64,000 nt of DNA from an uncultured Phycisphaeraceae bacterium. GTDB lineage: Bacteria > Planctomycetota > Phycisphaerae > UBA1845. The position numbers were made by a program, and so were the translations under genes. The DNA is taken from the NCBI GenBank assembly GCA_964405925.1, contig CAYOQG010000001.1:6369-70368 (forward strand). The letters are read 5' to 3'. Of the stretch, positions 1 to 64,000 are shown one piece after another. The notes beneath the pieces were generated by a model. The model saw nothing but the letters and a program-made list of their open reading frames with translations. It was not told where the DNA came from and did no database searches. Within the stretch, counting starts at the first letter, position 1. Each line of letters opens with the position of its first letter.

Positions 1-111
1 CGGAGTGAATAAGACGCTCGATCCCCCACGCGGCATGTGTTGTCACGTCGGATGGCGGTGATGACACCGAGGGATTTTCTTACCACACCCGATAGGGAGG
101 AGACGTTACAA

Positions 112-1248
112 ATGGCGAAGCGAACTCAACGAAAGGCTGGAATCGTCCGCAGACCCCAGAAACGTCGCTGGACTCTTCTTGCCTACATTGCTGCAGACAA
201 CAACCTGAGTGATGCTGGACTGAAAGACATCCGGGAGATGTGCAAAGAGGGTTCGGCTCCACACGTCCACGTCGGTGTGGAGATCGACACGTATGGCGCA
301 TACACTGGTTCCATACGGTACGAAATCACGGAACCTGACTGGACCGGCAGGGCCCACCGCATCGTGATACAACGCTTGCCAGAAAAGGACTCCGGTGATC
401 CTCTGCCACTTACGGACTTCCTGCGTTGGGGGCTGAAGCGATATCCCGCACAGAACCGCCTTGTTGTGGTGTGGAATCATGGTGCCGGGTTTCGGGCCCC
501 CCGTCGTGACATCGGGTACGACGACTTTGGTTCATCCTTGAATATGCCGGAGATTGAAAAGGCTTTCAGCCGGTCCGGGATCAACGCAAAGAACAGACTG
601 CAAATTGTCGGGTTTGATGCGTGCTTGATGAACATGCTTGAAGTGGTTCACCATTTCCATAACCAGGTCGAGATCGTCGTCGGTTCACAGCAGACAGAGC
701 CGGGGGATGGCTGGCCCTACGATCACGTGCTCAAACGGGTGAAGAGCGCCCGCACGGGCAAGGAGCTCGCCCACGGAATTGTAGGAGAATATATGGCCGA
801 TTATCGCCGCATGGGTGTGGCCAATGTCACACAGTCAGCCGTGCTGACGGCAGGCACTCAGGCCGTTGTCCGCGCTGTTAGCAACCTGGGAGGTGCACTT
901 CTGCGGGACATAAGCGGAATCCGGGACGATATACGCGCAATCCGAGTCAGGACGCAGTCATTTCATATGGCTGACTACGTGGATCTCATTCACCTTGCCA
1001 GGTTGATTGAAGGGAGGTTCACGGACACTCGTATCCGGGCAGCAGCCAGAGATGTCGTGACGGCAACGAGGGCATGCATACTCGTCAACGGCAAGTCCGG
1101 ATCAAGTGTTCAAAACGCGAATGGGCTGTCGATTTGGTTTCCCGCGTCCGCCTCGCTTTACTCTCAAAACCGGGCAAAGTACATGGAACTGAAATGTAAC
1201 GCCGCTCGATTTCGGTGGACAGATTTCCTGGATGCGTATCACACGTAG
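112..1248 (+). CDS. Clostripain-like cysteine peptidase (MEROPS C11 family)
   Basis: ORF 37..1248. The translation carries the C11 catalytic dyad context VVVWNHGAGF (His-Gly) and GFDACLMNMLEV (Cys). ATG at 112 is preceded by GGGAGGAG 8-9 nt upstream, so I prefer it to the ORF-track start at 37. No obvious signal peptide. Confidence 0.7.
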   Translation: MAKRTQRKAGIVRRPQKRRWTLLAYIAADNNLSDAGLKDIREMCKEGSAPHVHVGVEIDTYGAYTGSIRYEITEPDWTGRAHRIVIQRLPEKDSGDPLPLTDFLRWGLKRYPAQNRLVVVWNHGAGFRAPRRDIGYDDFGSSLNMPEIEKAFSRSGINAKNRLQIVGFDACLMNMLEVVHHFHNQVEIVVGSQQTEPGDGWPYDHVLKRVKSARTGKELAHGIVGEYMADYRRMGVANVTQSAVLTAGTQAVVRAVSNLGGALLRDISGIRDDIRAIRVRTQSFHMADYVDLIHLARLIEGRFTDTRIRAAARDVVTATRACILVNGKSGSSVQNANGLSIWFPASASLYSQNRAKYMELKCNAARFRWTDFLDAYHT

Positions 1249-1479
1249 GCAACACCCGTTGTCACCCAACGACGGGAAACGAAACGAGAGGGCCTTGAAC
1301 GATATCAAGCAGGGGCACGAGGGTTGTTTGCACACGGCTGTGTGACTGTGCCGCCTTGGTCGAAGGGGCGGCAGTGGGATATGTCTCGACGACGGACCAC
1401 CGATAGAGACTCCGCGGCCGGGGTTGGGGATGGTTCGTCGTCCGAGAGGTGCGGTTTCCTCTCCCGACCTGTTGAATTG

Positions 1480-1544
1480 GGAACAGCCCGCTTTATCGGT
1501 CTGTGATGGTCGCACCCGTTGGGTCGCGCCAGGCGGGCTGTTCC
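1480..1544. repeat. Perfect 12-bp inverted repeat (GGAACAGCCCGC ... GCGGGCTGTTCC) closing a 41-nt loop
   Basis: GGAACAGCCCGC at 1480..1491 and its exact reverse complement at 1533..1544, read directly. It lies in the roughly 650-nt gap between the C11 peptidase and the response regulator. Confidence 0.6.
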
Positions 1545-1649
1545 TGGCGTGATTGGTGGACATATCCTAGACTTAATCCGTGGTTTTGGCGGGCCGCCTG
1601 TGCAACGCGGTTCGCGATTGCAAGCCACATGGGGGAGGGAAAGGAGAAC

Positions 1650-1937
1650 ATGCCGGCTAAGCGTGCGCAGCCCGTGTGTCGGCTACGCTGCACACTGCTC
1701 AAGGTGTCTTCAAGCGGCAACGCGCCCCTCTTCCAATTGTCCGTGCCATGTGGGTCTCAGCTTGAGAGTCCCGTTTTCAGCGATTGGCTGATAGCAGCAA
1801 TTGCGCGACCGCGTGGGGAAGACCCACAGGGTGCAATCCGTGGGTTTGAGCTACCGCGGCTCCGTTTGGCAGTTGCGTTGGGCGAAGGAAGGAACTATGA
1901 CGAGCGAGGCACTGCGGATTCTTCTGGCCGATCATGA
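1650..1937 (+). CDS. Hypothetical small protein (96 aa), uncertain
   Basis: Internal ATG of ORF 1503..1937, preceded by a strong SD-like tract GGGAGGGAAAGGAGAAC. It overlaps the response-regulator start by about 40 nt. No recognisable domain. Confidence 0.3.
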   Translation: MPAKRAQPVCRLRCTLLKVSSSGNAPLFQLSVPCGSQLESPVFSDWLIAAIARPRGEDPQGAIRGFELPRLRLAVALGEGRNYDERGTADSSGRS

Positions 1938-2376
1938 ACCCTCAAGTCGACAGGCACTGTTCCGAGAGCTGGAACGGGCGGGTCACACCGTACAAATTGC
2001 CGACGACGGCGAAGACGTTCTTCTGTTGTGCGACCTCGACCCACCGGACGTCTTGATCATGGACGTCGATCTCCCGGACATTGACGGGTTTGAGGTGTGC
2101 GAGTGCGTCCGCCGTCAGGCCCGCGGCGCGGATCTCACGATCATCGTCATCGCTCAGCCGACAAACCGGATGACCCGGACCTATCTCGGGCAGATGGTCA
2201 AGTACGTGGATGGTGACTACTTCTTCGCAAAACCGTGCGACACCAAGGTGCTGATCGAACTGCTGGACGACCTTTCCACCTGTCCTGAAGGCCCGACGGA
2301 AGCTCGAAGCCCCGGCTTCCCGACGCACGTAACCTGGCCGTCCTCCCGCCCCCGCGCATGTGGGGTGCGGGCCTGA
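1897..2376 (+). CDS. Single-domain response regulator (CheY-like receiver)
   Basis: The translation LRILLADHEPSSRQALFRELERAGHTVQIADDGEDVLLLCDLDPPDVLIMDVDLPDIDGFEV ... FAKP shows the acidic pocket, the phospho-acceptor Asp context (IMDVDLP) and the conserved Lys-Pro. ATG at 1897 is preceded by GAAGGAAGGAA. Confidence 0.8.
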   Translation: MTSEALRILLADHEPSSRQALFRELERAGHTVQIADDGEDVLLLCDLDPPDVLIMDVDLPDIDGFEVCECVRRQARGADLTIIVIAQPTNRMTRTYLGQMVKYVDGDYFFAKPCDTKVLIELLDDLSTCPEGPTEARSPGFPTHVTWPSSRPRACGVRA

Positions 2377-2497
2377 CACTCAGCCGGATGCTCCGGGACC
2401 ACTTGGTTTGATGAGTGGCACGGTCCCGCCAAGCCCGGTCCGTGGTGCCAGCTTCCAACACGGGTCCGCCGGAAGCGGACCTGTCCCACCCAACCCC

Positions 2498-3112
2498 TTA
2501 GCGATCCTTGGACGCATCTTCCGCATCCGCTTTAGTGCTGAGCTCGTGTTCGCGGGCTTCTACGAGGACTCCCAGCCAAAGGGCCTCGCCGCCGGCAGCG
2601 ATGAGCATGGCCGGCACGACCCAGGTGAGGAAGGCATGCCAGGCCTGGACTAAGGGCATCGGGATGACGCTGATGCCGATGGCCAACCCGAGAGCAACGG
2701 CGATCGCCGGCGGCTCGAGCAGGTTGAGTACCACACCGACCCGCATTCGCCAACTCGGCCCGTGGCCGTTCCCAGCCGCCGGCAGGCCGAATCCCCCTGA
2801 CAGATCCGGCAAAACCCTCAGGGCAATCCCCATGCTGACACCACATAAAGCGACGCCGACAAGCACGGCCACAAGCCATTGACCGAGGGCCATCAACGCC
2901 ATAAGGATCAGCAAGTTGTTGGCGGCAATGACCGCTGCTCTATGCACCCAAGAGCGTGAGCTCAGGTGCAGCAACATGACCCGCGCCAACCACCACCTTA
3001 CCAGGCGGACCAGGGCGAACGACCCGGTCGCGGCGGTGGCCCAACCGACCCAGACGGCGACCACCATGAGGACGGTCCCGGCCAGGGCGCAACCCCAAAA
3101 CGATCCTATCAT
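2498..3112 (-). CDS. Polytopic inner-membrane protein, unknown function
   Basis: 204-aa ORF made almost entirely of hydrophobic helices (for example GTVLMVVAVWVGWATAATG, LLILMALMALGQWLVAVLVGVALCGV). No recognisable family. Confidence 0.5.
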   Translation of the reverse strand: MIGSFWGCALAGTVLMVVAVWVGWATAATGSFALVRLVRWWLARVMLLHLSSRSWVHRAAVIAANNLLILMALMALGQWLVAVLVGVALCGVSMGIALRVLPDLSGGFGLPAAGNGHGPSWRMRVGVVLNLLEPPAIAVALGLAIGISVIPMPLVQAWHAFLTWVVPAMLIAAGGEALWLGVLVEAREHELSTKADAEDASKDR

Positions 3113-3316
3113 GCAACAGTAGTACTACGCCCCGGCGATACCCGGCAAGGGGTCCAGACGAATCCGGCTTTCTTGTCGTGCCTCCGCCCCGGTATAGGCA
3201 ACGTGTAGTGACCTCGTGACACGCGCTTCTCTCGAATCAGCGGCCCATTGCCCCTCGTCCGTTCCCATTGAATCGAGGACCCCCCGTATTACACTCCACC
3301 GGCGTTCCACGGTGAA

Positions 3317-4318
3317 GTGGCGGGCTGGGCCGGTGCCCAGAGGCAGGCGGATATGGATGCACATGATTCCACGGACCGGACGGGTACCCAGTTTGCTATC
3401 CGACCGATCCCTGCCGCCCATCCTGACTTCCGGCTTGCCTTATATCGGGTGTTCGACATAGACCCTGCGGCTAGGGGCGGATCGCAGCCTCAGCGATGTT
3501 TGCCATTGCTGGGCGCCAGTCTGGGAGGGCGTGACCGTCAGGATTTCCTCCTCGGTGCCTATGACCAGCGGCGATTGGTCACTGCATGTTTGACACTGGT
3601 TTCGCCCGGCGCGGCTGCGATGGTGATGATCCCTCCCGGTGAGTGGCGGAGTGGGGAACGGGAGGCTCTGGCCGATCTGCTAGGGGCCGTTAAGACGGAG
3701 GCTTGGAAACGCTCGCTCGCCCTGCTCGAACTGCTGGTGGAACCAGGCCATTGCATGATTGCGGAAGCCTTGAGCGCGGCCGGTTTTCGCCATCTGACCC
3801 GTCTTGTCTATCTTCGTCGAATGGTGGCCGAGCCACACATTATGTCTGTTCGGGAGGACGACATCCAGTGGGTGCAGTACGCGCCGGAGACTGAGTCGCT
3901 GTTCCTCAGCACACTGGAACAGACGTACGTCCAAAGTCTGGACTGTCCAGAACTTACGGGGATCCGGACGACCGCCGACGTACTGGCTGGGCACCGCGCA
4001 GTGGGCCAGTTCGATCCTTCACTTTGGTGGGTTGCGAAACGACGCCAAGAGCTTGTTGGGCTTATCCTGCTTAACAGGATTCCCAACGACGCAGGTCTGG
4101 AGGTAGTGTACGTGGGTGTCGTGTGTTCCGCCCGCGGAACAGGTGTTGCTGATGCATTGCTTGCCCGGGGGATAGAGCTGGCTGCCCGGGTCGGTGCCAA
4201 AGAGCTGGCATTGGCGGTTGATTGTCGGAACGCGCCCGCCCGCCGGATTTACCATCGGTGGGGTTTCGTTGAGACCGGGCAGCGTGAAGCCTGGATTGCA
4301 TCCGTTCCCCCAATATGA
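3317..4318 (+). CDS. GNAT-family N-acetyltransferase with N-terminal extension
   Basis: The C-terminal part VYVGVVCSARGTGVADALLARGIELAARVGAKELALAVDCRNAPARRIYHRWGFVETG matches the acetyl-CoA-binding motif A (Q/RxxGxG/A) and the beta-bulge region of GNAT enzymes. The true start could be the ATG at 3353. Confidence 0.7.
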   Translation: MAGWAGAQRQADMDAHDSTDRTGTQFAIRPIPAAHPDFRLALYRVFDIDPAARGGSQPQRCLPLLGASLGGRDRQDFLLGAYDQRRLVTACLTLVSPGAAAMVMIPPGEWRSGEREALADLLGAVKTEAWKRSLALLELLVEPGHCMIAEALSAAGFRHLTRLVYLRRMVAEPHIMSVREDDIQWVQYAPETESLFLSTLEQTYVQSLDCPELTGIRTTADVLAGHRAVGQFDPSLWWVAKRRQELVGLILLNRIPNDAGLEVVYVGVVCSARGTGVADALLARGIELAARVGAKELALAVDCRNAPARRIYHRWGFVETGQREAWIASVPPI

Positions 4319-4459
4319 GGCGGCTAGCGGGTGCGTTTGGCCGACCGGGGGCTTTCCACAATCGCTGCCGATCGGTGGGGAAAAAAAACTTTATTGCGGT
4401 AACCCCTTGTAATAAGGAAAGCAGCGGTGCGGCAAACGATGTGCGTCGGAAATCTGTTG

Positions 4460-4488
4460 TTGACGAACTCCAAGGCACCTGCTAGTTT
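4460..4488 (+). promoter_or_regulatory. Candidate sigma70-type promoter upstream of dnaA
   Basis: TTGACG (4460..4465), a 17-nt spacer, then TAGTTT (4483..4488). The -10 element is weak. Confidence 0.2.
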
Positions 4489-4531
4489 GCGCAGTTGCTG
4501 AATCATCCGGCGACGAGTTAGGAAGCGCGGT

Positions 4532-4560
4532 CGGGGCACTTCGGCCCCGTTGTTGGGTTT
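4532..4560 (+). other. Small GC hairpin with T-rich tail in the dnaA leader
   Basis: CGGGGC (4532..4537), loop ACTTCG, GCCCCG (4544..4549), followed by TTGTTGGGTTT. Terminator-like shape about 80 nt upstream of the dnaA start. Confidence 0.3.
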
Positions 4561-4641
4561 GGACTTCTTCTCCTGATTATTTCGGAAAGTAGGTACGTTC
4601 CCTAATTATTCGGGGTTCCTTTCATTAAGAAGGAGCTGACA

Positions 4642-6093
4642 GTGATCACGTGCGCCGAGGATGCGATATCGTTGGTGGAGTCACGAATCGCTGAGAAGAT
4701 CGGTCCGCAGCGATTCAACGTATGGTTCAAGAACGCGACACGATTTACCATCACAGAGGACTACTTGCGAGTTAGCGCACCGAACCATTTTGTGGTTGAA
4801 TGGATCGAGCGCCATTTTGCGGATGTCATCAATGAGGCCGCCCGCGAGGTGACCGGTCGCGACTTTGTGCTGAGCTTCGCGATCGATCCGAAGTTGGCCA
4901 AAGAGCTTGGGAAGAAACAGCCCGACCGTCAGGTCGAGTTTGTAGCCAACAATCCGGAGCGTCTTGCCCGACAGCACAAGCGCGGGAGTGGTGCTCTACA
5001 CGCTGGTTTGGGTCTTAAGGGTAAGATGGAGGACTTCGTCGTTGGGGAGTCAAACCGTCTCGCCTTCGTCGCCGCAAGCCACGTGATCGAGAATCCGGGC
5101 AATCAGTATAACCCCTTGTTTCTCCACGGTGGGTGCGGTCTGGGCAAGACGCACTTACTGCACGGAATCTGCAACGGGCTGCGCGAACGACACCCCGATC
5201 TGCGATGGCGCTACGTCTCCGGTGAGGAGTTCACCAATGACTACGTCTACGCGGTCAAGGCTCGAGAGACGGATACGTTCCACGGACGGTATCGAAATGT
5301 CGACGCCCTGGTCATCGATGACGTGCACTTTTTGGCCAACAAACGGGCCACGCAGGAGGAATTCCTGCATACCGTCAAGGCGATTGATGGAGCCGGAAAG
5401 CAGATCGTTCTCGCCTCGGACGCCCATCCCAAGATGATTGGCTACTTGTCCGAATCACTGGTGAGCCGGTTCCTGGCGGGGATGGTTGTGCGTATCGAAT
5501 CGCCCGATGCAGAAGTCCGCGTGGGTGTGCTCCGTCAGCGGGCGAAGCGCCTGCACGTAGACATCAGCGAGCCGGTCATCAACTACATTGCCGAGAACTT
5601 CCGGGCGAACATCCGAGAGCTGGAGGGGGCGTTGCTTAAGGTTGTTGCCCAGGCGCAGGTGGGTGGCCAGCCGGTCACCCTCCCCCTGGCTGAGCGGGCC
5701 ATCCGCGATCTTATACGGCAGACCGCTCCGGTGGTGATGCTCTCCGACATCGAAAGCGTTGTGGCGATTTACTTTGGCCTAACGCCGGCCGATCTCCATA
5801 CGTCGCGGAAGTCACGGACGATCGCCCTCGCTCGCGGGATCGCGATGTATCTCGCGAGAAAGCATACGGACATGAGCTTTCCGGAGATCGGCCGGTTTAT
5901 GGGCAACAAGAATCACTCCACGGTCATTCTTGCCAACCGCCGTATATCGAGGATGCTCCAGGCGAACGAGACGGTCCGTTGGATGACCCCCGTTGGCCAA
6001 AAAGAGCAAAACCTCGCCGCGCTGGTCGATGAGTTGGAGGAGCAATGCTGCGGTCAGAAACCTGTGGAGGGTTTAGAGCCCTGCCACGTGTAA
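4642..6093 (+). CDS. dnaA: Chromosomal replication initiator protein DnaA
   Basis: 483 aa. AAA+ Walker A GGCGLGKTHLLHGI, Walker B LVIDDVHFL, sensor and box VII region, and a C-terminal DNA-binding domain (RTIALARGIAMYLARKHTDMSFPEIGRFMGNKNHSTV). GTG start at 4642 has AAGGAG 7 nt upstream. Confidence 0.97.
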   Translation: MITCAEDAISLVESRIAEKIGPQRFNVWFKNATRFTITEDYLRVSAPNHFVVEWIERHFADVINEAAREVTGRDFVLSFAIDPKLAKELGKKQPDRQVEFVANNPERLARQHKRGSGALHAGLGLKGKMEDFVVGESNRLAFVAASHVIENPGNQYNPLFLHGGCGLGKTHLLHGICNGLRERHPDLRWRYVSGEEFTNDYVYAVKARETDTFHGRYRNVDALVIDDVHFLANKRATQEEFLHTVKAIDGAGKQIVLASDAHPKMIGYLSESLVSRFLAGMVVRIESPDAEVRVGVLRQRAKRLHVDISEPVINYIAENFRANIRELEGALLKVVAQAQVGGQPVTLPLAERAIRDLIRQTAPVVMLSDIESVVAIYFGLTPADLHTSRKSRTIALARGIAMYLARKHTDMSFPEIGRFMGNKNHSTVILANRRISRMLQANETVRWMTPVGQKEQNLAALVDELEEQCCGQKPVEGLEPCHV

Positions 6094-6171
6094 CACAGCG
6101 TGGCACGCTTTCCGACATGTGTGTTTAGCCGGGTTCTCGAGATTGGGCGCTGAGCCACAGGCGAAGCGACA

Positions 6172-7794
6172 CTATGGAACGACCTCCGGCTTGCCGTTCA
6201 GGGTTGTTGGATAGATGCCTGCGGCGGCGTTCAGGTCGGACCAAGCCTGGCGGAGGCGGATACGGGATAGTGCCAGGTTCACGTCAGCTTGGATGAAATC
6301 ACGTTGGGCTTCGTTCAACCGCGTCAGCGACTCCTTGCCTGCCAGATACGCAGCCCGGATGAGCCGGCGGCTTTCGCGAGCGGTCTCCAATGTTTCGCGT
6401 TGGAGGCGTATCTGCTGTTGTGCATCGCGAAGGGCAATGATGGCTTGCCTGACCTGAGCTTGGACGGTAAGCCGCCCCCGCTTCAGGGCGGCTGCCGCCT
6501 CCGCCCGTGCACTTTCTGCAGCACGGATCTGGGCAAGACGGCTCCCACCGGTATACAGTTCCCAGCGGACTTCCAGACCCGCCAGGGACGACTGATCGTC
6601 ATTGGAGTAACGCACGGTCGAGTCCCGATCGAACCCCCAGGTACCGCTCACCCCGACGGCCGGGCTATACAGCCCCTTCGCCACACGCACCCGCTGCTGC
6701 TCGCTATCGAGAACCTCCTCCAACTGCCGAAGGTCGGGTCGATTACGCAGGGCCTGCTCGATCCAGGATTCGGGCTCCGGTAGAACGGCTTCCTCCTTCG
6801 TCTCCTCCGTCAATGGTGACAGCATTACGTCATCAGGAAGTGCCACCTCCTCCAGACCCATCAGCTCTGCCAAGACAACTCGACCCGTCTCCAATAGCCC
6901 CGCTGCCGTCGTCAAGTCCGCCTTCGCAGCCAGGACCCGAACCCGGAAGTTGTCGACGTCCGCCTGGGAGGCTCTGCCGGCTTCGCTAAGCTTTTGTGTC
7001 TCTTCGAGCTGCTCACGGCTGAACGCCTCGTCAGCCCCGGCGATGCGAACCTGCTCCACGGCAAGTTGCACTTGATAGTAGGCGGAGTCGACAGCCTGGA
7101 TGATCAAGCGTCTCGTGTTGGCAAGAGAATGGGCTGCCGCCTCCTGAAGGTGCTTGGACGCCAGTAGCTGAGCCTCTCGAATGAAACCGTCGAAAATCGT
7201 CCACGTCGCCGTGATGGCTGTCGAGTGACCGCTGTACGAGTTGGTGTTGCTCTCGAGGGACCCGACACTGAGCAGCGGTTGAAAGATTGGCCGAATCAAC
7301 GCGGGGATATTCTGCAGCACGTCCGTATTCAACGTGGTGGGCGTCTGCTGGACGGCTTGCAACGCGGATGCGAGTCGCGGTCGACTGGGGGGGGTCTGGA
7401 ACGTTCTCGTGGAGGTGTGCGTCAGCCTGATCGTAGGAAAATAGCGCGAACGGGCATCCGCCACTCGAGCCCGGGCGGATTCCAGTCGGGCCTGCGCCTC
7501 ATGGATACTCGGGTTCCCGTAGAGTGCAATCTGTCGCGCGTTCTCCAACGTCAAAACGCCGTGCACCACCGATTCGATGATCTGCTCTGTTGAACCAGGG
7601 AGATCCACGGCGGGCATTTCATGTCGATCCCCACTCGCGGTTTCTGCCATGGGTTCTGTGGTGGGCTCCAAGTGCACGGATCGATTCTGCGCCGTGGTCG
7701 AACAACCCGCCAGCCCGGCCAACCCCACGAGAGAGATGGCACACACGTGGTTTTGTTGATGGCCAATCTTCATTATTCGTCTCATGCCCTTCAC
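6172..7794 (-). CDS. TolC-like outer-membrane efflux protein (OMF), lipoprotein-type signal
   Basis: 540 aa. N-terminal LVGLAGLAGCST lipobox, followed by the two long coiled-coil/beta-barrel repeats typical of OEP/TolC proteins. The GTG start overlaps the RND stop (GTGA at 7791..7794). An alternative ATG lies at 7785. Confidence 0.85.
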   Translation of the reverse strand: MKGMRRIMKIGHQQNHVCAISLVGLAGLAGCSTTAQNRSVHLEPTTEPMAETASGDRHEMPAVDLPGSTEQIIESVVHGVLTLENARQIALYGNPSIHEAQARLESARARVADARSRYFPTIRLTHTSTRTFQTPPSRPRLASALQAVQQTPTTLNTDVLQNIPALIRPIFQPLLSVGSLESNTNSYSGHSTAITATWTIFDGFIREAQLLASKHLQEAAAHSLANTRRLIIQAVDSAYYQVQLAVEQVRIAGADEAFSREQLEETQKLSEAGRASQADVDNFRVRVLAAKADLTTAAGLLETGRVVLAELMGLEEVALPDDVMLSPLTEETKEEAVLPEPESWIEQALRNRPDLRQLEEVLDSEQQRVRVAKGLYSPAVGVSGTWGFDRDSTVRYSNDDQSSLAGLEVRWELYTGGSRLAQIRAAESARAEAAAALKRGRLTVQAQVRQAIIALRDAQQQIRLQRETLETARESRRLIRAAYLAGKESLTRLNEAQRDFIQADVNLALSRIRLRQAWSDLNAAAGIYPTTLNGKPEVVP

Positions 7795-10700
7795 GAACGG
7801 GCGTCTAAAAGGGTTGCCTGCGTACGCTCGCGGGCCGCCTCCTCAACCAGTTCGGCAAGTGGGTAAGACCCGCCATGGCGAAGCCAGTACAGGAATCGCC
7901 GCAGATCATTCACGATCAAGTACATCGCCGGCACCACAAATAACGTCAAGACCGTCGCAAACGCCAACCCAAAGCCTAATGACACTGCCATCGGTTTGAC
8001 CGTTTGAGCCTGGCTGCTGGATTCGGTCAAGATGGGCAACAGCCCCGCCACGGTCGTGATCGATGTCAACGTGACGGCACGAAACCGCAACTGAGCACCA
8101 GCCAGAACGCCCTCCCAGACGGATTGCCCCTCACGAATGACACGATTGATCCCGTCCAGCAGGACCAGCGCGTCGTTGACAACAACTCCTGACAGCGCCA
8201 CGGCACCGAATAGGCTCAGGATCGTCAGATCGAATCCCAAGAGGGTATGCCCCATGACGACACCCACGAGTCCAAAGGGAACGGAAACAAGGATGACCAG
8301 CGGCTGTACGTAGGAGCGAAGCAGCGCCGCGAGAACCGCGTAGATCGCGAGGATGGCCACCACGAATCCCCGGTACAGGCTGTCGAGAGACTCCTTTATG
8401 CGTTCACGACTGCCACCGAGTTGATAGGTCATGTTGTCAAAGTCAGATACCACATCGTCGAAGAACCCCGCCTCCAGTGCCTGCAAGACGTGCTCCGCGT
8501 TGGTCCGGCGGTCGTCCACGTCCGCCATGACGCCGACGCGCCGTTTACCGTCCTCATGAAAAATGCGGGCATATCCACGGGTCCACTGCACCTTCGCCAC
8601 CTCGAAGAAAGGAACCGCGTCCCCTTTTGGTGTCATGATGCGGACATGTTCGAGATCGGCTATCGAGCGGCGCTCCCGCTCCGGAAAGCGGACCCTTACC
8701 TTGATGAGCTCCTTGCCGCGCTGGAGCTGCACGGCTTCACCCCCGTAGAAACCGTGCCGCAGTTGCCGGGCCACGTCGTCCAGCGTCAGCCCCAACGATC
8801 GTGCATCGGGATCGAGCGTAACACGAAGCTCGCGCTTCCCGGGAACGAGTTCGCTACGGATGTCGTACAGACCGTCAAAGTCGCGAAGCCGGTCTTGAAC
8901 TCGCTCTGCGGCCTCTTCGAGATCCTCCAAGTCGTTCCCGAGCAGGCGGATCTCGATCGGCGTGTCGAGCGGGCCGCGCGGTTGTCGTCCCACGGTCACC
9001 TGTGTGGCATCGTATATCGTCCCGATCGATTCGCGCCAGCGCTCGATAATCTTCTCCATGGGCATTCGCCGCTGCTCGGCCGGCATCAGTTCGACACGAA
9101 CCTCACATAAGTTGTTCCCCCTGGATGTTTTGAATCCGGCAAACTCGCCGATGAGTGAGTGAATCTGCCTCACCAGCGGGCCCTCGGCGGCGGGGCGCAG
9201 TTGCGGATCCTCGTTGAGTTGCCGGGCACAGGCTTCCAAACGTTCGACCGTCTGCTCGGTTGTGGCGATCGGTGTTCCCTCCGGGAATCGAACGCGCGCT
9301 CGGAGGATATTGCCGTCCTCCTGCGGCATCAAGATCAGCGGCGTCCGTCCACCCTCCACCAGACCTGCAACAGCCAAAAGGGCGGCGATTGCCAGTCCTA
9401 CGGTGACCAGGCGATACCGCATCGCCAGCGTAAACAGCGGGCGATACCATCCGGTGATGATCCGATCGATCAGGTCATCAATCTTGTACCGCAGACGGCT
9501 CGGACTCCCCCCCTTGCCGTCGGAAACCAACCCACCTCGATAACACAGGTGTGACGGGAGGATGCCGAACGCCTCGACGGACGACGCCACGATCGCGGCA
9601 ATCACGACGACAGGAAGAACATGAATGAACCGACCCATGACCCCCACGACATAGAGCAAAGGAATAAACGCGATAATCGTGGTGATCGAGGCACCCAAGA
9701 CCGGCAGGGCGACTCTGTTCGCCCCCTCGATAGACGCCAACTCAGGAGTGTCACCACTTCGTCGTCGGGCATGTATACTATCGGCAATGACGATCGCATC
9801 GTCCACGATGATCCCCGACACCATGATCAGGGCGAACAGGCTAATCATGTTGAGCGTCTCACCGTAGACGTGCATGATGATCAGGGCCCCGGCGAACGAG
9901 ACCGGGATGCCGATGGCCACCCAGACCGCCACCCGAAGCCTCAAAAACAGCGTCAGCGTCGCGAATACCAGGCAGATGCCCCATAATCCGTTCTCGACGA
10001 GCATGGCAATCCGGCTATCGATGTCGTGGGAGCTGTCCGCCCAGACCGACAAATGAAGTTGCTCCGGCAGCGAGGGTTGACGATCGTCGACGTACGCTCG
10101 CACGAGGCGGGCGATTTCCGTGGTGTCCTCATCCGGGGTCTTGAAGACCTCGACGACGACAGCGGGCTGGCCGTTGAAGGTCCCGCGTATGACCGTCTCC
10201 TCAAATCCTTCGCGAACGGTGGCGAGCTGGCCCAGTCGCACGACCGCATCCGCCCGCTCCCGGATGATCAGCTCTTCGTACTCTCGCGCGGCGTACCGTT
10301 GACCGGCGATCCGCAGGATGAACTCCTCGTCGGCGGTACGGATCACACCGGCGGGCACGTCCAGGCTGCTCTTGGCTACGACAGCCATGACGTCAGTGAG
10401 TGAAAGGTCGTACGCCAGTAGGGCCTCCTCGGAGACTTCAATGACGATCTCGTCGTTACGCGCACCGGAAAACGACACTTGCGAGATTTCAGGAAATGCC
10501 AGAAGGTCGTCACGAACCTGTTGGGCGGCCTGCTTCAGCGTGCGTTCTGGGAGCTGCCCGAAGACTGCCACATTGACGACTTCGGAAGGCACCACCGCCT
10601 CCCGGATGACCGGCTGGCGCGCTTCAGAGGGAAAAGTCGTGATCTGACCGACGCGCTCCCGGACTTCATCGAGAACAGTCTTCAGATCATCGACGTCTTC

Positions 10701-11000
10701 CTGTACGCCGACCCACACCATCCCGAAGTCCTCGTTGGCCGACGACGAGAGTTTGCGGACTCCGCGCGTCCCCTGCAAGGCCTCCTCGATGGGTGTACAG
10801 ATGGCCCGTTCCACGTCCTCGGGACTGGCCCCGGGGTAGGCAAGTTCCACGACGACGTGCTCAAGCGAAAACTCGGGATAAACCTCGCGCACCATGTGGC
10901 GGGTGGAGAGCAGCCCCCCAACGAGGATGCAGACCATGAGCAGTTCGACAACGACGGGATTGCGGACGCCCCCCGCGATGAGCCCGCGGAGTAGCTGCAT
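7791..11000 (-). CDS. RND-family efflux transporter permease (AcrB/CzcA superfamily)
   Basis: 1069 aa with a 12-TM architecture and two large periplasmic loops. Typical RND strings include GIPVSFAGALIIM, DDAIVIADSI and VVVNDALVLLDGINR. Confidence 0.95.
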   Translation of the reverse strand: MQLLRGLIAGGVRNPVVVELLMVCILVGGLLSTRHMVREVYPEFSLEHVVVELAYPGASPEDVERAICTPIEEALQGTRGVRKLSSSANEDFGMVWVGVQEDVDDLKTVLDEVRERVGQITTFPSEARQPVIREAVVPSEVVNVAVFGQLPERTLKQAAQQVRDDLLAFPEISQVSFSGARNDEIVIEVSEEALLAYDLSLTDVMAVVAKSSLDVPAGVIRTADEEFILRIAGQRYAAREYEELIIRERADAVVRLGQLATVREGFEETVIRGTFNGQPAVVVEVFKTPDEDTTEIARLVRAYVDDRQPSLPEQLHLSVWADSSHDIDSRIAMLVENGLWGICLVFATLTLFLRLRVAVWVAIGIPVSFAGALIIMHVYGETLNMISLFALIMVSGIIVDDAIVIADSIHARRRSGDTPELASIEGANRVALPVLGASITTIIAFIPLLYVVGVMGRFIHVLPVVVIAAIVASSVEAFGILPSHLCYRGGLVSDGKGGSPSRLRYKIDDLIDRIITGWYRPLFTLAMRYRLVTVGLAIAALLAVAGLVEGGRTPLILMPQEDGNILRARVRFPEGTPIATTEQTVERLEACARQLNEDPQLRPAAEGPLVRQIHSLIGEFAGFKTSRGNNLCEVRVELMPAEQRRMPMEKIIERWRESIGTIYDATQVTVGRQPRGPLDTPIEIRLLGNDLEDLEEAAERVQDRLRDFDGLYDIRSELVPGKRELRVTLDPDARSLGLTLDDVARQLRHGFYGGEAVQLQRGKELIKVRVRFPERERRSIADLEHVRIMTPKGDAVPFFEVAKVQWTRGYARIFHEDGKRRVGVMADVDDRRTNAEHVLQALEAGFFDDVVSDFDNMTYQLGGSRERIKESLDSLYRGFVVAILAIYAVLAALLRSYVQPLVILVSVPFGLVGVVMGHTLLGFDLTILSLFGAVALSGVVVNDALVLLDGINRVIREGQSVWEGVLAGAQLRFRAVTLTSITTVAGLLPILTESSSQAQTVKPMAVSLGFGLAFATVLTLFVVPAMYLIVNDLRRFLYWLRHGGSYPLAELVEEAARERTQATLLDARS

Positions 11001-11002
11001 GA

Positions 11003-12610
11003 CTAACCCCCTGCGCGCGCCAGGCTATACCGCCCCAGGATGGCGCTTAACGACGTGTGGACCGGGAATCGAAGATCGGGGATCGGAGATCGGAGATCGG
11101 GGAATGAAGATCGGGTTTCGGACTTCGTTCCCTCTTCCCTGTTCCCTGTTGCCTGTTGCCAAACCCGTGACAAGACCGCGACTCTGCCCGCGGCTTCCCG
11201 TAAGGATTCGGGAAAGACATCAGCCGTGATCTGATCGTCGCGGAGACGAACGTGCATCCCTGCCATCGGCTGCCGCAAGGGCGACACGACGACCAGCTCA
11301 CCCGGTCTCAGTTCGCACAACTCGGTACCACTTCGGCCGGTGTAATCAACAAGCACGCTGTCACCCAGCGAACGAAGCAGCGGCACCACCCTGCGGGTCA
11401 GACTGCCGAGACGCTCGTCCGCCGGGTCACTGGCGGGCTCGAACACGTATACCCAACTGTTGTTGTGGATCGCATGGCGCGGTACGAGCAAGGCCCCTTC
11501 GATCGGCTCCGCCGGCAAATCCACCCGACAGTGCATTCCGATACTCAGGGATGGTGTGGACTCTTCGCTGCCCACAGCAACCGTGGCGACCATGTCCACG
11601 TTGCGGACTTCGACGATCAAGCGAGCTGTCCGTGTCGCCTCGTCAACACGCTCGAACCGGGTGACGAATCCCCGCCAGGTGAATTCCTGGTCGTGCAGAC
11701 TCCATCGAACCTCGGCTTCAGGTCGTGGGCCGTCGGCGTCTTTTTGCAGGGCCTCCGGGCGGATGGCCTTGGCAAGCCACCTCAATTCTCGTGGATCGAT
11801 ACCCACCGGTACCTCGAACGCCGACATATCCGTCAACGTGGCGATGGAAAAGTGGGCGGTCACCGCCTGCGACGCGTACGCCGACACCACCTCGACCCTT
11901 GCGTCAAACGGGCAAAAGATCTTTGTATGGTCGCGCTCGTAGCACGCTTGCTTAAGCCCGGCGCGGGCGGCATCGAGTCGGGCCTCGGTCTCACGCCTGA
12001 CGTGGGGGATTATTTCCCGGCGGCTCTTCAACTCGATCAAGGCGTCGTTCTGTCGCAAGAACTTCTGATAGACAAGATCGACGTCACGCTGCGTCCCCAC
12101 CTGTTCGTCATCGTGCAAACGCTTCGAGGTCAAGTAGTCACGCTCGTCAATGGCGAGCAGCTTCTCCGCGTTGGCGATGCGTTCATCGAGGCTCGCAGAC
12201 TCCTGGTCCGTTCGATCGAGGGCAGCCTCCAGTTGATGGACCTCCGCCTCGACCTGGCGGACACGAGCTTCGTAAATCGTGGGGTCAACCTCGAAGAGTA
12301 GCTCACCTTCCGGCACGATTTTGCCGGTCGCCAGGTCGTCGTGAACTCGCACCAACTCCCCGCTCACCTGTGGCACGATCTTGACTTGACGCTTCGGGCG
12401 AACGGTTCCACGGCCGACGACTGGCGTTGCCTCGATCACAGGTATGATTGTCTGGACGGCCACTTCCGGAGTGCGGGCGAAGTGGTGGTGTTTGGGTGGT
12501 TCCGGCTTCGTGTGCACAAGCCACGCGTACGTCGCACCGCCAGCGATAACGATAGCGAGTGCGAGAACTACAGCAATGGCACGACGCGTTCCTTCTGTCG
12601 CCATGTTCAT
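11003..12610 (-). CDS. RND efflux periplasmic adaptor (membrane fusion protein, HlyD family) with a non-conserved, repeat-encoded C-terminal tail
   Basis: 535 aa with an N-terminal TM anchor (AIAVVLALAIVIAGGATYAWL), lipoyl, coiled-coil hairpin and beta-barrel regions. The stop lies 2 nt before the RND start. The last roughly 70 aa are low-complexity and encoded by heptanucleotide repeats. Confidence 0.85.
   Translation of the reverse strand: MNMATEGTRRAIAVVLALAIVIAGGATYAWLVHTKPEPPKHHHFARTPEVAVQTIIPVIEATPVVGRGTVRPKRQVKIVPQVSGELVRVHDDLATGKIVPEGELLFEVDPTIYEARVRQVEAEVHQLEAALDRTDQESASLDERIANAEKLLAIDERDYLTSKRLHDDEQVGTQRDVDLVYQKFLRQNDALIELKSRREIIPHVRRETEARLDAARAGLKQACYERDHTKIFCPFDARVEVVSAYASQAVTAHFSIATLTDMSAFEVPVGIDPRELRWLAKAIRPEALQKDADGPRPEAEVRWSLHDQEFTWRGFVTRFERVDEATRTARLIVEVRNVDMVATVAVGSEESTPSLSIGMHCRVDLPAEPIEGALLVPRHAIHNNSWVYVFEPASDPADERLGSLTRRVVPLLRSLGDSVLVDYTGRSGTELCELRPGELVVVSPLRQPMAGMHVRLRDDQITADVFPESLREAAGRVAVLSRVWQQATGNREEGTKSETRSSFPDLRSPIPDLRFPVHTSLSAILGRYSLARAGG
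11074..11115. repeat. Tandem heptanucleotide repeat GATCGG(G/A)
   Basis: Read directly: GATCGGG GATCGGA GATCGGA GATCGGG GAATGAA GATCGGG at 11074..11115. Confidence 0.9.
11127..11160. repeat. Second tandem heptanucleotide repeat (G/C)TT(C/G)CCT, about 4.9 units
   Basis: GTTCCCT CTTCCCT GTTCCCT GTTGCCT GTTGCC at 11127..11160, immediately next to the first tract. Confidence 0.9.
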
Positions 12611-12703
12611 GTTGGTTGTTGGTGGGCTTCAGACGCCGACCCATCCCGGCATCCGAGCTCGGGATAGTATCAGCACCGTGGGCTCAGACGGCGTCCGTTC
12701 ACT

Positions 12704-12778
12704 GGGGCGTTGCGCCCTTCAAGCCCGTCTCGGGGCGTTGACCGCCTTCACCCACGAGGGGCGTCGGAGCGCCGCCAA
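12704..12778. promoter_or_regulatory. Three direct repeats GGGGCGTYG(N)GCC... upstream of the efflux operon (possible operator or iteron)
   Basis: GGGGCGTTGCGCCCTTCA (12704), GGGGCGTTGACCGCCTTCA (12732) and GGGGCGTCGGAGCGCCGCCA (12758). Spacing is 28 and 26 nt, 95-170 nt upstream of the adaptor start at 12610. Confidence 0.3.
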
Positions 12779-14099
12779 ACGGGGAATCATCGGCGAAACA
12801 CCGACCCTGTCAATAGCTAACGCCGAATGGCATGAAAATCCGGCGCAGGCCACCAGCCCTGTGAGTCGATCGCCTCGGTCGTCGGAACAGATTATGAAGT
12901 GCCCGCCGCCCCGGCCGGATACCCCACGCGGACGTGTAGGCGGTCACCGACGGCACAACATGTTGATATAAAGGCTCAGATTGCTGATTCGACCCATCCG
13001 AGCGGCTTGCGACGACCTACGCGATAGATCGCAGCATGGGTCCACCAGCAGACACCGCGAATCGCGACGAGAGGACCTCCCCACATTACCTGTGAAATTC
13101 TCGAGCCAGCTCCGTGATCCGAGCCAGATGGTAGACGTCGTACTCTGCCACAAAAAGGCACAAATCCACGATCCGCACGGGCTCATTCAGGCGAGCCCGG
13201 TTCGACGACCGCCTGAAGCCCTCGGAGTCCAGGGTCGCCAGCCGGGTCGCCGCCGCGACTCCACCGCGCTTCGATGGCGATGCCGCTGGCCATTCTTCTT
13301 CCGTCAATAGCGACGCAAACACATCTTGCCCACTTGGATAACAAGATCGCGTGGCGAAATTCAAGGGGGTAGGTCTGCACTACACGGGTCTGGACACTGA
13401 CAACCGCGTTTCCGTATACGCCATCGTCGATTCTTCACACAAATTCGGGCAATTCTCTCCAAACGTGCGTAGGTTGGGCTAAACACATACTCACCCGCCG
13501 CAACCCGACGCGGGCGCAGCCCATCCGACCCACGTCCGCGTCAACTTGAAACCCGTCCATCTGTCCCTGCACTCGCTTGGCCGATGTACCGGATCGCAGA
13601 TTGAGCGGCCATTCGTCCGCAGCCGATCAGGGCATCAAGTGCGGACCTGACGAATCTCCATCGCAATGACCGCCACATGCCAACATGCCTTCGCCGAGCG
13701 AGCGATGGCACCGCCTCGTAGTGTCCGAATGAACGGTGGACGAGTTGGCGGCATGGCTGCACAGTGGCAGGTTGCCTTCATCGACACCATACGCCGATAC
13801 CGCGAGTTGCCGTCACGACGGAACCTGCCCACCCTGCCACCAAGACCCGCGCAATAGGCGTTCGCGTGAACGTGACTTCGCCCAGGGTCCGTGACAGCTT
13901 AGCTCGGTCTCGCGGCAGGCACCGAGTCAGCCCGAAAGGCTGACCCACCGCGGCCATGGGCGACGTCCCGGCCCGCCGGGACTTGCCCCGGGGCTATCAC
14001 AGGACAGGGTTTCAGCCTGGAACCCCGCACGCGGTCTTGTCACCCACCCATCTGCCCGTCCTCCTGGAAACCGCACCTGCGCGGCGTTACAATCACTGT

Positions 14100-14345
14100 A
14101 TGATCCGCGACAACATCCGTGAGCTTCTGGATCGTGATCCCTTCGTCCCGTTTCGCCTGGTTCTCAGCAGCGGTCGGCATTACGACGTCCTCGACCCCCA
14201 GATGACGGTACTCCTGAAGTCCGAGATCTTTATCGCATTCCCCGACGGGGAACATTCCTCCCTCGTACCGCTCTTGCACGTCACCTCGGTCGAGACCCCA
14301 GCCGATGGTCGGCGCAAACGCACCACCCGACGAAAACCACGATAG
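14100..14345 (+). CDS. Hypothetical small protein (81 aa)
   Basis: Internal ATG of ORF 13956..14345. The sequence MIRDNIRELLDRDPFVPFRLVLSSGRHYDVL... looks globular. The upstream part of the ORF is built from hairpin-rich intergenic sequence. No recognised family. Confidence 0.4.
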   Translation: MIRDNIRELLDRDPFVPFRLVLSSGRHYDVLDPQMTVLLKSEIFIAFPDGEHSSLVPLLHVTSVETPADGRRKRTTRRKPR

Positions 14346-14421
14346 CCACCGAATCCCGGGCACGGCGTGAGAGTGTCCCGTCTCCGATCCCGCGTGGCCA
14401 GACCATGGGCACGGTGCCATA

Positions 14422-14916
14422 ATGGATGTGTCCCGATGCAGAAGCACGTACGGAGACAGTGAAATGTCAGGACGACACATGAAGGCACAGGACGTATTCA
14501 ACGCCTCAGCCCCGTTCTTCGGTCCAAAATCGACCTTCGCCGAGGCCTTTCCAGAGATTCAGTCTTTGCGTGTGGAGGTCACCGAGAGAGGGCATGGGAC
14601 GGAGTGGATGGGTCCGGGGGCTCGCGTATACACCGAGACGATCGCTGGCGAGTTCATCAACTGCTCAAACACCGTATGCTATAATGGCGGATTCCGTCTT
14701 GGGGGAATTCTCCGAGATATGGTGCGCTCTCGCGAAACCGAGCGCACGGGAACGGCTAGTTGCCAAGGGTACGAACGGTCCCCCAAAGGTCGGCGCAAGT
14801 ATAGAAAATGCTGGAACTCTTTCGAATACAAAATCGCTGTCAAATACCGCGAGAATCCGGATGACCACGCTCAAAGAACGAATAGCACGGATTCGCGCAG
14901 CTGTCGGTCAGACTAG
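14422..14916 (+). CDS. Hypothetical protein with four spaced cysteines
   Basis: 164-aa ORF, with an alternative ATG at 14479. Contains INCSNTVCYNGGF and ASCQGYE...RKCWNSF. It sits in an AT-richer stretch. No recognised family. Confidence 0.45.
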   Translation: MDVSRCRSTYGDSEMSGRHMKAQDVFNASAPFFGPKSTFAEAFPEIQSLRVEVTERGHGTEWMGPGARVYTETIAGEFINCSNTVCYNGGFRLGGILRDMVRSRETERTGTASCQGYERSPKGRRKYRKCWNSFEYKIAVKYRENPDDHAQRTNSTDSRSCRSD

Positions 14917-15478
14917 AGTCGCGAACCTCGCTCGATTCCCCGCCCGGGTCATAAACACACCGAGGTGCCACGGTATGTTTCAGGACTTTAGAGGCGACAA
15001 GTCGCCCGAGGATCTGGTGAATGACGCGTTCACCCTGATCCATAATGTCGCCAGTTTGCGCGACCATTTGAAAAAATGGGCTCAGGCGAATGGACGGGAT
15101 CCTAAAAAGGTAGATGAGACCATCCGATCCTCAAGGGATCTTTGCATCATCATGGATCTGTGGGATAACGACAAACATGGCGGCACGCGCCGGGACGGCG
15201 GCAGGTCAACGCTCTCCCCTCGCCTCGACGAAGTCGATCGCGCATTGAGACTCCGTCCGCTCCCTAGGAAGAACTCAGGTGTGATGGTCCAATGGGGCCA
15301 GGATGGGCGTTTACATGCTTCGGGAGATGGGACAGCTACGGTCGATACCTCGGGAACCGTCCGAGATGCCGAGGGTCAACCCATTGGCGACCTGCAGGAA
15401 ATCGTGGCGTGTGCGGTCGAAGCGTGGGAGCGCCTACTGGTAACGTACGAGATCGGCCGAGGGCTCGCGGTAGAATGA
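14861..15478 (+). CDS. Hypothetical protein (206 aa)
   Basis: ATG at 14861 inside ORF 14570..15478. It overlaps the preceding ORF by 56 nt in another frame. The sequence MTTLKERIARIRAAV...LIHNVASLRDHLKKW...DLWDNDKHGG is protein-like, but I do not recognise the family. Confidence 0.5.
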   Translation: MTTLKERIARIRAAVGQTRVANLARFPARVINTPRCHGMFQDFRGDKSPEDLVNDAFTLIHNVASLRDHLKKWAQANGRDPKKVDETIRSSRDLCIIMDLWDNDKHGGTRRDGGRSTLSPRLDEVDRALRLRPLPRKNSGVMVQWGQDGRLHASGDGTATVDTSGTVRDAEGQPIGDLQEIVACAVEAWERLLVTYEIGRGLAVE

Positions 15479-15807
15479 CTCGTTTGGGACGATGGTCCGG
15501 TCACAATGATCGAACGGATGGGTCAACCCTAAACCATCGCGCTTCACGGCCCGTGCTTTGCTATGCGCTATTCAAGATCGAAGGGCAGCGAAGATCCTGA
15601 TTCATTGGGATTCGACATTCTTTTCACGGGCCGCGCTCGCGCTTGGGCCTCGCATCAGTCGTGCATCAAGATGCACCCTACAAGTTGCCGAAACTTATGG
15701 GCTTTCAGATCATCGCAACCTGAGAGCTCCGCGCATGGCAGGGGGCACAGCTCGTCGCCATGCCCCCATCTATCTGATACCTCCTCGCGGAGGGCTATGG
15801 ACGGTCG

Positions 15808-17790
15808 TTACTTGTTCTTGACCAGGTGATCGACCACGCCCGGATCAGCCAGGGTCGTGGTGTCGCCGATGTCCTCCGGCTTACCCTCGGCGATCTTGCG
15901 GAGGATTCGCCGCATGATCTTGCCCGACCGGGTCTTGGGCAGACCTGGTGCCCAGTGGATGACATCGGGAGCGGCGATCGGTCCAATCTCCTTGCGTACG
16001 TGCATGACGAGTTCCTTCTTGAGCTCGTCCGTGTACTCCTCGCCCGCCTTGAGGGTCACATACGCGTAGATGCCCTGTCCCTTGATCTCGTGAGGGAAGC
16101 CGACGACGGCAGCCTCGGTCACCTTCGGGTGGGATACCAACGCACTTTCGACCTCGGCGGTCCCCATCCGGTGACCGGAGACATTGATCACGTCGTCGAT
16201 CCGCCCGGTGATCCAATAGTAGCCGTCCTCGTCGCGGCGGCATCCATCACCCGTAAAGTACAGACCCGGACAGCGACTGAAATACACTTCCTTGAAGCGC
16301 TCGTGCTGCCCATACACGGTCCGCATGATCCCCGGCCAGGGCTCCTCGATAAACAGGGCACCCGAGGCGGGACCCTCGAGGCGCCTGTTCTTCTCATCAA
16401 GAATCACCGGCTTGATACCGAAGAAGGGCAGCGTGGCTGAGCCGGGCTTCGTGGCAATCGCACCCGGCAGCGGGGTGATCAACATACCGCCCGTCTCCGT
16501 CTGCCACCAGGTGTCAACAATCGGGCACCGCCCCTTGCCGACCACGCGGTGATACCACATCCACGCCTCCGGATTGATCGGCTCACCCACGGTGCCGAGG
16601 ATGCGGAGACTGGACAGATCGCGCTTGTTGACCGGCTCGTCACCCTCCCGCATGATCGCACGAATCGCTGTCGGTGCGGTATAGAACTTGTTGACTTTGT
16701 ACTTGTCCACCACATCCCAGAACCGACCAGCATCGGGATAGGTCGGGATGCCCTCGAACATGAGCGTTGTCCCCCCCACGCAAAGCGGCCCGTAGACGAT
16801 GTACGAGTGACCGGTTACCCAACCGATGTCCGCCGTGCACCAGTAGATGTCGCCATCGTGGTAGTCAAAGACGTTTTTGTAGGTGACCGCAGTGTACACC
16901 ATGTATCCGCCGGTCGTGTGGAGCACGCCCTTCGGCTTGCCCGTCGAACCGGACGTATAGAGGATGAACAGCGGGTCTTCGGAGTCCAGCCACTCGGGTT
17001 CGCAGTCCGGTGACGCATCCTTCATGACGTCGTGCCACCAGTGGTCACGACCACTCTTCATGTGGATATCCATGCTGCCTGGCTTGAGTCGCTGGTAGAC
17101 GATGCAGGTCTTGACGTTGACACCCTGCCTGGCGGCATGATCCATGGCTACGTCTGCGTTGGCTTTGAGCGCGACCGATTTCGCACCGCGGAACACACCG
17201 TCCGTGGTGACCAGAAACCCACAGGTCGAGTCCACAATACGATCGGACAACGAGTCGGGACTGAAACCGCCGAAAACGACCGAATGAATCGCCCCGATCC
17301 TGGCACACCCGAGCATCGTGATGGCCAGCTCCTTGACCATCGGCATGTAGATCGATACCCGGTCGCCCTTCTTGACCCCGAACGACTTCAGTACGTTGGC
17401 GAACTTGCAGACCTCACGATGAAGCTCGCGATAGGTCAGCTTGTCGCCCTCGCCAGGTGCATTACCTTCCCACAGGATGGCGACTTGGTCACCACGCTTC
17501 TCGAGGTGCCGATCCAAGGCGTTGTATGTGATGTTGGTCTTGGCCCCGATGAAATACTTGATCCAGATCTTGTCCTTGAAATCGAACTCCCGGACCTTGG
17601 TCCACTTCTGCTTCCAGAAGAAATCGTTGGCCATCTCGGACCAGAATCCGTCCGGATCCTCGATCGAGCGCTTGTACATCTCTCTGTACTGCTCGATCGA
17701 GGAGATGTGCGCCCGACTGGCAAACTCGCTCGACGGAGCGAATTTGTGTGTTCCAGACGTTGTCGGTTCGGCACTGAGGGTCTCGGTCAT
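15808..17790 (-). CDS. acs: Acetyl-CoA synthetase (acetate--CoA ligase, AMP-forming)
   Basis: 660 aa. Diagnostic strings are [11 protein letters not shown] (AMP-binding signature), [44 protein letters not shown] and the catalytic-Lys context TRSGKIMRR. Confidence 0.97.
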
Positions 17791-17937
17791 CGTTCGACAC
17801 TCCTTCTATCTCGTCTATTTACAGCCGTCTCCAGTCGTGTGGTCGTAAGCCCCCGGAAGCATGGGAGGATTGTCCACAGGACCTCACCGCGCGCTGCATG
17901 TGCCAGGCGGCGACACCATAAGCGCAGCGGCAGTCTT

Positions 17938-19311
17938 TCACGATCGGCAGGTTTTCATCTGTGCTTCGCCCGCTGCGTTTTGCAGCACACGGACAAGCTG
18001 CTCCGCGGTTCGCTCCGTCGCCCCCTGGTGACTGAGCACCACACGCCGGGCTCGATCCCCCATCGCCTGGGCCGTAGACCGATCTTGTAAGATCGCACCG
18101 ACGGCAGAGGCTAAATCAGCCGGCGACTCGATCTGTCGAAGCGCCTCCGCCTCAAGAAGCGCAGCCACCGGAACCGCGAAGTTGTCGGTATACGGTCCGA
18201 CGACGATCGCCTTGCCCAGGGCCGCGACCTCCATCGGGTCCGACCCGCCGAGCGGCACAAGGGTGCGTCCGACGAAGACGGCATCCGCAAGCGAGTAGAC
18301 CTTCCTCAGTTCCCCCATGGTGTCGATCAGCAGCACCGCCTCCGGGTCGCAAGGCTTTCCCGCCAGGCCATCACCGTGCTCGCTACGGCGAATACATAAG
18401 AAACCCGAACGCTCGATCAGCCGAGCGACCTCGTCGAACCGTTCAGGTTTGCGCGGTACGATGGCTAACAAAGGGGATTCAGGTTCTCTTCCTGCCGCCG
18501 AACCCACATGCACGCCTTGTGCCAGACTTGCCCAATTCCGCAGCAGTTGGCGGTAAGCGTCGAGGATCAAGACCTCCTCGCCCGGTCCCGTGCTGCCGCA
18601 CACCCATAAGAGGCGAGCACGATCGATCCCCATTGCCTCTGCGAGAGCATCAGCCCCGTCGATCCGGTCGAGGATTTGAGCGGAATCCCACTTCAGTGAG
18701 GACGTGACCATGACGCGCTCAGAAGGAACGCCAAGTTGGCGAAAACGCGAGGCGATCGCGTCGTCCTGTGCACCAACCCACACCAGATCGCCAAACATTC
18801 GCCGGGTAGCCAGCCCAAGTCGATTGAGCCGCCGCGCGCTGCGTTCCGTCAGCCGACCATTCGCCACGACCACGGGTATGCTGCATCGCGTCGCTATCCG
18901 GACCAAGTTGTACCAGACTTCCAGCTCGACCAGCACCAGCATCGTGGGGTGGATGCGGTCCAACGCCCGTAAGATCACAGGGCTGAAGTCGAGCGGGAAC
19001 CGAAAAACCTTGTCCGCACCGTACAGTTGGACGGCTCGGGCGAAGCCGGTGTCGGTAGTCGTTGAGAAGACGAAGTCGGCTAGGGGAAGCCGATCGCGCA
19101 ATGCCTCCACAAGCCTGGGCGTCGCGTTGATCTCCCCGAGGGATACCCCGTGGATCCAGATTCGCTGCTGTGTGGGATTCAGCGTCGGAACGAATCCGAA
19201 CCGCTGGCCCCAGCCAGCGCGGTTCTTTCCAACAACAACCGCCTGATACAACGCGATCGGGAGGTACAGCAGCCCGATCAGAAGGTACGCCAAGTCGGCA
19301 ACGAATCGCAT
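17938..19311 (-). CDS. waaA: 3-deoxy-D-manno-octulosonic acid (Kdo) transferase
   Basis: 457 aa with an N-terminal membrane anchor. It carries the WIHGVSLGE motif characteristic of WaaA/KdtA (GT30) and a C-terminal GGSDPMEVAALGKAIVVGP region. Confidence 0.88.
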   Translation of the reverse strand: MRFVADLAYLLIGLLYLPIALYQAVVVGKNRAGWGQRFGFVPTLNPTQQRIWIHGVSLGEINATPRLVEALRDRLPLADFVFSTTTDTGFARAVQLYGADKVFRFPLDFSPVILRALDRIHPTMLVLVELEVWYNLVRIATRCSIPVVVANGRLTERSARRLNRLGLATRRMFGDLVWVGAQDDAIASRFRQLGVPSERVMVTSSLKWDSAQILDRIDGADALAEAMGIDRARLLWVCGSTGPGEEVLILDAYRQLLRNWASLAQGVHVGSAAGREPESPLLAIVPRKPERFDEVARLIERSGFLCIRRSEHGDGLAGKPCDPEAVLLIDTMGELRKVYSLADAVFVGRTLVPLGGSDPMEVAALGKAIVVGPYTDNFAVPVAALLEAEALRQIESPADLASAVGAILQDRSTAQAMGDRARRVVLSHQGATERTAEQLVRVLQNAAGEAQMKTCRS

Positions 19312-19406
19312 GGGCTGCGGATCGTATTCCCACGTCGCCCTCCCGGCAACTTCGCAAAACCGGGCGGCGTCCTTTGGCTGCCTGGTAAGCCACTGCTACA
19401 CTCTCG

Positions 19407-20645
19407 ATGATGGATGGGGCCGATTCAAGCGAGACGCATTTGCCGTATTTGACGGTGGATTTGCCGGGCGTGGGTGGTGTGATCAAACGATACGACGAGG
19501 ATTTCGTCGTGGAGGAGCTACCGCTCTACGCAGCCGGTGGGGAGGGGACCCATACGTACTTCGTGCTTGAAAAACGGGGGTTGACCACACCGGCAGCAAT
19601 CGACCTTGTCGCCCGAGCCCTGGGTCGCAACCGACGGGACTTCGGGTACGCCGGCCTCAAGGATGCCCATGGGGTCACACAGCAACTGGTCAGCATCGAG
19701 CACGTCGACCCGAGACGTGTGGAATCGCTCGAGTTCTCCCGGGTTCGCATCCTCTCGGTCACGCAACACACGAACAAGATCAAGCTCGGACACTTGGCTG
19801 GCAATCGCTTCGAGATCAAAATCCGTGACACGGTGAACTCGGCAGCTGCGCTGGCAGTTGCCATCCTGGATGTCCTACAAAGCCGAGGGGTGCCCAACTA
19901 CTTCGGACCCCAGCGGTTCGGTGCCCGTGGTGATAACGCCGTAATCGGACAAGCCGTCCTCCGTGGCGACTACGGAGAGGCGATCGCCCAGCTTCTCGGT
20001 CGCCCACGTTCGGTCGACCGAGGCGACGTGCGCAAAGCTCGCGAGCTCTTCGATGCCGGTGATCTGGCCGTTGCCGCGGACGCCTGGCCACGCGGCATGG
20101 AAACACAGAGTCGCGTCTGTCGCGCTTTGATTAAGACCGGTTCAGACGCCAGGAAGGCATGGCGGGCTGTCGACCATTCGCTGCGCAAGCTCTATGTCTC
20201 CGCCGTTCAAAGTGACCTGTTCAACAAGGTTCTCGCTCGACGGATCACTGCAATCGACACGTTGCTCGCCGGGGACATCGCCTGGATTCATCGCAACGGT
20301 GCCTGCTTCCGAGTGGAGGACCCGACAGCCGAGCAACCGCGCTGCGAAGGCTTTGAGATCTCGCCCACCGGGCCGCTCTTCGGCCGGCGCATGACCGAAC
20401 CGTCCGGCGCACCCGGCGAGCTCGAAGCTGACGCCCTGGCCCAATCAGGATTGACCCGGGAGCAACTACGAGCAAAGGACGGCACCAAGCTTGACGGTGC
20501 CCGACGACCGTTGCGTGTACCGCTCGGTGACCTTGCCGCGAGTGACGGCGACGACGACCGCGGACATTATCTGCTCTTGTCTTTTGCTTTGCCCCCGGGT
20601 GCTTACGCCACCTGCGTGACCCGAGAAGTGTGCAAGAGCGCCTAA
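19407..20645 (+). CDS. truD: tRNA pseudouridine synthase D
   Basis: 412 aa. FVVEELPLY near the N-terminus and the GLKDAHGVTQQ catalytic-Asp motif (GxKD) typical of TruD/Pus7. Confidence 0.88.
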   Translation: MMDGADSSETHLPYLTVDLPGVGGVIKRYDEDFVVEELPLYAAGGEGTHTYFVLEKRGLTTPAAIDLVARALGRNRRDFGYAGLKDAHGVTQQLVSIEHVDPRRVESLEFSRVRILSVTQHTNKIKLGHLAGNRFEIKIRDTVNSAAALAVAILDVLQSRGVPNYFGPQRFGARGDNAVIGQAVLRGDYGEAIAQLLGRPRSVDRGDVRKARELFDAGDLAVAADAWPRGMETQSRVCRALIKTGSDARKAWRAVDHSLRKLYVSAVQSDLFNKVLARRITAIDTLLAGDIAWIHRNGACFRVEDPTAEQPRCEGFEISPTGPLFGRRMTEPSGAPGELEADALAQSGLTREQLRAKDGTKLDGARRPLRVPLGDLAASDGDDDRGHYLLLSFALPPGAYATCVTREVCKSA

Positions 20646-20959
20646 GCGCCGGGCTGGACCATGCAATTTCACAACGCTCGTCCCGAAGACAGAGGTCAAA
20701 CCAATCTATGATATTGGGCCTTCTAGAGCCGGAAGGGATCGCCACTTCCGCTTGACGACGCCGTATGCGCCCGGAGCTGGATCTTCTTTGCAAGTTCTCG
20801 GCCTGTCGCCGATACTATTGGTGGTCTTAGCATGGAATCTCAGTAACCTCGGGTCCGAAGGCGCGAGGACCGAACGATGCTAGTGTTAAGTGCCCAACAT
20901 GCAGCGTCGCATGGTGGCACTCTCTACGTTTCGGACTCGCGCCCTTTCGTTGACGTAAC

Positions 20960-22405
20960 ATGCTCACGGCTACCCAATGGATCATCGTTCTAGCCCTTGT
21001 GCTCGCCTGGGTCGTTTCAGCCTGTATCGCGGCGGGTCACGCGATCATGTACAAGCGAGACCCCAGAAGCACGACCATTTGGGTCTTTTTCGCCTTTGTT
21101 CTTCCCTTCATCGGGCCGTGGCTTTATTGGGTTATGGGTATCAACCGGATCAGGCGGCGGGCGGTCGTTCACCTGGGCAAGAGAGGGCGGCCTTTTGATC
21201 TGCCACATCCCGCCGAGACCCAGCCGGACTCGGACATACACAAAAAAGCCGTGGGCCATCTGGTCAGCTTGCGCACCGTGGCTGACAGGGTCACCCGACT
21301 GCCCATGCTGCCCGGTAACAAGATCGTCCCGCTCCACAACGGCGAACAGGCCTACCCGCAGATGCTCGATGCGATTTCGAAGGCGGAGCGATCTGTCAGT
21401 CTGGCCAGCTATATCTTTGACTGGGACGACGTGGGCCGCGAATTCACCCGTGCCCTGGGTGAGGTCGCCCAGCGCGGGGTCCGCGTGCATGTGCTGCTGG
21501 ACGGTATCGGCGCGCTTCGATCGTTCTCACGGACGGGCCGGGCGCTGATCCAATCGGGTGCGGAGGTCGCAGCCTTTTTCCCGCTTCGCTTCCCTTTTGG
21601 CCGGCTGCGAATCAATCTCCGCAACCACCGGAAGATTCTGGTTGTTGACGGGTACACGGGCTTCACGGGTGGGATGAACATCTCCGAGCGACATCTTGTG
21701 GATAAGCACGCGCCCGGTCGCGTCGAGGACCTTCACTTTGAGATCACGGGGCCCGTGGTAGCGGAGATGCAGCATGCGTTCGCCGAGGATTGGGCATTAG
21801 CGACGGGCGAAGCGTTGGAGGGCGAAGCCTACTTCCCCAAGCTCTCGCCGACGGGTGACGCATTGTGCCGTGGGATTTCGAGCGGTCCCGACGAGGACTT
21901 CGAGATCATGCACTGGATGCTGCAGGCGGCATTGGCTTCCGCTCAGCATAGTGTGCGCATTGTGACACCCTATTTCATTCCGACGTGGCCCTTGATCTCC
22001 GCTATGGTGGTGCGGGCTCTGCGCGGCGTGGACATCACGCTGATTTTACCATCTAAGGTAGACCTACCCTATATGCGTTGGGCTGCCGATGCTTATCTGT
22101 GGCAGTTGCTCGAACACGGCGTACGGGTTTATCGGCGCCCGCCGCCGTTCGTTCATAGTAAGCTTATGATTGTCGACGAGCGATGGATCCTGCTGGGCTC
22201 CGCCAACCTTGACCGGCGAAGCCTCCGGTTGCACTTCGAGTTCAATATCGAAGTTTACGACATTAAGTTGGCACGGAGTCTGTGCTCGTGGCTCGACGGT
22301 CTGACAGCTCAGTCCACACCCGTCACCTTGGAGGAAGTGGAATCCCGCTCGACCTGGCACCGCGTCCGAGACGGTCTAGCCAAGATCATATCCCTACATC
22401 TCTGA
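20960..22405 (+). CDS. cls: Cardiolipin synthase (PLD superfamily)
   Basis: 481 aa. Two N-terminal TM helices and two HKD motifs (HRKILVVDG and HSKLMIVDE...GSANLD). Confidence 0.92.
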   Translation: MLTATQWIIVLALVLAWVVSACIAAGHAIMYKRDPRSTTIWVFFAFVLPFIGPWLYWVMGINRIRRRAVVHLGKRGRPFDLPHPAETQPDSDIHKKAVGHLVSLRTVADRVTRLPMLPGNKIVPLHNGEQAYPQMLDAISKAERSVSLASYIFDWDDVGREFTRALGEVAQRGVRVHVLLDGIGALRSFSRTGRALIQSGAEVAAFFPLRFPFGRLRINLRNHRKILVVDGYTGFTGGMNISERHLVDKHAPGRVEDLHFEITGPVVAEMQHAFAEDWALATGEALEGEAYFPKLSPTGDALCRGISSGPDEDFEIMHWMLQAALASAQHSVRIVTPYFIPTWPLISAMVVRALRGVDITLILPSKVDLPYMRWAADAYLWQLLEHGVRVYRRPPPFVHSKLMIVDERWILLGSANLDRRSLRLHFEFNIEVYDIKLARSLCSWLDGLTAQSTPVTLEEVESRSTWHRVRDGLAKIISLHL

Positions 22406-22787
22406 ATCCGGCACAGCAACAAGGCGCGCGAATAGACGGGCATCGACGTTCGTCGCACTCGATAGTCTGATATGGGCGGCACGAGAGCTCGTCGACGACG
22501 TGGTTTTACGGACCTCTCTGCTCATGACCTGCGTGTCTACTTTATTTGAAACCGGCGGCTTGACTTGCGGGCCCGGTGGGAAAAGAACAAAGAGTACACG
22601 CTGCTGGTTACGGCGTCGGGCTACGAAGCACGGTCCAGGGGTGGATCGGCGGTAATGCCGCCTCACTGCAATCGGCGGTCGCGTGCGATTAATCTACTCG
22701 GATGAGCCGGTCGGGGTGTCAAGCAAGAGCCGGCTCATGGCGAACGTTGGGGACGTTCGCCACAATAATCCCTTGGGGGGGAATATC

Positions 22788-24185
22788 ATGCTTCGCTATG
22801 CACTTGCGCTTGGCGTGCTGGGTGGCGTTGCCGCCTATGCACCGACCCATCTGTTGGCAACGTTGGCTGAGGAATCAGAAGCCGCCCGTGCCGCAAATGT
22901 CGCGACCATCGGGAGCACCGTGATCTTCGACAACGTGGCCCCGAACGGAGGCCTGAATGCTGCTGGTGCGTCTCCCGCTTCCCAAGACGATGCAGCCCTT
23001 TCCTATGAGGCGGGTGCAGCCGACGACTTCGTCCTTCCGCCAAGCCCACAATGCACGTGGGTTGTCACAGGGGTTCGATGGACGGGCGTGTATTGGAGCG
23101 GGGAGGCGCCCGGTGCGATCACGGGTTTCAGAATCATCGTCTGGCCTGACGACCATGGCATCCCGGCTGGCGGAAGGGCGTCCACACCAGATGTAGCCGA
23201 GGCCCTCGCCGTCTATAGCATTCCCGGCAACGCCCACGAAGCACCGTCCACCGCGGGGGCACTTCAGGCGTATGACTACTGGACCGACCTACCGGAGCCC
23301 TTTGAAGCCCGTCCGGGTGTTCGGTATTGGTTGCAGATTCAGCCAGCCATGACTTCCCCACCACAATGGGGCTGGCACGTCACGCACACCCGGCAAGGCG
23401 ATGCGCCAGCCTGTTACTTCGATCTGTTGGGACTGCTGGCATGGAACCCCATCAGGGACCCGGGTGATCTGGGCTTTCAGCTTCTCGGCGAACCCCACGA
23501 CATTGCCTGTGATGACGGCGACGCGTGTACAGAAAACGGTTGCGTTGACGGAGAGTGCGTTTATACACCTGTCACCTGCGATGACGGAAGTGCATGTACT
23601 GACGATGCTTGCAATTCAGCCAAGGGTTGTGTCTACACAGACATCATTTGTGATGACGAAAGCGCATGTACGACTGACACTTGTGATTCGACTATCGGAT
23701 GCGTCTATACGTCGATCACTTGTGACGATGATGATGCGTGCACGGATGACTCATGCAATCCCGCCACAGGCTGCGTCTACGCACCGATCACATGTGATGA
23801 TGGCGATGCTTGCACCGATGATTCCTGCGACCGCGACCACGGATGTGTCTACACGCCCGTCGTCTGCGAAGATGGTGATGCGTGTACGGATGACACGTGC
23901 GATCCGGCTTCTGGATGTATCTACACTTCGGTCATCTGTAATGATCAGGACGCATGCACGGTCGATGCGTGCGTCGACGGTGAATGTACATATGCAGCGC
24001 CGCCCGACTTCGATGGAGATAAGGACGTAGACCTGGACGACTTCCATCTTTTGCACGGTTGCATGGCTGGTACAGTTGGCGGCGATTTGGAGGTTCGGTG
24101 CCCATGCACGGATCTTAACGGTGATGGGCGAAAGGACTTGCTGGACTACGCAGTGTTCCAGTCTGAATTCACTGGCGAGAAATAG
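22788..24185 (+). CDS. Secreted Cys-rich repeat protein (Dictyostelium-type CTDC-like 24-aa repeats) with C-terminal dockerin-like Ca-binding module
   Basis: ATG at 22788 gives the signal-like MLRYALALGVLGGVAAYA. There are seven tandem CDDxxACTxDxCxxxxGCVYTxxx units. The C-terminus has DFDGDKDVDLDDF ... DLNGDGRKDLLDYAVF (paired DxDxDG loops). Confidence 0.8.
   Translation: MLRYALALGVLGGVAAYAPTHLLATLAEESEAARAANVATIGSTVIFDNVAPNGGLNAAGASPASQDDAALSYEAGAADDFVLPPSPQCTWVVTGVRWTGVYWSGEAPGAITGFRIIVWPDDHGIPAGGRASTPDVAEALAVYSIPGNAHEAPSTAGALQAYDYWTDLPEPFEARPGVRYWLQIQPAMTSPPQWGWHVTHTRQGDAPACYFDLLGLLAWNPIRDPGDLGFQLLGEPHDIACDDGDACTENGCVDGECVYTPVTCDDGSACTDDACNSAKGCVYTDIICDDESACTTDTCDSTIGCVYTSITCDDDDACTDDSCNPATGCVYAPITCDDGDACTDDSCDRDHGCVYTPVVCEDGDACTDDTCDPASGCIYTSVICNDQDACTVDACVDGECTYAAPPDFDGDKDVDLDDFHLLHGCMAGTVGGDLEVRCPCTDLNGDGRKDLLDYAVFQSEFTGEK
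23507..23995 (+). repeat. Intragenic tandem repeat, 7 units of about 72 bp (24 aa)
   Basis: Repeat units read from the translation (CDDGSACTDDACNSAKGCVYTDII and so on). In-frame coding repeats. Confidence 0.9.
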
Positions 24186-24250
24186 ACGGACGCCACGGCA
24201 TGTATTGCTGCTGGTGACCGATACGCCCGACGGCCTGTCGGGGCCTCGGA

Positions 24251-27200
24251 ATGGGGGAAAAATCGATGAAATCATTCGAACCTGGCTCACATCGTCCTAA
24301 CCTGCGCCTCTGGCTGGGATGCGCTACTGCGTGCCTATGCCTGGGTGTTATTGCCCTTGCCCAGACACTGCCGGGCACCGCATCTCCTGGGAATCCATTC
24401 GAGGTGCATGGACTGCTTTACTCGGGTAGTGCGCCTTCAGGGTTCCCACTGGGAGATGCGTGGGCTCAGGGTGTGTCCTACCTCGGGGTGTTGGATCACG
24501 ATGGCAATCCCGCTGTCGATGCAACAGGAGTCCTGTTCCGGGCATCACGACAGGTCGATCCAAACTGGGGGAAGGATGGAGACGGCGTTGATCCGACACT
24601 CTTCGCCGGTGGCTATAAGAACTCCGACCTGATCGGAGCGACTGACGATCCGTGGGGGTGGAACACCGGAACGGGCGGTCCGCAGAAAAACGATATCACC
24701 AATGCGTACTTTCATACGCGCGTAGACCCGGCAACCGGTGATCGTTGGGTGTTTGTGGGTGCTGAGACCCGTGCGATCAACGGTGATAGTCACGTCGACT
24801 TCGAGTTCAATCAAGCGGGGGTCATCATGATCGGTGATGTGGACGGCGAGCTGATCGGACTTGGACCAGATGGCGGGCGAACAGTCAATGACTTCCTCAT
24901 CAGCATCGACTTTGAGCAGGGTGGAGAATACCCCACTGCGAGCGTGCGCTTCTGGGATGGAGGCTCTTTCGAGCTGGTTTCGGCACCTGGGACGATATAC
25001 AGCGCCGCCAACCTTGTAGACATTCCACATGGGGCGGACGGAGCCTGGAAGCACTTTACCGATGACGGTGCAGAGACGGACGTTCTCACACGGCTCCAAC
25101 TGGTGGAAGGTGCAGCCAACCTCTCTGCCCTCGGGGTGGGCGTTGACCCGTGCGAGACAGACGCGACTTTCATGGTCAAGACCCGTTCATCAGACTCATG
25201 GACGGCTGACCTGAAGGATTTTGCGATCGTGCGCTTCCCACTCGAGCCGCCACCGGAGCTGGAAATGACAACGCCGGAGCTTGTATGCGCAGGTGCCTCG
25301 TTCGACGCGACGGTCCACGAACTGACCGGTCTCCACAATACGACGTTTGAATGGACGATTTCCGGATGTGGGTCGATCGTCACACATCCTACGGCTACGA
25401 CGGTCACCGTACACGCCGACGTCGCCTGTAACTGTGAGATTACGCTCGGTGTCATGGTGACCGGCGGCGAATGTGCCCATGTGGTTAGCAGCCAAGTTAC
25501 TGTCGCGGTTGATGACAGTGTGTTTCCCACCCTCAGCAGCGAACCGCCCGACATAACCGTAGAGTGTGACGATGTTCCGCCGGCGGTTGAATTGACCGCA
25601 AGCGATGACTGCACTGATCCTGACGTGGAGTTCAGCGAAACAACAGAGGCCGGGGCTTGCACGGGCAACTCAATCATCGCTCGTACGTGGTCAACCGCCG
25701 ACGATTGTGAAAATGTGACGTCTCACAGACAGCTTGTAACTGTAGTGGACACCACGCAGCCAACCCTGAGTGGTGTTCCGGCAGACGCGGGCGTGTCGTG
25801 CGATGCCGTCCCTGATCCGGCTGTCGTAACGGCCTTTGACAACTGCTCCGAAGCCGGTGTCGAGCTATCAGAGTCGATAACGCCCGGTGACTGCGACGGC
25901 GCGTACACCATAACGCGAACTTGGACAGCCACAGATGAATGTGGCAACGCGTCCACCGAGGCGCAGACCATTAGCGTGTTCGACGACACCGCGCCCGTCC
26001 TGGACGGCGTGCCTGCCGATACGCTGGTGGAGTGTGATGCAATCCCGGGCCCACCAGAAGTCACAGCGAGCGATAACTGCTCAACGGCGGTAGTCCAGCT
26101 CGACGAGCTTGCGGAACCCGGCCAGTGTGTTGGCGAGTCTACGGTCACCCGAACGTGGACGGCTACTGATGACTGTAGCAACCAGGCTTCCCAAGCCCAA
26201 GTTATCACGGTTGTCGACACGACCGCGCCGGTCCTAATCGGTGTCCCTGCCAATGTGACTGTCGAATGCGACGCCATACCGGACCCGCCGGAGGTCGCGG
26301 CCACAGATAACTGCTCCGATCCCGTTGTAGAGCTGATCGAAGAAGTCGAACCTGGGGCAGGTGCGGGGAAGTCCATGATCACGCGTACCTGGGTTGCCAC
26401 CGATGCCTGTGGAAATCAGACGAGGGAGACGCAAATCATCACGGTTGTGGACACGACACCACCGCAACTTCAGGGTGTACCAGTTGATATGACCGTCGAG
26501 TGTGACAGTGTGCCGGAAGCACCCGTTGTGACTGCCACCGATAACTGTGCAAACCCGCCGGTAGGCTTTGCTGAAGACGTTACGCCAGGTGACTGCACTG
26601 GCCGCCTTATTATCACTCGGACCTGGACTGCCATTGACGATTGCGGCAATCAAGCTACCCAGACACAGACCATCACCGTCGTGGATACCACGCCGCCGGT
26701 CTTCGAAAGCATGCCTGTGGACTTCAGTTCCGAGTGCGATACTGTTCCACTACCTGTAGACGTGACCGCGACAGACAATTGCGCCACAGCTAGTGTTGAA
26801 CTCGAGGAAGTGACTGAGCCCGGCGATTGTATTGGGGCATCGACCATTACCCGCACGTGGACGGCTACAGACGATTGCGGAAACCAGACTAGGCACGTTC
26901 AGGTGGTCAGCGTTGTGGACACAACTGCTCCAGTGCTCAGCGATGATCCCGAAGACATCGTGGTGGAATGTGACTCGGTACCGGCTGCGCGCAGCCTGAC
27001 CGCTAGTGACAACTGCGACCGTGACGTATCTGTGAATCCTGGTGAAGAGACGATACCAGGCGACTGCTCTGCAAACTATGACGTGCTACGCACCTGGACG
27101 GCAACTGACGACTGTGGGAACGAGTCCGGTGTGAATCAAATTGTTGCGGTCCTGGACACAACTCCACCGAGCATAAGCCTGCGTCCGAACCACACACAGT

Positions 27201-27835
27201 ACATATGCGACGGTCGGCCGGTCCGCTTCGACGTGACGACGGCGGACAATTGTGTTGAGGCTGAGCTTACGGATAGTGATATCATCATCATAACTGCTGA
27301 TAGTGGAAGTCTCGTCACAGTGACACCACTACCCACTGATGCAGTCACGATCACGGCACCCGGATCTGCCATGATTATGGGATGGTTCACTGCGACGGAC
27401 GAGTGCAACAACGTGAGCGATCCATTCGAGTTCAACATCTCCGCGAAGCTTGGCAAGGAGGCCTGCTCGCAGGGGTTCTGGAAGAATAACTCCGAAGACT
27501 GGGGTCCGGCGGGCTACAGCCGCGATGACGTGCTGCTCGAGGCTTTTGGGGTCACAGACTTGTCGTCGCCTGAGATACCTGCGGGCTTTGATCCGGGCCT
27601 GACAATGATGCAAGCGCTGCAGAATACGGGCGGATCGTTCAATCAAACGCTCATACAGGGTGTGGGGGCGTTGCTTAACGCAGCCCACCCTGGGGTCGAC
27701 TTCCCGCTTCGGGCCGTGGATGTGCAGGCGGCCATGCAGGCGGCGTTTGCGGGAGAGATCACCTTCGAGGAAGCCCGGGCCTATTTCAACTTCGGCAACG
27801 CGGCGGAGGCAGAGTGTGGTTGTCCGATAAGCTGA
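24251..27835 (+). CDS. Large secreted protein with 7 HYR-like (hyalin-repeat-like Ig-fold) tandem domains
   Basis: 1194 aa with a signal-like N-terminus (LWLGCATACLCLGVIALAQT). It has seven units of about 78 aa with the pattern xxECDxxPxPxxVTAxDNCxxxxVxxxExxxPGxCxGxxxITRTWTAxDxCGNxxxxxQxITVVDTTxP. Confidence 0.8.
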   Translation: MGEKSMKSFEPGSHRPNLRLWLGCATACLCLGVIALAQTLPGTASPGNPFEVHGLLYSGSAPSGFPLGDAWAQGVSYLGVLDHDGNPAVDATGVLFRASRQVDPNWGKDGDGVDPTLFAGGYKNSDLIGATDDPWGWNTGTGGPQKNDITNAYFHTRVDPATGDRWVFVGAETRAINGDSHVDFEFNQAGVIMIGDVDGELIGLGPDGGRTVNDFLISIDFEQGGEYPTASVRFWDGGSFELVSAPGTIYSAANLVDIPHGADGAWKHFTDDGAETDVLTRLQLVEGAANLSALGVGVDPCETDATFMVKTRSSDSWTADLKDFAIVRFPLEPPPELEMTTPELVCAGASFDATVHELTGLHNTTFEWTISGCGSIVTHPTATTVTVHADVACNCEITLGVMVTGGECAHVVSSQVTVAVDDSVFPTLSSEPPDITVECDDVPPAVELTASDDCTDPDVEFSETTEAGACTGNSIIARTWSTADDCENVTSHRQLVTVVDTTQPTLSGVPADAGVSCDAVPDPAVVTAFDNCSEAGVELSESITPGDCDGAYTITRTWTATDECGNASTEAQTISVFDDTAPVLDGVPADTLVECDAIPGPPEVTASDNCSTAVVQLDELAEPGQCVGESTVTRTWTATDDCSNQASQAQVITVVDTTAPVLIGVPANVTVECDAIPDPPEVAATDNCSDPVVELIEEVEPGAGAGKSMITRTWVATDACGNQTRETQIITVVDTTPPQLQGVPVDMTVECDSVPEAPVVTATDNCANPPVGFAEDVTPGDCTGRLIITRTWTAIDDCGNQATQTQTITVVDTTPPVFESMPVDFSSECDTVPLPVDVTATDNCATASVELEEVTEPGDCIGASTITRTWTATDDCGNQTRHVQVVSVVDTTAPVLSDDPEDIVVECDSVPAARSLTASDNCDRDVSVNPGEETIPGDCSANYDVLRTWTATDDCGNESGVNQIVAVLDTTPPSISLRPNHTQYICDGRPVRFDVTTADNCVEAELTDSDIIIITADSGSLVTVTPLPTDAVTITAPGSAMIMGWFTATDECNNVSDPFEFNISAKLGKEACSQGFWKNNSEDWGPAGYSRDDVLLEAFGVTDLSSPEIPAGFDPGLTMMQALQNTGGSFNQTLIQGVGALLNAAHPGVDFPLRAVDVQAAMQAAFAGEITFEEARAYFNFGNAAEAECGCPIS
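25520..27180 (+). repeat. Intragenic tandem repeat, 7 units of about 234 bp
   Basis: Seven ECD/SCD...TRTW(T/S/V)AxD(D/E/A)C(G/S/E)N units counted in the translation. Confidence 0.85.
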
Positions 27836-27880
27836 CGCGTTGTGGCAGTTTCCTAGACCGCGCAGCAGCAGCCCCCTTCC

Positions 27881-27941
27881 CTCCCTTGCCAAAGGGGGAG
27901 AAGGGGGCATTAAGTGACATAAGACGATGGCCCCGTCTTAG
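27881..27941. terminator. Hairpins between convergent genes (likely bidirectional terminator region)
   Basis: GCCCCCTT...AAGGGGGC arms around 27881..27917, and TAAGACG-ATGGCCC-CGTCTTA (7-bp stem) around 27921..27941. They lie between the HYR-like gene stop (27835) and the metalloprotease stop (27938). Confidence 0.5.
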
Positions 27942-30900
27942 AATCCGCCGTATTCGTCGAGCTCCGGTTTCAGGATCCGCTCGATGCGCGACTTGCAGGA
28001 CGCCAGGTGCGACTCCGAGGCAAAGTCAAGCTTGCCGGTATCCAAAACCTTCACGATTCTTTGGTTAAGCTGCCGCAAGCAGTTCTGCAACATCGCGTGC
28101 AGGTCGGGTGACACCACCACGCCGGGCCTGGTCCGCACCAGCGGCTCCATGAGATTCAGGTACTCGCGTTGGAGCGACCTTCGGACACTCGAGATCGCCG
28201 GCGACGAATCGGTCCATGCACCCTTACCGACCTTGCTCGCATTGATCGAATCACCCCAGCAAGCCTCCTGCAAGCTCTGCAGATACTCCGCCACCGTGAA
28301 CTTGTCGTCCGCCGTGGTTTTCATCTCCGCGTTGTGAATGCGGGTCAGCGTACCGGGGAACAGTCGATCCATGAGGTTGTACCATTGCAGCACGGAGATC
28401 AGACGATAAACCGGGAAGTCGATTGAGAAGCTGACCTCCATACCCTCATGCCACCAGCGCGGCGCCATCAGGCGGTTCAGGAGTTCGGGTGGGAACGAGA
28501 AGAACTCGTCCTGATACAGATGGTCGGCAATGAACTTCAGCGACCGCCGCTGAAGGTCGGGGTCCACCAGTTCCAGCGGCATCGCGGCATCCGAATCACC
28601 CCGGTGGCTCCGATTCATATATTGGCCGCCGATGTAACGACCGACATAGTCCAGAACAAAGGCCTTCTCCACAATCAAGGTGATGAACGCCGACCGCAGG
28701 TGATACCAGCTTTCGCCATCCTTGACACCCCAATCGAGGATGTTGTCCATTCGCTTGTCGACGACCTCCATCCTCGCATTGGCCCACTCGATCGGATCAC
28801 TGGCCATGTCAAAACGGTTGCTGCGCGGGTCAAGGCCCAGAGCCGTCGTATCCTCGTCCGTGGCGTAGGCCAATTCGGGTTCCGACGCCCGTGAGGCAAT
28901 CGCGTGGAGCATCTTCTTCTCAGCCGCGTCGGGACCGGTAAATGTTGGACCCGATGGTTTCTTCTCCGGCTTGTCAGAGGTGGCGGCCTCCGCCATCATC
29001 GCCTCGGCGGCACCCGACTCGATTATCTTCCTGACCTCGGGTGGGAGCTTATCGAGGACCTCCTGGGGGATCTTCTCCAGCGGATTCTCTTTGGCGGCAG
29101 CCTCCCCGCCTTCGGCGTGCTCCTCCGATTCTTTCTCCTCTTCCTCCTTGCCTTCCTTCTCCTGTGGTTTGTAGGACCCGTCGGCGGGACGGTAGCCGTA
29201 CTCGATCGCCCAGTAGTCCCATGGTCCGAGGGTTGGAGTAATGAAATGCCCCTCTGTGGCATTTTCTGCAAAGAAGAGGACAGGGTTATAATCCATAAAG
29301 GATCCGACGAGGGCTTCACCCGTTGCCCGACGCTTTTTGATCTCTTCAAGGGTATAGATCGAGCTGGCTTTGAAGTTGTGCCGCAGACCGAGGGTGTGGC
29401 CGACCTCGTGGGCGACGACCTCCTTGATTGTGTCGTAGAGGAAGCGATCGATCACCTCCGGCGGCTGGTCTGTGAGCATGGTGTGGGCGACGGCCATTTG
29501 GTGTTTCATGCCCTCGGCGTAGTCGCAACCGACGTACCCCCGGTCGCGCATCCGCTGACGCATTTTTTCTCGAAGGGCCGGGTCATGGTTATGACCGAAG
29601 GAGAAGGTCTCCCAGTCGTGCTGGGGTCGCTTCCACTGCGGGTGCTTTTCCAAGAACTCACGCATGACCGGATCGTTCAGCTTCGTGGCCATGGCTGCGG
29701 GCGGGAGCATCCGCTCCGCCTCCTGCTGGAAAACCCGCACCATGGAGTCGTCGAAGATGATGTCGGCGTCGTAGATTTCTCCGGTGAAAGGATTGGACCG
29801 GTGTGGTCCCATGGCGAAGCTGGCGCCGGTCACGATCCAGCGGAAGAAGCTGTAACGCATGTCCTCTGGATCGAGATCCTTCCACTCGTTGTCGTCGGTC
29901 TGCTGCCGGACCTCGACGGCGTTGACGAAGCCAACTTTCTCGAATGCTTTGTTCCATTCGAGGATGCCGTCGCGAACCGCCTTGCGGAACTTCACCGGGA
30001 CGGTCTTCTCGATGTAAAAGATGATCGGCTGCTTCGGCTCACACTTGGGCAGGCTGGGATCGCGCTTCTCCAGGTTCCAGCGGTCGATGTAGCGATTGAA
30101 GATGTCGCGCTCGTCAACGGGTTTTGACCAGTCCTGATTCGTGGTCAAGAAGTACCCCACGCGGTCGTCGGCGATGCGGGGCTTGTAGCCCGTTTTGGGG
30201 AGCTTCCAGAAGCTGAAATGCACCTGCTTCTTCTCATACGACCCGGGCGGCGACATTTGCCGCATGGCAAGCTCGACGCCGATCTCGACGTTGAGTTCGA
30301 AAGCTTTCTTCTTGATCCACTTGCTGAGGGATGCGTTGACCGACCCTCCACCAGGCCCGCCACCGAACGGCATGGCGGCCATCCAGGCGATGTCGGCGAA
30401 GTTGGACTTGAGCATTCCCTCGAGGTCAATCACGGGGTCGCCCTGGGGCGCCTTGGTGACGATGGGGACAGCCACTCGAATCCGATCAGGATAGGTTCGG
30501 CGCACCACGTCGCTGACCGTATCCTTGTCGTTGGCCACGAAGCCCGTTTCCGGCTCGATGAGAAGCAGTTGCTTATCCAGCGTCTCCCATCGAACGACGC
30601 GCTCCTCGAGGGGGAAGCCGGTAAAGAACCCGCCGCCGGAGAAGCTGACCGACAGCATGAAGTTCTCGCCCAAGAAGCCCTTTGGGATCTGGCACAGCAG
30701 CTTTTCGCTGTCCTTACCTTTGGCGCCGGCGGGGTAGGACCATAGGGTAAAGAGACCCTTCTGTGCCTCCATGTCCTTGGTGACATCCTCGAACTTGGGG
30801 AACTCGGGTTTGTCTTCGGGCCCGTTGGGCCCCTTCCCTTGAGCCATCTTGATCATTTCGGACATATCCAGCGCTTGATCGCCCGACGGCGGACCCGCCT

Positions 30901-30958
30901 CTGAGCTCATCCAGGCCAGCGAGACCGCCACACAGCAGGTGGAAATGCGGCGAAGCAT
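27938..30958 (-). CDS. Secreted zinc metalloprotease (met-zincin; DUF4953/DUF5117-type family)
   Basis: 1006 aa with a signal peptide (MLRRISTCCVAVSLAWMSSEA). It has an intact HEVGHTLGLRHNF zinc motif and an internal acidic KE-rich linker. Confidence 0.85.
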   Translation of the reverse strand: MLRRISTCCVAVSLAWMSSEAGPPSGDQALDMSEMIKMAQGKGPNGPEDKPEFPKFEDVTKDMEAQKGLFTLWSYPAGAKGKDSEKLLCQIPKGFLGENFMLSVSFSGGGFFTGFPLEERVVRWETLDKQLLLIEPETGFVANDKDTVSDVVRRTYPDRIRVAVPIVTKAPQGDPVIDLEGMLKSNFADIAWMAAMPFGGGPGGGSVNASLSKWIKKKAFELNVEIGVELAMRQMSPPGSYEKKQVHFSFWKLPKTGYKPRIADDRVGYFLTTNQDWSKPVDERDIFNRYIDRWNLEKRDPSLPKCEPKQPIIFYIEKTVPVKFRKAVRDGILEWNKAFEKVGFVNAVEVRQQTDDNEWKDLDPEDMRYSFFRWIVTGASFAMGPHRSNPFTGEIYDADIIFDDSMVRVFQQEAERMLPPAAMATKLNDPVMREFLEKHPQWKRPQHDWETFSFGHNHDPALREKMRQRMRDRGYVGCDYAEGMKHQMAVAHTMLTDQPPEVIDRFLYDTIKEVVAHEVGHTLGLRHNFKASSIYTLEEIKKRRATGEALVGSFMDYNPVLFFAENATEGHFITPTLGPWDYWAIEYGYRPADGSYKPQEKEGKEEEEKESEEHAEGGEAAAKENPLEKIPQEVLDKLPPEVRKIIESGAAEAMMAEAATSDKPEKKPSGPTFTGPDAAEKKMLHAIASRASEPELAYATDEDTTALGLDPRSNRFDMASDPIEWANARMEVVDKRMDNILDWGVKDGESWYHLRSAFITLIVEKAFVLDYVGRYIGGQYMNRSHRGDSDAAMPLELVDPDLQRRSLKFIADHLYQDEFFSFPPELLNRLMAPRWWHEGMEVSFSIDFPVYRLISVLQWYNLMDRLFPGTLTRIHNAEMKTTADDKFTVAEYLQSLQEACWGDSINASKVGKGAWTDSSPAISSVRRSLQREYLNLMEPLVRTRPGVVVSPDLHAMLQNCLRQLNQRIVKVLDTGKLDFASESHLASCKSRIERILKPELDEYGGF

Positions 30959-31721
30959 GTGTTACCTCCTCTTCTTTTCTATGAATGCAACCGCCGGTGA
31001 CGCCCCAAGACACCACTTCTTTGAGCGCCAACATGGCGACACTTTTGGGAAACCACTGTTGAAATTCGACGAGTTCGACCCTCAGTAACAAGCCCGGCCT
31101 ATCAGGATACCTCTATGACCAAGCGGCGAAAACCAGCTGCCCGCGGCAAAGCTGTAAGTTTCGGTCAGGACTTGTCACGGTCATCGATCGACTTTCGAGT
31201 CTGTGGCACCTTCGATGCACGTCGCTCCAATGACAACATGTAGGCCTGTGCTCACGTTGTCCAACGGCCGGTCCACCGAACGGGGGTCACCCCAACGAGG
31301 CAAAGCACCACTCTTGCAGTTCGAAGCCGCGGCGTACGGCACGCCTGCGGACCGCGCGAACGCTCTTGCCGGTCGCTCGTTCCAGCGGCGCTTGTTCGGT
31401 ATCGGCGCGAGGCAAGGCTGAGCATCAGACGTAGCATCGCCTGCAGAAGCGTCAAGAAACCAACCGCTTGCCACGCGGCTCCCGATGGGTCCGCTTTCCC
31501 AGTATTGATGCGACCGCTGGATTCGCCACCATGGTTGGCAAACCGTGTTGCCAGGGCTGATGTGCCTAGCATCAGCTATCGATTCATACTCTGTGGTTCG
31601 ACACGATTCTCGCCGACGACAGTAGCACGTACGAAGCGTGTGCGATATGCTTCCTGCGTGTTTGGGCTGAGCCGGCTGATGTCGGCCGGCATGTTCAACG
31701 TATACGAGTGGGAGAAAAACG

Positions 31722-32276
31722 ATGACTGGACGGACAAAGTACCTTTGGGTTATGGTCGGCGCGGTTACAGTGGCCACATGGCAGCTCAGTGGTTGCAGTT
31801 TGGCGCCCCTGATCCCCATCGATGTGCCTCTCAGCGCGAGTCTGGCTGAGTTCAGCGTACAGGGTGGCGCAGCCGCCAAGAGCAGCGGAACCGCCTCATT
31901 CGAAACCGGGGGAATCTCCGTCGGCCGGGGAACGATTGAGCTTGATCCGAGTGTCATTACTGTTACACCAGCGAACGGTGCAGGGAGCAAGGGCCGCCTC
32001 AACTACCAGGAAACGAGCACGCTCACCATTACCGTCTGGATTGCCCCGATCGATGACGCGGACACGGTCTGTGACACAGGGGAGCAGTACGGACCGTTCG
32101 ATGTTACCCTGGATGAGAATTACGTGCCGGTGTCGATCAGCCCCTCGAGCGTTACGTTGTCACAGACGACGCTGGACCTGCTAAACGCGGGTCAGTTCAG
32201 CCTGTGCATCGAGGTAGCCTCACCGATCGACGGAACCGTGACCATCGCCAGCCTGACGCTCAACCTCGGACTGTAA
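31722..32276 (+). CDS. Lipoprotein, unknown function
   Basis: 184 aa. Signal peptide plus lipobox (VATWQLSGCS). ATG is preceded by GGGAGAAAAACG. Confidence 0.6.
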   Translation: MTGRTKYLWVMVGAVTVATWQLSGCSLAPLIPIDVPLSASLAEFSVQGGAAAKSSGTASFETGGISVGRGTIELDPSVITVTPANGAGSKGRLNYQETSTLTITVWIAPIDDADTVCDTGEQYGPFDVTLDENYVPVSISPSSVTLSQTTLDLLNAGQFSLCIEVASPIDGTVTIASLTLNLGL

Positions 32277-32291
32277 CGGCCCGAAAGTCCG

Positions 32292-32367
32292 GTAAGAACT
32301 CGCTGGCGCGCATTCGTGCGAGCCGCGGGCCGGCAGCCCGCGCGGCGGCCACGGTCGGGACAAGCTC
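32292..32367. repeat. Intergenic repeat family 1, copy A (76 nt, contains an imperfect GC palindrome)
   Basis: GTAAGAACTCGCTGGCGCGCATTCGTGCGAGCCGCGGGCCGGCAGCCCGCGCGGCGGCCACGGTCGGGACAAGCTC. By my manual alignment, 66 of 76 positions are identical to copy B at 33682..33757. Confidence 0.85.
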
Positions 32368-32775
32368 CGTGATCCGTACAGAGGCAAGGGCTGACGCTGC
32401 GCTGAGAAGGGCGGGGTCCGTCGTTTTGGAGGCGGCAAGAGCAAGACAGGCACGACGAACCCGGCCCAGGGGCGAGAGTCACGGCGAGATAGGGTTTTTG
32501 TGCTTGAGTCGGGTGGGTGGGCTGAGTACGATCGCAGGTTGACGTTTGATAACTGGGAAATGTTGGCGTAAACGTTTGTCGTCTCAGGGCCTGTGGCTGC
32601 CGGCTTTATCGCTGTGAAAGATGCGTCCAGGCACGCATTCCGACCTTGGCTGGGTCTTCTGGTGGCACCGGCTGGGCCGACCGGTAGCAGTAGGACATGA
32701 TTGTCTGCGGAAACGTGTTGGATGCCCTAGCACAATTTCCACAGAATGTGACACAACCCCGAATAGGACGAACAC

Positions 32776-33546
32776 ATGACACACTGCCAAATCTATCGGA
32801 ATCACTGTAAAGATGGTACTCAGCGGCACATTTTCGCTATATCGTGTCTCTTGCTGATGTCTTCTGGTTGTGCCCCGACAGCAAGCTTTGTCTATCATCC
32901 CTCAAAGCTGTCTTACGGGATCGAAGGTCTTGGGCGGAAAAAGCTATTGGTTCTTCGTTTCCAAGACGCCAGAGAACGAGCAGGAAAAGACCCGAAACTC
33001 ATAGGCAAATGTGGCCCTTTAATATCTATCTACGCGGATAAAACGGTCACCGAAGTTGTCACTTCAGCTGTTGCCTCTGAGTTGAAATCTGCAGGGTTCA
33101 GCGTTGACACCCTGGGTGCTCAAGCTGGGGTTCGGAAGGAAGACATCGCGAAGTTGCTGACCGAGTATGGGGCCAAGCCAGGCGAAACACCGAAGGCCGT
33201 CATCTGGGGTACGATAAACAAATTCTTTTACCGGGGAGGATCGTTCAACAAAGCCACAGTTGAGATTGTATTTGATCTTGTCGCTCCAGACGGTAGACAT
33301 CCGATCCACTCAAACCAACAGTCTTGTACTGCATCAGCTAGAGGTGAGCACCTTGCAGTCGAGCTTTTCACTCCCTTGGTGATGACGGGACATTTTGAGC
33401 GGAACTTTGCCGTCTCTTTACTTACAGAGTGTATGCAGAAGACCGTTCGGCAGGGACTGACTGATCAGGAACTGGTTCAGAAGATTCGTCGCATCTTCAG
33501 TGAGCCGAGCAAGCAAACGTTGGAATTAAGTCCTGCCACGCCATAG
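32776..33546 (+). CDS. Lipoprotein, unknown function (AT-richer gene)
   Basis: 256 aa. Lipobox LLLMSSGCAP. Codon usage is visibly richer in A/T-ending codons than in flanking genes. Confidence 0.6.
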   Translation: MTHCQIYRNHCKDGTQRHIFAISCLLLMSSGCAPTASFVYHPSKLSYGIEGLGRKKLLVLRFQDARERAGKDPKLIGKCGPLISIYADKTVTEVVTSAVASELKSAGFSVDTLGAQAGVRKEDIAKLLTEYGAKPGETPKAVIWGTINKFFYRGGSFNKATVEIVFDLVAPDGRHPIHSNQQSCTASARGEHLAVELFTPLVMTGHFERNFAVSLLTECMQKTVRQGLTDQELVQKIRRIFSEPSKQTLELSPATP

Positions 33547-33681
33547 TGGTTCGGGAGTGTACAGGGTTTCTGAGCTCACAGGTCGACGTCGGAGAAGAGG
33601 CAACGTAGTTGACAGTGCTCTGTCACTCCGATTCTGCGTCAGGACGCTTCTCGTCTCGCTCGGGAATATGCCAAATATGCA

Positions 33682-33757
33682 GTAAGAAGTCGCTGGCGGG
33701 CATTAGCCCGAGCCGCGGGCTGGCAGCCCGCGCGGCGTGCAAGGTCCGGACAAGCTC
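33682..33757. repeat. Intergenic repeat family 1, copy B
   Basis: GTAAGAAGTCGCTGGCGGGCATTAGCCCGAGCCGCGGGCTGGCAGCCCGCGCGGCGTGCAAGGTCCGGACAAGCTC. Same orientation as copy A. Both lie downstream of plus-strand lipoprotein genes. Confidence 0.85.
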
Positions 33758-33772
33758 GACGAACCTGCGCCC

Positions 33773-33807
33773 GGTGGGATGGGTCCGCCGCAAAGGCGGA
33801 CCCGTGT
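33773..33807. repeat. Intergenic repeat family 2, copy 1 (perfect 9-bp-stem hairpin)
   Basis: GGTGGGATGGGTCCGCCGCAAAGGCGGACCCGTGT. Stem GGGTCCGCC/GGCGGACCC with loop GCAAA. A related copy lies at 53953..53985. Confidence 0.75.
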
Positions 33808-34055
33808 GACTTCGCCAATCGGCCCGCTTTCGGCGGGTCCTTGACGAACCACCCGCGCGCGGTGCGTCAGAGGCCCGCGCCGCCGCCCTTGGGTCGACAA
33901 ACCGTCAAGGACCCGTTGTTTCGCCCACGGGGTACGAGGGTTAATGCCTCATCGAAACGGGCCTGCCTGGTCACGTCCATCGACAGGACTTCCCACGTCC
34001 AGTCCGATACCTACGGTAAGGCTTAGCATCGAAAACACGTAGTGCCAGCTCAGTG

Positions 34056-34595
34056 TCAAGCCACGATCCTAGTAGTCCCGACTAGTACATGCGCCACGGA
34101 ACGGCTCCGGTCGAGTTGTCTAATAAGCGCATTGCCCGTTGAAGGCAAACCCAAGGCCGAAGAGATCGAGTCCGTTCCCTCGAGGTCAATGTGTACCTCT
34201 TCAGGGAATGTATACATCGCGCCGGTCAACGGGTCAACAATCAACATGCCGATTAGGCCACCAAAGATGATGTTCCCCCAATACCACGCGCAGATACGGC
34301 TTGGAATCCGGACTTCTTTTTCCTCGTAACCTTCGGCCTGCGCACGTGCCGTAAGATCAGCGCCCAGGAAATAACCACGGCCTCTCTTTAGCTCAATCGA
34401 CGTCGGGGTTCGCGTTCGGTGTATGACTTGTCCGCCTTTGGAGATGATCTCTATTTGTGCGCCGTCCGGGTTCGATGTGATGTAAACCACTTGGCTCGAG
34501 CCGGCTATTATGCTAGCACACCCTACGTTGAAAGCGAGAAGTAGGAACGAAACAGCCACCAGGGCACACACGCCGATGTGTCGGGAGTACTTCAT
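34056..34595 (-). CDS. PEGA-domain-like lipoprotein
   Basis: ATG at 34595 with AAGGAGAAAA upstream. Lipobox LLAFNVGCAS. ITSNPDGAQIEI resembles the PEGA motif. The C-terminal WYWGNIIFGGLIGMLIVDPLTGAMY segment is typical of this lipoprotein family. Confidence 0.7.
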   Translation of the reverse strand: MKYSRHIGVCALVAVSFLLLAFNVGCASIIAGSSQVVYITSNPDGAQIEIISKGGQVIHRTRTPTSIELKRGRGYFLGADLTARAQAEGYEEKEVRIPSRICAWYWGNIIFGGLIGMLIVDPLTGAMYTFPEEVHIDLEGTDSISSALGLPSTGNALIRQLDRSRSVAHVLVGTTRIVA

Positions 34596-34781
34596 GTCCG
34601 TTTTCTCCTTATGAACTATGGGTGGAAGGCTATTCCACGAAGTCAAAAACGCTTTCTGCCCCGCGATCCAAATCACGGGTTGCTAGGCCGTGAGATGGTG
34701 CGCGGAACACCACCGTCTCGCGGGCGGCGCCTCGGGCGTCTTGGAACACATAACCGAGTCGAGACGCGAGTGCGTACGCGT

Positions 34782-34904
34782 GGAGATTTGTTCCCATATG
34801 AACCTAGCTGTAGCATCGCGCAGCCATTTGTCAACCCTGAACGCAAAGTACTTTGTGTATCGGGACACGTGCAACAGCCCGGGTGCAGTCTTGCTTCGCG
34901 GGAC
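34782..34904 (-). pseudogene. Possible remnant of a REP-associated tyrosine transposase (RAYT / IS200-like Y1 transposase) N-terminus
   Basis: Within ORF 34683..35150(-). The stretch PRSKTAPGLLHVSRYTKYFAFRVDKWLRDATARF loosely parallels the common RAYT N-terminus PRxxRxxxPGxxHHVxxRGxxRxxIFxDDxDRxxFL. It is AT-richer, has no HUH or catalytic Tyr region, and has no start in context. Confidence 0.2.
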
Positions 34905-35133
34905 GTGCTGGTAGGTTGCGCAGGTAAGGACTAACTCCGAAGTGGGAAGATGGGTATACTTTTTGCGTCGGTTGCCCTCGGGTGAACGCTTCCGTGGGCG
35001 GGCCCTATTCGTTGCGTGAACGCACCTACTCCGGCGCGTCACGACTGCGCCATTCGGCTGCCGATCTGCGCGCCGGGTGGGCACGGCGTTTTGAACCCTG
35101 TTTGGCTTGCATGGCCCCGCGGTGTTCGGGTGC

Positions 35134-36606
35134 CTACGCGGGCCGAGCATCCAGCACGTTTACGAGCTCGACGAAGTGGGCGCCTCGCTCGGCAAAGTTG
35201 GCATACGCGTCGAAACTCGGCGCGCCCGGTGAGAACAATACGGCATCGCCCCGCTTGGCCTCATTGCGGCCGAGCAGGACCCCTTCAGCGAGACCTTCAA
35301 CCTCATGGGCAACGACAGGGCGCTGGGCGTCGATGCGATCGAGAGTGGTCGCAGCTCCGCGGACCGCCCGTGCAAATGTAGCCCTCGATTCGCCGGTGCA
35401 GATCACCGCTCGGCACGACTTGGCGAGCGACGCGGCGCATACCTCCAGTGGGACGTCCTTCTTTTGCCCGCCAACGATGGCGATGATGGGCCGCTCAAGG
35501 GCGGTAAGGGCCCTCATCATCGTTACCGGTGAGGTCGATTTGGAATCGTTGTAGTAGTCCACACCGTCGATCGTTCGCACAAACTCCAGTCGGTGGGGCA
35601 GTCCCCTGAAGGTCCGCAGTACGCCACGCACTTCGGTCTCCGGTATACCTAGATGGCGGGCAACCGCCATCACACACGCGGCGTTGGCTTGGTTGTGTTC
35701 GCCGGGGACAAGCAGATCGGCTCGTGGATCGAGCGGTTGGACCCGCGTAACACGCGCCTCGTGCCGCACCGCCTGTCGCCGAATCATCCTGGCCGCCTCG
35801 GCATCAATCTCACCGACAAAGACGTGACTTTGGCAATGCAGGTCGCGGGCGATGTTCAGTTTCGTCGCCACATATCTGTCATATTCCCCATAGCGATCGA
35901 GATGATGCGGCGAGAGATTCGTGATCAAGGCGATCGGTGGTGCCCACTGAATGCGCGGCAAATCCTCGAGTTGGGCGCTGGACATCTCGAGGACGACCAA
36001 GTCGGTTGGGCGGATGCTGTTGAGGTCGGTCAGCAATGACCGACCGATGTTTCCACCCAGGTAGACGCCCGTCCAACCGGTACCGGCTGGCCGGCACTTG
36101 TCGAATACTTCCGCGAGCATCGCGCAGGTGGTGCTCTTACCGAACGTGCCCGTGACCCCGATAATCTCAGCCGGGCAACGCTCACAGAACAAGTTCATTT
36201 CGGTGCTCCAGGCGATTGAGCGGCTCTGGATAACGTGAAAGAACTCTGACTTGTCTTTGTTGACGGCCGGGTTGACGACGACGAAGTCGACCGCATCCAG
36301 ATCGCCCAGGTCGTGCCCACCGAGGTGGAACGTGAGGTCCAGGTCATGCAGCGAAGTCAGAGAATCCGCCAGCGCCTCGGGCCTCGCCTGATCAGTCACC
36401 GTGACAATCGCTCCCTGCTCCGCCAGCCATCGGGTGACGCCAACACCGCCTCCGAAGCGTCCCAGACCGACAACAAGCGCGCGACGCCCGGCTATCGAGC
36501 CCGGCCCACCACCGTTGTGGGGCACACGAAGCGACGTCGAGGCAGAAGACCGCACCATGCTGATAACCTCTCCCTGAGAAGGCACCCGTCTCGCTCTCGC
36601 GGGCAT
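35134..36606 (-). CDS. murD: UDP-N-acetylmuramoylalanine--D-glutamate ligase (canonical, three-domain)
   Basis: 490 aa. N-domain GLGRFGGGVGVTRWLAEQGAIVTVTD, P-loop GVTGTFGKSTT, and an intact C-terminal domain (FRGLPHRLEFV...YYNDSKSTSP). The true start is possibly the ATG at 36558. Confidence 0.9.
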   Translation of the reverse strand: MPARARRVPSQGEVISMVRSSASTSLRVPHNGGGPGSIAGRRALVVGLGRFGGGVGVTRWLAEQGAIVTVTDQARPEALADSLTSLHDLDLTFHLGGHDLGDLDAVDFVVVNPAVNKDKSEFFHVIQSRSIAWSTEMNLFCERCPAEIIGVTGTFGKSTTCAMLAEVFDKCRPAGTGWTGVYLGGNIGRSLLTDLNSIRPTDLVVLEMSSAQLEDLPRIQWAPPIALITNLSPHHLDRYGEYDRYVATKLNIARDLHCQSHVFVGEIDAEAARMIRRQAVRHEARVTRVQPLDPRADLLVPGEHNQANAACVMAVARHLGIPETEVRGVLRTFRGLPHRLEFVRTIDGVDYYNDSKSTSPVTMMRALTALERPIIAIVGGQKKDVPLEVCAASLAKSCRAVICTGESRATFARAVRGAATTLDRIDAQRPVVAHEVEGLAEGVLLGRNEAKRGDAVLFSPGAPSFDAYANFAERGAHFVELVNVLDARPA

Positions 36607-36735
36607 TTTAGGGGGCCGGCTGTGGTCCAGAAAGTCTGGGCCTGTTCAACCAGGGGTAGGGGTTGCCACACCAGAACCCAGCATGGCTGCCGCTGGTCGA
36701 GGCGTGCTCGCCGGTTTTGGTGCGGGTCCCCTTTG

Positions 36736-36765
36736 TTGACAGGTCTCTTGGGGTGCCCGTATAAA
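36736..36765 (+). promoter_or_regulatory. Candidate sigma70-type promoter for the FG-GAP protein gene
   Basis: TTGACA (36736..36741), an 18-nt spacer, then TATAAA (36760..36765), about 210 nt upstream of the ATG at 36976. Confidence 0.4.
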
Positions 36766-36975
36766 ACCTCGACCGAACCCCCGCCCGCGATTCCGGCACG
36801 ATTCAGTCGTGTGGGACGTACGAATGCCGTAGGCGGCCTGGAATCGCGGTTGCGGGGCCCGAAACTGGCTTCGAATTTCTGGCAGGGCCCACCGATTCCC
36901 GCCCGATAACTCGGGATCGTCGGGAACGCTGAGGCATCTGTCATCACGCCTTGTAGATTTCGGAGTATCGAGGCG

Positions 36976-39900
36976 ATGCAAAGAGTACTTGTCGATTCGA
37001 TCCACCGCGGCAGGCGTCCCCGAAGGACCTCGGGCCTGATCAGTCTTGGCACGGCAGCCTGCGTTCTTACGATCTTGGCGCTTTCCGGATGCCCCACGTC
37101 GTCCCCGAACGGGGACGACAACGTCAACGGTAACGACAACGGAGGGACCGACGGCGATACCGGCGTGCTGGGAGGCAAGATCATCAGCTTCTCGACGTTT
37201 TTCAGCATGTCCGAGCTGGACCCCGCTGTGTCGGTCCTCTACGAGGTGACCGGCGGCCCCGACTCGATCGCTGGTTTCTACGTTCCCGTCGCCGATGCCA
37301 ACCCGGCTGCGGGTGAGACTGGGGATCGCGTGGTCGCGGCGACGTCCCTGCCCTCGACCGGTCCGAATAGGAGGTTCCAGTTCGATCCCCGGGTCGCCGG
37401 TGTTGGCTATTTCAAGGTGGGTATCCTTCTCGAGCGTGGTGATGAGACTGCGGAAGCCCTGAGCACGGGCGTCGTCCAGGTCGAGGGGCAACCAAGTCCC
37501 CGCTTCATCCGACCCGTCGCGGCTTTTGACGAGGTGCTCCAAGGGACGGAGGTCCCGGTAGCCTTCGACGCGGGTGATCCGGAGGGCGACGTTCAGTGGC
37601 GTCTGTTTTACCTGAGCGAGTCTGATTCGCAGAACAATCTCCCAGATGAGCTTGGGACACTCCTGGCCGCCGGTCGAGGGAACGTTGGCGGAGCGACGTT
37701 CTCTACGGCGGGGTTGGGGAGCGGTGACTATCAGCTTGGCCTATCCGCGACGGACAGCGGCTCGTCCGTGAGCGCGACCGTCGCCTCGGGTAACTTGGAT
37801 CGAATCATTACGGTTTTTGGACCGATCGTACGAGTGGTCGCCCAGAGCGAGATCCAGCCGCCCACCTTCCGGTTCACCGCACCCGGCAACAACGATGTCG
37901 CGCTGTTTCGAAACGAAGCGTTCACAATCCAGTTTTCCACAACGATCAACGAACCCGGGGCTAAGGCGTTAATCGAGTTGTTCTACGATAGCGACAACAG
38001 AATCACGAACGGATTTGCGAACACGATCGCACAGAACCTCGATGAGACGAGAACGTCGTTCCCGCTCCCGACTTCGGATATTCCCGAGGGAACATGGTGC
38101 ATCGGGGCAACAGTCATTACCGTGGGGGGAATCAGCGCCCCGATCACGCTCTACGCGAGCGGAAGCATTGAAATCGTGCGCAATCCCACGCTTACGGTCA
38201 CCGAGCCGGACAGTTCGCTTCCCGTCCCCCCGTCAACACCCGTGTCGATCGTGTGGGCGACAAACGCGCCAGAATCAGCGGGAACCGTCAGCGTGTTCGT
38301 GCGAACGCTGGGTACAGGAGAGAGCGCGACATTATTGTCTTCTGTGCCCCTGACCCAGACTTCGACGGTCTTCCAGGAAGAGACGTCGGGCTTATACGAG
38401 GTCACCGTTCGACTGGATTTCATTGATGCTACCCATCTCGAAAAGCAGGCGGGCGCCCTGATTCGCGTCTCCTCCCTGCCGAGAATCCTCTGGTTAGGAT
38501 CGCTTATCGATCCCGACCCGCCATTTGACGGGGCGATTTTTGGGGGTGTGAACTTCGAGGATAATGCGGGGTCAGCGCTGAGTGAAGCGGGGGACCTCGA
38601 TGGCGACGGCCATGGGGATTTCGTCATCGCTGCTCGTTATGGCAAGCCGTTCTTCCGCAATCCGTCAGGTATCGGTCAGGGTGAAGCCTATGTCATTTAC
38701 GGGGGCTCTGGCGCGGGCAGGCTGGCGGGTGAATACAACCTCAACTCCGTGGGGACCGAAACCCTCCGTGGGATAGCGTTGCCTGGCATTCCTACCGTCG
38801 ACAACACCGATGAGACCTATGGTCTGGATGGTGTTACGCTCATCCCGGACGTTGACGGGGACGGTCATGGCGAGCTGTTGTTCGGGTTCCCATTCGTCGA
38901 TTCTGCGGGGGGCAATGTGGGCCCGCTCGAGGCTGACGGCCAGTTCCGCCAGGGCGGTGTGGTCATGCTGAGCAGTAATAACAGTCTTCTGGCTGACCCG
39001 CCGATAACGGACGCGGTCATACACCTGTCAGCCGTTGGACAGACCTTCTCCGAGATGACCGTTACTCCAAGTGCCGCTAACTTGGCAGTCTTCGACGCAT
39101 GGCGGTTTGAGGGAACACAATGTGTCAACGGGACCGACGGGGTCGTCGATACGATCCACGGACCCTGTATCGGCTTTGTTTCGCTGCTTGCCCCGCCACT
39201 TTGGGAACAGGTGGGTTTTGAGATCTACACAGGTCCCGAGAGTGAGGGATTGTGCAGAACCTTCTACAACTTGGTCGGGTGTAACCAGAGTCCTGACCCG
39301 TTCTTCGAGTCGGACGCGGGTTCCGGCTTTTACCCCTCGGCAGCCGTTGCCCTGGAGCCGCGTGGGGCGCGGATCATAGGGCAGGGCGACGGTGAACGGT
39401 TCGGCATGGCGGTGACAGCCACGACTTCCCCTGATGACGGCGACCCGGGCGATCTTATCATCAGCGCTCCGGAGCGCAACGCGTCCAGCGCGTTCATCGA
39501 GGGGCTTACTGGGACTCTTTCCGACGCCGGTGTTGCGTATCTGGTCGATAACCGTTCGCTATGGTCGCGCGTTGGTAACGAGGTCCCACCAGCACCTTAC
39601 CAGTACGTGATGGGTGTCACCAGTCATTGCGGAGACAATCGCTCTGGCGGGCTGCAGGACGCCATCCGGATCGCCGGTGCCGAACGCGACAACATCCAGA
39701 ACGTCATCGGCGTGGGGGATTTCAACGGCGACGGGCGGAACGACTTTGCGGTGGGTGCACCCGGAGCCGGTGGCGGACAAGGGCGGGTATATGTCGCTTA
39801 CCGCAGAGACGAGGCGATCGAAGGGGATTTCCTCCTCAGCAAGCTTGAGCTCGATCCCGGGAACGCGGAGCGGCTGGCTGGAATGCTCATAGTGAGGTCC

Positions 39901-48970: not shown

Positions 48971-49430
48971 TCTGGACGTCCGTGTATAATTCTCCGTGAT
49001 GCTGACAGGTACGCCTGCGAAACGTGTGGCTCAACAATCGCTCTGGGTGGTCCTGGCGCCGCTCGGGCTGGTGCTGCTCACCTCGGTTGTGGTGTTGACG
49101 CATCGGTCGGACCCGCGCCGGCCAAGGACGACGATTGACGTGGCAGCCACCGCCACGCTCACTGCGGCGCCGACGGTCTTAATGGATTTCGCCGCCTCGC
49201 CCGGGGTGACCTCGCCCGTGGCTGCTGTGGCCAGGTTCAGCATCGGGAAGCTCCCCTTAACAGCCTGCGTCGCGACCATCTCGCGGACCCACATGGTCAC
49301 GGTCGCACGAATCGGTAGCCTGCACGGTCCCTAACCTGTTCACACACTGAGCCCGTTAACGGCGTTCGTGCGTCCACATCCTTAGCAGGTGATCTAAAAG
49401 AGCTGTGACAGACTGACTTAAAGGTTCAAA

Positions 49431-52400
49431 ATGTCTCTAACCAACACAACTTCGGCACTCATTAATGGTGTCAAAGCTCTGCCCCGCAAGATCTTTGGGA
49501 CTCGCAATGAGCGTTTGCTGAAGGTCTACCGGCGGCAGGTGGCGCCGGTCGGCGAGCTGGAAGCCGAAATCCGCCGCGATTACGATATGCGGTTGGCACG
49601 TCGACTCGAGGAAGAACACCTCGATGATCTTCCCGAAGAGGAACGCGCGTCCCGGCTTCGGGCGGTCCGCCTCGAGCTCAGTGGCGACCTCCGGCAACGC
49701 GCCGACAGGTTGCGTGAGCAAGTCAGCGGGATCATGCAGCCGCTGCATGATTGGTGGCAATCCCTTGACCCTGGTAACCGGGTCGAAGAATACTACAAGG
49801 ACGATTACCGCAAGAGAAATGCCAAGCTCATCGAGGATCTTGACGAGCAGGGCATCATGGCCGAGGTGTTCGCCGTGCTGCGTGAAGCCTCTCGCCGTGC
49901 CCAGGCCCACCGCCATTTCGATTGCCAGCTTATCGGCGGTCGTGTCCTCTTTGAGGGCCGAATCGCGGAGATGAAAACGGGCGAGGGCAAGACGATCGTC
50001 TGTCACCTGGCAGCGTTCGTCAACGTATTGTGCGGGCGCAAGGTCCATATCGTCACTGTCAACGACTACCTCGTTAAGCGTGACGCGGAGTTCGCGGCCC
50101 CGATCTTCGAGCTGTTTGGCGTCACCGTTGGCTACATCCAGGCGATGGTGGACCCCGGTGGACGCGAGGGCATTCGCCACCGTGCCTACAGTTGCGACAT
50201 CACTTATGGTACAAACAGCGAGTTCGGCTTCGATTACCTGCGTGACAATATGAAGACCCGCCTTGCGGAGCAGGTCCAGGGGCCGCTGGACTACGTCATC
50301 GTAGACGAGGTGGACTCGATCCTGATCGACGAGGCCCGAACACCGTTGATCATCTCTGGTCCCACCTCGGATGACGTCACACGATATCCGCGGGCCAACA
50401 AGGTGGCGGAAGAAATTGTCCGTCGACAGGCAACGTGGGATCGGAAAGTGGCCGCCACCGTCGCCAAGTTCGATGGGGACACCCACAACATCCCCAAACT
50501 CGAAGATGCCATGAATATCCTGGGATATAAGGAGAAGAAAGGGGCGGAACCGACTCGCAAGCAGCCCGCGCAGGCGTCGGATGACGAACCTCCCCAGGCG
50601 GATGACGGACCCCGGATGACGCTCGGGCCGGACTTCTTGATCGATGATCAGGTCGAGGCGATCCAAATCTATGAAAATGACATCCTGCGACTCCCACCCT
50701 CGGAGCAGTATCGGCGCTACTTCATCGTTCAGGCAGAGCGCAAGCAGGCCGGGATCACCCATGAGGGTGTGACGATCGCCCAGGAACTGCTCGACATCGG
50801 AAGCCTATATAGCGGTGACAACATGGAGTGGCCCCACCTGATCGAGAATGCCCTTCGTGCACATAAGGTCTACGAACGCGACAAGGATTACGTCGTCCAG
50901 GATGGTCAGGTGATCATCGTCGACCCGTTCACGGGCCGCCTGATGCACGGGCGGCAGTGGTCAGACGGTCTCCACCAAGCCGTCGAGGCGAAGGAGGGCG
51001 TCCGGGTCAAGGAGGAAACCCAAACACTCGCCACCATCACCATCCAGAACTTCGTCAAGCTCTACCCCCTCCGGGCGGGGATGACCGGTACTGCCATGAC
51101 CGAGGCGACCGAGTTCGACAAGATTTATAGACTCGATGTGGTGGAGATTCCCACGAACCGCCCCGTCAACCGCGTCGACCACAACGACAAGATGTACCGC
51201 GACACAGAGCAGAAATACACCGCGATTGTCGATGAAATTCACGAGGTGCATCGGCGTGGTCGACCGGCTGACCCATTTCTCCTTGCTGACGTATTAACGG
51301 CACTAAGAACCGTTCTTCAGAGACAGGGTGAGGACATCAGTCGAATCGATGAAACAATCCGGCAGTTCAACAACGCAGAGCTCAACGACCGCAAGGTCGT
51401 CCGGTTAATGCTCGAGACCTACGACGAAGTCATGGGCGATCTGGCTCATGGACGTCCGGTGTTGGTGGGCACCACCAGCGTCGAGAACTCGGAGAAGCTC
51501 TCCAGGTTATTGTCCCAACGGTATGGGATCGAACACGAGGTCCTAAACGCCAAGAACCACTCCCGCGAGGCTGAGATCGTCGCCAAGGCGGGCCATTGCT
51601 CCATTCCAACCAAGGGGGCGGACAAGACCTCCCGCGGCAACGTGACCATTGCCACGAACATGGCAGGTCGTGGAACTGACATCAAGCTGGGCACCGGTGT
51701 CGTCTACCCGAAGTGTCGCGTCCCCGATCCCTTGCCGGAAGGGGTAAAACCGAGCGAGCTGTATCCAACAGGGATCACCAAGTGCTGCATCAAGTGCGAG
51801 GACTATGACCCGGACACGAACTGCGGGCACTGCTTTAAGCCAAAGATCGATCCTCGCTTTCCCGAGCTTGGCCGCAAGGTTTGCACCATCAATGTCCCCT
51901 GCGGATTGCATATCATCGGGACCGAACGGCACGAAGCCCGACGCATCGACAACCAGCTCCGTGGTCGATCGGGCCGGCAAGGTGACCCGGGCTCCTCTCG
52001 CTTTTCGCTATCGCTACAGGATGACCTCCTCAAGCTCTTCATGCCGGATTGGATGCTCAAGATGATGGAGAAGCTCGGGTTCACCGACGGCTCCAGTTTG
52101 GAGGACAAACGGCTCACTAAGGGAATCGAGCGAGCACAACGCAAGGTCGAGGAGCGTAACTTCTCCACCCGCAAACATCTCCTCGAGTGGGACGAGCCGA
52201 TGGACTACCAGCGGAAGGAATTCTACACCGCTAGGCAGCGAATCCTCGAGGAACGCGATCTGCCCGGTTTGATCTTCGAGACCATCGACAACTCCATCAA
52301 CACGACACTCGATCAGTTCCTCAGCGGACAATACGACCGAACGTGCATCTGCGAATGGTGTCGCATCAACCTCGACCTGACCATCTCCGAAGACGACATC

Positions 52401-53684
52401 GACATCGACGATCTGGAATCAGCCACCAACAGCATCCGACAGAAAGCCATCGACGAGGCACACGACCAGATCCGGACTTCCCTCGGCGAGTACATCGACC
52501 CGGAGGAACCACCCAACAAGTGGGACCTCGGCGGCTTGCTGCACTGGGCCAAGCGGGCGTTCAACGTCTCTATGACTCAGAATCAGATGCGGAAGATGGA
52601 ACCGCAAGAAATCGAGGACGCCCTCCTGGAGGCGGCGAAGGCCCACTGTGAAAAGGTCGAACTTAGTGGTATATCCATCTATCTCGACCGCCAATACCCC
52701 TACCAGGCATTGGGCGAGTGGGCCCGGTCCAAGTTCAACATTGAGATCGACGTGGACGAACTCGTTGATACCCCTAAGCGTGAGGTGGCAAGCATGTTGC
52801 ACCAACGTGTCCGCGAAGCCTATCGCGAACGTGAGATCTGCTATCCGGCGGAATGGTGCGTTGAAAGCGCTTTCGGCGCGGAGGGGACGGATCACGCAGC
52901 CGCGGCTGACACCGTCATCGGCTGGGTTCGGTACAAATACCGGATCAATTGGAGGCTCGAAGAAGTCCAGAGCAAGTCGCCCAATGAACTGCGAGAACTA
53001 CTCGTGGCCTTAAACCGCGACTTCGCTGACCGCAAGCTCGAACAAGAGATTGATGAAAGCATCCAGGATAAGGACGAACAGGCCGTGCTCGAGTGGGCTC
53101 GCAAGCGCTTTGGCCCCGCCTGGAGTCAGCGCCGCTTCGAGCAAGGCAACGGTGATCTGCGCGGCGCCCTGCTCGCTCAAGGGCGGGAGATGCTACGGTG
53201 GGAACTGACCCGACTCGAGCAGTTCGTTTTGCTTCGGCTCTACGACCAAGCCTGGAAGGACCATCTGTTGGAGATGGATCACCTGAAGACTGCCATCATG
53301 CAGCGACCGCTCGGTGGTGATCAGACACACCCGCAAAGTCAGTTTGCGATCGAGGGTCGCGATCTGTTCACGCAAATGTGGGCACGCATCGCCACCCGAG
53401 TCACCGATATTATCTTCAAGGTGAAAGCCGTGGGCGGACCAGGGCAGGAAGCACCCCGAACGGATACCGCCCGACGCCTGATGGCGATGTCCTACGGCCA
53501 TGCCGACGCGACTGGAGCCGGTCTCGCCACCGCGAGTCGGGACCAAGAGGCAGCCATGCGGGCGCAAAACGTGGACGGCAAGGTCGAGACCATCCGACGC
53601 GAGCAACCTCGTGTCGGCCGCAACGCACCCTGCCCCTGCGGTAGCGGGAAGAAATACAAGCAATGCCATGGTAAAGGACAATAA
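49431..53684 (+). CDS. secA: Preprotein translocase ATPase SecA (unusually long, 1417 aa)
   Basis: Walker [73 protein letters not shown], and the C-terminal zinc finger [14 protein letters not shown]. It has large insertions relative to the roughly 900-aa SecA of E. coli. Confidence 0.97.
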
Positions 53685-53708
53685 GCGTGTGGACCCACCT
53701 GATAACCG

Positions 53709-53915
53709 ATGAATCCGCCGCATGAAAACGAAATCGACTGGACGGCCACAACCTGGGAGGGAAGCCGTCGTAGTCAGTTAGAGTATTGGGCCCAGTTGTC
53801 ACTGGACGACATCTTCGCCGCCCAGGCGGAAATGGCCGAATTCGCCCGGCGGATGGGTGCCTTGGGCAACGACGACAAGTTGCCCGCCTGCCTTCCACCG
53901 AAGGGTGAACGCTGA
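53709..53915 (+). CDS. Hypothetical small protein (68 aa)
   Basis: The ORF starts 25 nt after the secA stop. The sequence MNPPHENEIDWTATTWEGSRRSQLEYWAQLSLDDIFAAQAEMAEFARRMG looks globular. No known family recognised. Confidence 0.4.
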   Translation: MNPPHENEIDWTATTWEGSRRSQLEYWAQLSLDDIFAAQAEMAEFARRMGALGNDDKLPACLPPKGER

Positions 53916-53952
53916 TCGGGAGCTGGCAATTCTCGATCGAGGCCGGCGGGTG

Positions 53953-53985
53953 GGTGGCATGGGTCCGCCCCAAGGGGACCCCTGT
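53953..53985. repeat. Intergenic repeat family 2, copy 2
   Basis: GGTGGCATGGGTCCGCCCCAAGGGGACCCCTGT. Compare 33773..33807. The GGGTCC/GGACCC stem is retained. Confidence 0.6.
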
Positions 53986-54220
53986 AGCTGCGGTTGATGA
54001 CCCGGTCTGTCGCAGGCAGGCCGTGGAAAGGCCCGCCGATCGCCAAGGCCCGGCTTCGCCAGACCGTGCCCCCCATTCGGATCCCAGTGCAGCATCTTAC
54101 CCACCAGGCCGACGCGGACCCTACGCGCCGTCATCCCGGAGGCGCGGTTTGAATTCCGAGATCCAGCGGAATAGAATGCGCCGGTGCCCTACCAGTATCT
54201 TGCACCGAGAGGGTAAGCAA

Positions 54221-55279
54221 ATGTCCATTCAAGGCAGCTTACGCCGTATTGCGATTGCGTCCCTGCCGCTCGGTGCCTTATCCGGTCTTTCCCGCGGCGC
54301 GACGGCGCCCAACAACGAACCAGGCAATCCACCTCGTCCCTCCCGCGGCGTGGCGCCACCTGCCGTGGCAGTGGATTCCGCCGTCGAACCGGAGCTCTTT
54401 GTTGCCGAGCCACGCCACGATCCGATTGTGGAGGAGACGGAGATTCAGGTTCCAAATGATGGACTCCTCGTGCTGGCGGCCAAGGCCACCGAGCTGGGCG
54501 ATGGCCTCTGGCGCTATGAGTACGCACTCGAGAACGACAGTTCCCTTCGCGCAGTGGGGTCGTTCAGCGTTTGCTTTTGGTGCGGGGACGTAGTGAACAT
54601 GGGATTCGCCGACGCAGATGCCCACTGTGGCGACCAATACAACTGCACCGATTGGACGCCCAACATTGCCCAGCGAGGAGTCCACTGGTCCACGCTGAGC
54701 TATGCGGTCAATCCCAACGCGAACGCCCTGCGCATCGGCAGAACGTACTATTATTGGTTCGACTCGCATGCGCCTCCCTGGACCGACAGGTCCAGGGCGC
54801 AGTTCGGCCTCTTCACACCGGGGGTCCCGCAGGAACTTTGGGCGAATACCCTCGGGCCTGGAGAGCCCTGCGCCACCGATGCCGACCACGACGGCGAAGG
54901 GGACTGTTTCGATTTCTGCCCGGGCACGCCAGCGAGCGCCTGCACATGCCAGGGGTTCGGGATGTGCTGCTGGGGCTGTACGGGCCCATGTGAAGACGAG
55001 TACCCCAATGACGAGTGCGTCGCGGACGGCGGTACGCCCGACGAGTGTGGTGACCCGCGATGTAAGAACGGCTGCCCGCTCCTGGACATGGATAACGACG
55101 GAGATCGCGATCTGGCAGACTTCGCTGAGTTTCAACGCTGCTTCAGCGGCGCGTCAGGGGATCCGGGATATGTGGCACCTACGCAGGAGTGCGTGAACCG
55201 GCTGGATATCGACGAAGATCAGGCAATCGGTTTGGGCGACTACAAGCAGTTGTTCGAGCTGGGCTTGCTCGGCGAATAG
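54221..55279 (+). CDS. Secreted Cys-rich protein with C-terminal dockerin-like module
   Basis: ATG at 54221 (GAGAGGG upstream) gives the signal-like MSIQGSLRRIAIASLPLGALSGLSRGA. The C-terminus has LLDMDNDGDRDLADFAEFQRCF ... LDIDEDQAIGLGDYKQLF paired Ca-loop motifs. The upstream part of ORF 53954.. is built from the repeat element. Confidence 0.65.
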   Translation: MSIQGSLRRIAIASLPLGALSGLSRGATAPNNEPGNPPRPSRGVAPPAVAVDSAVEPELFVAEPRHDPIVEETEIQVPNDGLLVLAAKATELGDGLWRYEYALENDSSLRAVGSFSVCFWCGDVVNMGFADADAHCGDQYNCTDWTPNIAQRGVHWSTLSYAVNPNANALRIGRTYYYWFDSHAPPWTDRSRAQFGLFTPGVPQELWANTLGPGEPCATDADHDGEGDCFDFCPGTPASACTCQGFGMCCWGCTGPCEDEYPNDECVADGGTPDECGDPRCKNGCPLLDMDNDGDRDLADFAEFQRCFSGASGDPGYVAPTQECVNRLDIDEDQAIGLGDYKQLFELGLLGE

Positions 55280-55394
55280 CGGCGGAACACTGAACGTGAG
55301 CGGAGGGATGACTGCGGGGAACCGTGCTCCGCGGCGAACATGCCCACAGGCTGAGTGCGCGTCGATTGTGACCGGGCGTTTGCCATGACCATCC

Positions 55395-58300
55395 ATGCGA
55401 TCAGACAACTGGCAATTCTTCATTGACGTCGGTGGCACGTTCACCGACGTTGTCGCCCGAGGCCCCGACGGCGCGATTGTCACCCACAAACTTCTAAGTT
55501 CTGGGGCGACTCGTGGTGTGGTCGAGGGGCAGTCGCAGGGAACGTGTATAAGCGACCAGCAGCGTGCGGGTGATCCGGAGGGGTTCTGGGTCGGATATCG
55601 TGTCGGACTGATCAGCGAAGACTGCCACGGTTCTGTCGGCAAGCAAAGTAGCGACACCGAGGAGCAGGTTGCGCATGTAACGCGGTTCGAGACCGACACG
55701 GGACGACTTTGGCTTGATCGCCCTTTAACCGCGGTGGTGCCAGGACAGTCCGTCTATGAGCTGCGGAGTGAAGAAGAGGCTCCAGTGGTAGCCATTCGAT
55801 ACCTGATGGGACTGCGTCTGAACGACCCGATCGGTCCAATCGACCTCCGCCTGGGCACGACACGTGCGACGAATGCGTTACTCGAGCGCAAGGGTGCCAA
55901 GACCGCCTTCGTGACCACCAAAGGATTCGGCGACGTCCTGAAGATCGGGTACCAGGATCGCCCCGAGCTCTTCGTCCTCGACATCCACAAGCGCGATGAG
56001 CTGGCTGGCTGCGTGGTCGAGATCGATGAGCGTATCAACGCCACAGGGCAGGTGCTCCGGCGACCGGACGAGAGCGCCATCCGTCAGCGGCTCCAGAAGC
56101 TGCCGGAGTCGGGGATCGAAGCCCTGGCCATCTGCCTTCTGCATGCCCACCTGAACCCCGCTCACGAGGAGATCGTGGCGTCCGTCGCGGCGTCGGTGGG
56201 GTTCTCGCACGTCTCCGTGTCTTCGCGTGTTGCCCGAATGGAGAAGATCGTGCCACGTGGTGACACGACGGTTGTGGATGCCTACTTGGGACCGGTCATC
56301 AAAGACTACGTCGGAACGCTTCGTCGATCCCTCCCCGAGGCTCGTCTCAGACTTCTGACCAGCAACGGCGGATTGGTCGACGCGGACAGCACGGCAGGTA
56401 AGGACACGATCCTGAGCGGACCAGCCGGCGGTGTCGTTGGCTGCCGTCACGTTGCTCACCAGGCCGGTTTTCTCAAGACCATCGGGTTTGACATGGGCGG
56501 GACCAGCACGGACGTGTCACGGGTCGACGAACCACCGAATGATCTGGAATACCAGCACGAAACGGTCAAGGCCGGCGTCCGCATCATGGCACCCATGCTG
56601 GCCGTCGAAACCGTGGCAGCCGGCGGTGGGAGCATCTGCACGTTTGACGGTCAGAAGCTGGTCGTGGGACCCGAAAGCGCCGGCGCTGATCCGGGACCAG
56701 CCTGCTATGGCCGGGGTGGTCCACTGACGGTCACTGACATGAACCTCTATCTCGGGCGGATCGTCTCCCAGTACTTCCCCTTCCGACTCGATCGCCACGT
56801 CGTCGAGCGGAAGCTGACGGCACTTTGTGAGAAGGTCAATATAGACACGGGCTCCGACCTTCGCCTCGTCGACCTCGCCGAGGGGTTCATCAAGATCGCC
56901 AACGCCAACATGGCTGCCGCCATCAAGCGAATCTCGATTGCCAAAGGTTACGACGCTCGCGAGTACGCGCTGACTACCTTTGGAGGCGCGGGTGCCCAGC
57001 ACGCTTGTGCCATCGCCCGGGGACTTGGCATCTCGCGTGTTCTTTGTAGCCCCTTTGCTGGGGTCCTCAGTGCTGTCGGTATTGGTGTCGCGGACGTCAA
57101 ACGGATCGGTCAGCGCAGCGTCCACCATCGACTCGAGCCACAGGCCGATGTCGCACTCGACCCCAGGTTCGAGTCGCTCACCGCGGAGCTGCGTGAAGCT
57201 CTGATAGCCGATGGGACGCGAGCGGACGCTCTTTCACCACCAGTGCGGACGATGGACCTCTGCTATGTGGGACAAGCCATGCTCCTCACCGTGCCGGCGG
57301 AGCCTTTGGAGGAGGCACAGTCTCGATTCGAGACGCTTCACCGCCAGCTCTACGGCTACTGTCACGTGGATCGTGCGATTGAGATCCGTACCATCCGTGT
57401 CGAGCTGGCTGCGCGTACAGAGCATTTGCCCATTCAATGGACACCGGGTGGAACATCACAGGGATCAAGACCGCGGGTGACCACGATGATCCTGGACGGT
57501 AAGCCGACGACCGTTCCACTGTTTATCCGCGGTGAGCTCTACACCAATCAGCGCATTACCGGACCCGCTGTCATTATCGAGGACACTTCCACCATCGTCA
57601 TCGACCCGGGTTGGGAAGCCACCATCACCGAACATGGTGACGTTATACTGACAGACGCCCACACTGAAACCGGACAAGAGCGGATCGGCACCGATGTCGA
57701 CCCGATCCAGCTCGAGTTGTTCAATAACCAGTTTGCCTCCATCGCCGAGCAGATGGGAACGACGCTTCGCCGGACGGCACTCTCCGTAAATGTCAAGGAG
57801 CGACTCGATTTCTCTTGTGCGATCTTTACACCCGAAGGCGAGCTGGTCGCCAACGCCCCCCATATCCCCGTGCATCTCGGTGGTATGAGTGACTGCGTTA
57901 AGGCACTAATGGAGGACGTGGACACGTTGACACCCGGCGACGTCTTTATCACCAACGATCCTTATCGCGGCGGGTCGCATCTCAACGATGTCACGATCAT
58001 AACACCCGTCCATGATGACGCCGGTACGACACTTCTGTTTTTCGTCGCCAGTCGGGCGCATCACGCCGAGATCGGCGGAACCAGACCCGGGTCCATGCCC
58101 CCCGACTCGACGTCGCTCGCCCAGGAAGGCGTCGTCATTCGCGCCTTCCCGTGGATCCGCGGGGGAAAGCCTCAGCACGACCGGCTACGAGCTCTTTTGA
58201 CCGCCCCGCCCTACCCGTCGCGTGCCCCGGATGAGAACCTGGCCGACGTGTCTGCGCAAGCGGCAGCCAACCAGACCGGTGTGCGCGAACTCAAAGCCAT

Positions 58301-59285
58301 GATCGACAAGTATGGTCTCGACGTGGTCCACAGCTACATGCGGCATATCCGCGACGCGGCGGAGCAAAAAATGCGCCGTGCCCTTGCCAGACTGCCGGAT
58401 GGTGTGCGTGAGTTTCAGGATCGATTGGACGATGGATCGCCCATCCGATTGGCGCTGAGCATCCACGGCGACGAAGCGATGCTCGATTTCTCGGGAACGG
58501 GGGGCGTTTTGCCGGGTAATCTTAACGCCAACCGGGCGATCGTAACCAGTGCCGTTTTGTACTGTCTGCGATGTCTGATCGACGAAGATATTCCGCTAAA
58601 CGCTGGCGTTCTCGCACCAGTAAGGATTACACTGCCCGAGTGTTTGCTGAACCCGCCGGCGATGGCCGATCCCGCAAAGTGCGCCGCCATGGGAGGCGGA
58701 AACGTGGAGACCTCGCAACGGATCGTGGACTGCATCTTCGGAGCACTCGGGACCGTCGCCGCCAGCCAGGGAACGATGAACAACGTGTTGATTGGACATG
58801 AAGCACTTAGCTATTACGAAACCATCTGCGGTGGGGCGGGCGCGGGACCCGGATTCGACGGAGCCGACGCTGTACACACCCACATGACCAACACGCGCTT
58901 GACAGACCCAGAGGTGCTCGAAGCCCGTGTTCCCCTGCGACTCATTCGATTCGCCATCCGACACGGCTCAGGCGGAAAGGGCCGGTACCGCGGCGGTTGC
59001 GGGGTGGTACGTGAATTGGAGTTTATGGAACCATTGGAAGTGTCAATCATCAGTCAGCGTCGCACGACGTCACCCTACGGGCTGCAAGGCGGCGGCCACG
59101 GCCAACCAGGGCAAAACCTGCTGCTGCGACGAGGGGCAAACCGCGCAAAGGTGCTTTTGCCCACCGTTTTGGCAACCGTCTTTCCAGGTGACAGGCTTAC
59201 GATCGAAACGCCAGGCGGTGGTGGTTGGGGTACGCCTCTAATCAACACCGAATCCACCCACTGCGTGGGGGCGACTGCCCCATGA
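55395..59285 (+). CDS. Fused hydantoinase A / hydantoinase B family enzyme (ATP-dependent 5-oxoprolinase type, OPLAH-like)
   Basis: 1296 aa. The N-terminus [16 protein letters not shown] is the hydantoinase/oxoprolinase N-terminal signature. Also present are [12 protein letters not shown] and the hydantoinase B half ([20 protein letters not shown] ... [14 protein letters not shown] ... GGGWG). The length matches single-chain 5-oxoprolinases. Confidence 0.88.
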
Positions 59286-61060
59286 ACCCACGGATCACCT
59301 CGATTGAGAATCTGGTCGCCAGCGACCCCGGTGGACGCAATGTTTTTGGCCTGGTGCAGAGGGATCAGCTCCGACTGGCTGCCCAGTCGCTGAGGCTTGC
59401 CAGACGTGTTGCCATCGTAAGCGGGTTCTTCATCCGCGAAGCTGGTGCCGGTGAGACCGATGGTCCTCCTGGTGCGAAAGTGCTGGGCAACGCCCTTTCA
59501 TCGCTCGACATCGAGGTGGACTACATCACCGACGCCCCTAACGCACCGCTGTTTAAGGCCCTGGGCCTGAGACCCATCACCGACGTTCACGACTACCTGG
59601 ACAAGGCTCAACCAACGCACATAGTGTCGATCGAGCGGGTTGGTCGTGGGCATGACGGACGGTACCGCAACATGCGCGGACAGGACATCACCGACGTGAC
59701 CGCTCCCCTTGATGAGCTGTTTACAGAAGCCAGCCGGCGCGGTCTGACAACCATTGGCATCGGGGACGGCGGTAATGAGATCGGCATGGGCAAGGTCTTC
59801 CCCGACACGCTGTCTACCATTGAAAACGGGCGAACCATCGCTACTGTCGTCTCGACAGACTTTTGTATCGCGGCTGGCGTGTCCAACTGGGGTGCTTACG
59901 GTTTGACCGGCGCCTTGTCCGTCTTCGCAAGCCGCGATCTTCTGCCATCAGCGAAAGAGGCTGCCAGGGACATCTATCGGATTGTACGGGAGGGTAACGC
60001 CGTTGACGGTGTGACACACAAGAGCGAACCGACGATCGACGGTGTCGAGCTGGCAGCCAGCCTGCGAATGCTTGAGAGCATCCGGCGACATATCGCCCCC
60101 TCGCCTCTCGAGAGGGGAGAGCCGCTCATCGTTGGTGTGCTCGGTTACGGCAGAACGGGCCGGGCTGCCGCCGCCTTGCTTGCCGAGCACGGTCACCGCG
60201 TCTGCATCTCCGATGAAGGACCGGTCACACTCGAGCCAGGCACAATCGCAGCAGGGGTCGAAACGGGTGGACATAGCATTGAATTCCTCAGCGCGTGTGA
60301 CCTGATCGTAAGGAGCCCGGGGGTGCCGGCAGACAGCCCCATTCTGGATGCCCTTCATCGCCGAGGCATACCGGTGATCAGTGAATTGGAGCTCGGTTAT
60401 CAGCTTGGCGTCCAGACTTCACCTTGGCGACCGTCTCCGTTGATCGGCGTGACCGGCACGATTGGAAAACGAACGACGGTTCAATTGATGCAGCGGGTCT
60501 TTGCCTCCGCCCAGCGACCGATGAGGATCGGTGGAAACAGGGGCGAGCCGCTTTCTGCCCTTCTCCCCCAGCATCGGTCGGGAGGCCCCGTCGCCATCGC
60601 TGTATCCAGCTTTCAGTTGGAGACCGTCGTGCACTTCCGTCCGGACATCGCGATTTTGCTCAACGTGGACGAGGCCCATCTGGATCGCCACCGTTCGATC
60701 GCCGAGTACGTACGAATCAAGAGTCGGATTTTCATGAATCAAAACCCGGACGACGCCCTGATCCTGCCTTTCGATGATCCGCGCATGCGCATGCTGGCGC
60801 GTAAACACCACGGTCGGACGTTTTTCTTCTCCACGCGACAGGCGGTGGACCGCGGCGCGTGGCTCGTTGACGGAACCATCCGGTCGAATGTAGACGGAGC
60901 CATAGAAACAGTCGGCCCGGCCGATCCAACGTTCCCAGACAATGTGCTGGCAACCGTGATCGCGGCCCGACTCAGCGGGTTGGACGGGGGCCAAATCGCC
61001 CGGGCCATGGAAGACGAATCCCGAGCCACCGGGCCATCCGACCCGGATGCAGACGTGTAG
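59282..61060 (+). CDS. Fusion protein: N-terminal DUF4392 (D-glutamate-cyclase-associated domain) + MurD-type ligase N-terminal and central ATP-binding domains, lacking the Mur ligase C-terminal domain
   Basis: ATG at 59282 overlaps the upstream TGA (ATGA). The DUF4392-like part has GETDGPPGA, GIGDGGNEIGMG and AGVSNWGAYGL. The MurD-like part has VGVLGYGRTGRAAAALLAEHGHRVCISDEG, P-loop GVTGTIGKRTT and NVDEAHLDRH. The protein ends at the domain 2/3 boundary (VLATVIAARLSGLDGGQIARAM...) with no GLPHR / DSKxTN region. Confidence 0.8.
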   Translation: MNPRITSIENLVASDPGGRNVFGLVQRDQLRLAAQSLRLARRVAIVSGFFIREAGAGETDGPPGAKVLGNALSSLDIEVDYITDAPNAPLFKALGLRPITDVHDYLDKAQPTHIVSIERVGRGHDGRYRNMRGQDITDVTAPLDELFTEASRRGLTTIGIGDGGNEIGMGKVFPDTLSTIENGRTIATVVSTDFCIAAGVSNWGAYGLTGALSVFASRDLLPSAKEAARDIYRIVREGNAVDGVTHKSEPTIDGVELAASLRMLESIRRHIAPSPLERGEPLIVGVLGYGRTGRAAAALLAEHGHRVCISDEGPVTLEPGTIAAGVETGGHSIEFLSACDLIVRSPGVPADSPILDALHRRGIPVISELELGYQLGVQTSPWRPSPLIGVTGTIGKRTTVQLMQRVFASAQRPMRIGGNRGEPLSALLPQHRSGGPVAIAVSSFQLETVVHFRPDIAILLNVDEAHLDRHRSIAEYVRIKSRIFMNQNPDDALILPFDDPRMRMLARKHHGRTFFFSTRQAVDRGAWLVDGTIRSNVDGAIETVGPADPTFPDNVLATVIAARLSGLDGGQIARAMEDESRATGPSDPDADV

Positions 61061-61063
61061 ATC

Positions 61064-61876
61064 ATGCAGATACCTGAGTTTAATGCTGACAGCCTGGCAC
61101 GGGCGTCGGGTGCGCAAGTCCGGGCTATGTGTCGTGCCGGCAGGTTCAACCGGCCCACCACGGGCACCGCACTCGGGTACACCCAGGCCAACCTCGTCGT
61201 CTTGGGCACCGACGCTGCACGAGATTTCGGGCTGTTCTGCCGCTTGAATCCTAAGCCCTGCCCACTTCTGGAGGTCACCCGACCCGGACAATACGAACCG
61301 GTCGAGTCGGCACCGGGTGCCGATCTGCGGACCGACTTGCCGCGTTATCGCGTGTATGAACGCGGGGTTTACATCGACCGGCCCACATCGATCGAGTCGT
61401 ACTGGGATGACAATTTAGTGGCGTTTCTTATTGGCTGTTCATTTACGTTCGAGTCCGCGCTCATGGAAGCGGGGATTCCTGTCCGACACATCGAGGAAGG
61501 CTGCAACGTCCCCATGTATCGCACGAATGTGACCTGCGAGCCGGCTGGTCCCTTCTCCGGCCCCTTGATCGTTTCCATGCGACCGATGACACCCAAGCAC
61601 GCGGTAGAAGCGACACGAATCACCCAAGCCTTCCCGCGCGCGCACGGGGCGCCCGTACACGTCGGCCATCCCGAGAATCTTGGGATCGCGGATTTGGACT
61701 ACCCGGACCACGGGGACGCTGTCACCATTCATTCCGATGAGATCCCTGTCTTTTGGGCCTGTGGCGTCACCCCGTTCGAAGCCATCATGAATGCCAGGCC
61801 GATGCTCGCGATTACGCATGAGCCGGGTCACATGTTTGTCACCGACATGCTCGACACGTCGTTGCGGCAGAGGTAA
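61064..61876 (+). CDS. DUF1445 / UPF0317 putative hydro-lyase (YcsI-like; D-glutamate cyclase catalytic-domain homologue)
   Basis: 270 aa. It is near-collinear with YcsI-type proteins as I remember them: GYTQANLVVL, FCRLNPKPCPLLEV, LVAFLIGCSFTFE, AGIPVRHIEEGCNVPMYRTN, GPFSGPLIVSMRP, HGAPVHVG, PVFWACGVTP and ITHEPGHMFVTD. It starts 3 nt after the upstream stop. Confidence 0.88.
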   Translation: MQIPEFNADSLARASGAQVRAMCRAGRFNRPTTGTALGYTQANLVVLGTDAARDFGLFCRLNPKPCPLLEVTRPGQYEPVESAPGADLRTDLPRYRVYERGVYIDRPTSIESYWDDNLVAFLIGCSFTFESALMEAGIPVRHIEEGCNVPMYRTNVTCEPAGPFSGPLIVSMRPMTPKHAVEATRITQAFPRAHGAPVHVGHPENLGIADLDYPDHGDAVTIHSDEIPVFWACGVTPFEAIMNARPMLAITHEPGHMFVTDMLDTSLRQR

Positions 61877-62154
61877 TCAAGGGCTAGCTGAGGTTGACAG
61901 AGCAACGGCCTGCCCTCATCTGGTGCATCCGCACGACAGAGCCCCCTGGAGCACCGGCGCCCCGCGCCCGATTGCACAAGTCAGTCCGTTAGACCAATCC
62001 GACTCTCCTCCCTCTCTGTCTCGTTCATAGCAGCATTAGCGACCCCGATCTCCCCGTGCCAAGAATGCGACCGACGCTCGTATACACCTGTGAACAGCGA
62101 CCAACGGGGTCGCAATCAGACGACAAGACAAGAACTGCGAAAAGGAGAAGAAAA

Positions 62155-62235
62155 ATGGACGTCATCGACCATTTCCTGCGACCAGTTGTGGATTTCGGGG
62201 CATGGATTGCCGGTCATTTGACCTCGCTGATCTAA
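62155..62235 (+). CDS. Candidate 26-codon small ORF (MDVIDHFLRPVVDFGAWIAGHLTSLI)
   Basis: ATG at 62155 is preceded by AAAAGGAGAAGAAAAA (AAGGAG about 8 nt upstream, the same SD type as dnaA and the PEGA lipoprotein gene). It is below the ORF-track length cutoff. A strong hairpin lies 50 nt downstream. Confidence 0.3.
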   Translation: MDVIDHFLRPVVDFGAWIAGHLTSLI

Positions 62236-62284
62236 GCCATGAAGGACCAACAAAACCAAACCACTGGCCGGCACAAACCGCACT

Positions 62285-62319
62285 GAGGAGTCCGAGGTCG
62301 CTGAGACTTCGGACTCCTC
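62285..62319 (+). terminator. Strong hairpin (11-bp perfect stem) downstream of the sORF, with no U-tract
   Basis: GAGGAGTCCGA (62285..62295), a 13-nt loop, then TCGGACTCCTC (62309..62319). Confidence 0.35.
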
Positions 62320-62534
62320 AAAGCAACCGCACACCTTCAGCAAGCGGCGAGTCAGACCTTCCTCTTCTGTCGATCCTCACACGACCTTTAGCAGGGAATC
62401 TCGCAACGGCCACGTGGAATGCTCAGGACCGCACCAGTTCAGCATTCTCCAAACTCGCACGGCACAAGTTCCCTTAAGATGCCCACCAGGGGAGACAGAG
62501 TGGGATTGAGCGATACACAGATTCACAGTGCGCT

Positions 62535-64000
62535 TCAATTCTTCGATCGGTACGGTTGATGCTGCCGAAAGAGGTTCAAACGCCGATTGAGCTCGGATGT
62601 CATAATATAGTCACCACGTGCTTCCGCAAGAGCCAACGCTCGATCAGCCGTCTCAATGGCGTCTGCAAACTGACCGGCCTCTGCGTAGGCGGTGGCCAGC
62701 GTCATCATGCTGGGAAGGTGCTTACCTCCACGACGCCTGTTCACGTACAATGCCCAGCGTACAGCCTCCTGACCGTCGCGTATCTCGTCGTCCGGGTAGG
62801 ACGCCAGGAGATCGGCGAGAAACGCGCTTAACTCGAGTGCTCCTGGGTTGTCCCTGACACCTTGACGGAGAACCTTGACCGCGTCGGCCACGTGCCCTGT
62901 CCGCACCAAGCCCTGGGCCAGCAGGAGACAGGCGCGGTCACGATGGGGATCAACGACCAGGGCACGCAAATACAGGCGGATGGCCGCGTCGGTGTGGCCG
63001 GACATCCTCTGGAGATCGGCGAAATGATGCAGAGCAACCGCATCGTACGGCTTCAGCTCCAACGCTTTTTGATAATGCTCCGCCGCTTCCTGCAGCATCT
63101 GTGCGCGGATCAAAGCATCGGCGTAGTTGGTATGGGCGATCGCACTCGCGGGGCTCACCTTGACGCCCCGCAACCACAACGTCCGGCCGGAGAGCCAGAT
63201 GTTCGCCTGGGCGAAGGTTTCCCGGGCAAGGACAGCCAATAACACCGTACACGTCAAGATCAGGATTGCGCGTCCGTTGGGACGACCACACCAGCCAGGC
63301 CGGCGCAAAAGCCAATACAGAGCCCCACCGCCCAGCGCCGCGAGAACCAAGCATGAAAGGTAACTGTACCGATCCGCCACAAGCTGTGGGCCACTCTGAA
63401 TGAATCCTGCTACGGGAAGAAGAACCACTCCGTAGACGGCGAAAGCCGCAAGCAAAAAAGGCCACCGCCGACGCAGAGCGAAGGCGAGAAGAGCGGCAAC
63501 CACGATAAACACGACACTGCCCCAAAGCATCGATCCAAGCAGAACCTCACGCGGCGGGACTTCATAAAGCGGGCCCAGGTTCGTCGGCCACACGGTTTTC
63601 CAAACATAGAAAGTCAACCCGTAGAATGCTTGGGCCACTCGCGCCCAGATATCATGCTCTGTGAGCGTATACAACGCACCGCCCTCGCGACGGGCGTTGT
63701 AGGCCCGGACCCCCGCTGCCACCGCCAGCACAAGAAACGGAATCTTGTCCAGCCAGACCCAGGTCCATCGGCTTGCCACGAGGGCTTCCCGCTCACCTGT
63801 TGGAGTGCGTGGTGCGGGTACGTCGACGGGACCGCTGCCTTCCGTCATTGAAACCGGCAGGCCCACATTAGACTTTCCGACCCGTCGCAACGGATAGCGA
63901 TCGAGAATCAACAACACAATGGGGAGCGTGACCGCTGACGCCTTGGCGAGCAGCGATAGCAGACAGGCAACGACCGCTCCCCCATATGCCCACCAGCGGA
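62535..64000 (-). CDS. Membrane protein with C-terminal TPR repeats (PMT/TMTC-like glycosyltransferase architecture), 5' end outside the window
   Basis: The reading frame stays open from 63917 to the window edge (…RWWAYGGAVVACLLSLLAKASAVTLPIVLLILDRYP…). It has multiple TM helices followed by TPR units (AAEHYQKALELKPYDAVALHHFADL..., AIRLYLRALVVDPH...). Confidence 0.75.
   Translation of the reverse strand, partial: RWWAYGGAVVACLLSLLAKASAVTLPIVLLILDRYPLRRVGKSNVGLPVSMTEGSGPVDVPAPRTPTGEREALVASRWTWVWLDKIPFLVLAVAAGVRAYNARREGGALYTLTEHDIWARVAQAFYGLTFYVWKTVWPTNLGPLYEVPPREVLLGSMLWGSVVFIVVAALLAFALRRRWPFLLAAFAVYGVVLLPVAGFIQSGPQLVADRYSYLSCLVLAALGGGALYWLLRRPGWCGRPNGRAILILTCTVLLAVLARETFAQANIWLSGRTLWLRGVKVSPASAIAHTNYADALIRAQMLQEAAEHYQKALELKPYDAVALHHFADLQRMSGHTDAAIRLYLRALVVDPHRDRACLLLAQGLVRTGHVADAVKVLRQGVRDNPGALELSAFLADLLASYPDDEIRDGQEAVRWALYVNRRRGGKHLPSMMTLATAYAEAGQFADAIETADRALALAEARGDYIMTSELNRRLNLFRQHQPYRSKN

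Follow-up and report, generated by a model that had tools for sequence, protein, structure and literature searches.

A Phycisphaerae operon joining a predicted 5-oxoprolinase-type enzyme, split D-glutamate-cyclase-type domains and a truncated, probably non-catalytic MurD

Mammalian mitochondrial D-glutamate cyclase (DGLUCY, also C14orf159) consists of a DUF1445 and a DUF4392 domain and makes 5-oxo-D-proline from D-Glu (Ariyoshi et al. 2017, PMC5339696). In bacteria, the 5-oxoprolinase activity of PxpABC is experimentally established, as cited in PMC10448178, and pxp operons such as ycsF-ycsG-ycsI-kipI-kipA of Bacillus subtilis co-encode a DUF1445 protein (ycsI) with this ATP-dependent enzyme. 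TON_0340 of Thermococcus onnurineus (PDB 4dwz, 5gl2-4), a stand-alone protein with the DUF4392-type fold, holds its metals through E59, D61, E115, D157, E161 and D246; mutation of E59 or D157 abolishes activity, and the only activity measured is a weak, non-specific Mn-dependent phosphatase (PMC5132392). Finally, MurD2/MurL is an alternative D-Glu pathway of Xanthomonas (PMC8788868). A HyuAB / DUF4392-MurD / DUF1445 arrangement was not described in the literature searched, in keeping with an earlier sequence-only reading, which had named no characterised system of this kind.

Such an arrangement is present in the window, a stretch of 64,000 nucleotides from an uncultured Phycisphaeraceae bacterium, as three consecutive plus-strand genes. 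Gene 1 (55395..59285; 1296 aa in the ORF list) encodes fused HyuA/HyuB, gene 2 (59282..61060; 592 aa) a DUF4392 domain followed by a truncated MurD, and gene 3 (61064..61876; 270 aa) a DUF1445 protein of the UPF0317 'putative hydro-lyase' type. Genes 1 and 2 share an ATGA stop/start overlap (59282..59285), and the TAG stop of gene 2 (61058-61060) is separated from the ATG of gene 3 at 61064 by the 3-nt spacer ATC (61061..61063), so that both the coordinates and the junction letters agree with the sequence-only reading. The longest open reading frame of gene 2 has a TTG start at 59225; because every homologue starts MNPRI..., in agreement with the ATG at 59282, gene 2 is taken to be 59282-61060. 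Genes 2 and 3 lie in one reading frame (61064-59282 = 1782 = 594 x 3), and therefore loss of the stop codon would yield a fusion of the kind found in six relatives. Within the presumed promoter region, the 115 nt 5' of gene 1 (55280..55394, plus strand), a sigma-70 and terminator scan performed no better than on shuffled sequence, and an Rfam search gave no match.

The three-gene arrangement recurs in the same order in dozens of species-level Phycisphaerae genomes, which exceeds chance, with gene 2 products 58-78% identical to that of the window. At informative loci, gene 2 is immediately preceded by hyuAB in 28/34 cases, and 6/34 lack hyuAB; DUF1445 is directly downstream in 18/31 (about 40% of loci have no adjacent DUF1445), and all three follow in order at 16 loci. 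No other conserved downstream partner was found among related Phycisphaerae loci, nor a conserved transporter or peptidase among those of the operon; the housekeeping gene secA is a conserved neighbour. In six relatives genes 2 and 3 are fused through differing linkers of 25-80 aa. The tight coupling that had been proposed, together with co-conservation of the genes, is thus borne out by the junctions, the neighbourhood counts and the six fusions. In a sister lineage (P0124 / L058), hyuAB overlaps a DUF4392-DUF1445 fusion that has no MurD part, and in L058 the 4-nt overlap after hyuAB is identical. Because this operon does without the MurD part, HyuAB, DUF4392 and DUF1445 form the core and the MurD head is accessory. 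The operon is specific to Phycisphaerae, and the DUF4392-MurD fusion confined to part of them.

Profile searches upheld the domain assignments made previously. Gene 1 matches Hydant_A_N (8.6e-47), Hydantoinase_A (1.5e-89) and Hydantoinase_B (4e-200) in Pfam, and no NCBIfam equivalog above its cut-off. Its top PDB match is 7hk5, an 'N-methylhydantoinase' of 1288 aa (E 1.5e-132), and the best PDB hydantoinase scores 447 bits, against 962 bits (45% identity over 1200 aa) for a 1210-aa fused HyuAB of Paraburkholderia that adjoins DUF1445; the L058 homologue is 63% identical. Gene 1 is therefore predicted to be an ATP-dependent lactam hydrolase with 5-oxoprolinase-type architecture. The DUF4392 (GLUCM-like_C) domain of gene 2 occupies residues 8-268 (59303..60085, plus strand; PF14336, 4.7e-76) and has the TON_0340-type fold (sequence match E 4e-36; TMt 0.87 for the AlphaFold model of a fused relative, P0002). 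Its acidic di-metal site, aligned to that of TON_0340, is intact (E58, D60, E118, D162, E166 and D253), and the six ligands are invariant in both homologue alignments (A1 and A3). Gene 3 matches PF07286/DUF1445 (1.2e-67), NCBIfam NF003969 'putative hydro-lyase' (396 bits, cut-off 324), and PDB entries 3db9 (E 1e-83) and 2pif (E 1e-81); it is predicted to be a domain of the D-glutamate cyclase N-terminal type. By metal-ligand conservation, the cyclase-type parts look catalytically intact. As in DGLUCY, the two domains are tied, here by adjacency and in the six relatives by fusion, the set of acidic ligands is complete, and a link to D-Glu and 5-oxo-D-proline is likely. In contrast to DGLUCY, DUF4392 comes first, the enzyme is split over two genes, a two-domain MurD head lies between the halves, and an ATP-dependent ring-opener is co-encoded.

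Neighbourhoods in unrelated bacteria tie both domains to 5-oxoproline. For instance, DUF1445 adjoins PxpA/B/C genes in Klebsiella, Paracoccus, Bacillus badius and Lactiplantibacillus, a Pseudoalteromonas cluster reads GH3-DUF1445-PxpA-DUF4392-class IV aminotransferase, and two proteins (P0182 and P0196) join DUF4392 to the PxpB domain PF02682. DUF1445 and DUF4392 recur with two unrelated kinds of 5-oxoprolinase, PxpABC and HyuAB, a case of non-homologous replacement. Adjacency and fusion to PxpA, PxpB or PxpC, together with adjacency to another HyuAB, support the earlier proposal that the module handles 5-oxoproline and glutamate. The operon resembles pxp operons in co-encoding DUF1445 with an ATP-dependent 5-oxoprolinase and, additionally, the Pseudoalteromonas cluster in having DUF4392; unlike pxp operons, it has the unrelated HyuA/HyuB (OPLAH-like) type of enzyme, no NRAMP transporter, and a MurD head.

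Domain 3 of MurD contributes the entire D-Glu site and also some of the ATP site. Gene 2 has only the first two of the three domains: a UDP-binding MurD-like N-terminal domain (residues 284-366, 60131..60379, plus strand; Pfam PF21799, MurD-like_N, match at residues 286-366) and a degenerate central P-loop domain (residues 390 to about 575, 60449..61006, plus strand; Pfam Mur_ligase_M match at residues 390-522). The Pfam search of gene 2 gave no Mur_ligase_C, the murD model TIGR01087 is matched only at positions 2-297 of 441 (185 bits, below the cut-off of 212), and the C-terminus coincides with the MurD domain 2/3 boundary. The MurD part matches 3lk7 (E 1e-34), of which the P0002 model covers about two thirds (313 columns, rmsd 2.6 A). 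Retained features are the GK(R)T and GGN motifs, the His183 and Lys198 equivalents, the GxGxxG loop, the Asp35 equivalent and the SPG motif. At least 98% of 122 homologues keep G14, G17, D/E35, S71-P72-G73 and G137-N138; K115, T/S117, N138, H183 and K198 show 100% conservation across the main family, and L15, T36 and R37, among the UMA contacts, vary. In contrast, the Mg-binding Glu157 is Ala and Ser116 is Arg in 121/122 homologues, and the equivalents of Asp182 and Asn268 are lost. Residues for ATP (R302, D317, K319) and D-Glu (T321, K348, S415, L416, F422) have all gone with domain 3; another sister lineage (P0128) has also lost K115, H183 and K198 and retains the UDP-side motifs. With residue roles as listed in PMC9780078, the head has decayed where ATP and Mg would bind, is conserved where it would face UMA, and is probably non-catalytic. 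Some phosphoryl-transfer chemistry may nevertheless survive, because conservation of K115, T/S117, H183 and K198 exceeds what pure binding would seem to need.

Taken together, these features lead us to favour, tentatively, a module for D-Glu and 5-oxoproline whose MurD-derived head would sense a ligand or serve for docking and would tie the module to the demand for cell-wall precursors. We infer that its substrates are glutamate and 5-oxoproline, most likely as the D enantiomer. Gene 1 would open the ring (5-oxoproline + ATP + 2 H2O -> glutamate + ADP + Pi), and the DUF4392 domain of gene 2 with the DUF1445 of gene 3 would form a split, ATP-independent D-glutamate-cyclase-type enzyme with a di-Mn/Mg site. 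The head, rather than ligating, would bind a UDP-MurNAc-peptide; the likeliest is UDP-MurNAc-L-Ala, on which true MurD acts. In the sensor role that we infer for the head, this recognition would couple the D-Glu / 5-oxo-D-proline balance to precursor demand. UDP-MurNAc-L-Ala activates the glutamate racemase of E. coli, which such coupling would parallel. Phycisphaera mikurensis, Phycisphaera sp. TMED9 and Phycisphaeraceae TMED231 appear in a list of PVC bacteria without a MurI homologue (PMC5885031 Table S3), so that selection may plausibly act on the D-Glu economy of these bacteria; the operon suggests a link between D-glutamate handling and the level of cell-wall precursors in bacteria for which the absence of glutamate racemase has been reported. 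Most other MurI-less planctomycetes go without the DUF4392-MurD fusion, which is therefore not a general answer to D-Glu supply. Against the sensing module, a cyclase and a ring-opener that spends ATP form, on a single enantiomer, a futile cycle unless gated or joined by a racemisation step, three of the UMA contacts vary, and adjacency of DUF1445 and hyuAB is incomplete.

Alternatively, the operon could carry out ATP-driven D-glutamate biosynthesis in MurI-less Phycisphaerae, which is unlikely. L-Glu would become 5-oxo-L-proline, one cyclase-type domain would racemise the lactam or cyclise with inversion, and HyuAB would use ATP to open 5-oxo-D-proline, so that conversion could go only from L to D; the head would be an allosteric switch, turning production on when UDP-MurNAc-L-Ala accumulates. 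The idea of a sensor is common to this scheme and to the favoured one, and the anabolic direction and new racemisation chemistry are its additions. In its favour, ring opening needs ATP, unlike the cyclase reaction, so that the two together could work as a driven pathway; a MurD-derived domain is physically linked with the operon; and the acidic di-metal site of DUF4392 might stabilise a carboxylate enolate. Besides the reported lack of MurI (PMC5885031), MurL sets a precedent in peptidoglycan synthesis for a one-way conversion from L to D that depends on ATP (PMC8788868): both systems would bypass a missing MurI with a MurD relative and an ATP-consuming step that fixes the D configuration. 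However, Xanthomonas MurD2 is a complete three-domain ligase using L-Glu, and MurL, a protein without known domains that is not related to DUF1445, DUF4392 or HyuAB, epimerises a nucleotide-bound dipeptide rather than a free lactam. In addition, the sole assayed relative works from D-Glu (PMC5339696) and neither domain is known to act as a racemase, the Pseudoalteromonas cluster has a catabolic look, most MurI-less planctomycetes do not have the module, and many loci have no adjacent DUF1445.

A catabolic or salvage role is likewise improbable. D-Glu or gamma-D-glutamyl peptides, released by peptidoglycan turnover or taken from necromass, would be turned into 5-oxoproline by the cyclase-type pair, and HyuAB would open this to glutamate for general metabolism, with the MurD head as a safety catch that blocks destruction of D-Glu while wall precursors await it. 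The known activity of the family runs in this direction (PMC5339696), pxp operons of heterotrophs contain DUF1445, and several neighbourhoods fit: GH3 and the class IV aminotransferase in Pseudoalteromonas, RidA-DUF1445-GGT in Azospirillum, and GGT ... DUF4392-alanine racemase-RidA in Paraburkholderia. However, passage from 5-oxo-D-proline to L-Glu requires an additional racemisation step, the Phycisphaerae loci have no conserved transporter or peptidase, and their conserved neighbour is secA.

The sequence-only reading had instead seen in gene 2 an adenylating or ligating step and an extra, specialised murD copy. Mur ligases make acyl phosphates rather than adenylates, and an active acyl-phosphate-forming ligase would have the cyclase-type domains in place of MurD domain 3, delivering D-Glu made in situ from 5-oxo-D-proline to give an alternative, lactam-using MurD or another glutamyl conjugate of a UDP-linked acid. 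Unfavourable ring opening paired with ATP-driven ligation would be thermodynamically sensible, DUF1445 begins where domain 3 would in the six fused relatives, and the invariance of five residues in the main family (K115, T/S117, N138, H183, K198) is in its favour. A fixed domain replacement nevertheless looks unlikely because the linkers are long, variable and of low complexity (pLDDT < 50 in the AlphaFold model). Moreover, the missing third domain, the replacement of Ser116 and of a Mg ligand that is invariant in the MurDs of E. coli and the window, the further losses in the P0128 lineage and the absence of the MurD part from P0124 all speak against ligation, which would also leave HyuAB redundant, and make this quite improbable. 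A normal murD does lie elsewhere in the window, as had been noted: it is on the minus strand (35134..36606), has MurD-like_N, Mur_ligase_M and Mur_ligase_C, retains Ser116 and Glu157, and is 29% identical to the MurD part of gene 2.

The module might instead have a substrate other than glutamate or 5-oxoproline: HyuAB would then attack a different lactam, a hydantoin or a ketone, the DUF domains would process some unrelated small compound, phosphorylated or cyclic, and the head would bind another UDP-linked compound. [quoted passage not shown] Relative to the Paraburkholderia homologue, gene 1 carries an extra ~70 aa inserted after residue 35.

The three plus-strand genes are packed as the sequence-only reading had described. 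Gene 1 (hyuAB, encoding a fused HyuA/HyuB protein) is a 1296-aa ORF at 55395-59285, gene 2 (a DUF4392 domain followed by a MurD-like head) is a 592-aa ORF at 59282-61060, and gene 3 (DUF1445) is a 270-aa ORF at 61064-61876. The start of gene 2 was listed as a TTG at 59225 and is placed here at the ATG at 59282, because the N-terminus MNPRI(T/A)SIENL opens all homologues. Genes 1 and 2 share an ATGA overlap at 59282-59285, and the gene 2 stop codon (TAG, 61058-61060) is followed by the 3-nt spacer ATC and the gene 3 ATG at 61064, genes 2 and 3 being in one common reading frame. The operon is taken to end after gene 3, since a convergent minus-strand TPR gene (62535-63917) comes next. A scan of 53600-62700 for sigma-70 promoters and terminators gave no more sites than shuffled sequence, and Rfam searches of the whole window, together with a permissive scan upstream of gene 1, returned no riboswitch or other RNA; these scans neither support nor contradict a single transcript.

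Profile searches and fold matches agree with the proposed DUF4392 and DUF1445 assignments. PF14336 (DUF4392, 'GLUCM-like_C') covers residues 8-268 of the gene 2 product at 4.7e-76, and PF07286 (DUF1445) matches gene 3 at 1.2e-67; gene 3 also scores 396 bits against the NCBIfam 'putative hydro-lyase' equivalog (cut-off 324). The solved relative of the DUF4392 domain is TON_0340, a Thermococcus onnurineus protein (E 1e-35), and those of gene 3 are 3db9 and 2pif. An AlphaFold model of P0002, a homologue in which genes 2 and 3 are fused, confirms three folds (pLDDT 81.9, pTM 0.67, with the linker and parts of DUF1445 at low confidence), with TMt values of 0.87 to TON_0340 and 0.82-0.86 to 2pif and 3db9. 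Six acidic residues of the DUF4392 domain (E58, D60, E118, D162, E166 and D253) are invariant across the gene 2 family and align with E59, D61, E115, D157, E161 and D246 of TON_0340, in which six invariant acidic residues form a di-Mn site on a RecJ/DHH-like fold; phosphatase activity of that protein is weak, and its E59Q and D157L mutants are inactive (PMC5132392). The two domains together make up D-glutamate cyclase (EC 4.2.1.48), and mouse DGLUCY, the sole assayed two-domain member of the family, converts D-Glu to 5-oxo-D-proline (PMC5339696). In the window the pair is on adjacent genes, and it is on one polypeptide in P0124 and in six homologues of 864-945 aa in which genes 2 and 3 are fused (P0002, P0003, P0011, P0012, P0020 and P0090) by long, low-complexity linkers that differ among the proteins. 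MurL was considered as a relative of DUF1445 or DUF4392 and rejected, as it has no known domains (PMC8788868).

Close homologues of gene 2 number more than 120 (57-84% identity), and every named one is from Phycisphaerae or Planctomycetota MAGs. In a scan of one genome per species, the DUF4392-MurD fusion was present at 34 loci and at one more (L044) that is truncated within the gene; going by their record titles, these loci are from Phycisphaerae, unclassified Planctomycetota and uncultured bacteria, with one Deferrisomatales-labelled MAG. The same scan returned stand-alone DUF4392 genes from Methylomirabilota/Rokubacteria, Chloroflexota, an uncultured bacterium (L038), Gemmataceae and Planctomycetaceae. 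When the window's proteins were compared with the fusion loci by tblastn, the gene neighbourhood proved to be conserved: hyuAB is directly 5' of gene 2 in 28 of 34 informative loci, DUF1445 is directly 3' in 18 of 31, and all three are in order in 16 loci, usually with secA ahead. Loci without DUF1445 have no alternative conserved partner downstream of gene 2, and two complete genomes examined for a DUF1445 gene away from gene 2 were not among the best 120 gene 3 homologues.

The DUF4392 domain was also searched against 1.84 billion representatives, followed by Pfam assignment of the matches. P0124 (59% identity) is a DUF4392-DUF1445 fusion without the MurD part, and its gene begins within the last 4 nt of a hyuAB gene on contig L058, the product of which has 63% identity to gene 1. 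P0128 has a more degenerate MurD-like head, and neither hyuAB nor DUF1445 adjoins it. The conserved core thus consists of HyuAB, DUF4392 and DUF1445, with the MurD head as an accessory placed between the cyclase-type halves.

The proposal that the module handles glutamate and 5-oxoproline gains support from unrelated bacteria, in which DUF1445 and DUF4392 recur with both PxpABC and HyuAB. The 5-oxoprolinase activity of PxpABC has been established by experiment (Niehaus et al. 2017, as cited in PMC10448178), and DUF1445 is found within pxp clusters of Klebsiella, Paracoccus, Bacillus badius and Lactiplantibacillus (annotated plasmids or chromids). Similarly, the gene order in Pseudoalteromonas is GH3, DUF1445, PxpA, DUF4392 and class IV aminotransferase, and P0182 and P0196 are fusions of DUF4392 to the PxpB domain PF02682. 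The next genes after DUF1445 in Paraburkholderia largidicola encode an MFS transporter and a 1210-aa fused HyuAB, and in Azospirillum DUF1445 is flanked by RidA and gamma-glutamyltransferase. A 5-oxoprolinase of either kind adjoins DUF1445 in six of nine sampled loci, and the pairing is visible in many annotated genomes. Because the two domains thus accompany two non-homologous lactam openers, the module likely handles glutamate and 5-oxoproline. The Pseudoalteromonas, Azospirillum and Paraburkholderia contexts fit a catabolic version of it.

Additional DUF4392 contexts were noted. Other fusions join the domain to a glucosamine-6-P isomerase / 6-phosphogluconolactonase domain or place it in giant proteins of 2500-5400 aa (the proteins behind the unusual fusions being P0182, P0196, P0249, P0177, P0221, P0232, P0250 and P0257). 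Stand-alone DUF4392 genes adjoin PLP enzymes in several phyla (L040 10001-12243; L049 5102-8681; L051 6866-9416). In Rokubacteria the neighbour is a class III aminotransferase with an overlapping start, in Bradyrhizobium two DUF4392 paralogues flank a SelA-like protein, and in Paraburkholderia DUF4392 is beside alanine racemase and RidA.

Gene 1 carries Hydant_A_N, Hydantoinase_A and Hydantoinase_B on one 1296-aa polypeptide, all far above cut-off, an architecture that fits the HyuA/HyuB (OPLAH)-type 5-oxoprolinases (single chain of ~1200-1300 aa, three domains). None of the NCBIfam equivalogs reaches its cut-off, the best being caprolactamase alpha (344 vs 1000 bits). The closest PDB chain is 7hk5, which is named N-methylhydantoinase and has 1288 aa (447 bits), and gene 1 is much nearer to the Paraburkholderia largidicola HyuAB (45% identity, 962 bits). 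Since DUF1445 and DUF4392 accompany two kinds of ATP-dependent lactam opener, gene 1 is likely a 5-oxoprolinase, an assignment argued from genomic context and without any curated equivalog match. The comparative data predict bacterial 5-oxoprolinases, possibly D-specific, in this HyuAB subfamily. Relative to the DUF1445-linked HyuAB of Paraburkholderia, gene 1 has an insertion of ~70 aa in the HyuA N-terminal region (residues 36-103); it appears to be common to related Phycisphaerae loci, as tblastn matches there start at residues 1-6 and are full length.

In the best-supported model, HyuAB would open 5-oxoproline at the expense of ATP, and DUF4392 with DUF1445 would carry out an ATP-independent interconversion, for which the known direction is from D-Glu to the lactam. 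Without gating, cyclisation and ATP-driven opening of one and the same enantiomer would amount to a futile cycle; a sensor domain would supply the gate. In an anabolic version, the ATP-driven lactam route would lead to D-Glu. Phycisphaera mikurensis, Phycisphaera sp. TMED9 and Phycisphaeraceae TMED231 are reported to have no MurI homologue (PMC5885031 Table S3), and the ATP-dependent one-way epimerase MurL is a precedent (PMC8788868); this version requires a hypothetical racemisation step.

The MurD-derived head is the candidate for such a sensor. The sequence-only reading had called the domains of the three proteins correctly, except that the MurD part lacks domain 3 and falls below the murD cut-off. 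MurD-like_N (286-366) and Mur_ligase_M (390-522) are matched, with no match to Mur_ligase_C (PF02875), which in Mur ligases takes up the amino acid to be joined and contributes to ATP binding, and the protein ends at the boundary of MurD domains 2 and 3. TIGR01087 aligns over model positions 2-297 of 441 only, at 185.3 bits (cut-off 211.95). Beyond DUF4392 the solved relative is MurD 3lk7 (E 1e-33), with which the P0002 model shares 313 columns at 2.6 A, about two thirds of 3lk7.

The head was aligned to E. coli MurD (PDB numbering), residue states were counted over the 122 homologues of the main family, and residue roles were taken from PMC9780078. On the ATP/Mg side, the Mg-binding Glu157 of the E-x-S-S motif, present in E. 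coli MurD and in the canonical MurD of the window, is replaced by Ala in 121 of the 122 homologues and by Ser in the remaining one. The P-loop reads GKR(T/S), with K115 kept in 122/122 and S116 replaced by Arg in 121/122, so that no Ser/Thr stands directly behind the Lys as in GxxGK(S/T); the canonical MurD keeps both S116 and E157. T/S117 is 100% conserved, the D182 position is mostly Ala, and the N268 equivalent is lost. Residues R302 and D317 (ATP) and T321, K348, S415, L416 and F422 (D-Glu) are gone with domain 3. On the side of UDP-MurNAc-L-Ala (UMA), the predicted binding motifs (GxGxxG, Asp35, S-P-G73 and G-N138) are 98-100% conserved, with G14 retained in 119/122, G17 in 120/122, D/E35 in 122/122, S71 in 120/122, P72 and G73 both in 122/122 and N138 in 122/122, next to the likewise conserved G137; L15, T36 and R37, which are also listed on the UMA side, are not conserved. 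The P0128 lineage has Arg, Ala and Leu in place of K115, H183 and K198, respectively, and keeps the UDP-side motifs.

These losses, together with the headless P0124 lineage, argue against the earlier reading of gene 2 as a MurD-like ligase, and the head looks like a MurD-derived ligand-binding or docking module. The main counter-argument is the perfect conservation in the main family of K115, H183 and the carbamylatable K198 (the latter two of the second Mg site, 122/122). Residual catalysis by the head is therefore kept as a rival, and an improbable one. The window does contain a normal three-domain murD, as claimed (35134-36606, minus strand, PF02875 present), and at 29% identity between the two, gene 2 is rejected as its recent duplicate. 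This murD is outside any dcw cluster, its neighbours being an FG-GAP repeat protein (36976-40776) and unannotated ORFs, and it has His where E. coli MurD has Asp182, which studies of MurD2 implicate in the choice between D- and L-Glu.

As a ligand-binding module, the head would sense a UDP-MurNAc-peptide and tie the balance of glutamate and lactam to demand for wall precursors. E. coli MurI is activated by UDP-MurNAc-L-Ala, and sensing by the head may be likened to that activation. In a bolder version, a D-glutamate-cyclase-type pair and an ATP-driven 5-oxo-D-prolinase would interconvert 5-oxoproline and D-Glu. That MurI-less Phycisphaerae make or reserve peptidoglycan D-Glu in this way, switched by UMA through a dead MurD-derived sensor, is a tentative and rather unlikely proposal. 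Most planctomycetes are listed as MurI-less (PMC5885031) and the module is confined to part of the Phycisphaerae, so it cannot be a general planctomycetal solution.

Full-text literature searches found no bacterial study of DUF1445, DUF4392 or the DUF4392-MurD fusion. The constituent parts of the operon are known families. What is new is the insertion of a MurD-derived head with the signature GKR(T/S) and A-V-S-S into a D-glutamate-cyclase-type enzyme, the HyuAB-type opener in a DUF4392/DUF1445 setting, and the restriction of this arrangement to Phycisphaerae. DUF1445 and DUF4392 are widespread, occur in many bacterial 5-oxoprolinase operons and together form human DGLUCY, and a MurD-derived domain between them is the most direct genomic pointer yet to a role in peptidoglycan D-Glu. 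For MurI-less Planctomycetota, Verrucomicrobiota and Chlamydiota, the only answer so far to where D-Glu comes from is moonlighting DapF, in Chlamydia (PMC5885031), and the operon offers a cloneable three-protein candidate for D-Glu acquisition in one such lineage. If true, the UMA-switched lactam route would add a third way of supplying D-Glu to those of MurI/Dat and MurD2/MurL, and it would give bacterial DUF1445 and DUF4392 their first physiological role. Additionally, a Mur ligase cut down to its substrate-binding head would exemplify an enzyme turned sensor for its own substrate. On comparative evidence, the operon gives a clear and testable lead on how bacteria manage D-Glu and on these two DUFs.

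Elsewhere in the window, a replication origin may lie near dnaA (4642-6093, plus strand), which adjoins an opposite-strand RND efflux operon; the coarse GC-skew profile has no clear switch. Between secA and hyuAB there is a plus-strand ORF of 441 aa (53954-55279) with no Pfam or NCBIfam match, the translation of which shows a signal-peptide-like stretch behind an internal Met and a C-terminal half rich in Cys and Asp. This ORF is missing from all related loci, where the secA-hyuAB gap is ~100-160 nt, so it looks as if a secreted-protein gene had been inserted in one lineage only. SecA itself (49431-53684, plus strand) is unusually long at 1417 aa, with a C-terminal SEC-C/SWIM-like motif, and in most related Phycisphaerae loci, including some without hyuAB and DUF1445, its gene is conserved as the neighbour upstream of the operon.

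Follow-up and report, generated by a model that had tools for sequence, protein, structure and literature searches.

The gene analysed here, taken from the window (a 64,000-nucleotide stretch of a contig from an uncultured Phycisphaeraceae bacterium), encodes an atypical fusion protein, in which a DUF4392 domain is followed by domains 1 and 2 of a MurD-type Mur ligase and domain 3 is missing (Table 1). We tentatively regard DUF4392 as a catalytic unit that serves D-Glu/5-oxoproline metabolism and is coupled to a precursor-binding, MurD-derived module, a reading that is plausible though short of probable. Because the ATP/magnesium and D-Glu machinery has been lost, the MurD part, judging from its residues, probably binds UDP-MurNAc-L-Ala (UMA) and is not a new ligase.

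Table 1 Positions of the fusion gene, its parts, and the genes compared with it
Feature	Position	Strand	Profile or size
Fusion gene, DUF4392 + MurD domains 1–2, without domain 3	59282..61060	+	592 aa
DUF4392 / GLUCM-like_C, aa 8–268, probable catalytic unit, putative di-metal acidic site	59303..60085	+	
Linker RHIAPSPLERGEPLI, aa 269–283, SPLER motif conserved	60086..60130	+	
MurD-type N-terminal (UDP-binding) domain, aa 284–378	60131..60415	+	PF21799
Mur ligase central domain, aa 379–575, nucleotide/Mg1 site remodelled	60416..61006	+	PF08245, TIGR01087
P-loop VTGTIGKRTT, with Lys retained and Arg397 at the Walker Ser/Thr position	60449..60478	+	
Ala440, position of MurD Mg1 ligand Glu157	60599..60601	+	
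NVDEAHLDRH...RIKSR, equivalents of His183, Asp185, Arg186, and Lys198 (carbamyl-Lys) kept, Asp182 replaced by Ala	60662..60739	+	
Fused hydantoinase A/B, OPLAH-type ATP-dependent lactamase, 5-oxoprolinase-like, translationally coupled	55395..59285	+	1296 aa
DUF1445 / D-glutamate cyclase family gene	61064..61876	+	PF07286, E 1e-67; 270 aa
Canonical three-domain MurD (comparison)	35134..36606	-	TIGR01087, 303.2 bits, profile 2–440

Extent, architecture, and distribution of the fusion gene

The mechanically called open reading frame runs from a TTG at 59225 to 61060 (611 aa). The orthologues of the fusion start with MNPRI..., matching the ATG at 59282, which overlaps the stop codon of the upstream gene as ATGA; as read from the sequence, this ATG is the true start. 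The MurD-like region, assigned in the initial annotation to residues 300–611, is the same region as that found here, but its numbering follows the 611-aa TTG frame and corresponds to aa 284–592 counted from the ATG. Pfam detects both parts of the fusion named in the initial annotation: PF14336 (GLUCM-like_C, equal to DUF4392) at aa 8–268 (E 4.7e-76; 256.5 bits against a gathering cut-off of 27.9, with the profile covered from 1 to 291 of 291), and PF21799 (MurD-like_N) at aa 286–366 (E 6.6e-9) with PF08245 (Mur_ligase_M) at aa 390–522 (E 1.2e-17). PF02875 (Mur_ligase_C) has no Pfam match in the fusion protein, which hence departs from the three-domain architecture of Mur ligases (EC 6.3.2.x). 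The NCBIfam profile TIGR01087 (murD) aligns aa 284–575 with its positions 2–297 of 441 (E 2e-54), scoring 185.3 bits, below the curated cut-off of 211.95; the end of this match at 297 agrees with the previous view that the protein stops where MurD domain 3 would start. Since only 17 residues are left after aa 575, there is no space for a cryptic domain 3, and the search for a cryptic or split Mur C-domain found none in the fusion protein, the next gene, or the rest of the window, the canonical MurD excepted.

The AF2 model of the fusion (pLDDT 92.6, pTM 0.91) indicates that the protein would form a compact two-domain body. In Foldseek, whose alignments are sequential and each cover one half of the fusion, the model matches MurD structures in domains 1 and 2 only, over ~305–320 columns (E 6e-23 and rmsd 2.4 Å over 315 columns for the MurD match), which bears out the loss of domain 3.

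The same architecture is common to >120 orthologue clusters, mostly from Phycisphaerae metagenome-assembled genomes (MAGs), so that the fusion recurs in related genomes; the best 120 matches all have it, with 57–84% identity, and in six of them a D-Glu cyclase is fused as well. When 1.84 billion proteins are clustered at 50%, only ~4 full-length clusters result. Two complete MAG chromosomes are among the contigs that bear the fusion, which are up to 5.67 Mb long. That assembly or gene calling, for example through a frameshift, joined two separate genes has a negligible chance of being correct: the clusters come from NCBI, JGI, ENA, and Logan assemblies, the reading frame is unbroken across the linker with no frameshift, the linker motif is conserved among orthologues (S274 and P275 reach ≥90% conservation in alignment A2), and the AF2 model is predicted with confidence across the junction. 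This artefact is excluded by the survey of orthologues together with the linker conservation.

Metal site of DUF4392 and residue census of the MurD-derived module

The DUF4392 domain is ~33% identical (126 bits) to TON_0340, a probable Mn2+-dependent phosphatase of Thermococcus onnurineus (PDB 4dwz, 5gkx; PMC5132392), with which the corresponding part of the AF2 model also superposes (Foldseek TM (target) 0.85–0.89, rmsd ~2 Å). In TON_0340, metal is bound by E59, D61, E115, D157, E161, and D246 (PMC5132392); at these six positions the fusion has E58, D60, E118, D162, E166, and D253, all of them invariant in 120 sequences. The two proteins thus share the fold and the six acidic ligands, whereas TON_0340 is a stand-alone archaeal protein of 268 aa.

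For the MurD-derived module, 124 fusion modules were compared with 32 canonical MurDs in E. coli MurD residue numbering, with residue roles taken from PMC9780078. The motifs GYGRTG, VTGTIGKRTT, and DEAHLDRH quoted in the initial annotation are all found in the fusion. Of the UMA contacts in MurD (Thr16, Asp35, Gly73, and Asn138; PMC9780078), D/E35, G73, and N138 occur in 124/124 fusions each and T/S16 in 96/124; GxGxxG, the Asp35-equivalent D311, and the SPG73 equivalent are kept in ~100% of the 124. Gln162, likewise a UMA contact, the P-loop Gly and Lys, Thr117, and Asn271 are near-totally kept, as are H183 (H466) and K198 (K480), each in 123/124, so that the residues forming the Mg2/acyl-phosphate site of MurD appear to be present. 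The position of Ser116, with Ser or Thr in 32/32 canonical MurDs, is Arg in 121/124 fusions, and that of Glu157, with Glu in 32/32, is Ala in 121, Ser in two, and Thr in one of the 124 and never Glu; the ATP/Mg1 site thus reads GKRT plus Ala in place of GK[ST] plus Glu157. The D182 position is Ala in 102/124 fusions and that of Asn268 is aromatic (F/Y/H). The domain-3 ATP contacts Arg302, Asp317, and Lys319 are absent, and the D-Glu contacts Thr321, Lys348, Ser415, Leu416, and Phe422 fall in the missing domain. Because the replacements (Arg397, Ala440, and the aromatic residue at 268) are themselves conserved, the nucleotide site seems to have been re-tuned and not to have decayed. Per-domain identities were used instead of dN/dS because synonymous sites are saturated at 60–75% amino-acid identity; the MurD module is conserved at 56–74% identity, on par with the neighbouring enzymes.

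Two relatives delimit the importance of the module. The divergent fusion P0123 has an intact DUF4392 but is devoid of the P-loop Lys, His183, and Lys198; GGN, SSxQLE, SPG, and the Asp35 equivalent are retained, and S310 and D311 of the query are invariant in its alignment. In P0129, a DUF4392 domain of 58% identity is joined directly to D-Glu cyclase without a MurD module, from which the module appears to be accessory, not core, to the chemistry.

Relative to canonical MurD, the likeness lies in the fold of domains 1 and 2, ~39% identity to ordinary MurDs, and the UMA contacts, and the difference in the absent domain 3, the replaced Glu157, Ser116, Asp182, and Asn268, and the added N-terminal DUF4392. 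The full-length MurD of the same window, which lies on the minus strand, has Glu157 and GKST and the previously noted GLPHR and DSK (DSKST) motifs, with His and Lys at the E. coli D182 and K348 positions, the Lys being of the D-Glu type. The fusion module is 29% identical to this host MurD (72 bits) and 39% identical to generic MurDs from elsewhere (167 bits). The paralogue described in the initial annotation is thus not a close paralogue of the host MurD and is nearer to the generic ones.

Operon context and relation to known D-glutamate systems

The usual operon order is OPLAH-type ATP-dependent lactamase, fusion, and DUF1445 D-Glu cyclase. The upstream gene contains PF05378, PF01968, and PF02538 (Hydant_A_N, Hydantoinase_A, and Hydantoinase_B) in the fused, ~1290-aa architecture of the OPLAH type; in comparison with OPLAH, the eukaryote-type 5-oxoprolinase, it is likewise a HyuA/HyuB fusion. 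Its best solved relative differs from 5-oxoprolinases in being annotated as an N-methylhydantoinase (1288 aa, 447 bits, the best PDB match), and among NCBIfam and PDB entries it comes closest to caprolactamase and N-methylhydantoinase, with scores under the respective cut-offs. Such a gene precedes the fusion in loci L002–L009, L082, L084, L085, and L086. The DUF1445 gene starts 3 nt past the fusion stop and scores 396 bits with NF003969, above the cut-off, and 282 bits with PDB 3db9; a D-Glu cyclase domain is found at the C-terminus of orthologues P0002, P0003, P0011, P0012, P0020, and P0090, and DUF1445 adjoins DUF4392 in 32/78 DUF4392 loci. The AF2 model of the triple fusion P0002 has pTM 0.66, its DUF1445 part having pLDDT <50 with six sequences only. 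The fusion is highly conserved and syntenic beside secA in Phycisphaerae, and it occurs without OPLAH or DUF1445 nearby in L080, L010, L087, and L088, so that the operon model fails to cover all members.

In other bacteria, DUF4392 is fused to CT_C_D of the PxpB type (PxpABC being the prokaryotic 5-oxoprolinase), and a fusion to an Asp/Glu racemase also occurs; in MAGs of Omnitrophota, Rokubacteria, and Alphaproteobacteria it shares an operon with MurL and a MurD2-type ligase, directly upstream of both. With D-Glu cyclase, PxpB, Asp/Glu racemase, OPLAH, and MurL-MurD2 as partners, the D-Glu link of the family suggested in the initial annotation holds, and assignment of DUF4392 to D-Glu/5-oxoproline metabolism is supported by fusions and gene neighbourhood. 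The MurD fragment, together with these partners, narrows the role of DUF4392, a domain conserved from archaea to humans, to the node of D-Glu, 5-oxoproline, and peptidoglycan precursors, and the narrowed role yields concrete candidate ligands.

A close known parallel in composition is mammalian DGLUCY (C14orf159; PMC5339696), half of which is DUF4392 in humans and which combines DUF1445 and DUF4392, the same two families that are neighbours here and fused in six orthologues. Both systems are linked to D-Glu and 5-oxo-D-proline, whereas the fusion system has the domains in the opposite order, with a MurD N+M module between them, and an OPLAH-type lactamase is co-transcribed. PF07286 and PF14336, the combination that defines D-glutamate cyclase (EC 4.2.1.48), thus occur in one predicted system, and conversion of D-Glu to 5-oxo-D-proline by the DGLUCY type has been shown for the mouse protein only (PMC5339696). 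The DGLUCY literature consists nearly entirely of expression studies, and we found none linking D-glutamate cyclase or DUF4392 with Mur ligases and none on murI in Phycisphaerae. The MurD2/MurL system, which offers an alternative pathway for D-Glu (Feng et al. 2017; reviewed in PMC8788868), resembles the present one in that both connect a protein of the MurD type with an unconventional way of handling D-Glu. It differs in that MurL is absent from the window, whose full-length MurD carries the Lys of the D-Glu type; L031 and L078 have both MurL and the MurD2 signature (E at the E. coli D182 position, R at K348), and MurL was found neither in the window nor in the Phycisphaerae loci. MurL was also considered as a distant DUF4392 homologue and rejected, as its alignment has a PP-loop SGGKDS of a different superfamily.

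Predicted mechanism and competing explanations

In the predicted mechanism, DUF4392 would be the catalytic part, with an intact di-metal (Mn2+/Mg2+) acidic site in a DHH/RecJ-like hydrolase-type fold, and MurD domains 1 and 2 would no longer act as a ligase, having kept the UMA pocket and the His183/carbamyl-Lys198 site but neither the Mg1-ATP ligands nor any of domain 3, which closes over D-Glu and ATP. The module may bind UMA, or else a UDP-MurNAc derivative very similar to it, and may thereby link DUF4392 activity to the peptidoglycan precursor pool as a sensor or tether. The OPLAH-type lactamase and the DUF1445 D-Glu cyclase would be coupled along with DUF4392, and the flux might run as salvage from D-Glu through 5-oxo-D-proline to Glu or, alternatively, buffer the D-Glu pool. 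We propose a regulatory logic like that of E. coli glutamate racemase (MurI), which is activated by UMA (Ho et al. 1995, as cited in PMC3037491). By this analogy, a D-Glu-handling enzyme would be under the control of the substrate of MurD in both cases, although MurI is unrelated to the fusion, and the activator binds the racemase itself in MurI and, as proposed, a recycled MurD fragment here. The module would then exemplify enzyme recycling, a Mur ligase without its chemistry apparently kept to bind the precursor. Retention of the P-loop Lys115, Thr117, His183, Lys198, and Asn271 exceeds the apparent need of a pure sensor, and from these residues a nucleotide or phosphoryl group could still be bound or transferred. 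The re-tuned nucleotide site and the occurrence of the fusion outside the OPLAH/DUF1445 context likewise speak against the UMA sensor.

The unlikely alternative that UDP-MurNAc-L-Ala(-Glu) is a substrate and not a signal, held by the MurD module while DUF4392 acts on its end or on the phosphoanhydride, would accommodate the ~100% conservation of the UMA contacts and of His183 and Lys198, the site of the reacting carboxylate in MurD. The terminal Glu could be epimerised or exchanged, giving D-Glu entry into the precursor independently of MurL and MurI, or DUF4392 could proofread by hydrolysing a wrong precursor, or act as a UDP-sugar phosphoesterase. Consistent with these variants are the position of DUF4392 immediately 5' of MurL-MurD2 in three phyla, the DHH/RecJ-like phosphoesterase fold with AMP as the best test substrate of TON_0340 (the phosphatase activity on AMP being weak), conservation and secA synteny in Phycisphaerae, which fit a housekeeping gene, and the lack of MurI in some bacterial lineages, including Chlamydia of the PVC superphylum. 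However, the DUF4392 cavity has been described as small, fitting one small molecule common to all homologues, including those of archaea and mammals, which have no UDP-MurNAc (PMC5132392). Moreover, P0129 and most DUF4392 proteins operate without the MurD module, and the window has a MurD with the D-Glu-type Lys at K348 and no MurL. A pseudoenzyme without any ligand, with no role beyond that of scaffold or oligomerisation platform for DUF4392, DUF1445, and the lactamase, would explain the lost catalytic residues of the MurD-like half, its further decay in P0123, and the triple fusions, which suggest a physical complex, but is improbable, as ~100% retention of Asp35, Gly73, Asn138, Gln162, His183, and Lys198 is unexpected while other active-site positions change, and the module is as conserved as the adjoining enzymes.

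The proposal of the initial annotation, that a domain swap with DUF4392 in place of domain 3 created a new ligase, is not borne out by the remodelled Mg1-ATP site, the decay in P0123, and the lack of the module in P0129. An active ATP-dependent ligase or carboxylate-activating enzyme, in which DUF4392 handles D-Glu or 5-oxoproline, is accordingly improbable, even though the P-loop Gly/Lys/Thr, His183, Lys198, and Asn271 are kept and Arg397 could replace Mg1. In FolC-type ligases, GKGS is tolerated where GK[ST] would be expected. The changes E157A, D182A, N268F/Y, and H267P map to the MurD face that meets ATP and domain 3, where polar-to-apolar changes would be expected if another domain packs on it, and the pTM of the model points to a fixed domain arrangement. 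Against such a ligase, Glu157, present in every canonical MurD compared, is absent from the fusions, Arg stands in place of Ser116, Arg302 and Asp317, which contact adenine and ribose, are missing together with Lys319, P0123 is without the P-loop Lys, His183, and Lys198, the TIGR01087 score is under the cut-off, and the close relative P0129 does without the module. DUF4392 is, in addition, joined to the N-terminus of domain 1 and not behind domain 2.

A wider role, also unlikely, is that the fusion, either by itself or jointly with the OPLAH-type lactamase and DUF1445, supplies D-Glu to peptidoglycan precursors or installs it there as an analogue of MurI or MurL, with the module holding UDP-MurNAc-L-Ala(-Glu) and the DUF4392 metal centre performing the stereochemical or hydrolytic step. 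If true, it would constitute a third route beside MurI/Dat and MurD2-MurL and the first physiological function for DUF4392, and could help to explain the D-Glu source of some MurI-less bacteria, including lineages of the PVC superphylum.

Architecture and distribution of the fusion

The fusion gene is taken to start at ATG 59282, because orthologue N-termini match there (MNPRI(T/A)SIENL in the alignment) and this codon shares bases with the stop of the upstream gene (ccATGAacc). That its product joins DUF4392 to MurD domains 1 and 2, as proposed in the initial annotation, is borne out by Pfam, by the murD profile and by a structural model. In the match to the NCBIfam murD model, aa 284-575 cover profile positions 2-297 of 441 (E 2e-54) at 185 bits, below the 212-bit cut-off, and only 17 residues follow before the stop, so that the protein does end where MurD domain 3 would begin. 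As the next gene, encoding a DUF1445 (D-Glu cyclase family) protein, begins 3 nt past this stop, there is no space for a concealed domain 3; Mur_ligase_C was not found in the 592-aa protein by Pfam, profile search of the protein detected no cryptic Mur C-terminal domain, and a window search found no separate Mur C-domain split off near the gene. The AF2 model, built from an alignment of 120 orthologues, is confident (pLDDT 92.6, pTM 0.91) and matches MurD crystal structures over domains 1 and 2 only (about 305-320 columns), while its N-terminal half matches TON_0340, an archaeal DUF4392 homologue, with TM 0.85-0.89; no solved structure spanning both halves was found in a structure search with this model.

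The fusion recurs in related genomes, as a domain-architecture survey revealed: the best 120 database matches (57-84% identity), which lie on contigs of up to 5.67 Mb and were assembled by NCBI, JGI, ENA and Logan sources, all combine DUF4392 with MurD N and M domains (120/120), and their named source organisms are Phycisphaerae or Planctomycetota. In six cases (864-945 aa) the protein additionally ends in a PF07286 D-Glu cyclase domain; an AF2 model of this triple fusion was uninformative. In a locus scan with one genome per species, the full fusion was present at eight loci, labeled as six Phycisphaerae/Phycisphaerales/Phycisphaera MAGs and two unclassified uncultured bacteria, and a 50%-identical copy was found in a Syntrophobacterales MAG. 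A search against 1.84 billion representatives clustered at 50% identity yielded no more than about four full-length fusion clusters (P0077, P0121, P0122 and P0123), below which rank stand-alone DUF4392 proteins and ordinary MurDs of 445-475 aa. NCBI names the members "glutamate cyclase domain-containing protein" or "DUF4392 domain-containing protein". An assembly artefact was excluded as the origin of the fusion, since the architecture recurs across assemblies and the interdomain linker SPLERG is conserved among orthologues; an artefact of any kind is hardly conceivable.

Residue pattern of the MurD-derived module

We compared 124 fusion modules and 32 canonical MurDs in one alignment, using E. 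coli numbering and the residue roles listed for the E. coli enzyme (PMC9780078). On the side that binds UDP-MurNAc-L-Ala (UMA), Gly14, Asp35, Ser71, Gly73, Gly137, Asn138, Ser159/160, Gln162 and Asn178 are kept at about 100%. The same holds for Gly114, Lys115 and Thr117 of the P-loop and for His183, Asp185, Arg186 and Lys198, the last of which is the carbamylated lysine of MurD (Bertrand et al. structures), and Asn271 is kept in 86% of modules. Five other positions are altered, with substitutes that are themselves fixed, and Arg302, Asp317, Lys319 and all D-Glu contacts are absent together with domain 3.

Residues altered in the fusion modules (E. coli MurD numbering)
Position	Canonical MurD	Fusion modules (n=124)
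Ser116	S/T 32/32	Arg 121/124
Glu157	Glu 32/32	Ala 121, Ser 2, Thr 1; never Glu
Asp182	Asp 30/32	Ala 102/124
His267	His 30/32	Pro or other
Asn268	Asn 32/32	Phe, Tyr or His; never Asn

Two homologous proteins extend this pattern. In the divergent fusion P0123, the P-loop reads GRAS, His183 and Lys198 have no equivalents and Asp185 is also replaced, the DUF4392 half being intact despite these losses. In P0129, a DUF4392 domain 58% identical to that of the fusion is joined straight to a D-Glu cyclase without a MurD module, in the reverse of the order found in mammalian DGLUCY. Together with the census, these proteins render MurD-type Mg·ATP-dependent ligation unlikely and indicate that the module is accessory to DUF4392/DUF1445 chemistry, yet that strong selection still acts on it, and does so specifically on the precursor-binding side. 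Among loci the module is 56-74% identical, much as the neighboring enzymes are. The altered nucleotide site looks re-tuned, not decayed, and might conceivably still bind a phosphate-bearing ligand or a nucleotide; that the module is a ligand-free scaffold appears very unlikely.

Metal site and genomic partners of DUF4392

TON_0340 adopts a DHH/RecJ-like fold and, with Mn2+, is only a weak AMP phosphatase; its six acidic metal ligands are Glu59, Asp61, Glu115, Asp157, Glu161 and Asp246 (PMC5132392). Their equivalents in the fusion (E58, D60, E118, D162, E166 and D253) are all invariant among orthologues. DUF1445 adjoins DUF4392 in 32 of 78 surveyed loci, in the order of mammalian DGLUCY; the mouse form of this enzyme (DUF1445+DUF4392) turns D-Glu into 5-oxo-D-proline (PMC5339696). 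A class-III aminotransferase (PF00202, about 444 aa) lies close to DUF4392 in 16/78 loci, mostly of Rokubacteria/Methylomirabilota, and mostly directly downstream on the same strand. DUF4392 is also fused to a PxpB-type CT_C_D domain in P0213 and P0247 (PF02682/PxpB being 5-oxoprolinase subunit B) and to an Asp/Glu/hydantoin racemase in P0217 (2571 aa). These partners, along with the MurL-MurD operons described next, uphold the tie of DUF4392 to D-Glu metabolism that had been suggested at the outset.

The most telling link comes from three MAGs of three other phyla, in which one operon contains DUF4392 and, after it, MurL and a full-length MurD-type ligase. The ligases of L031 and L078 carry Glu at E. 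coli D182 and Arg at K348, the published MurD2 (L-Glu) signature; Omnitrophota and Rokubacteria, where such operons were found here, are not among the MurD2/MurL pathway taxa of the 2021 review, in which MurL is said to have no known conserved domains (PMC8788868). A Pfam search of the three MurL homologues gave no match, and all share an invariant SGGKDS, the PP-loop ATP-pyrophosphatase signature, a motif that fits the reported ATP-to-AMP chemistry of MurL. DUF4392 is thus tied to MurD-type proteins twice independently, once by fusion and once by operon.

In the window, secA, a 441-aa ORF, the hydantoinase A/B (OPLAH-type) lactamase gene, the fusion and DUF1445 follow one another. The same trio of lactamase, fusion and DUF1445 is seen again in L003-L006, L082, L084 and L086. 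An upstream lactamase also precedes the fusion in L002-L009 and in L085, where no DUF1445 adjoins the fusion. In L080, which is a 5.67-Mb Phycisphaerales chromosome, the fusion comes after secA and is accompanied by neither lactamase nor DUF1445, and the divergent members L010, P0122 and P0123 have no such partners alongside. Among the 78 loci, an OPLAH-type gene stands beside DUF4392 in Phycisphaerae only. Profile and structure-database matches place the 1296-aa protein in the ATP-dependent lactam/ketone-activating family, its top solved relatives being a 1288-aa N-methylhydantoinase (447 bits) and then the 6yra complex, with chains deposited as "5-oxoprolinase" and "hydantoinase"; because of the neighboring genes, 5-oxoproline is a plausible candidate substrate.

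As for the surroundings, secA is syntenic with the fusion across Phycisphaerae, as in L080, L082, L085 and L086, and the window SecA is unusually long, with large insertions within its DEAD and P-loop domains. The 441-aa ORF is absent at the corresponding position in L082 and L086. A PKD-repeat protein of >2200 aa occupies the equivalent site upstream of secA in L080 and L082.

Coordinates of the fusion, its domains, neighboring genes and related loci
Feature	Location	Strand	Basis or remark
Canonical MurD	window 35134..36606	-
1266-aa ORF	window 36976..40776	+	Gly/Asp repeat-rich, FG-GAP-like by eye
2514-aa ORF	window 41349..48893	+	very large
secA	window 49431..53684	+	Pfam; 1417 aa
441-aa ORF	window 53954..55279	+	no Pfam family; between secA and lactamase gene
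Fused hydantoinase A/B, 1296 aa	window 55395..59285	+	Pfam
Fusion, mechanical ORF	window 59225(TTG)..61060	+	ORF call
Fusion gene, 592 aa	window 59282(ATG)..61060	+	orthologue N-termini, overlap with upstream stop
PF14336 GLUCM-like_C (former DUF4392)	fusion aa 8-268		Pfam, E 4.7e-76
PF21799 MurD-like_N	fusion aa 286-366		Pfam, E 6.6e-9
PF08245 Mur_ligase_M	fusion aa 390-522		Pfam, E 1.2e-17
Radical-SAM/SPASM protein and 323-aa protein without Pfam match	L080:11921-14262 (CP070744.1)		after fusion
DUF4392-MurL-ligase operon, Alphaproteobacteria MAG	L078:9145-13539		DUF1445 upstream as well
DUF4392-MurL-ligase operon, Omnitrophota MAG	L031:9986-13724
DUF4392-MurL-ligase operon, Rokubacteria MAG	L060:9962-13666
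MurL homologues	L078:10890-12215; L031:10855-12282; L060:~10855-12234		alignment A7
DUF4392 with class-III aminotransferase	L013, L015, L016, L020-L022, L024, L027, L028, L030, L038, L043, L049, L055, L057, L067

Predicted role of the fusion

As the likeliest of the readings considered, and one that we regard as quite possible, we tentatively propose that DUF4392 provides the catalysis in a D-Glu/5-oxoproline system and that the MurD-derived module holds UMA, the acceptor of D-Glu, thereby coupling this system to the D-Glu need of peptidoglycan synthesis. Such coupling would share its logic with E. coli glutamate racemase, which is activated by UMA (PMC3037491). In the simplest predicted pathway, D-Glu would be converted to 5-oxo-D-proline by DUF1445/DUF4392 (step 1), the ring of which would be opened by the lactamase in an ATP-driven reaction (step 2). 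On balance, D-Glu would be salvaged to Glu or its pool would be buffered, depending on lactamase stereospecificity and on the existence of a racemisation step. The architecture, residue pattern, operon and fusion partners are observed here, and UMA binding, a regulatory or tethering role of the module and the direction of flux are inferred.

The initial annotation suggested that DUF4392 may stand in for domain 3, which would create a new ligase or activating enzyme. Such an active enzyme is favored by the conservation of Arg397, by the survival of the P-loop Lys, His183 and Lys198, and by a shift from polar to apolar residues on the module face that in MurD contacts ATP and domain 3, but Glu157, Ser116 and the domain-3 ATP contacts are gone and P0123 has lost further catalytic residues, so that this domain swap is not supported and appears quite unlikely. 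Another reading, also unlikely though to a lesser degree, takes UDP-MurNAc-L-Ala(-Glu) itself as the substrate of DUF4392, which might then carry out epimerisation, install D-Glu, proofread or act as a phosphoesterase. The MurL operons, a DHH-like fold and conservation of the kind seen in housekeeping genes make this attractive; the small, universally conserved DUF4392 cavity and the relatives without the MurD module agree poorly with it. The boldest reading, the fusion as a new route for supplying or installing D-Glu, is rather unlikely, and would be of high interest if true.

No papers linking DUF4392 or D-glutamate cyclase with Mur ligases were found in the literature searched. The fusion is a new combination of known domains with a predicted function, and it matters because it indicates a physiological context for DUF4392 and a repurposed Mur-ligase fragment. 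The module shares 39% identity (167 bits) with generic MurDs versus 29% (72 bits) with the MurD of its own genome and is therefore no recent duplicate of the host gene; the earlier designation as a MurD paralogue needs correcting in that the module is not closely related to the host MurD. The canonical three-domain MurD used there for comparison is real and lies on the minus strand. Its N-terminus is extended by about 40 aa, and at E. coli D182, a position linked to the choice between D- and L-Glu, it has His where Asp is usual; the gene stands alone, outside any dcw cluster.
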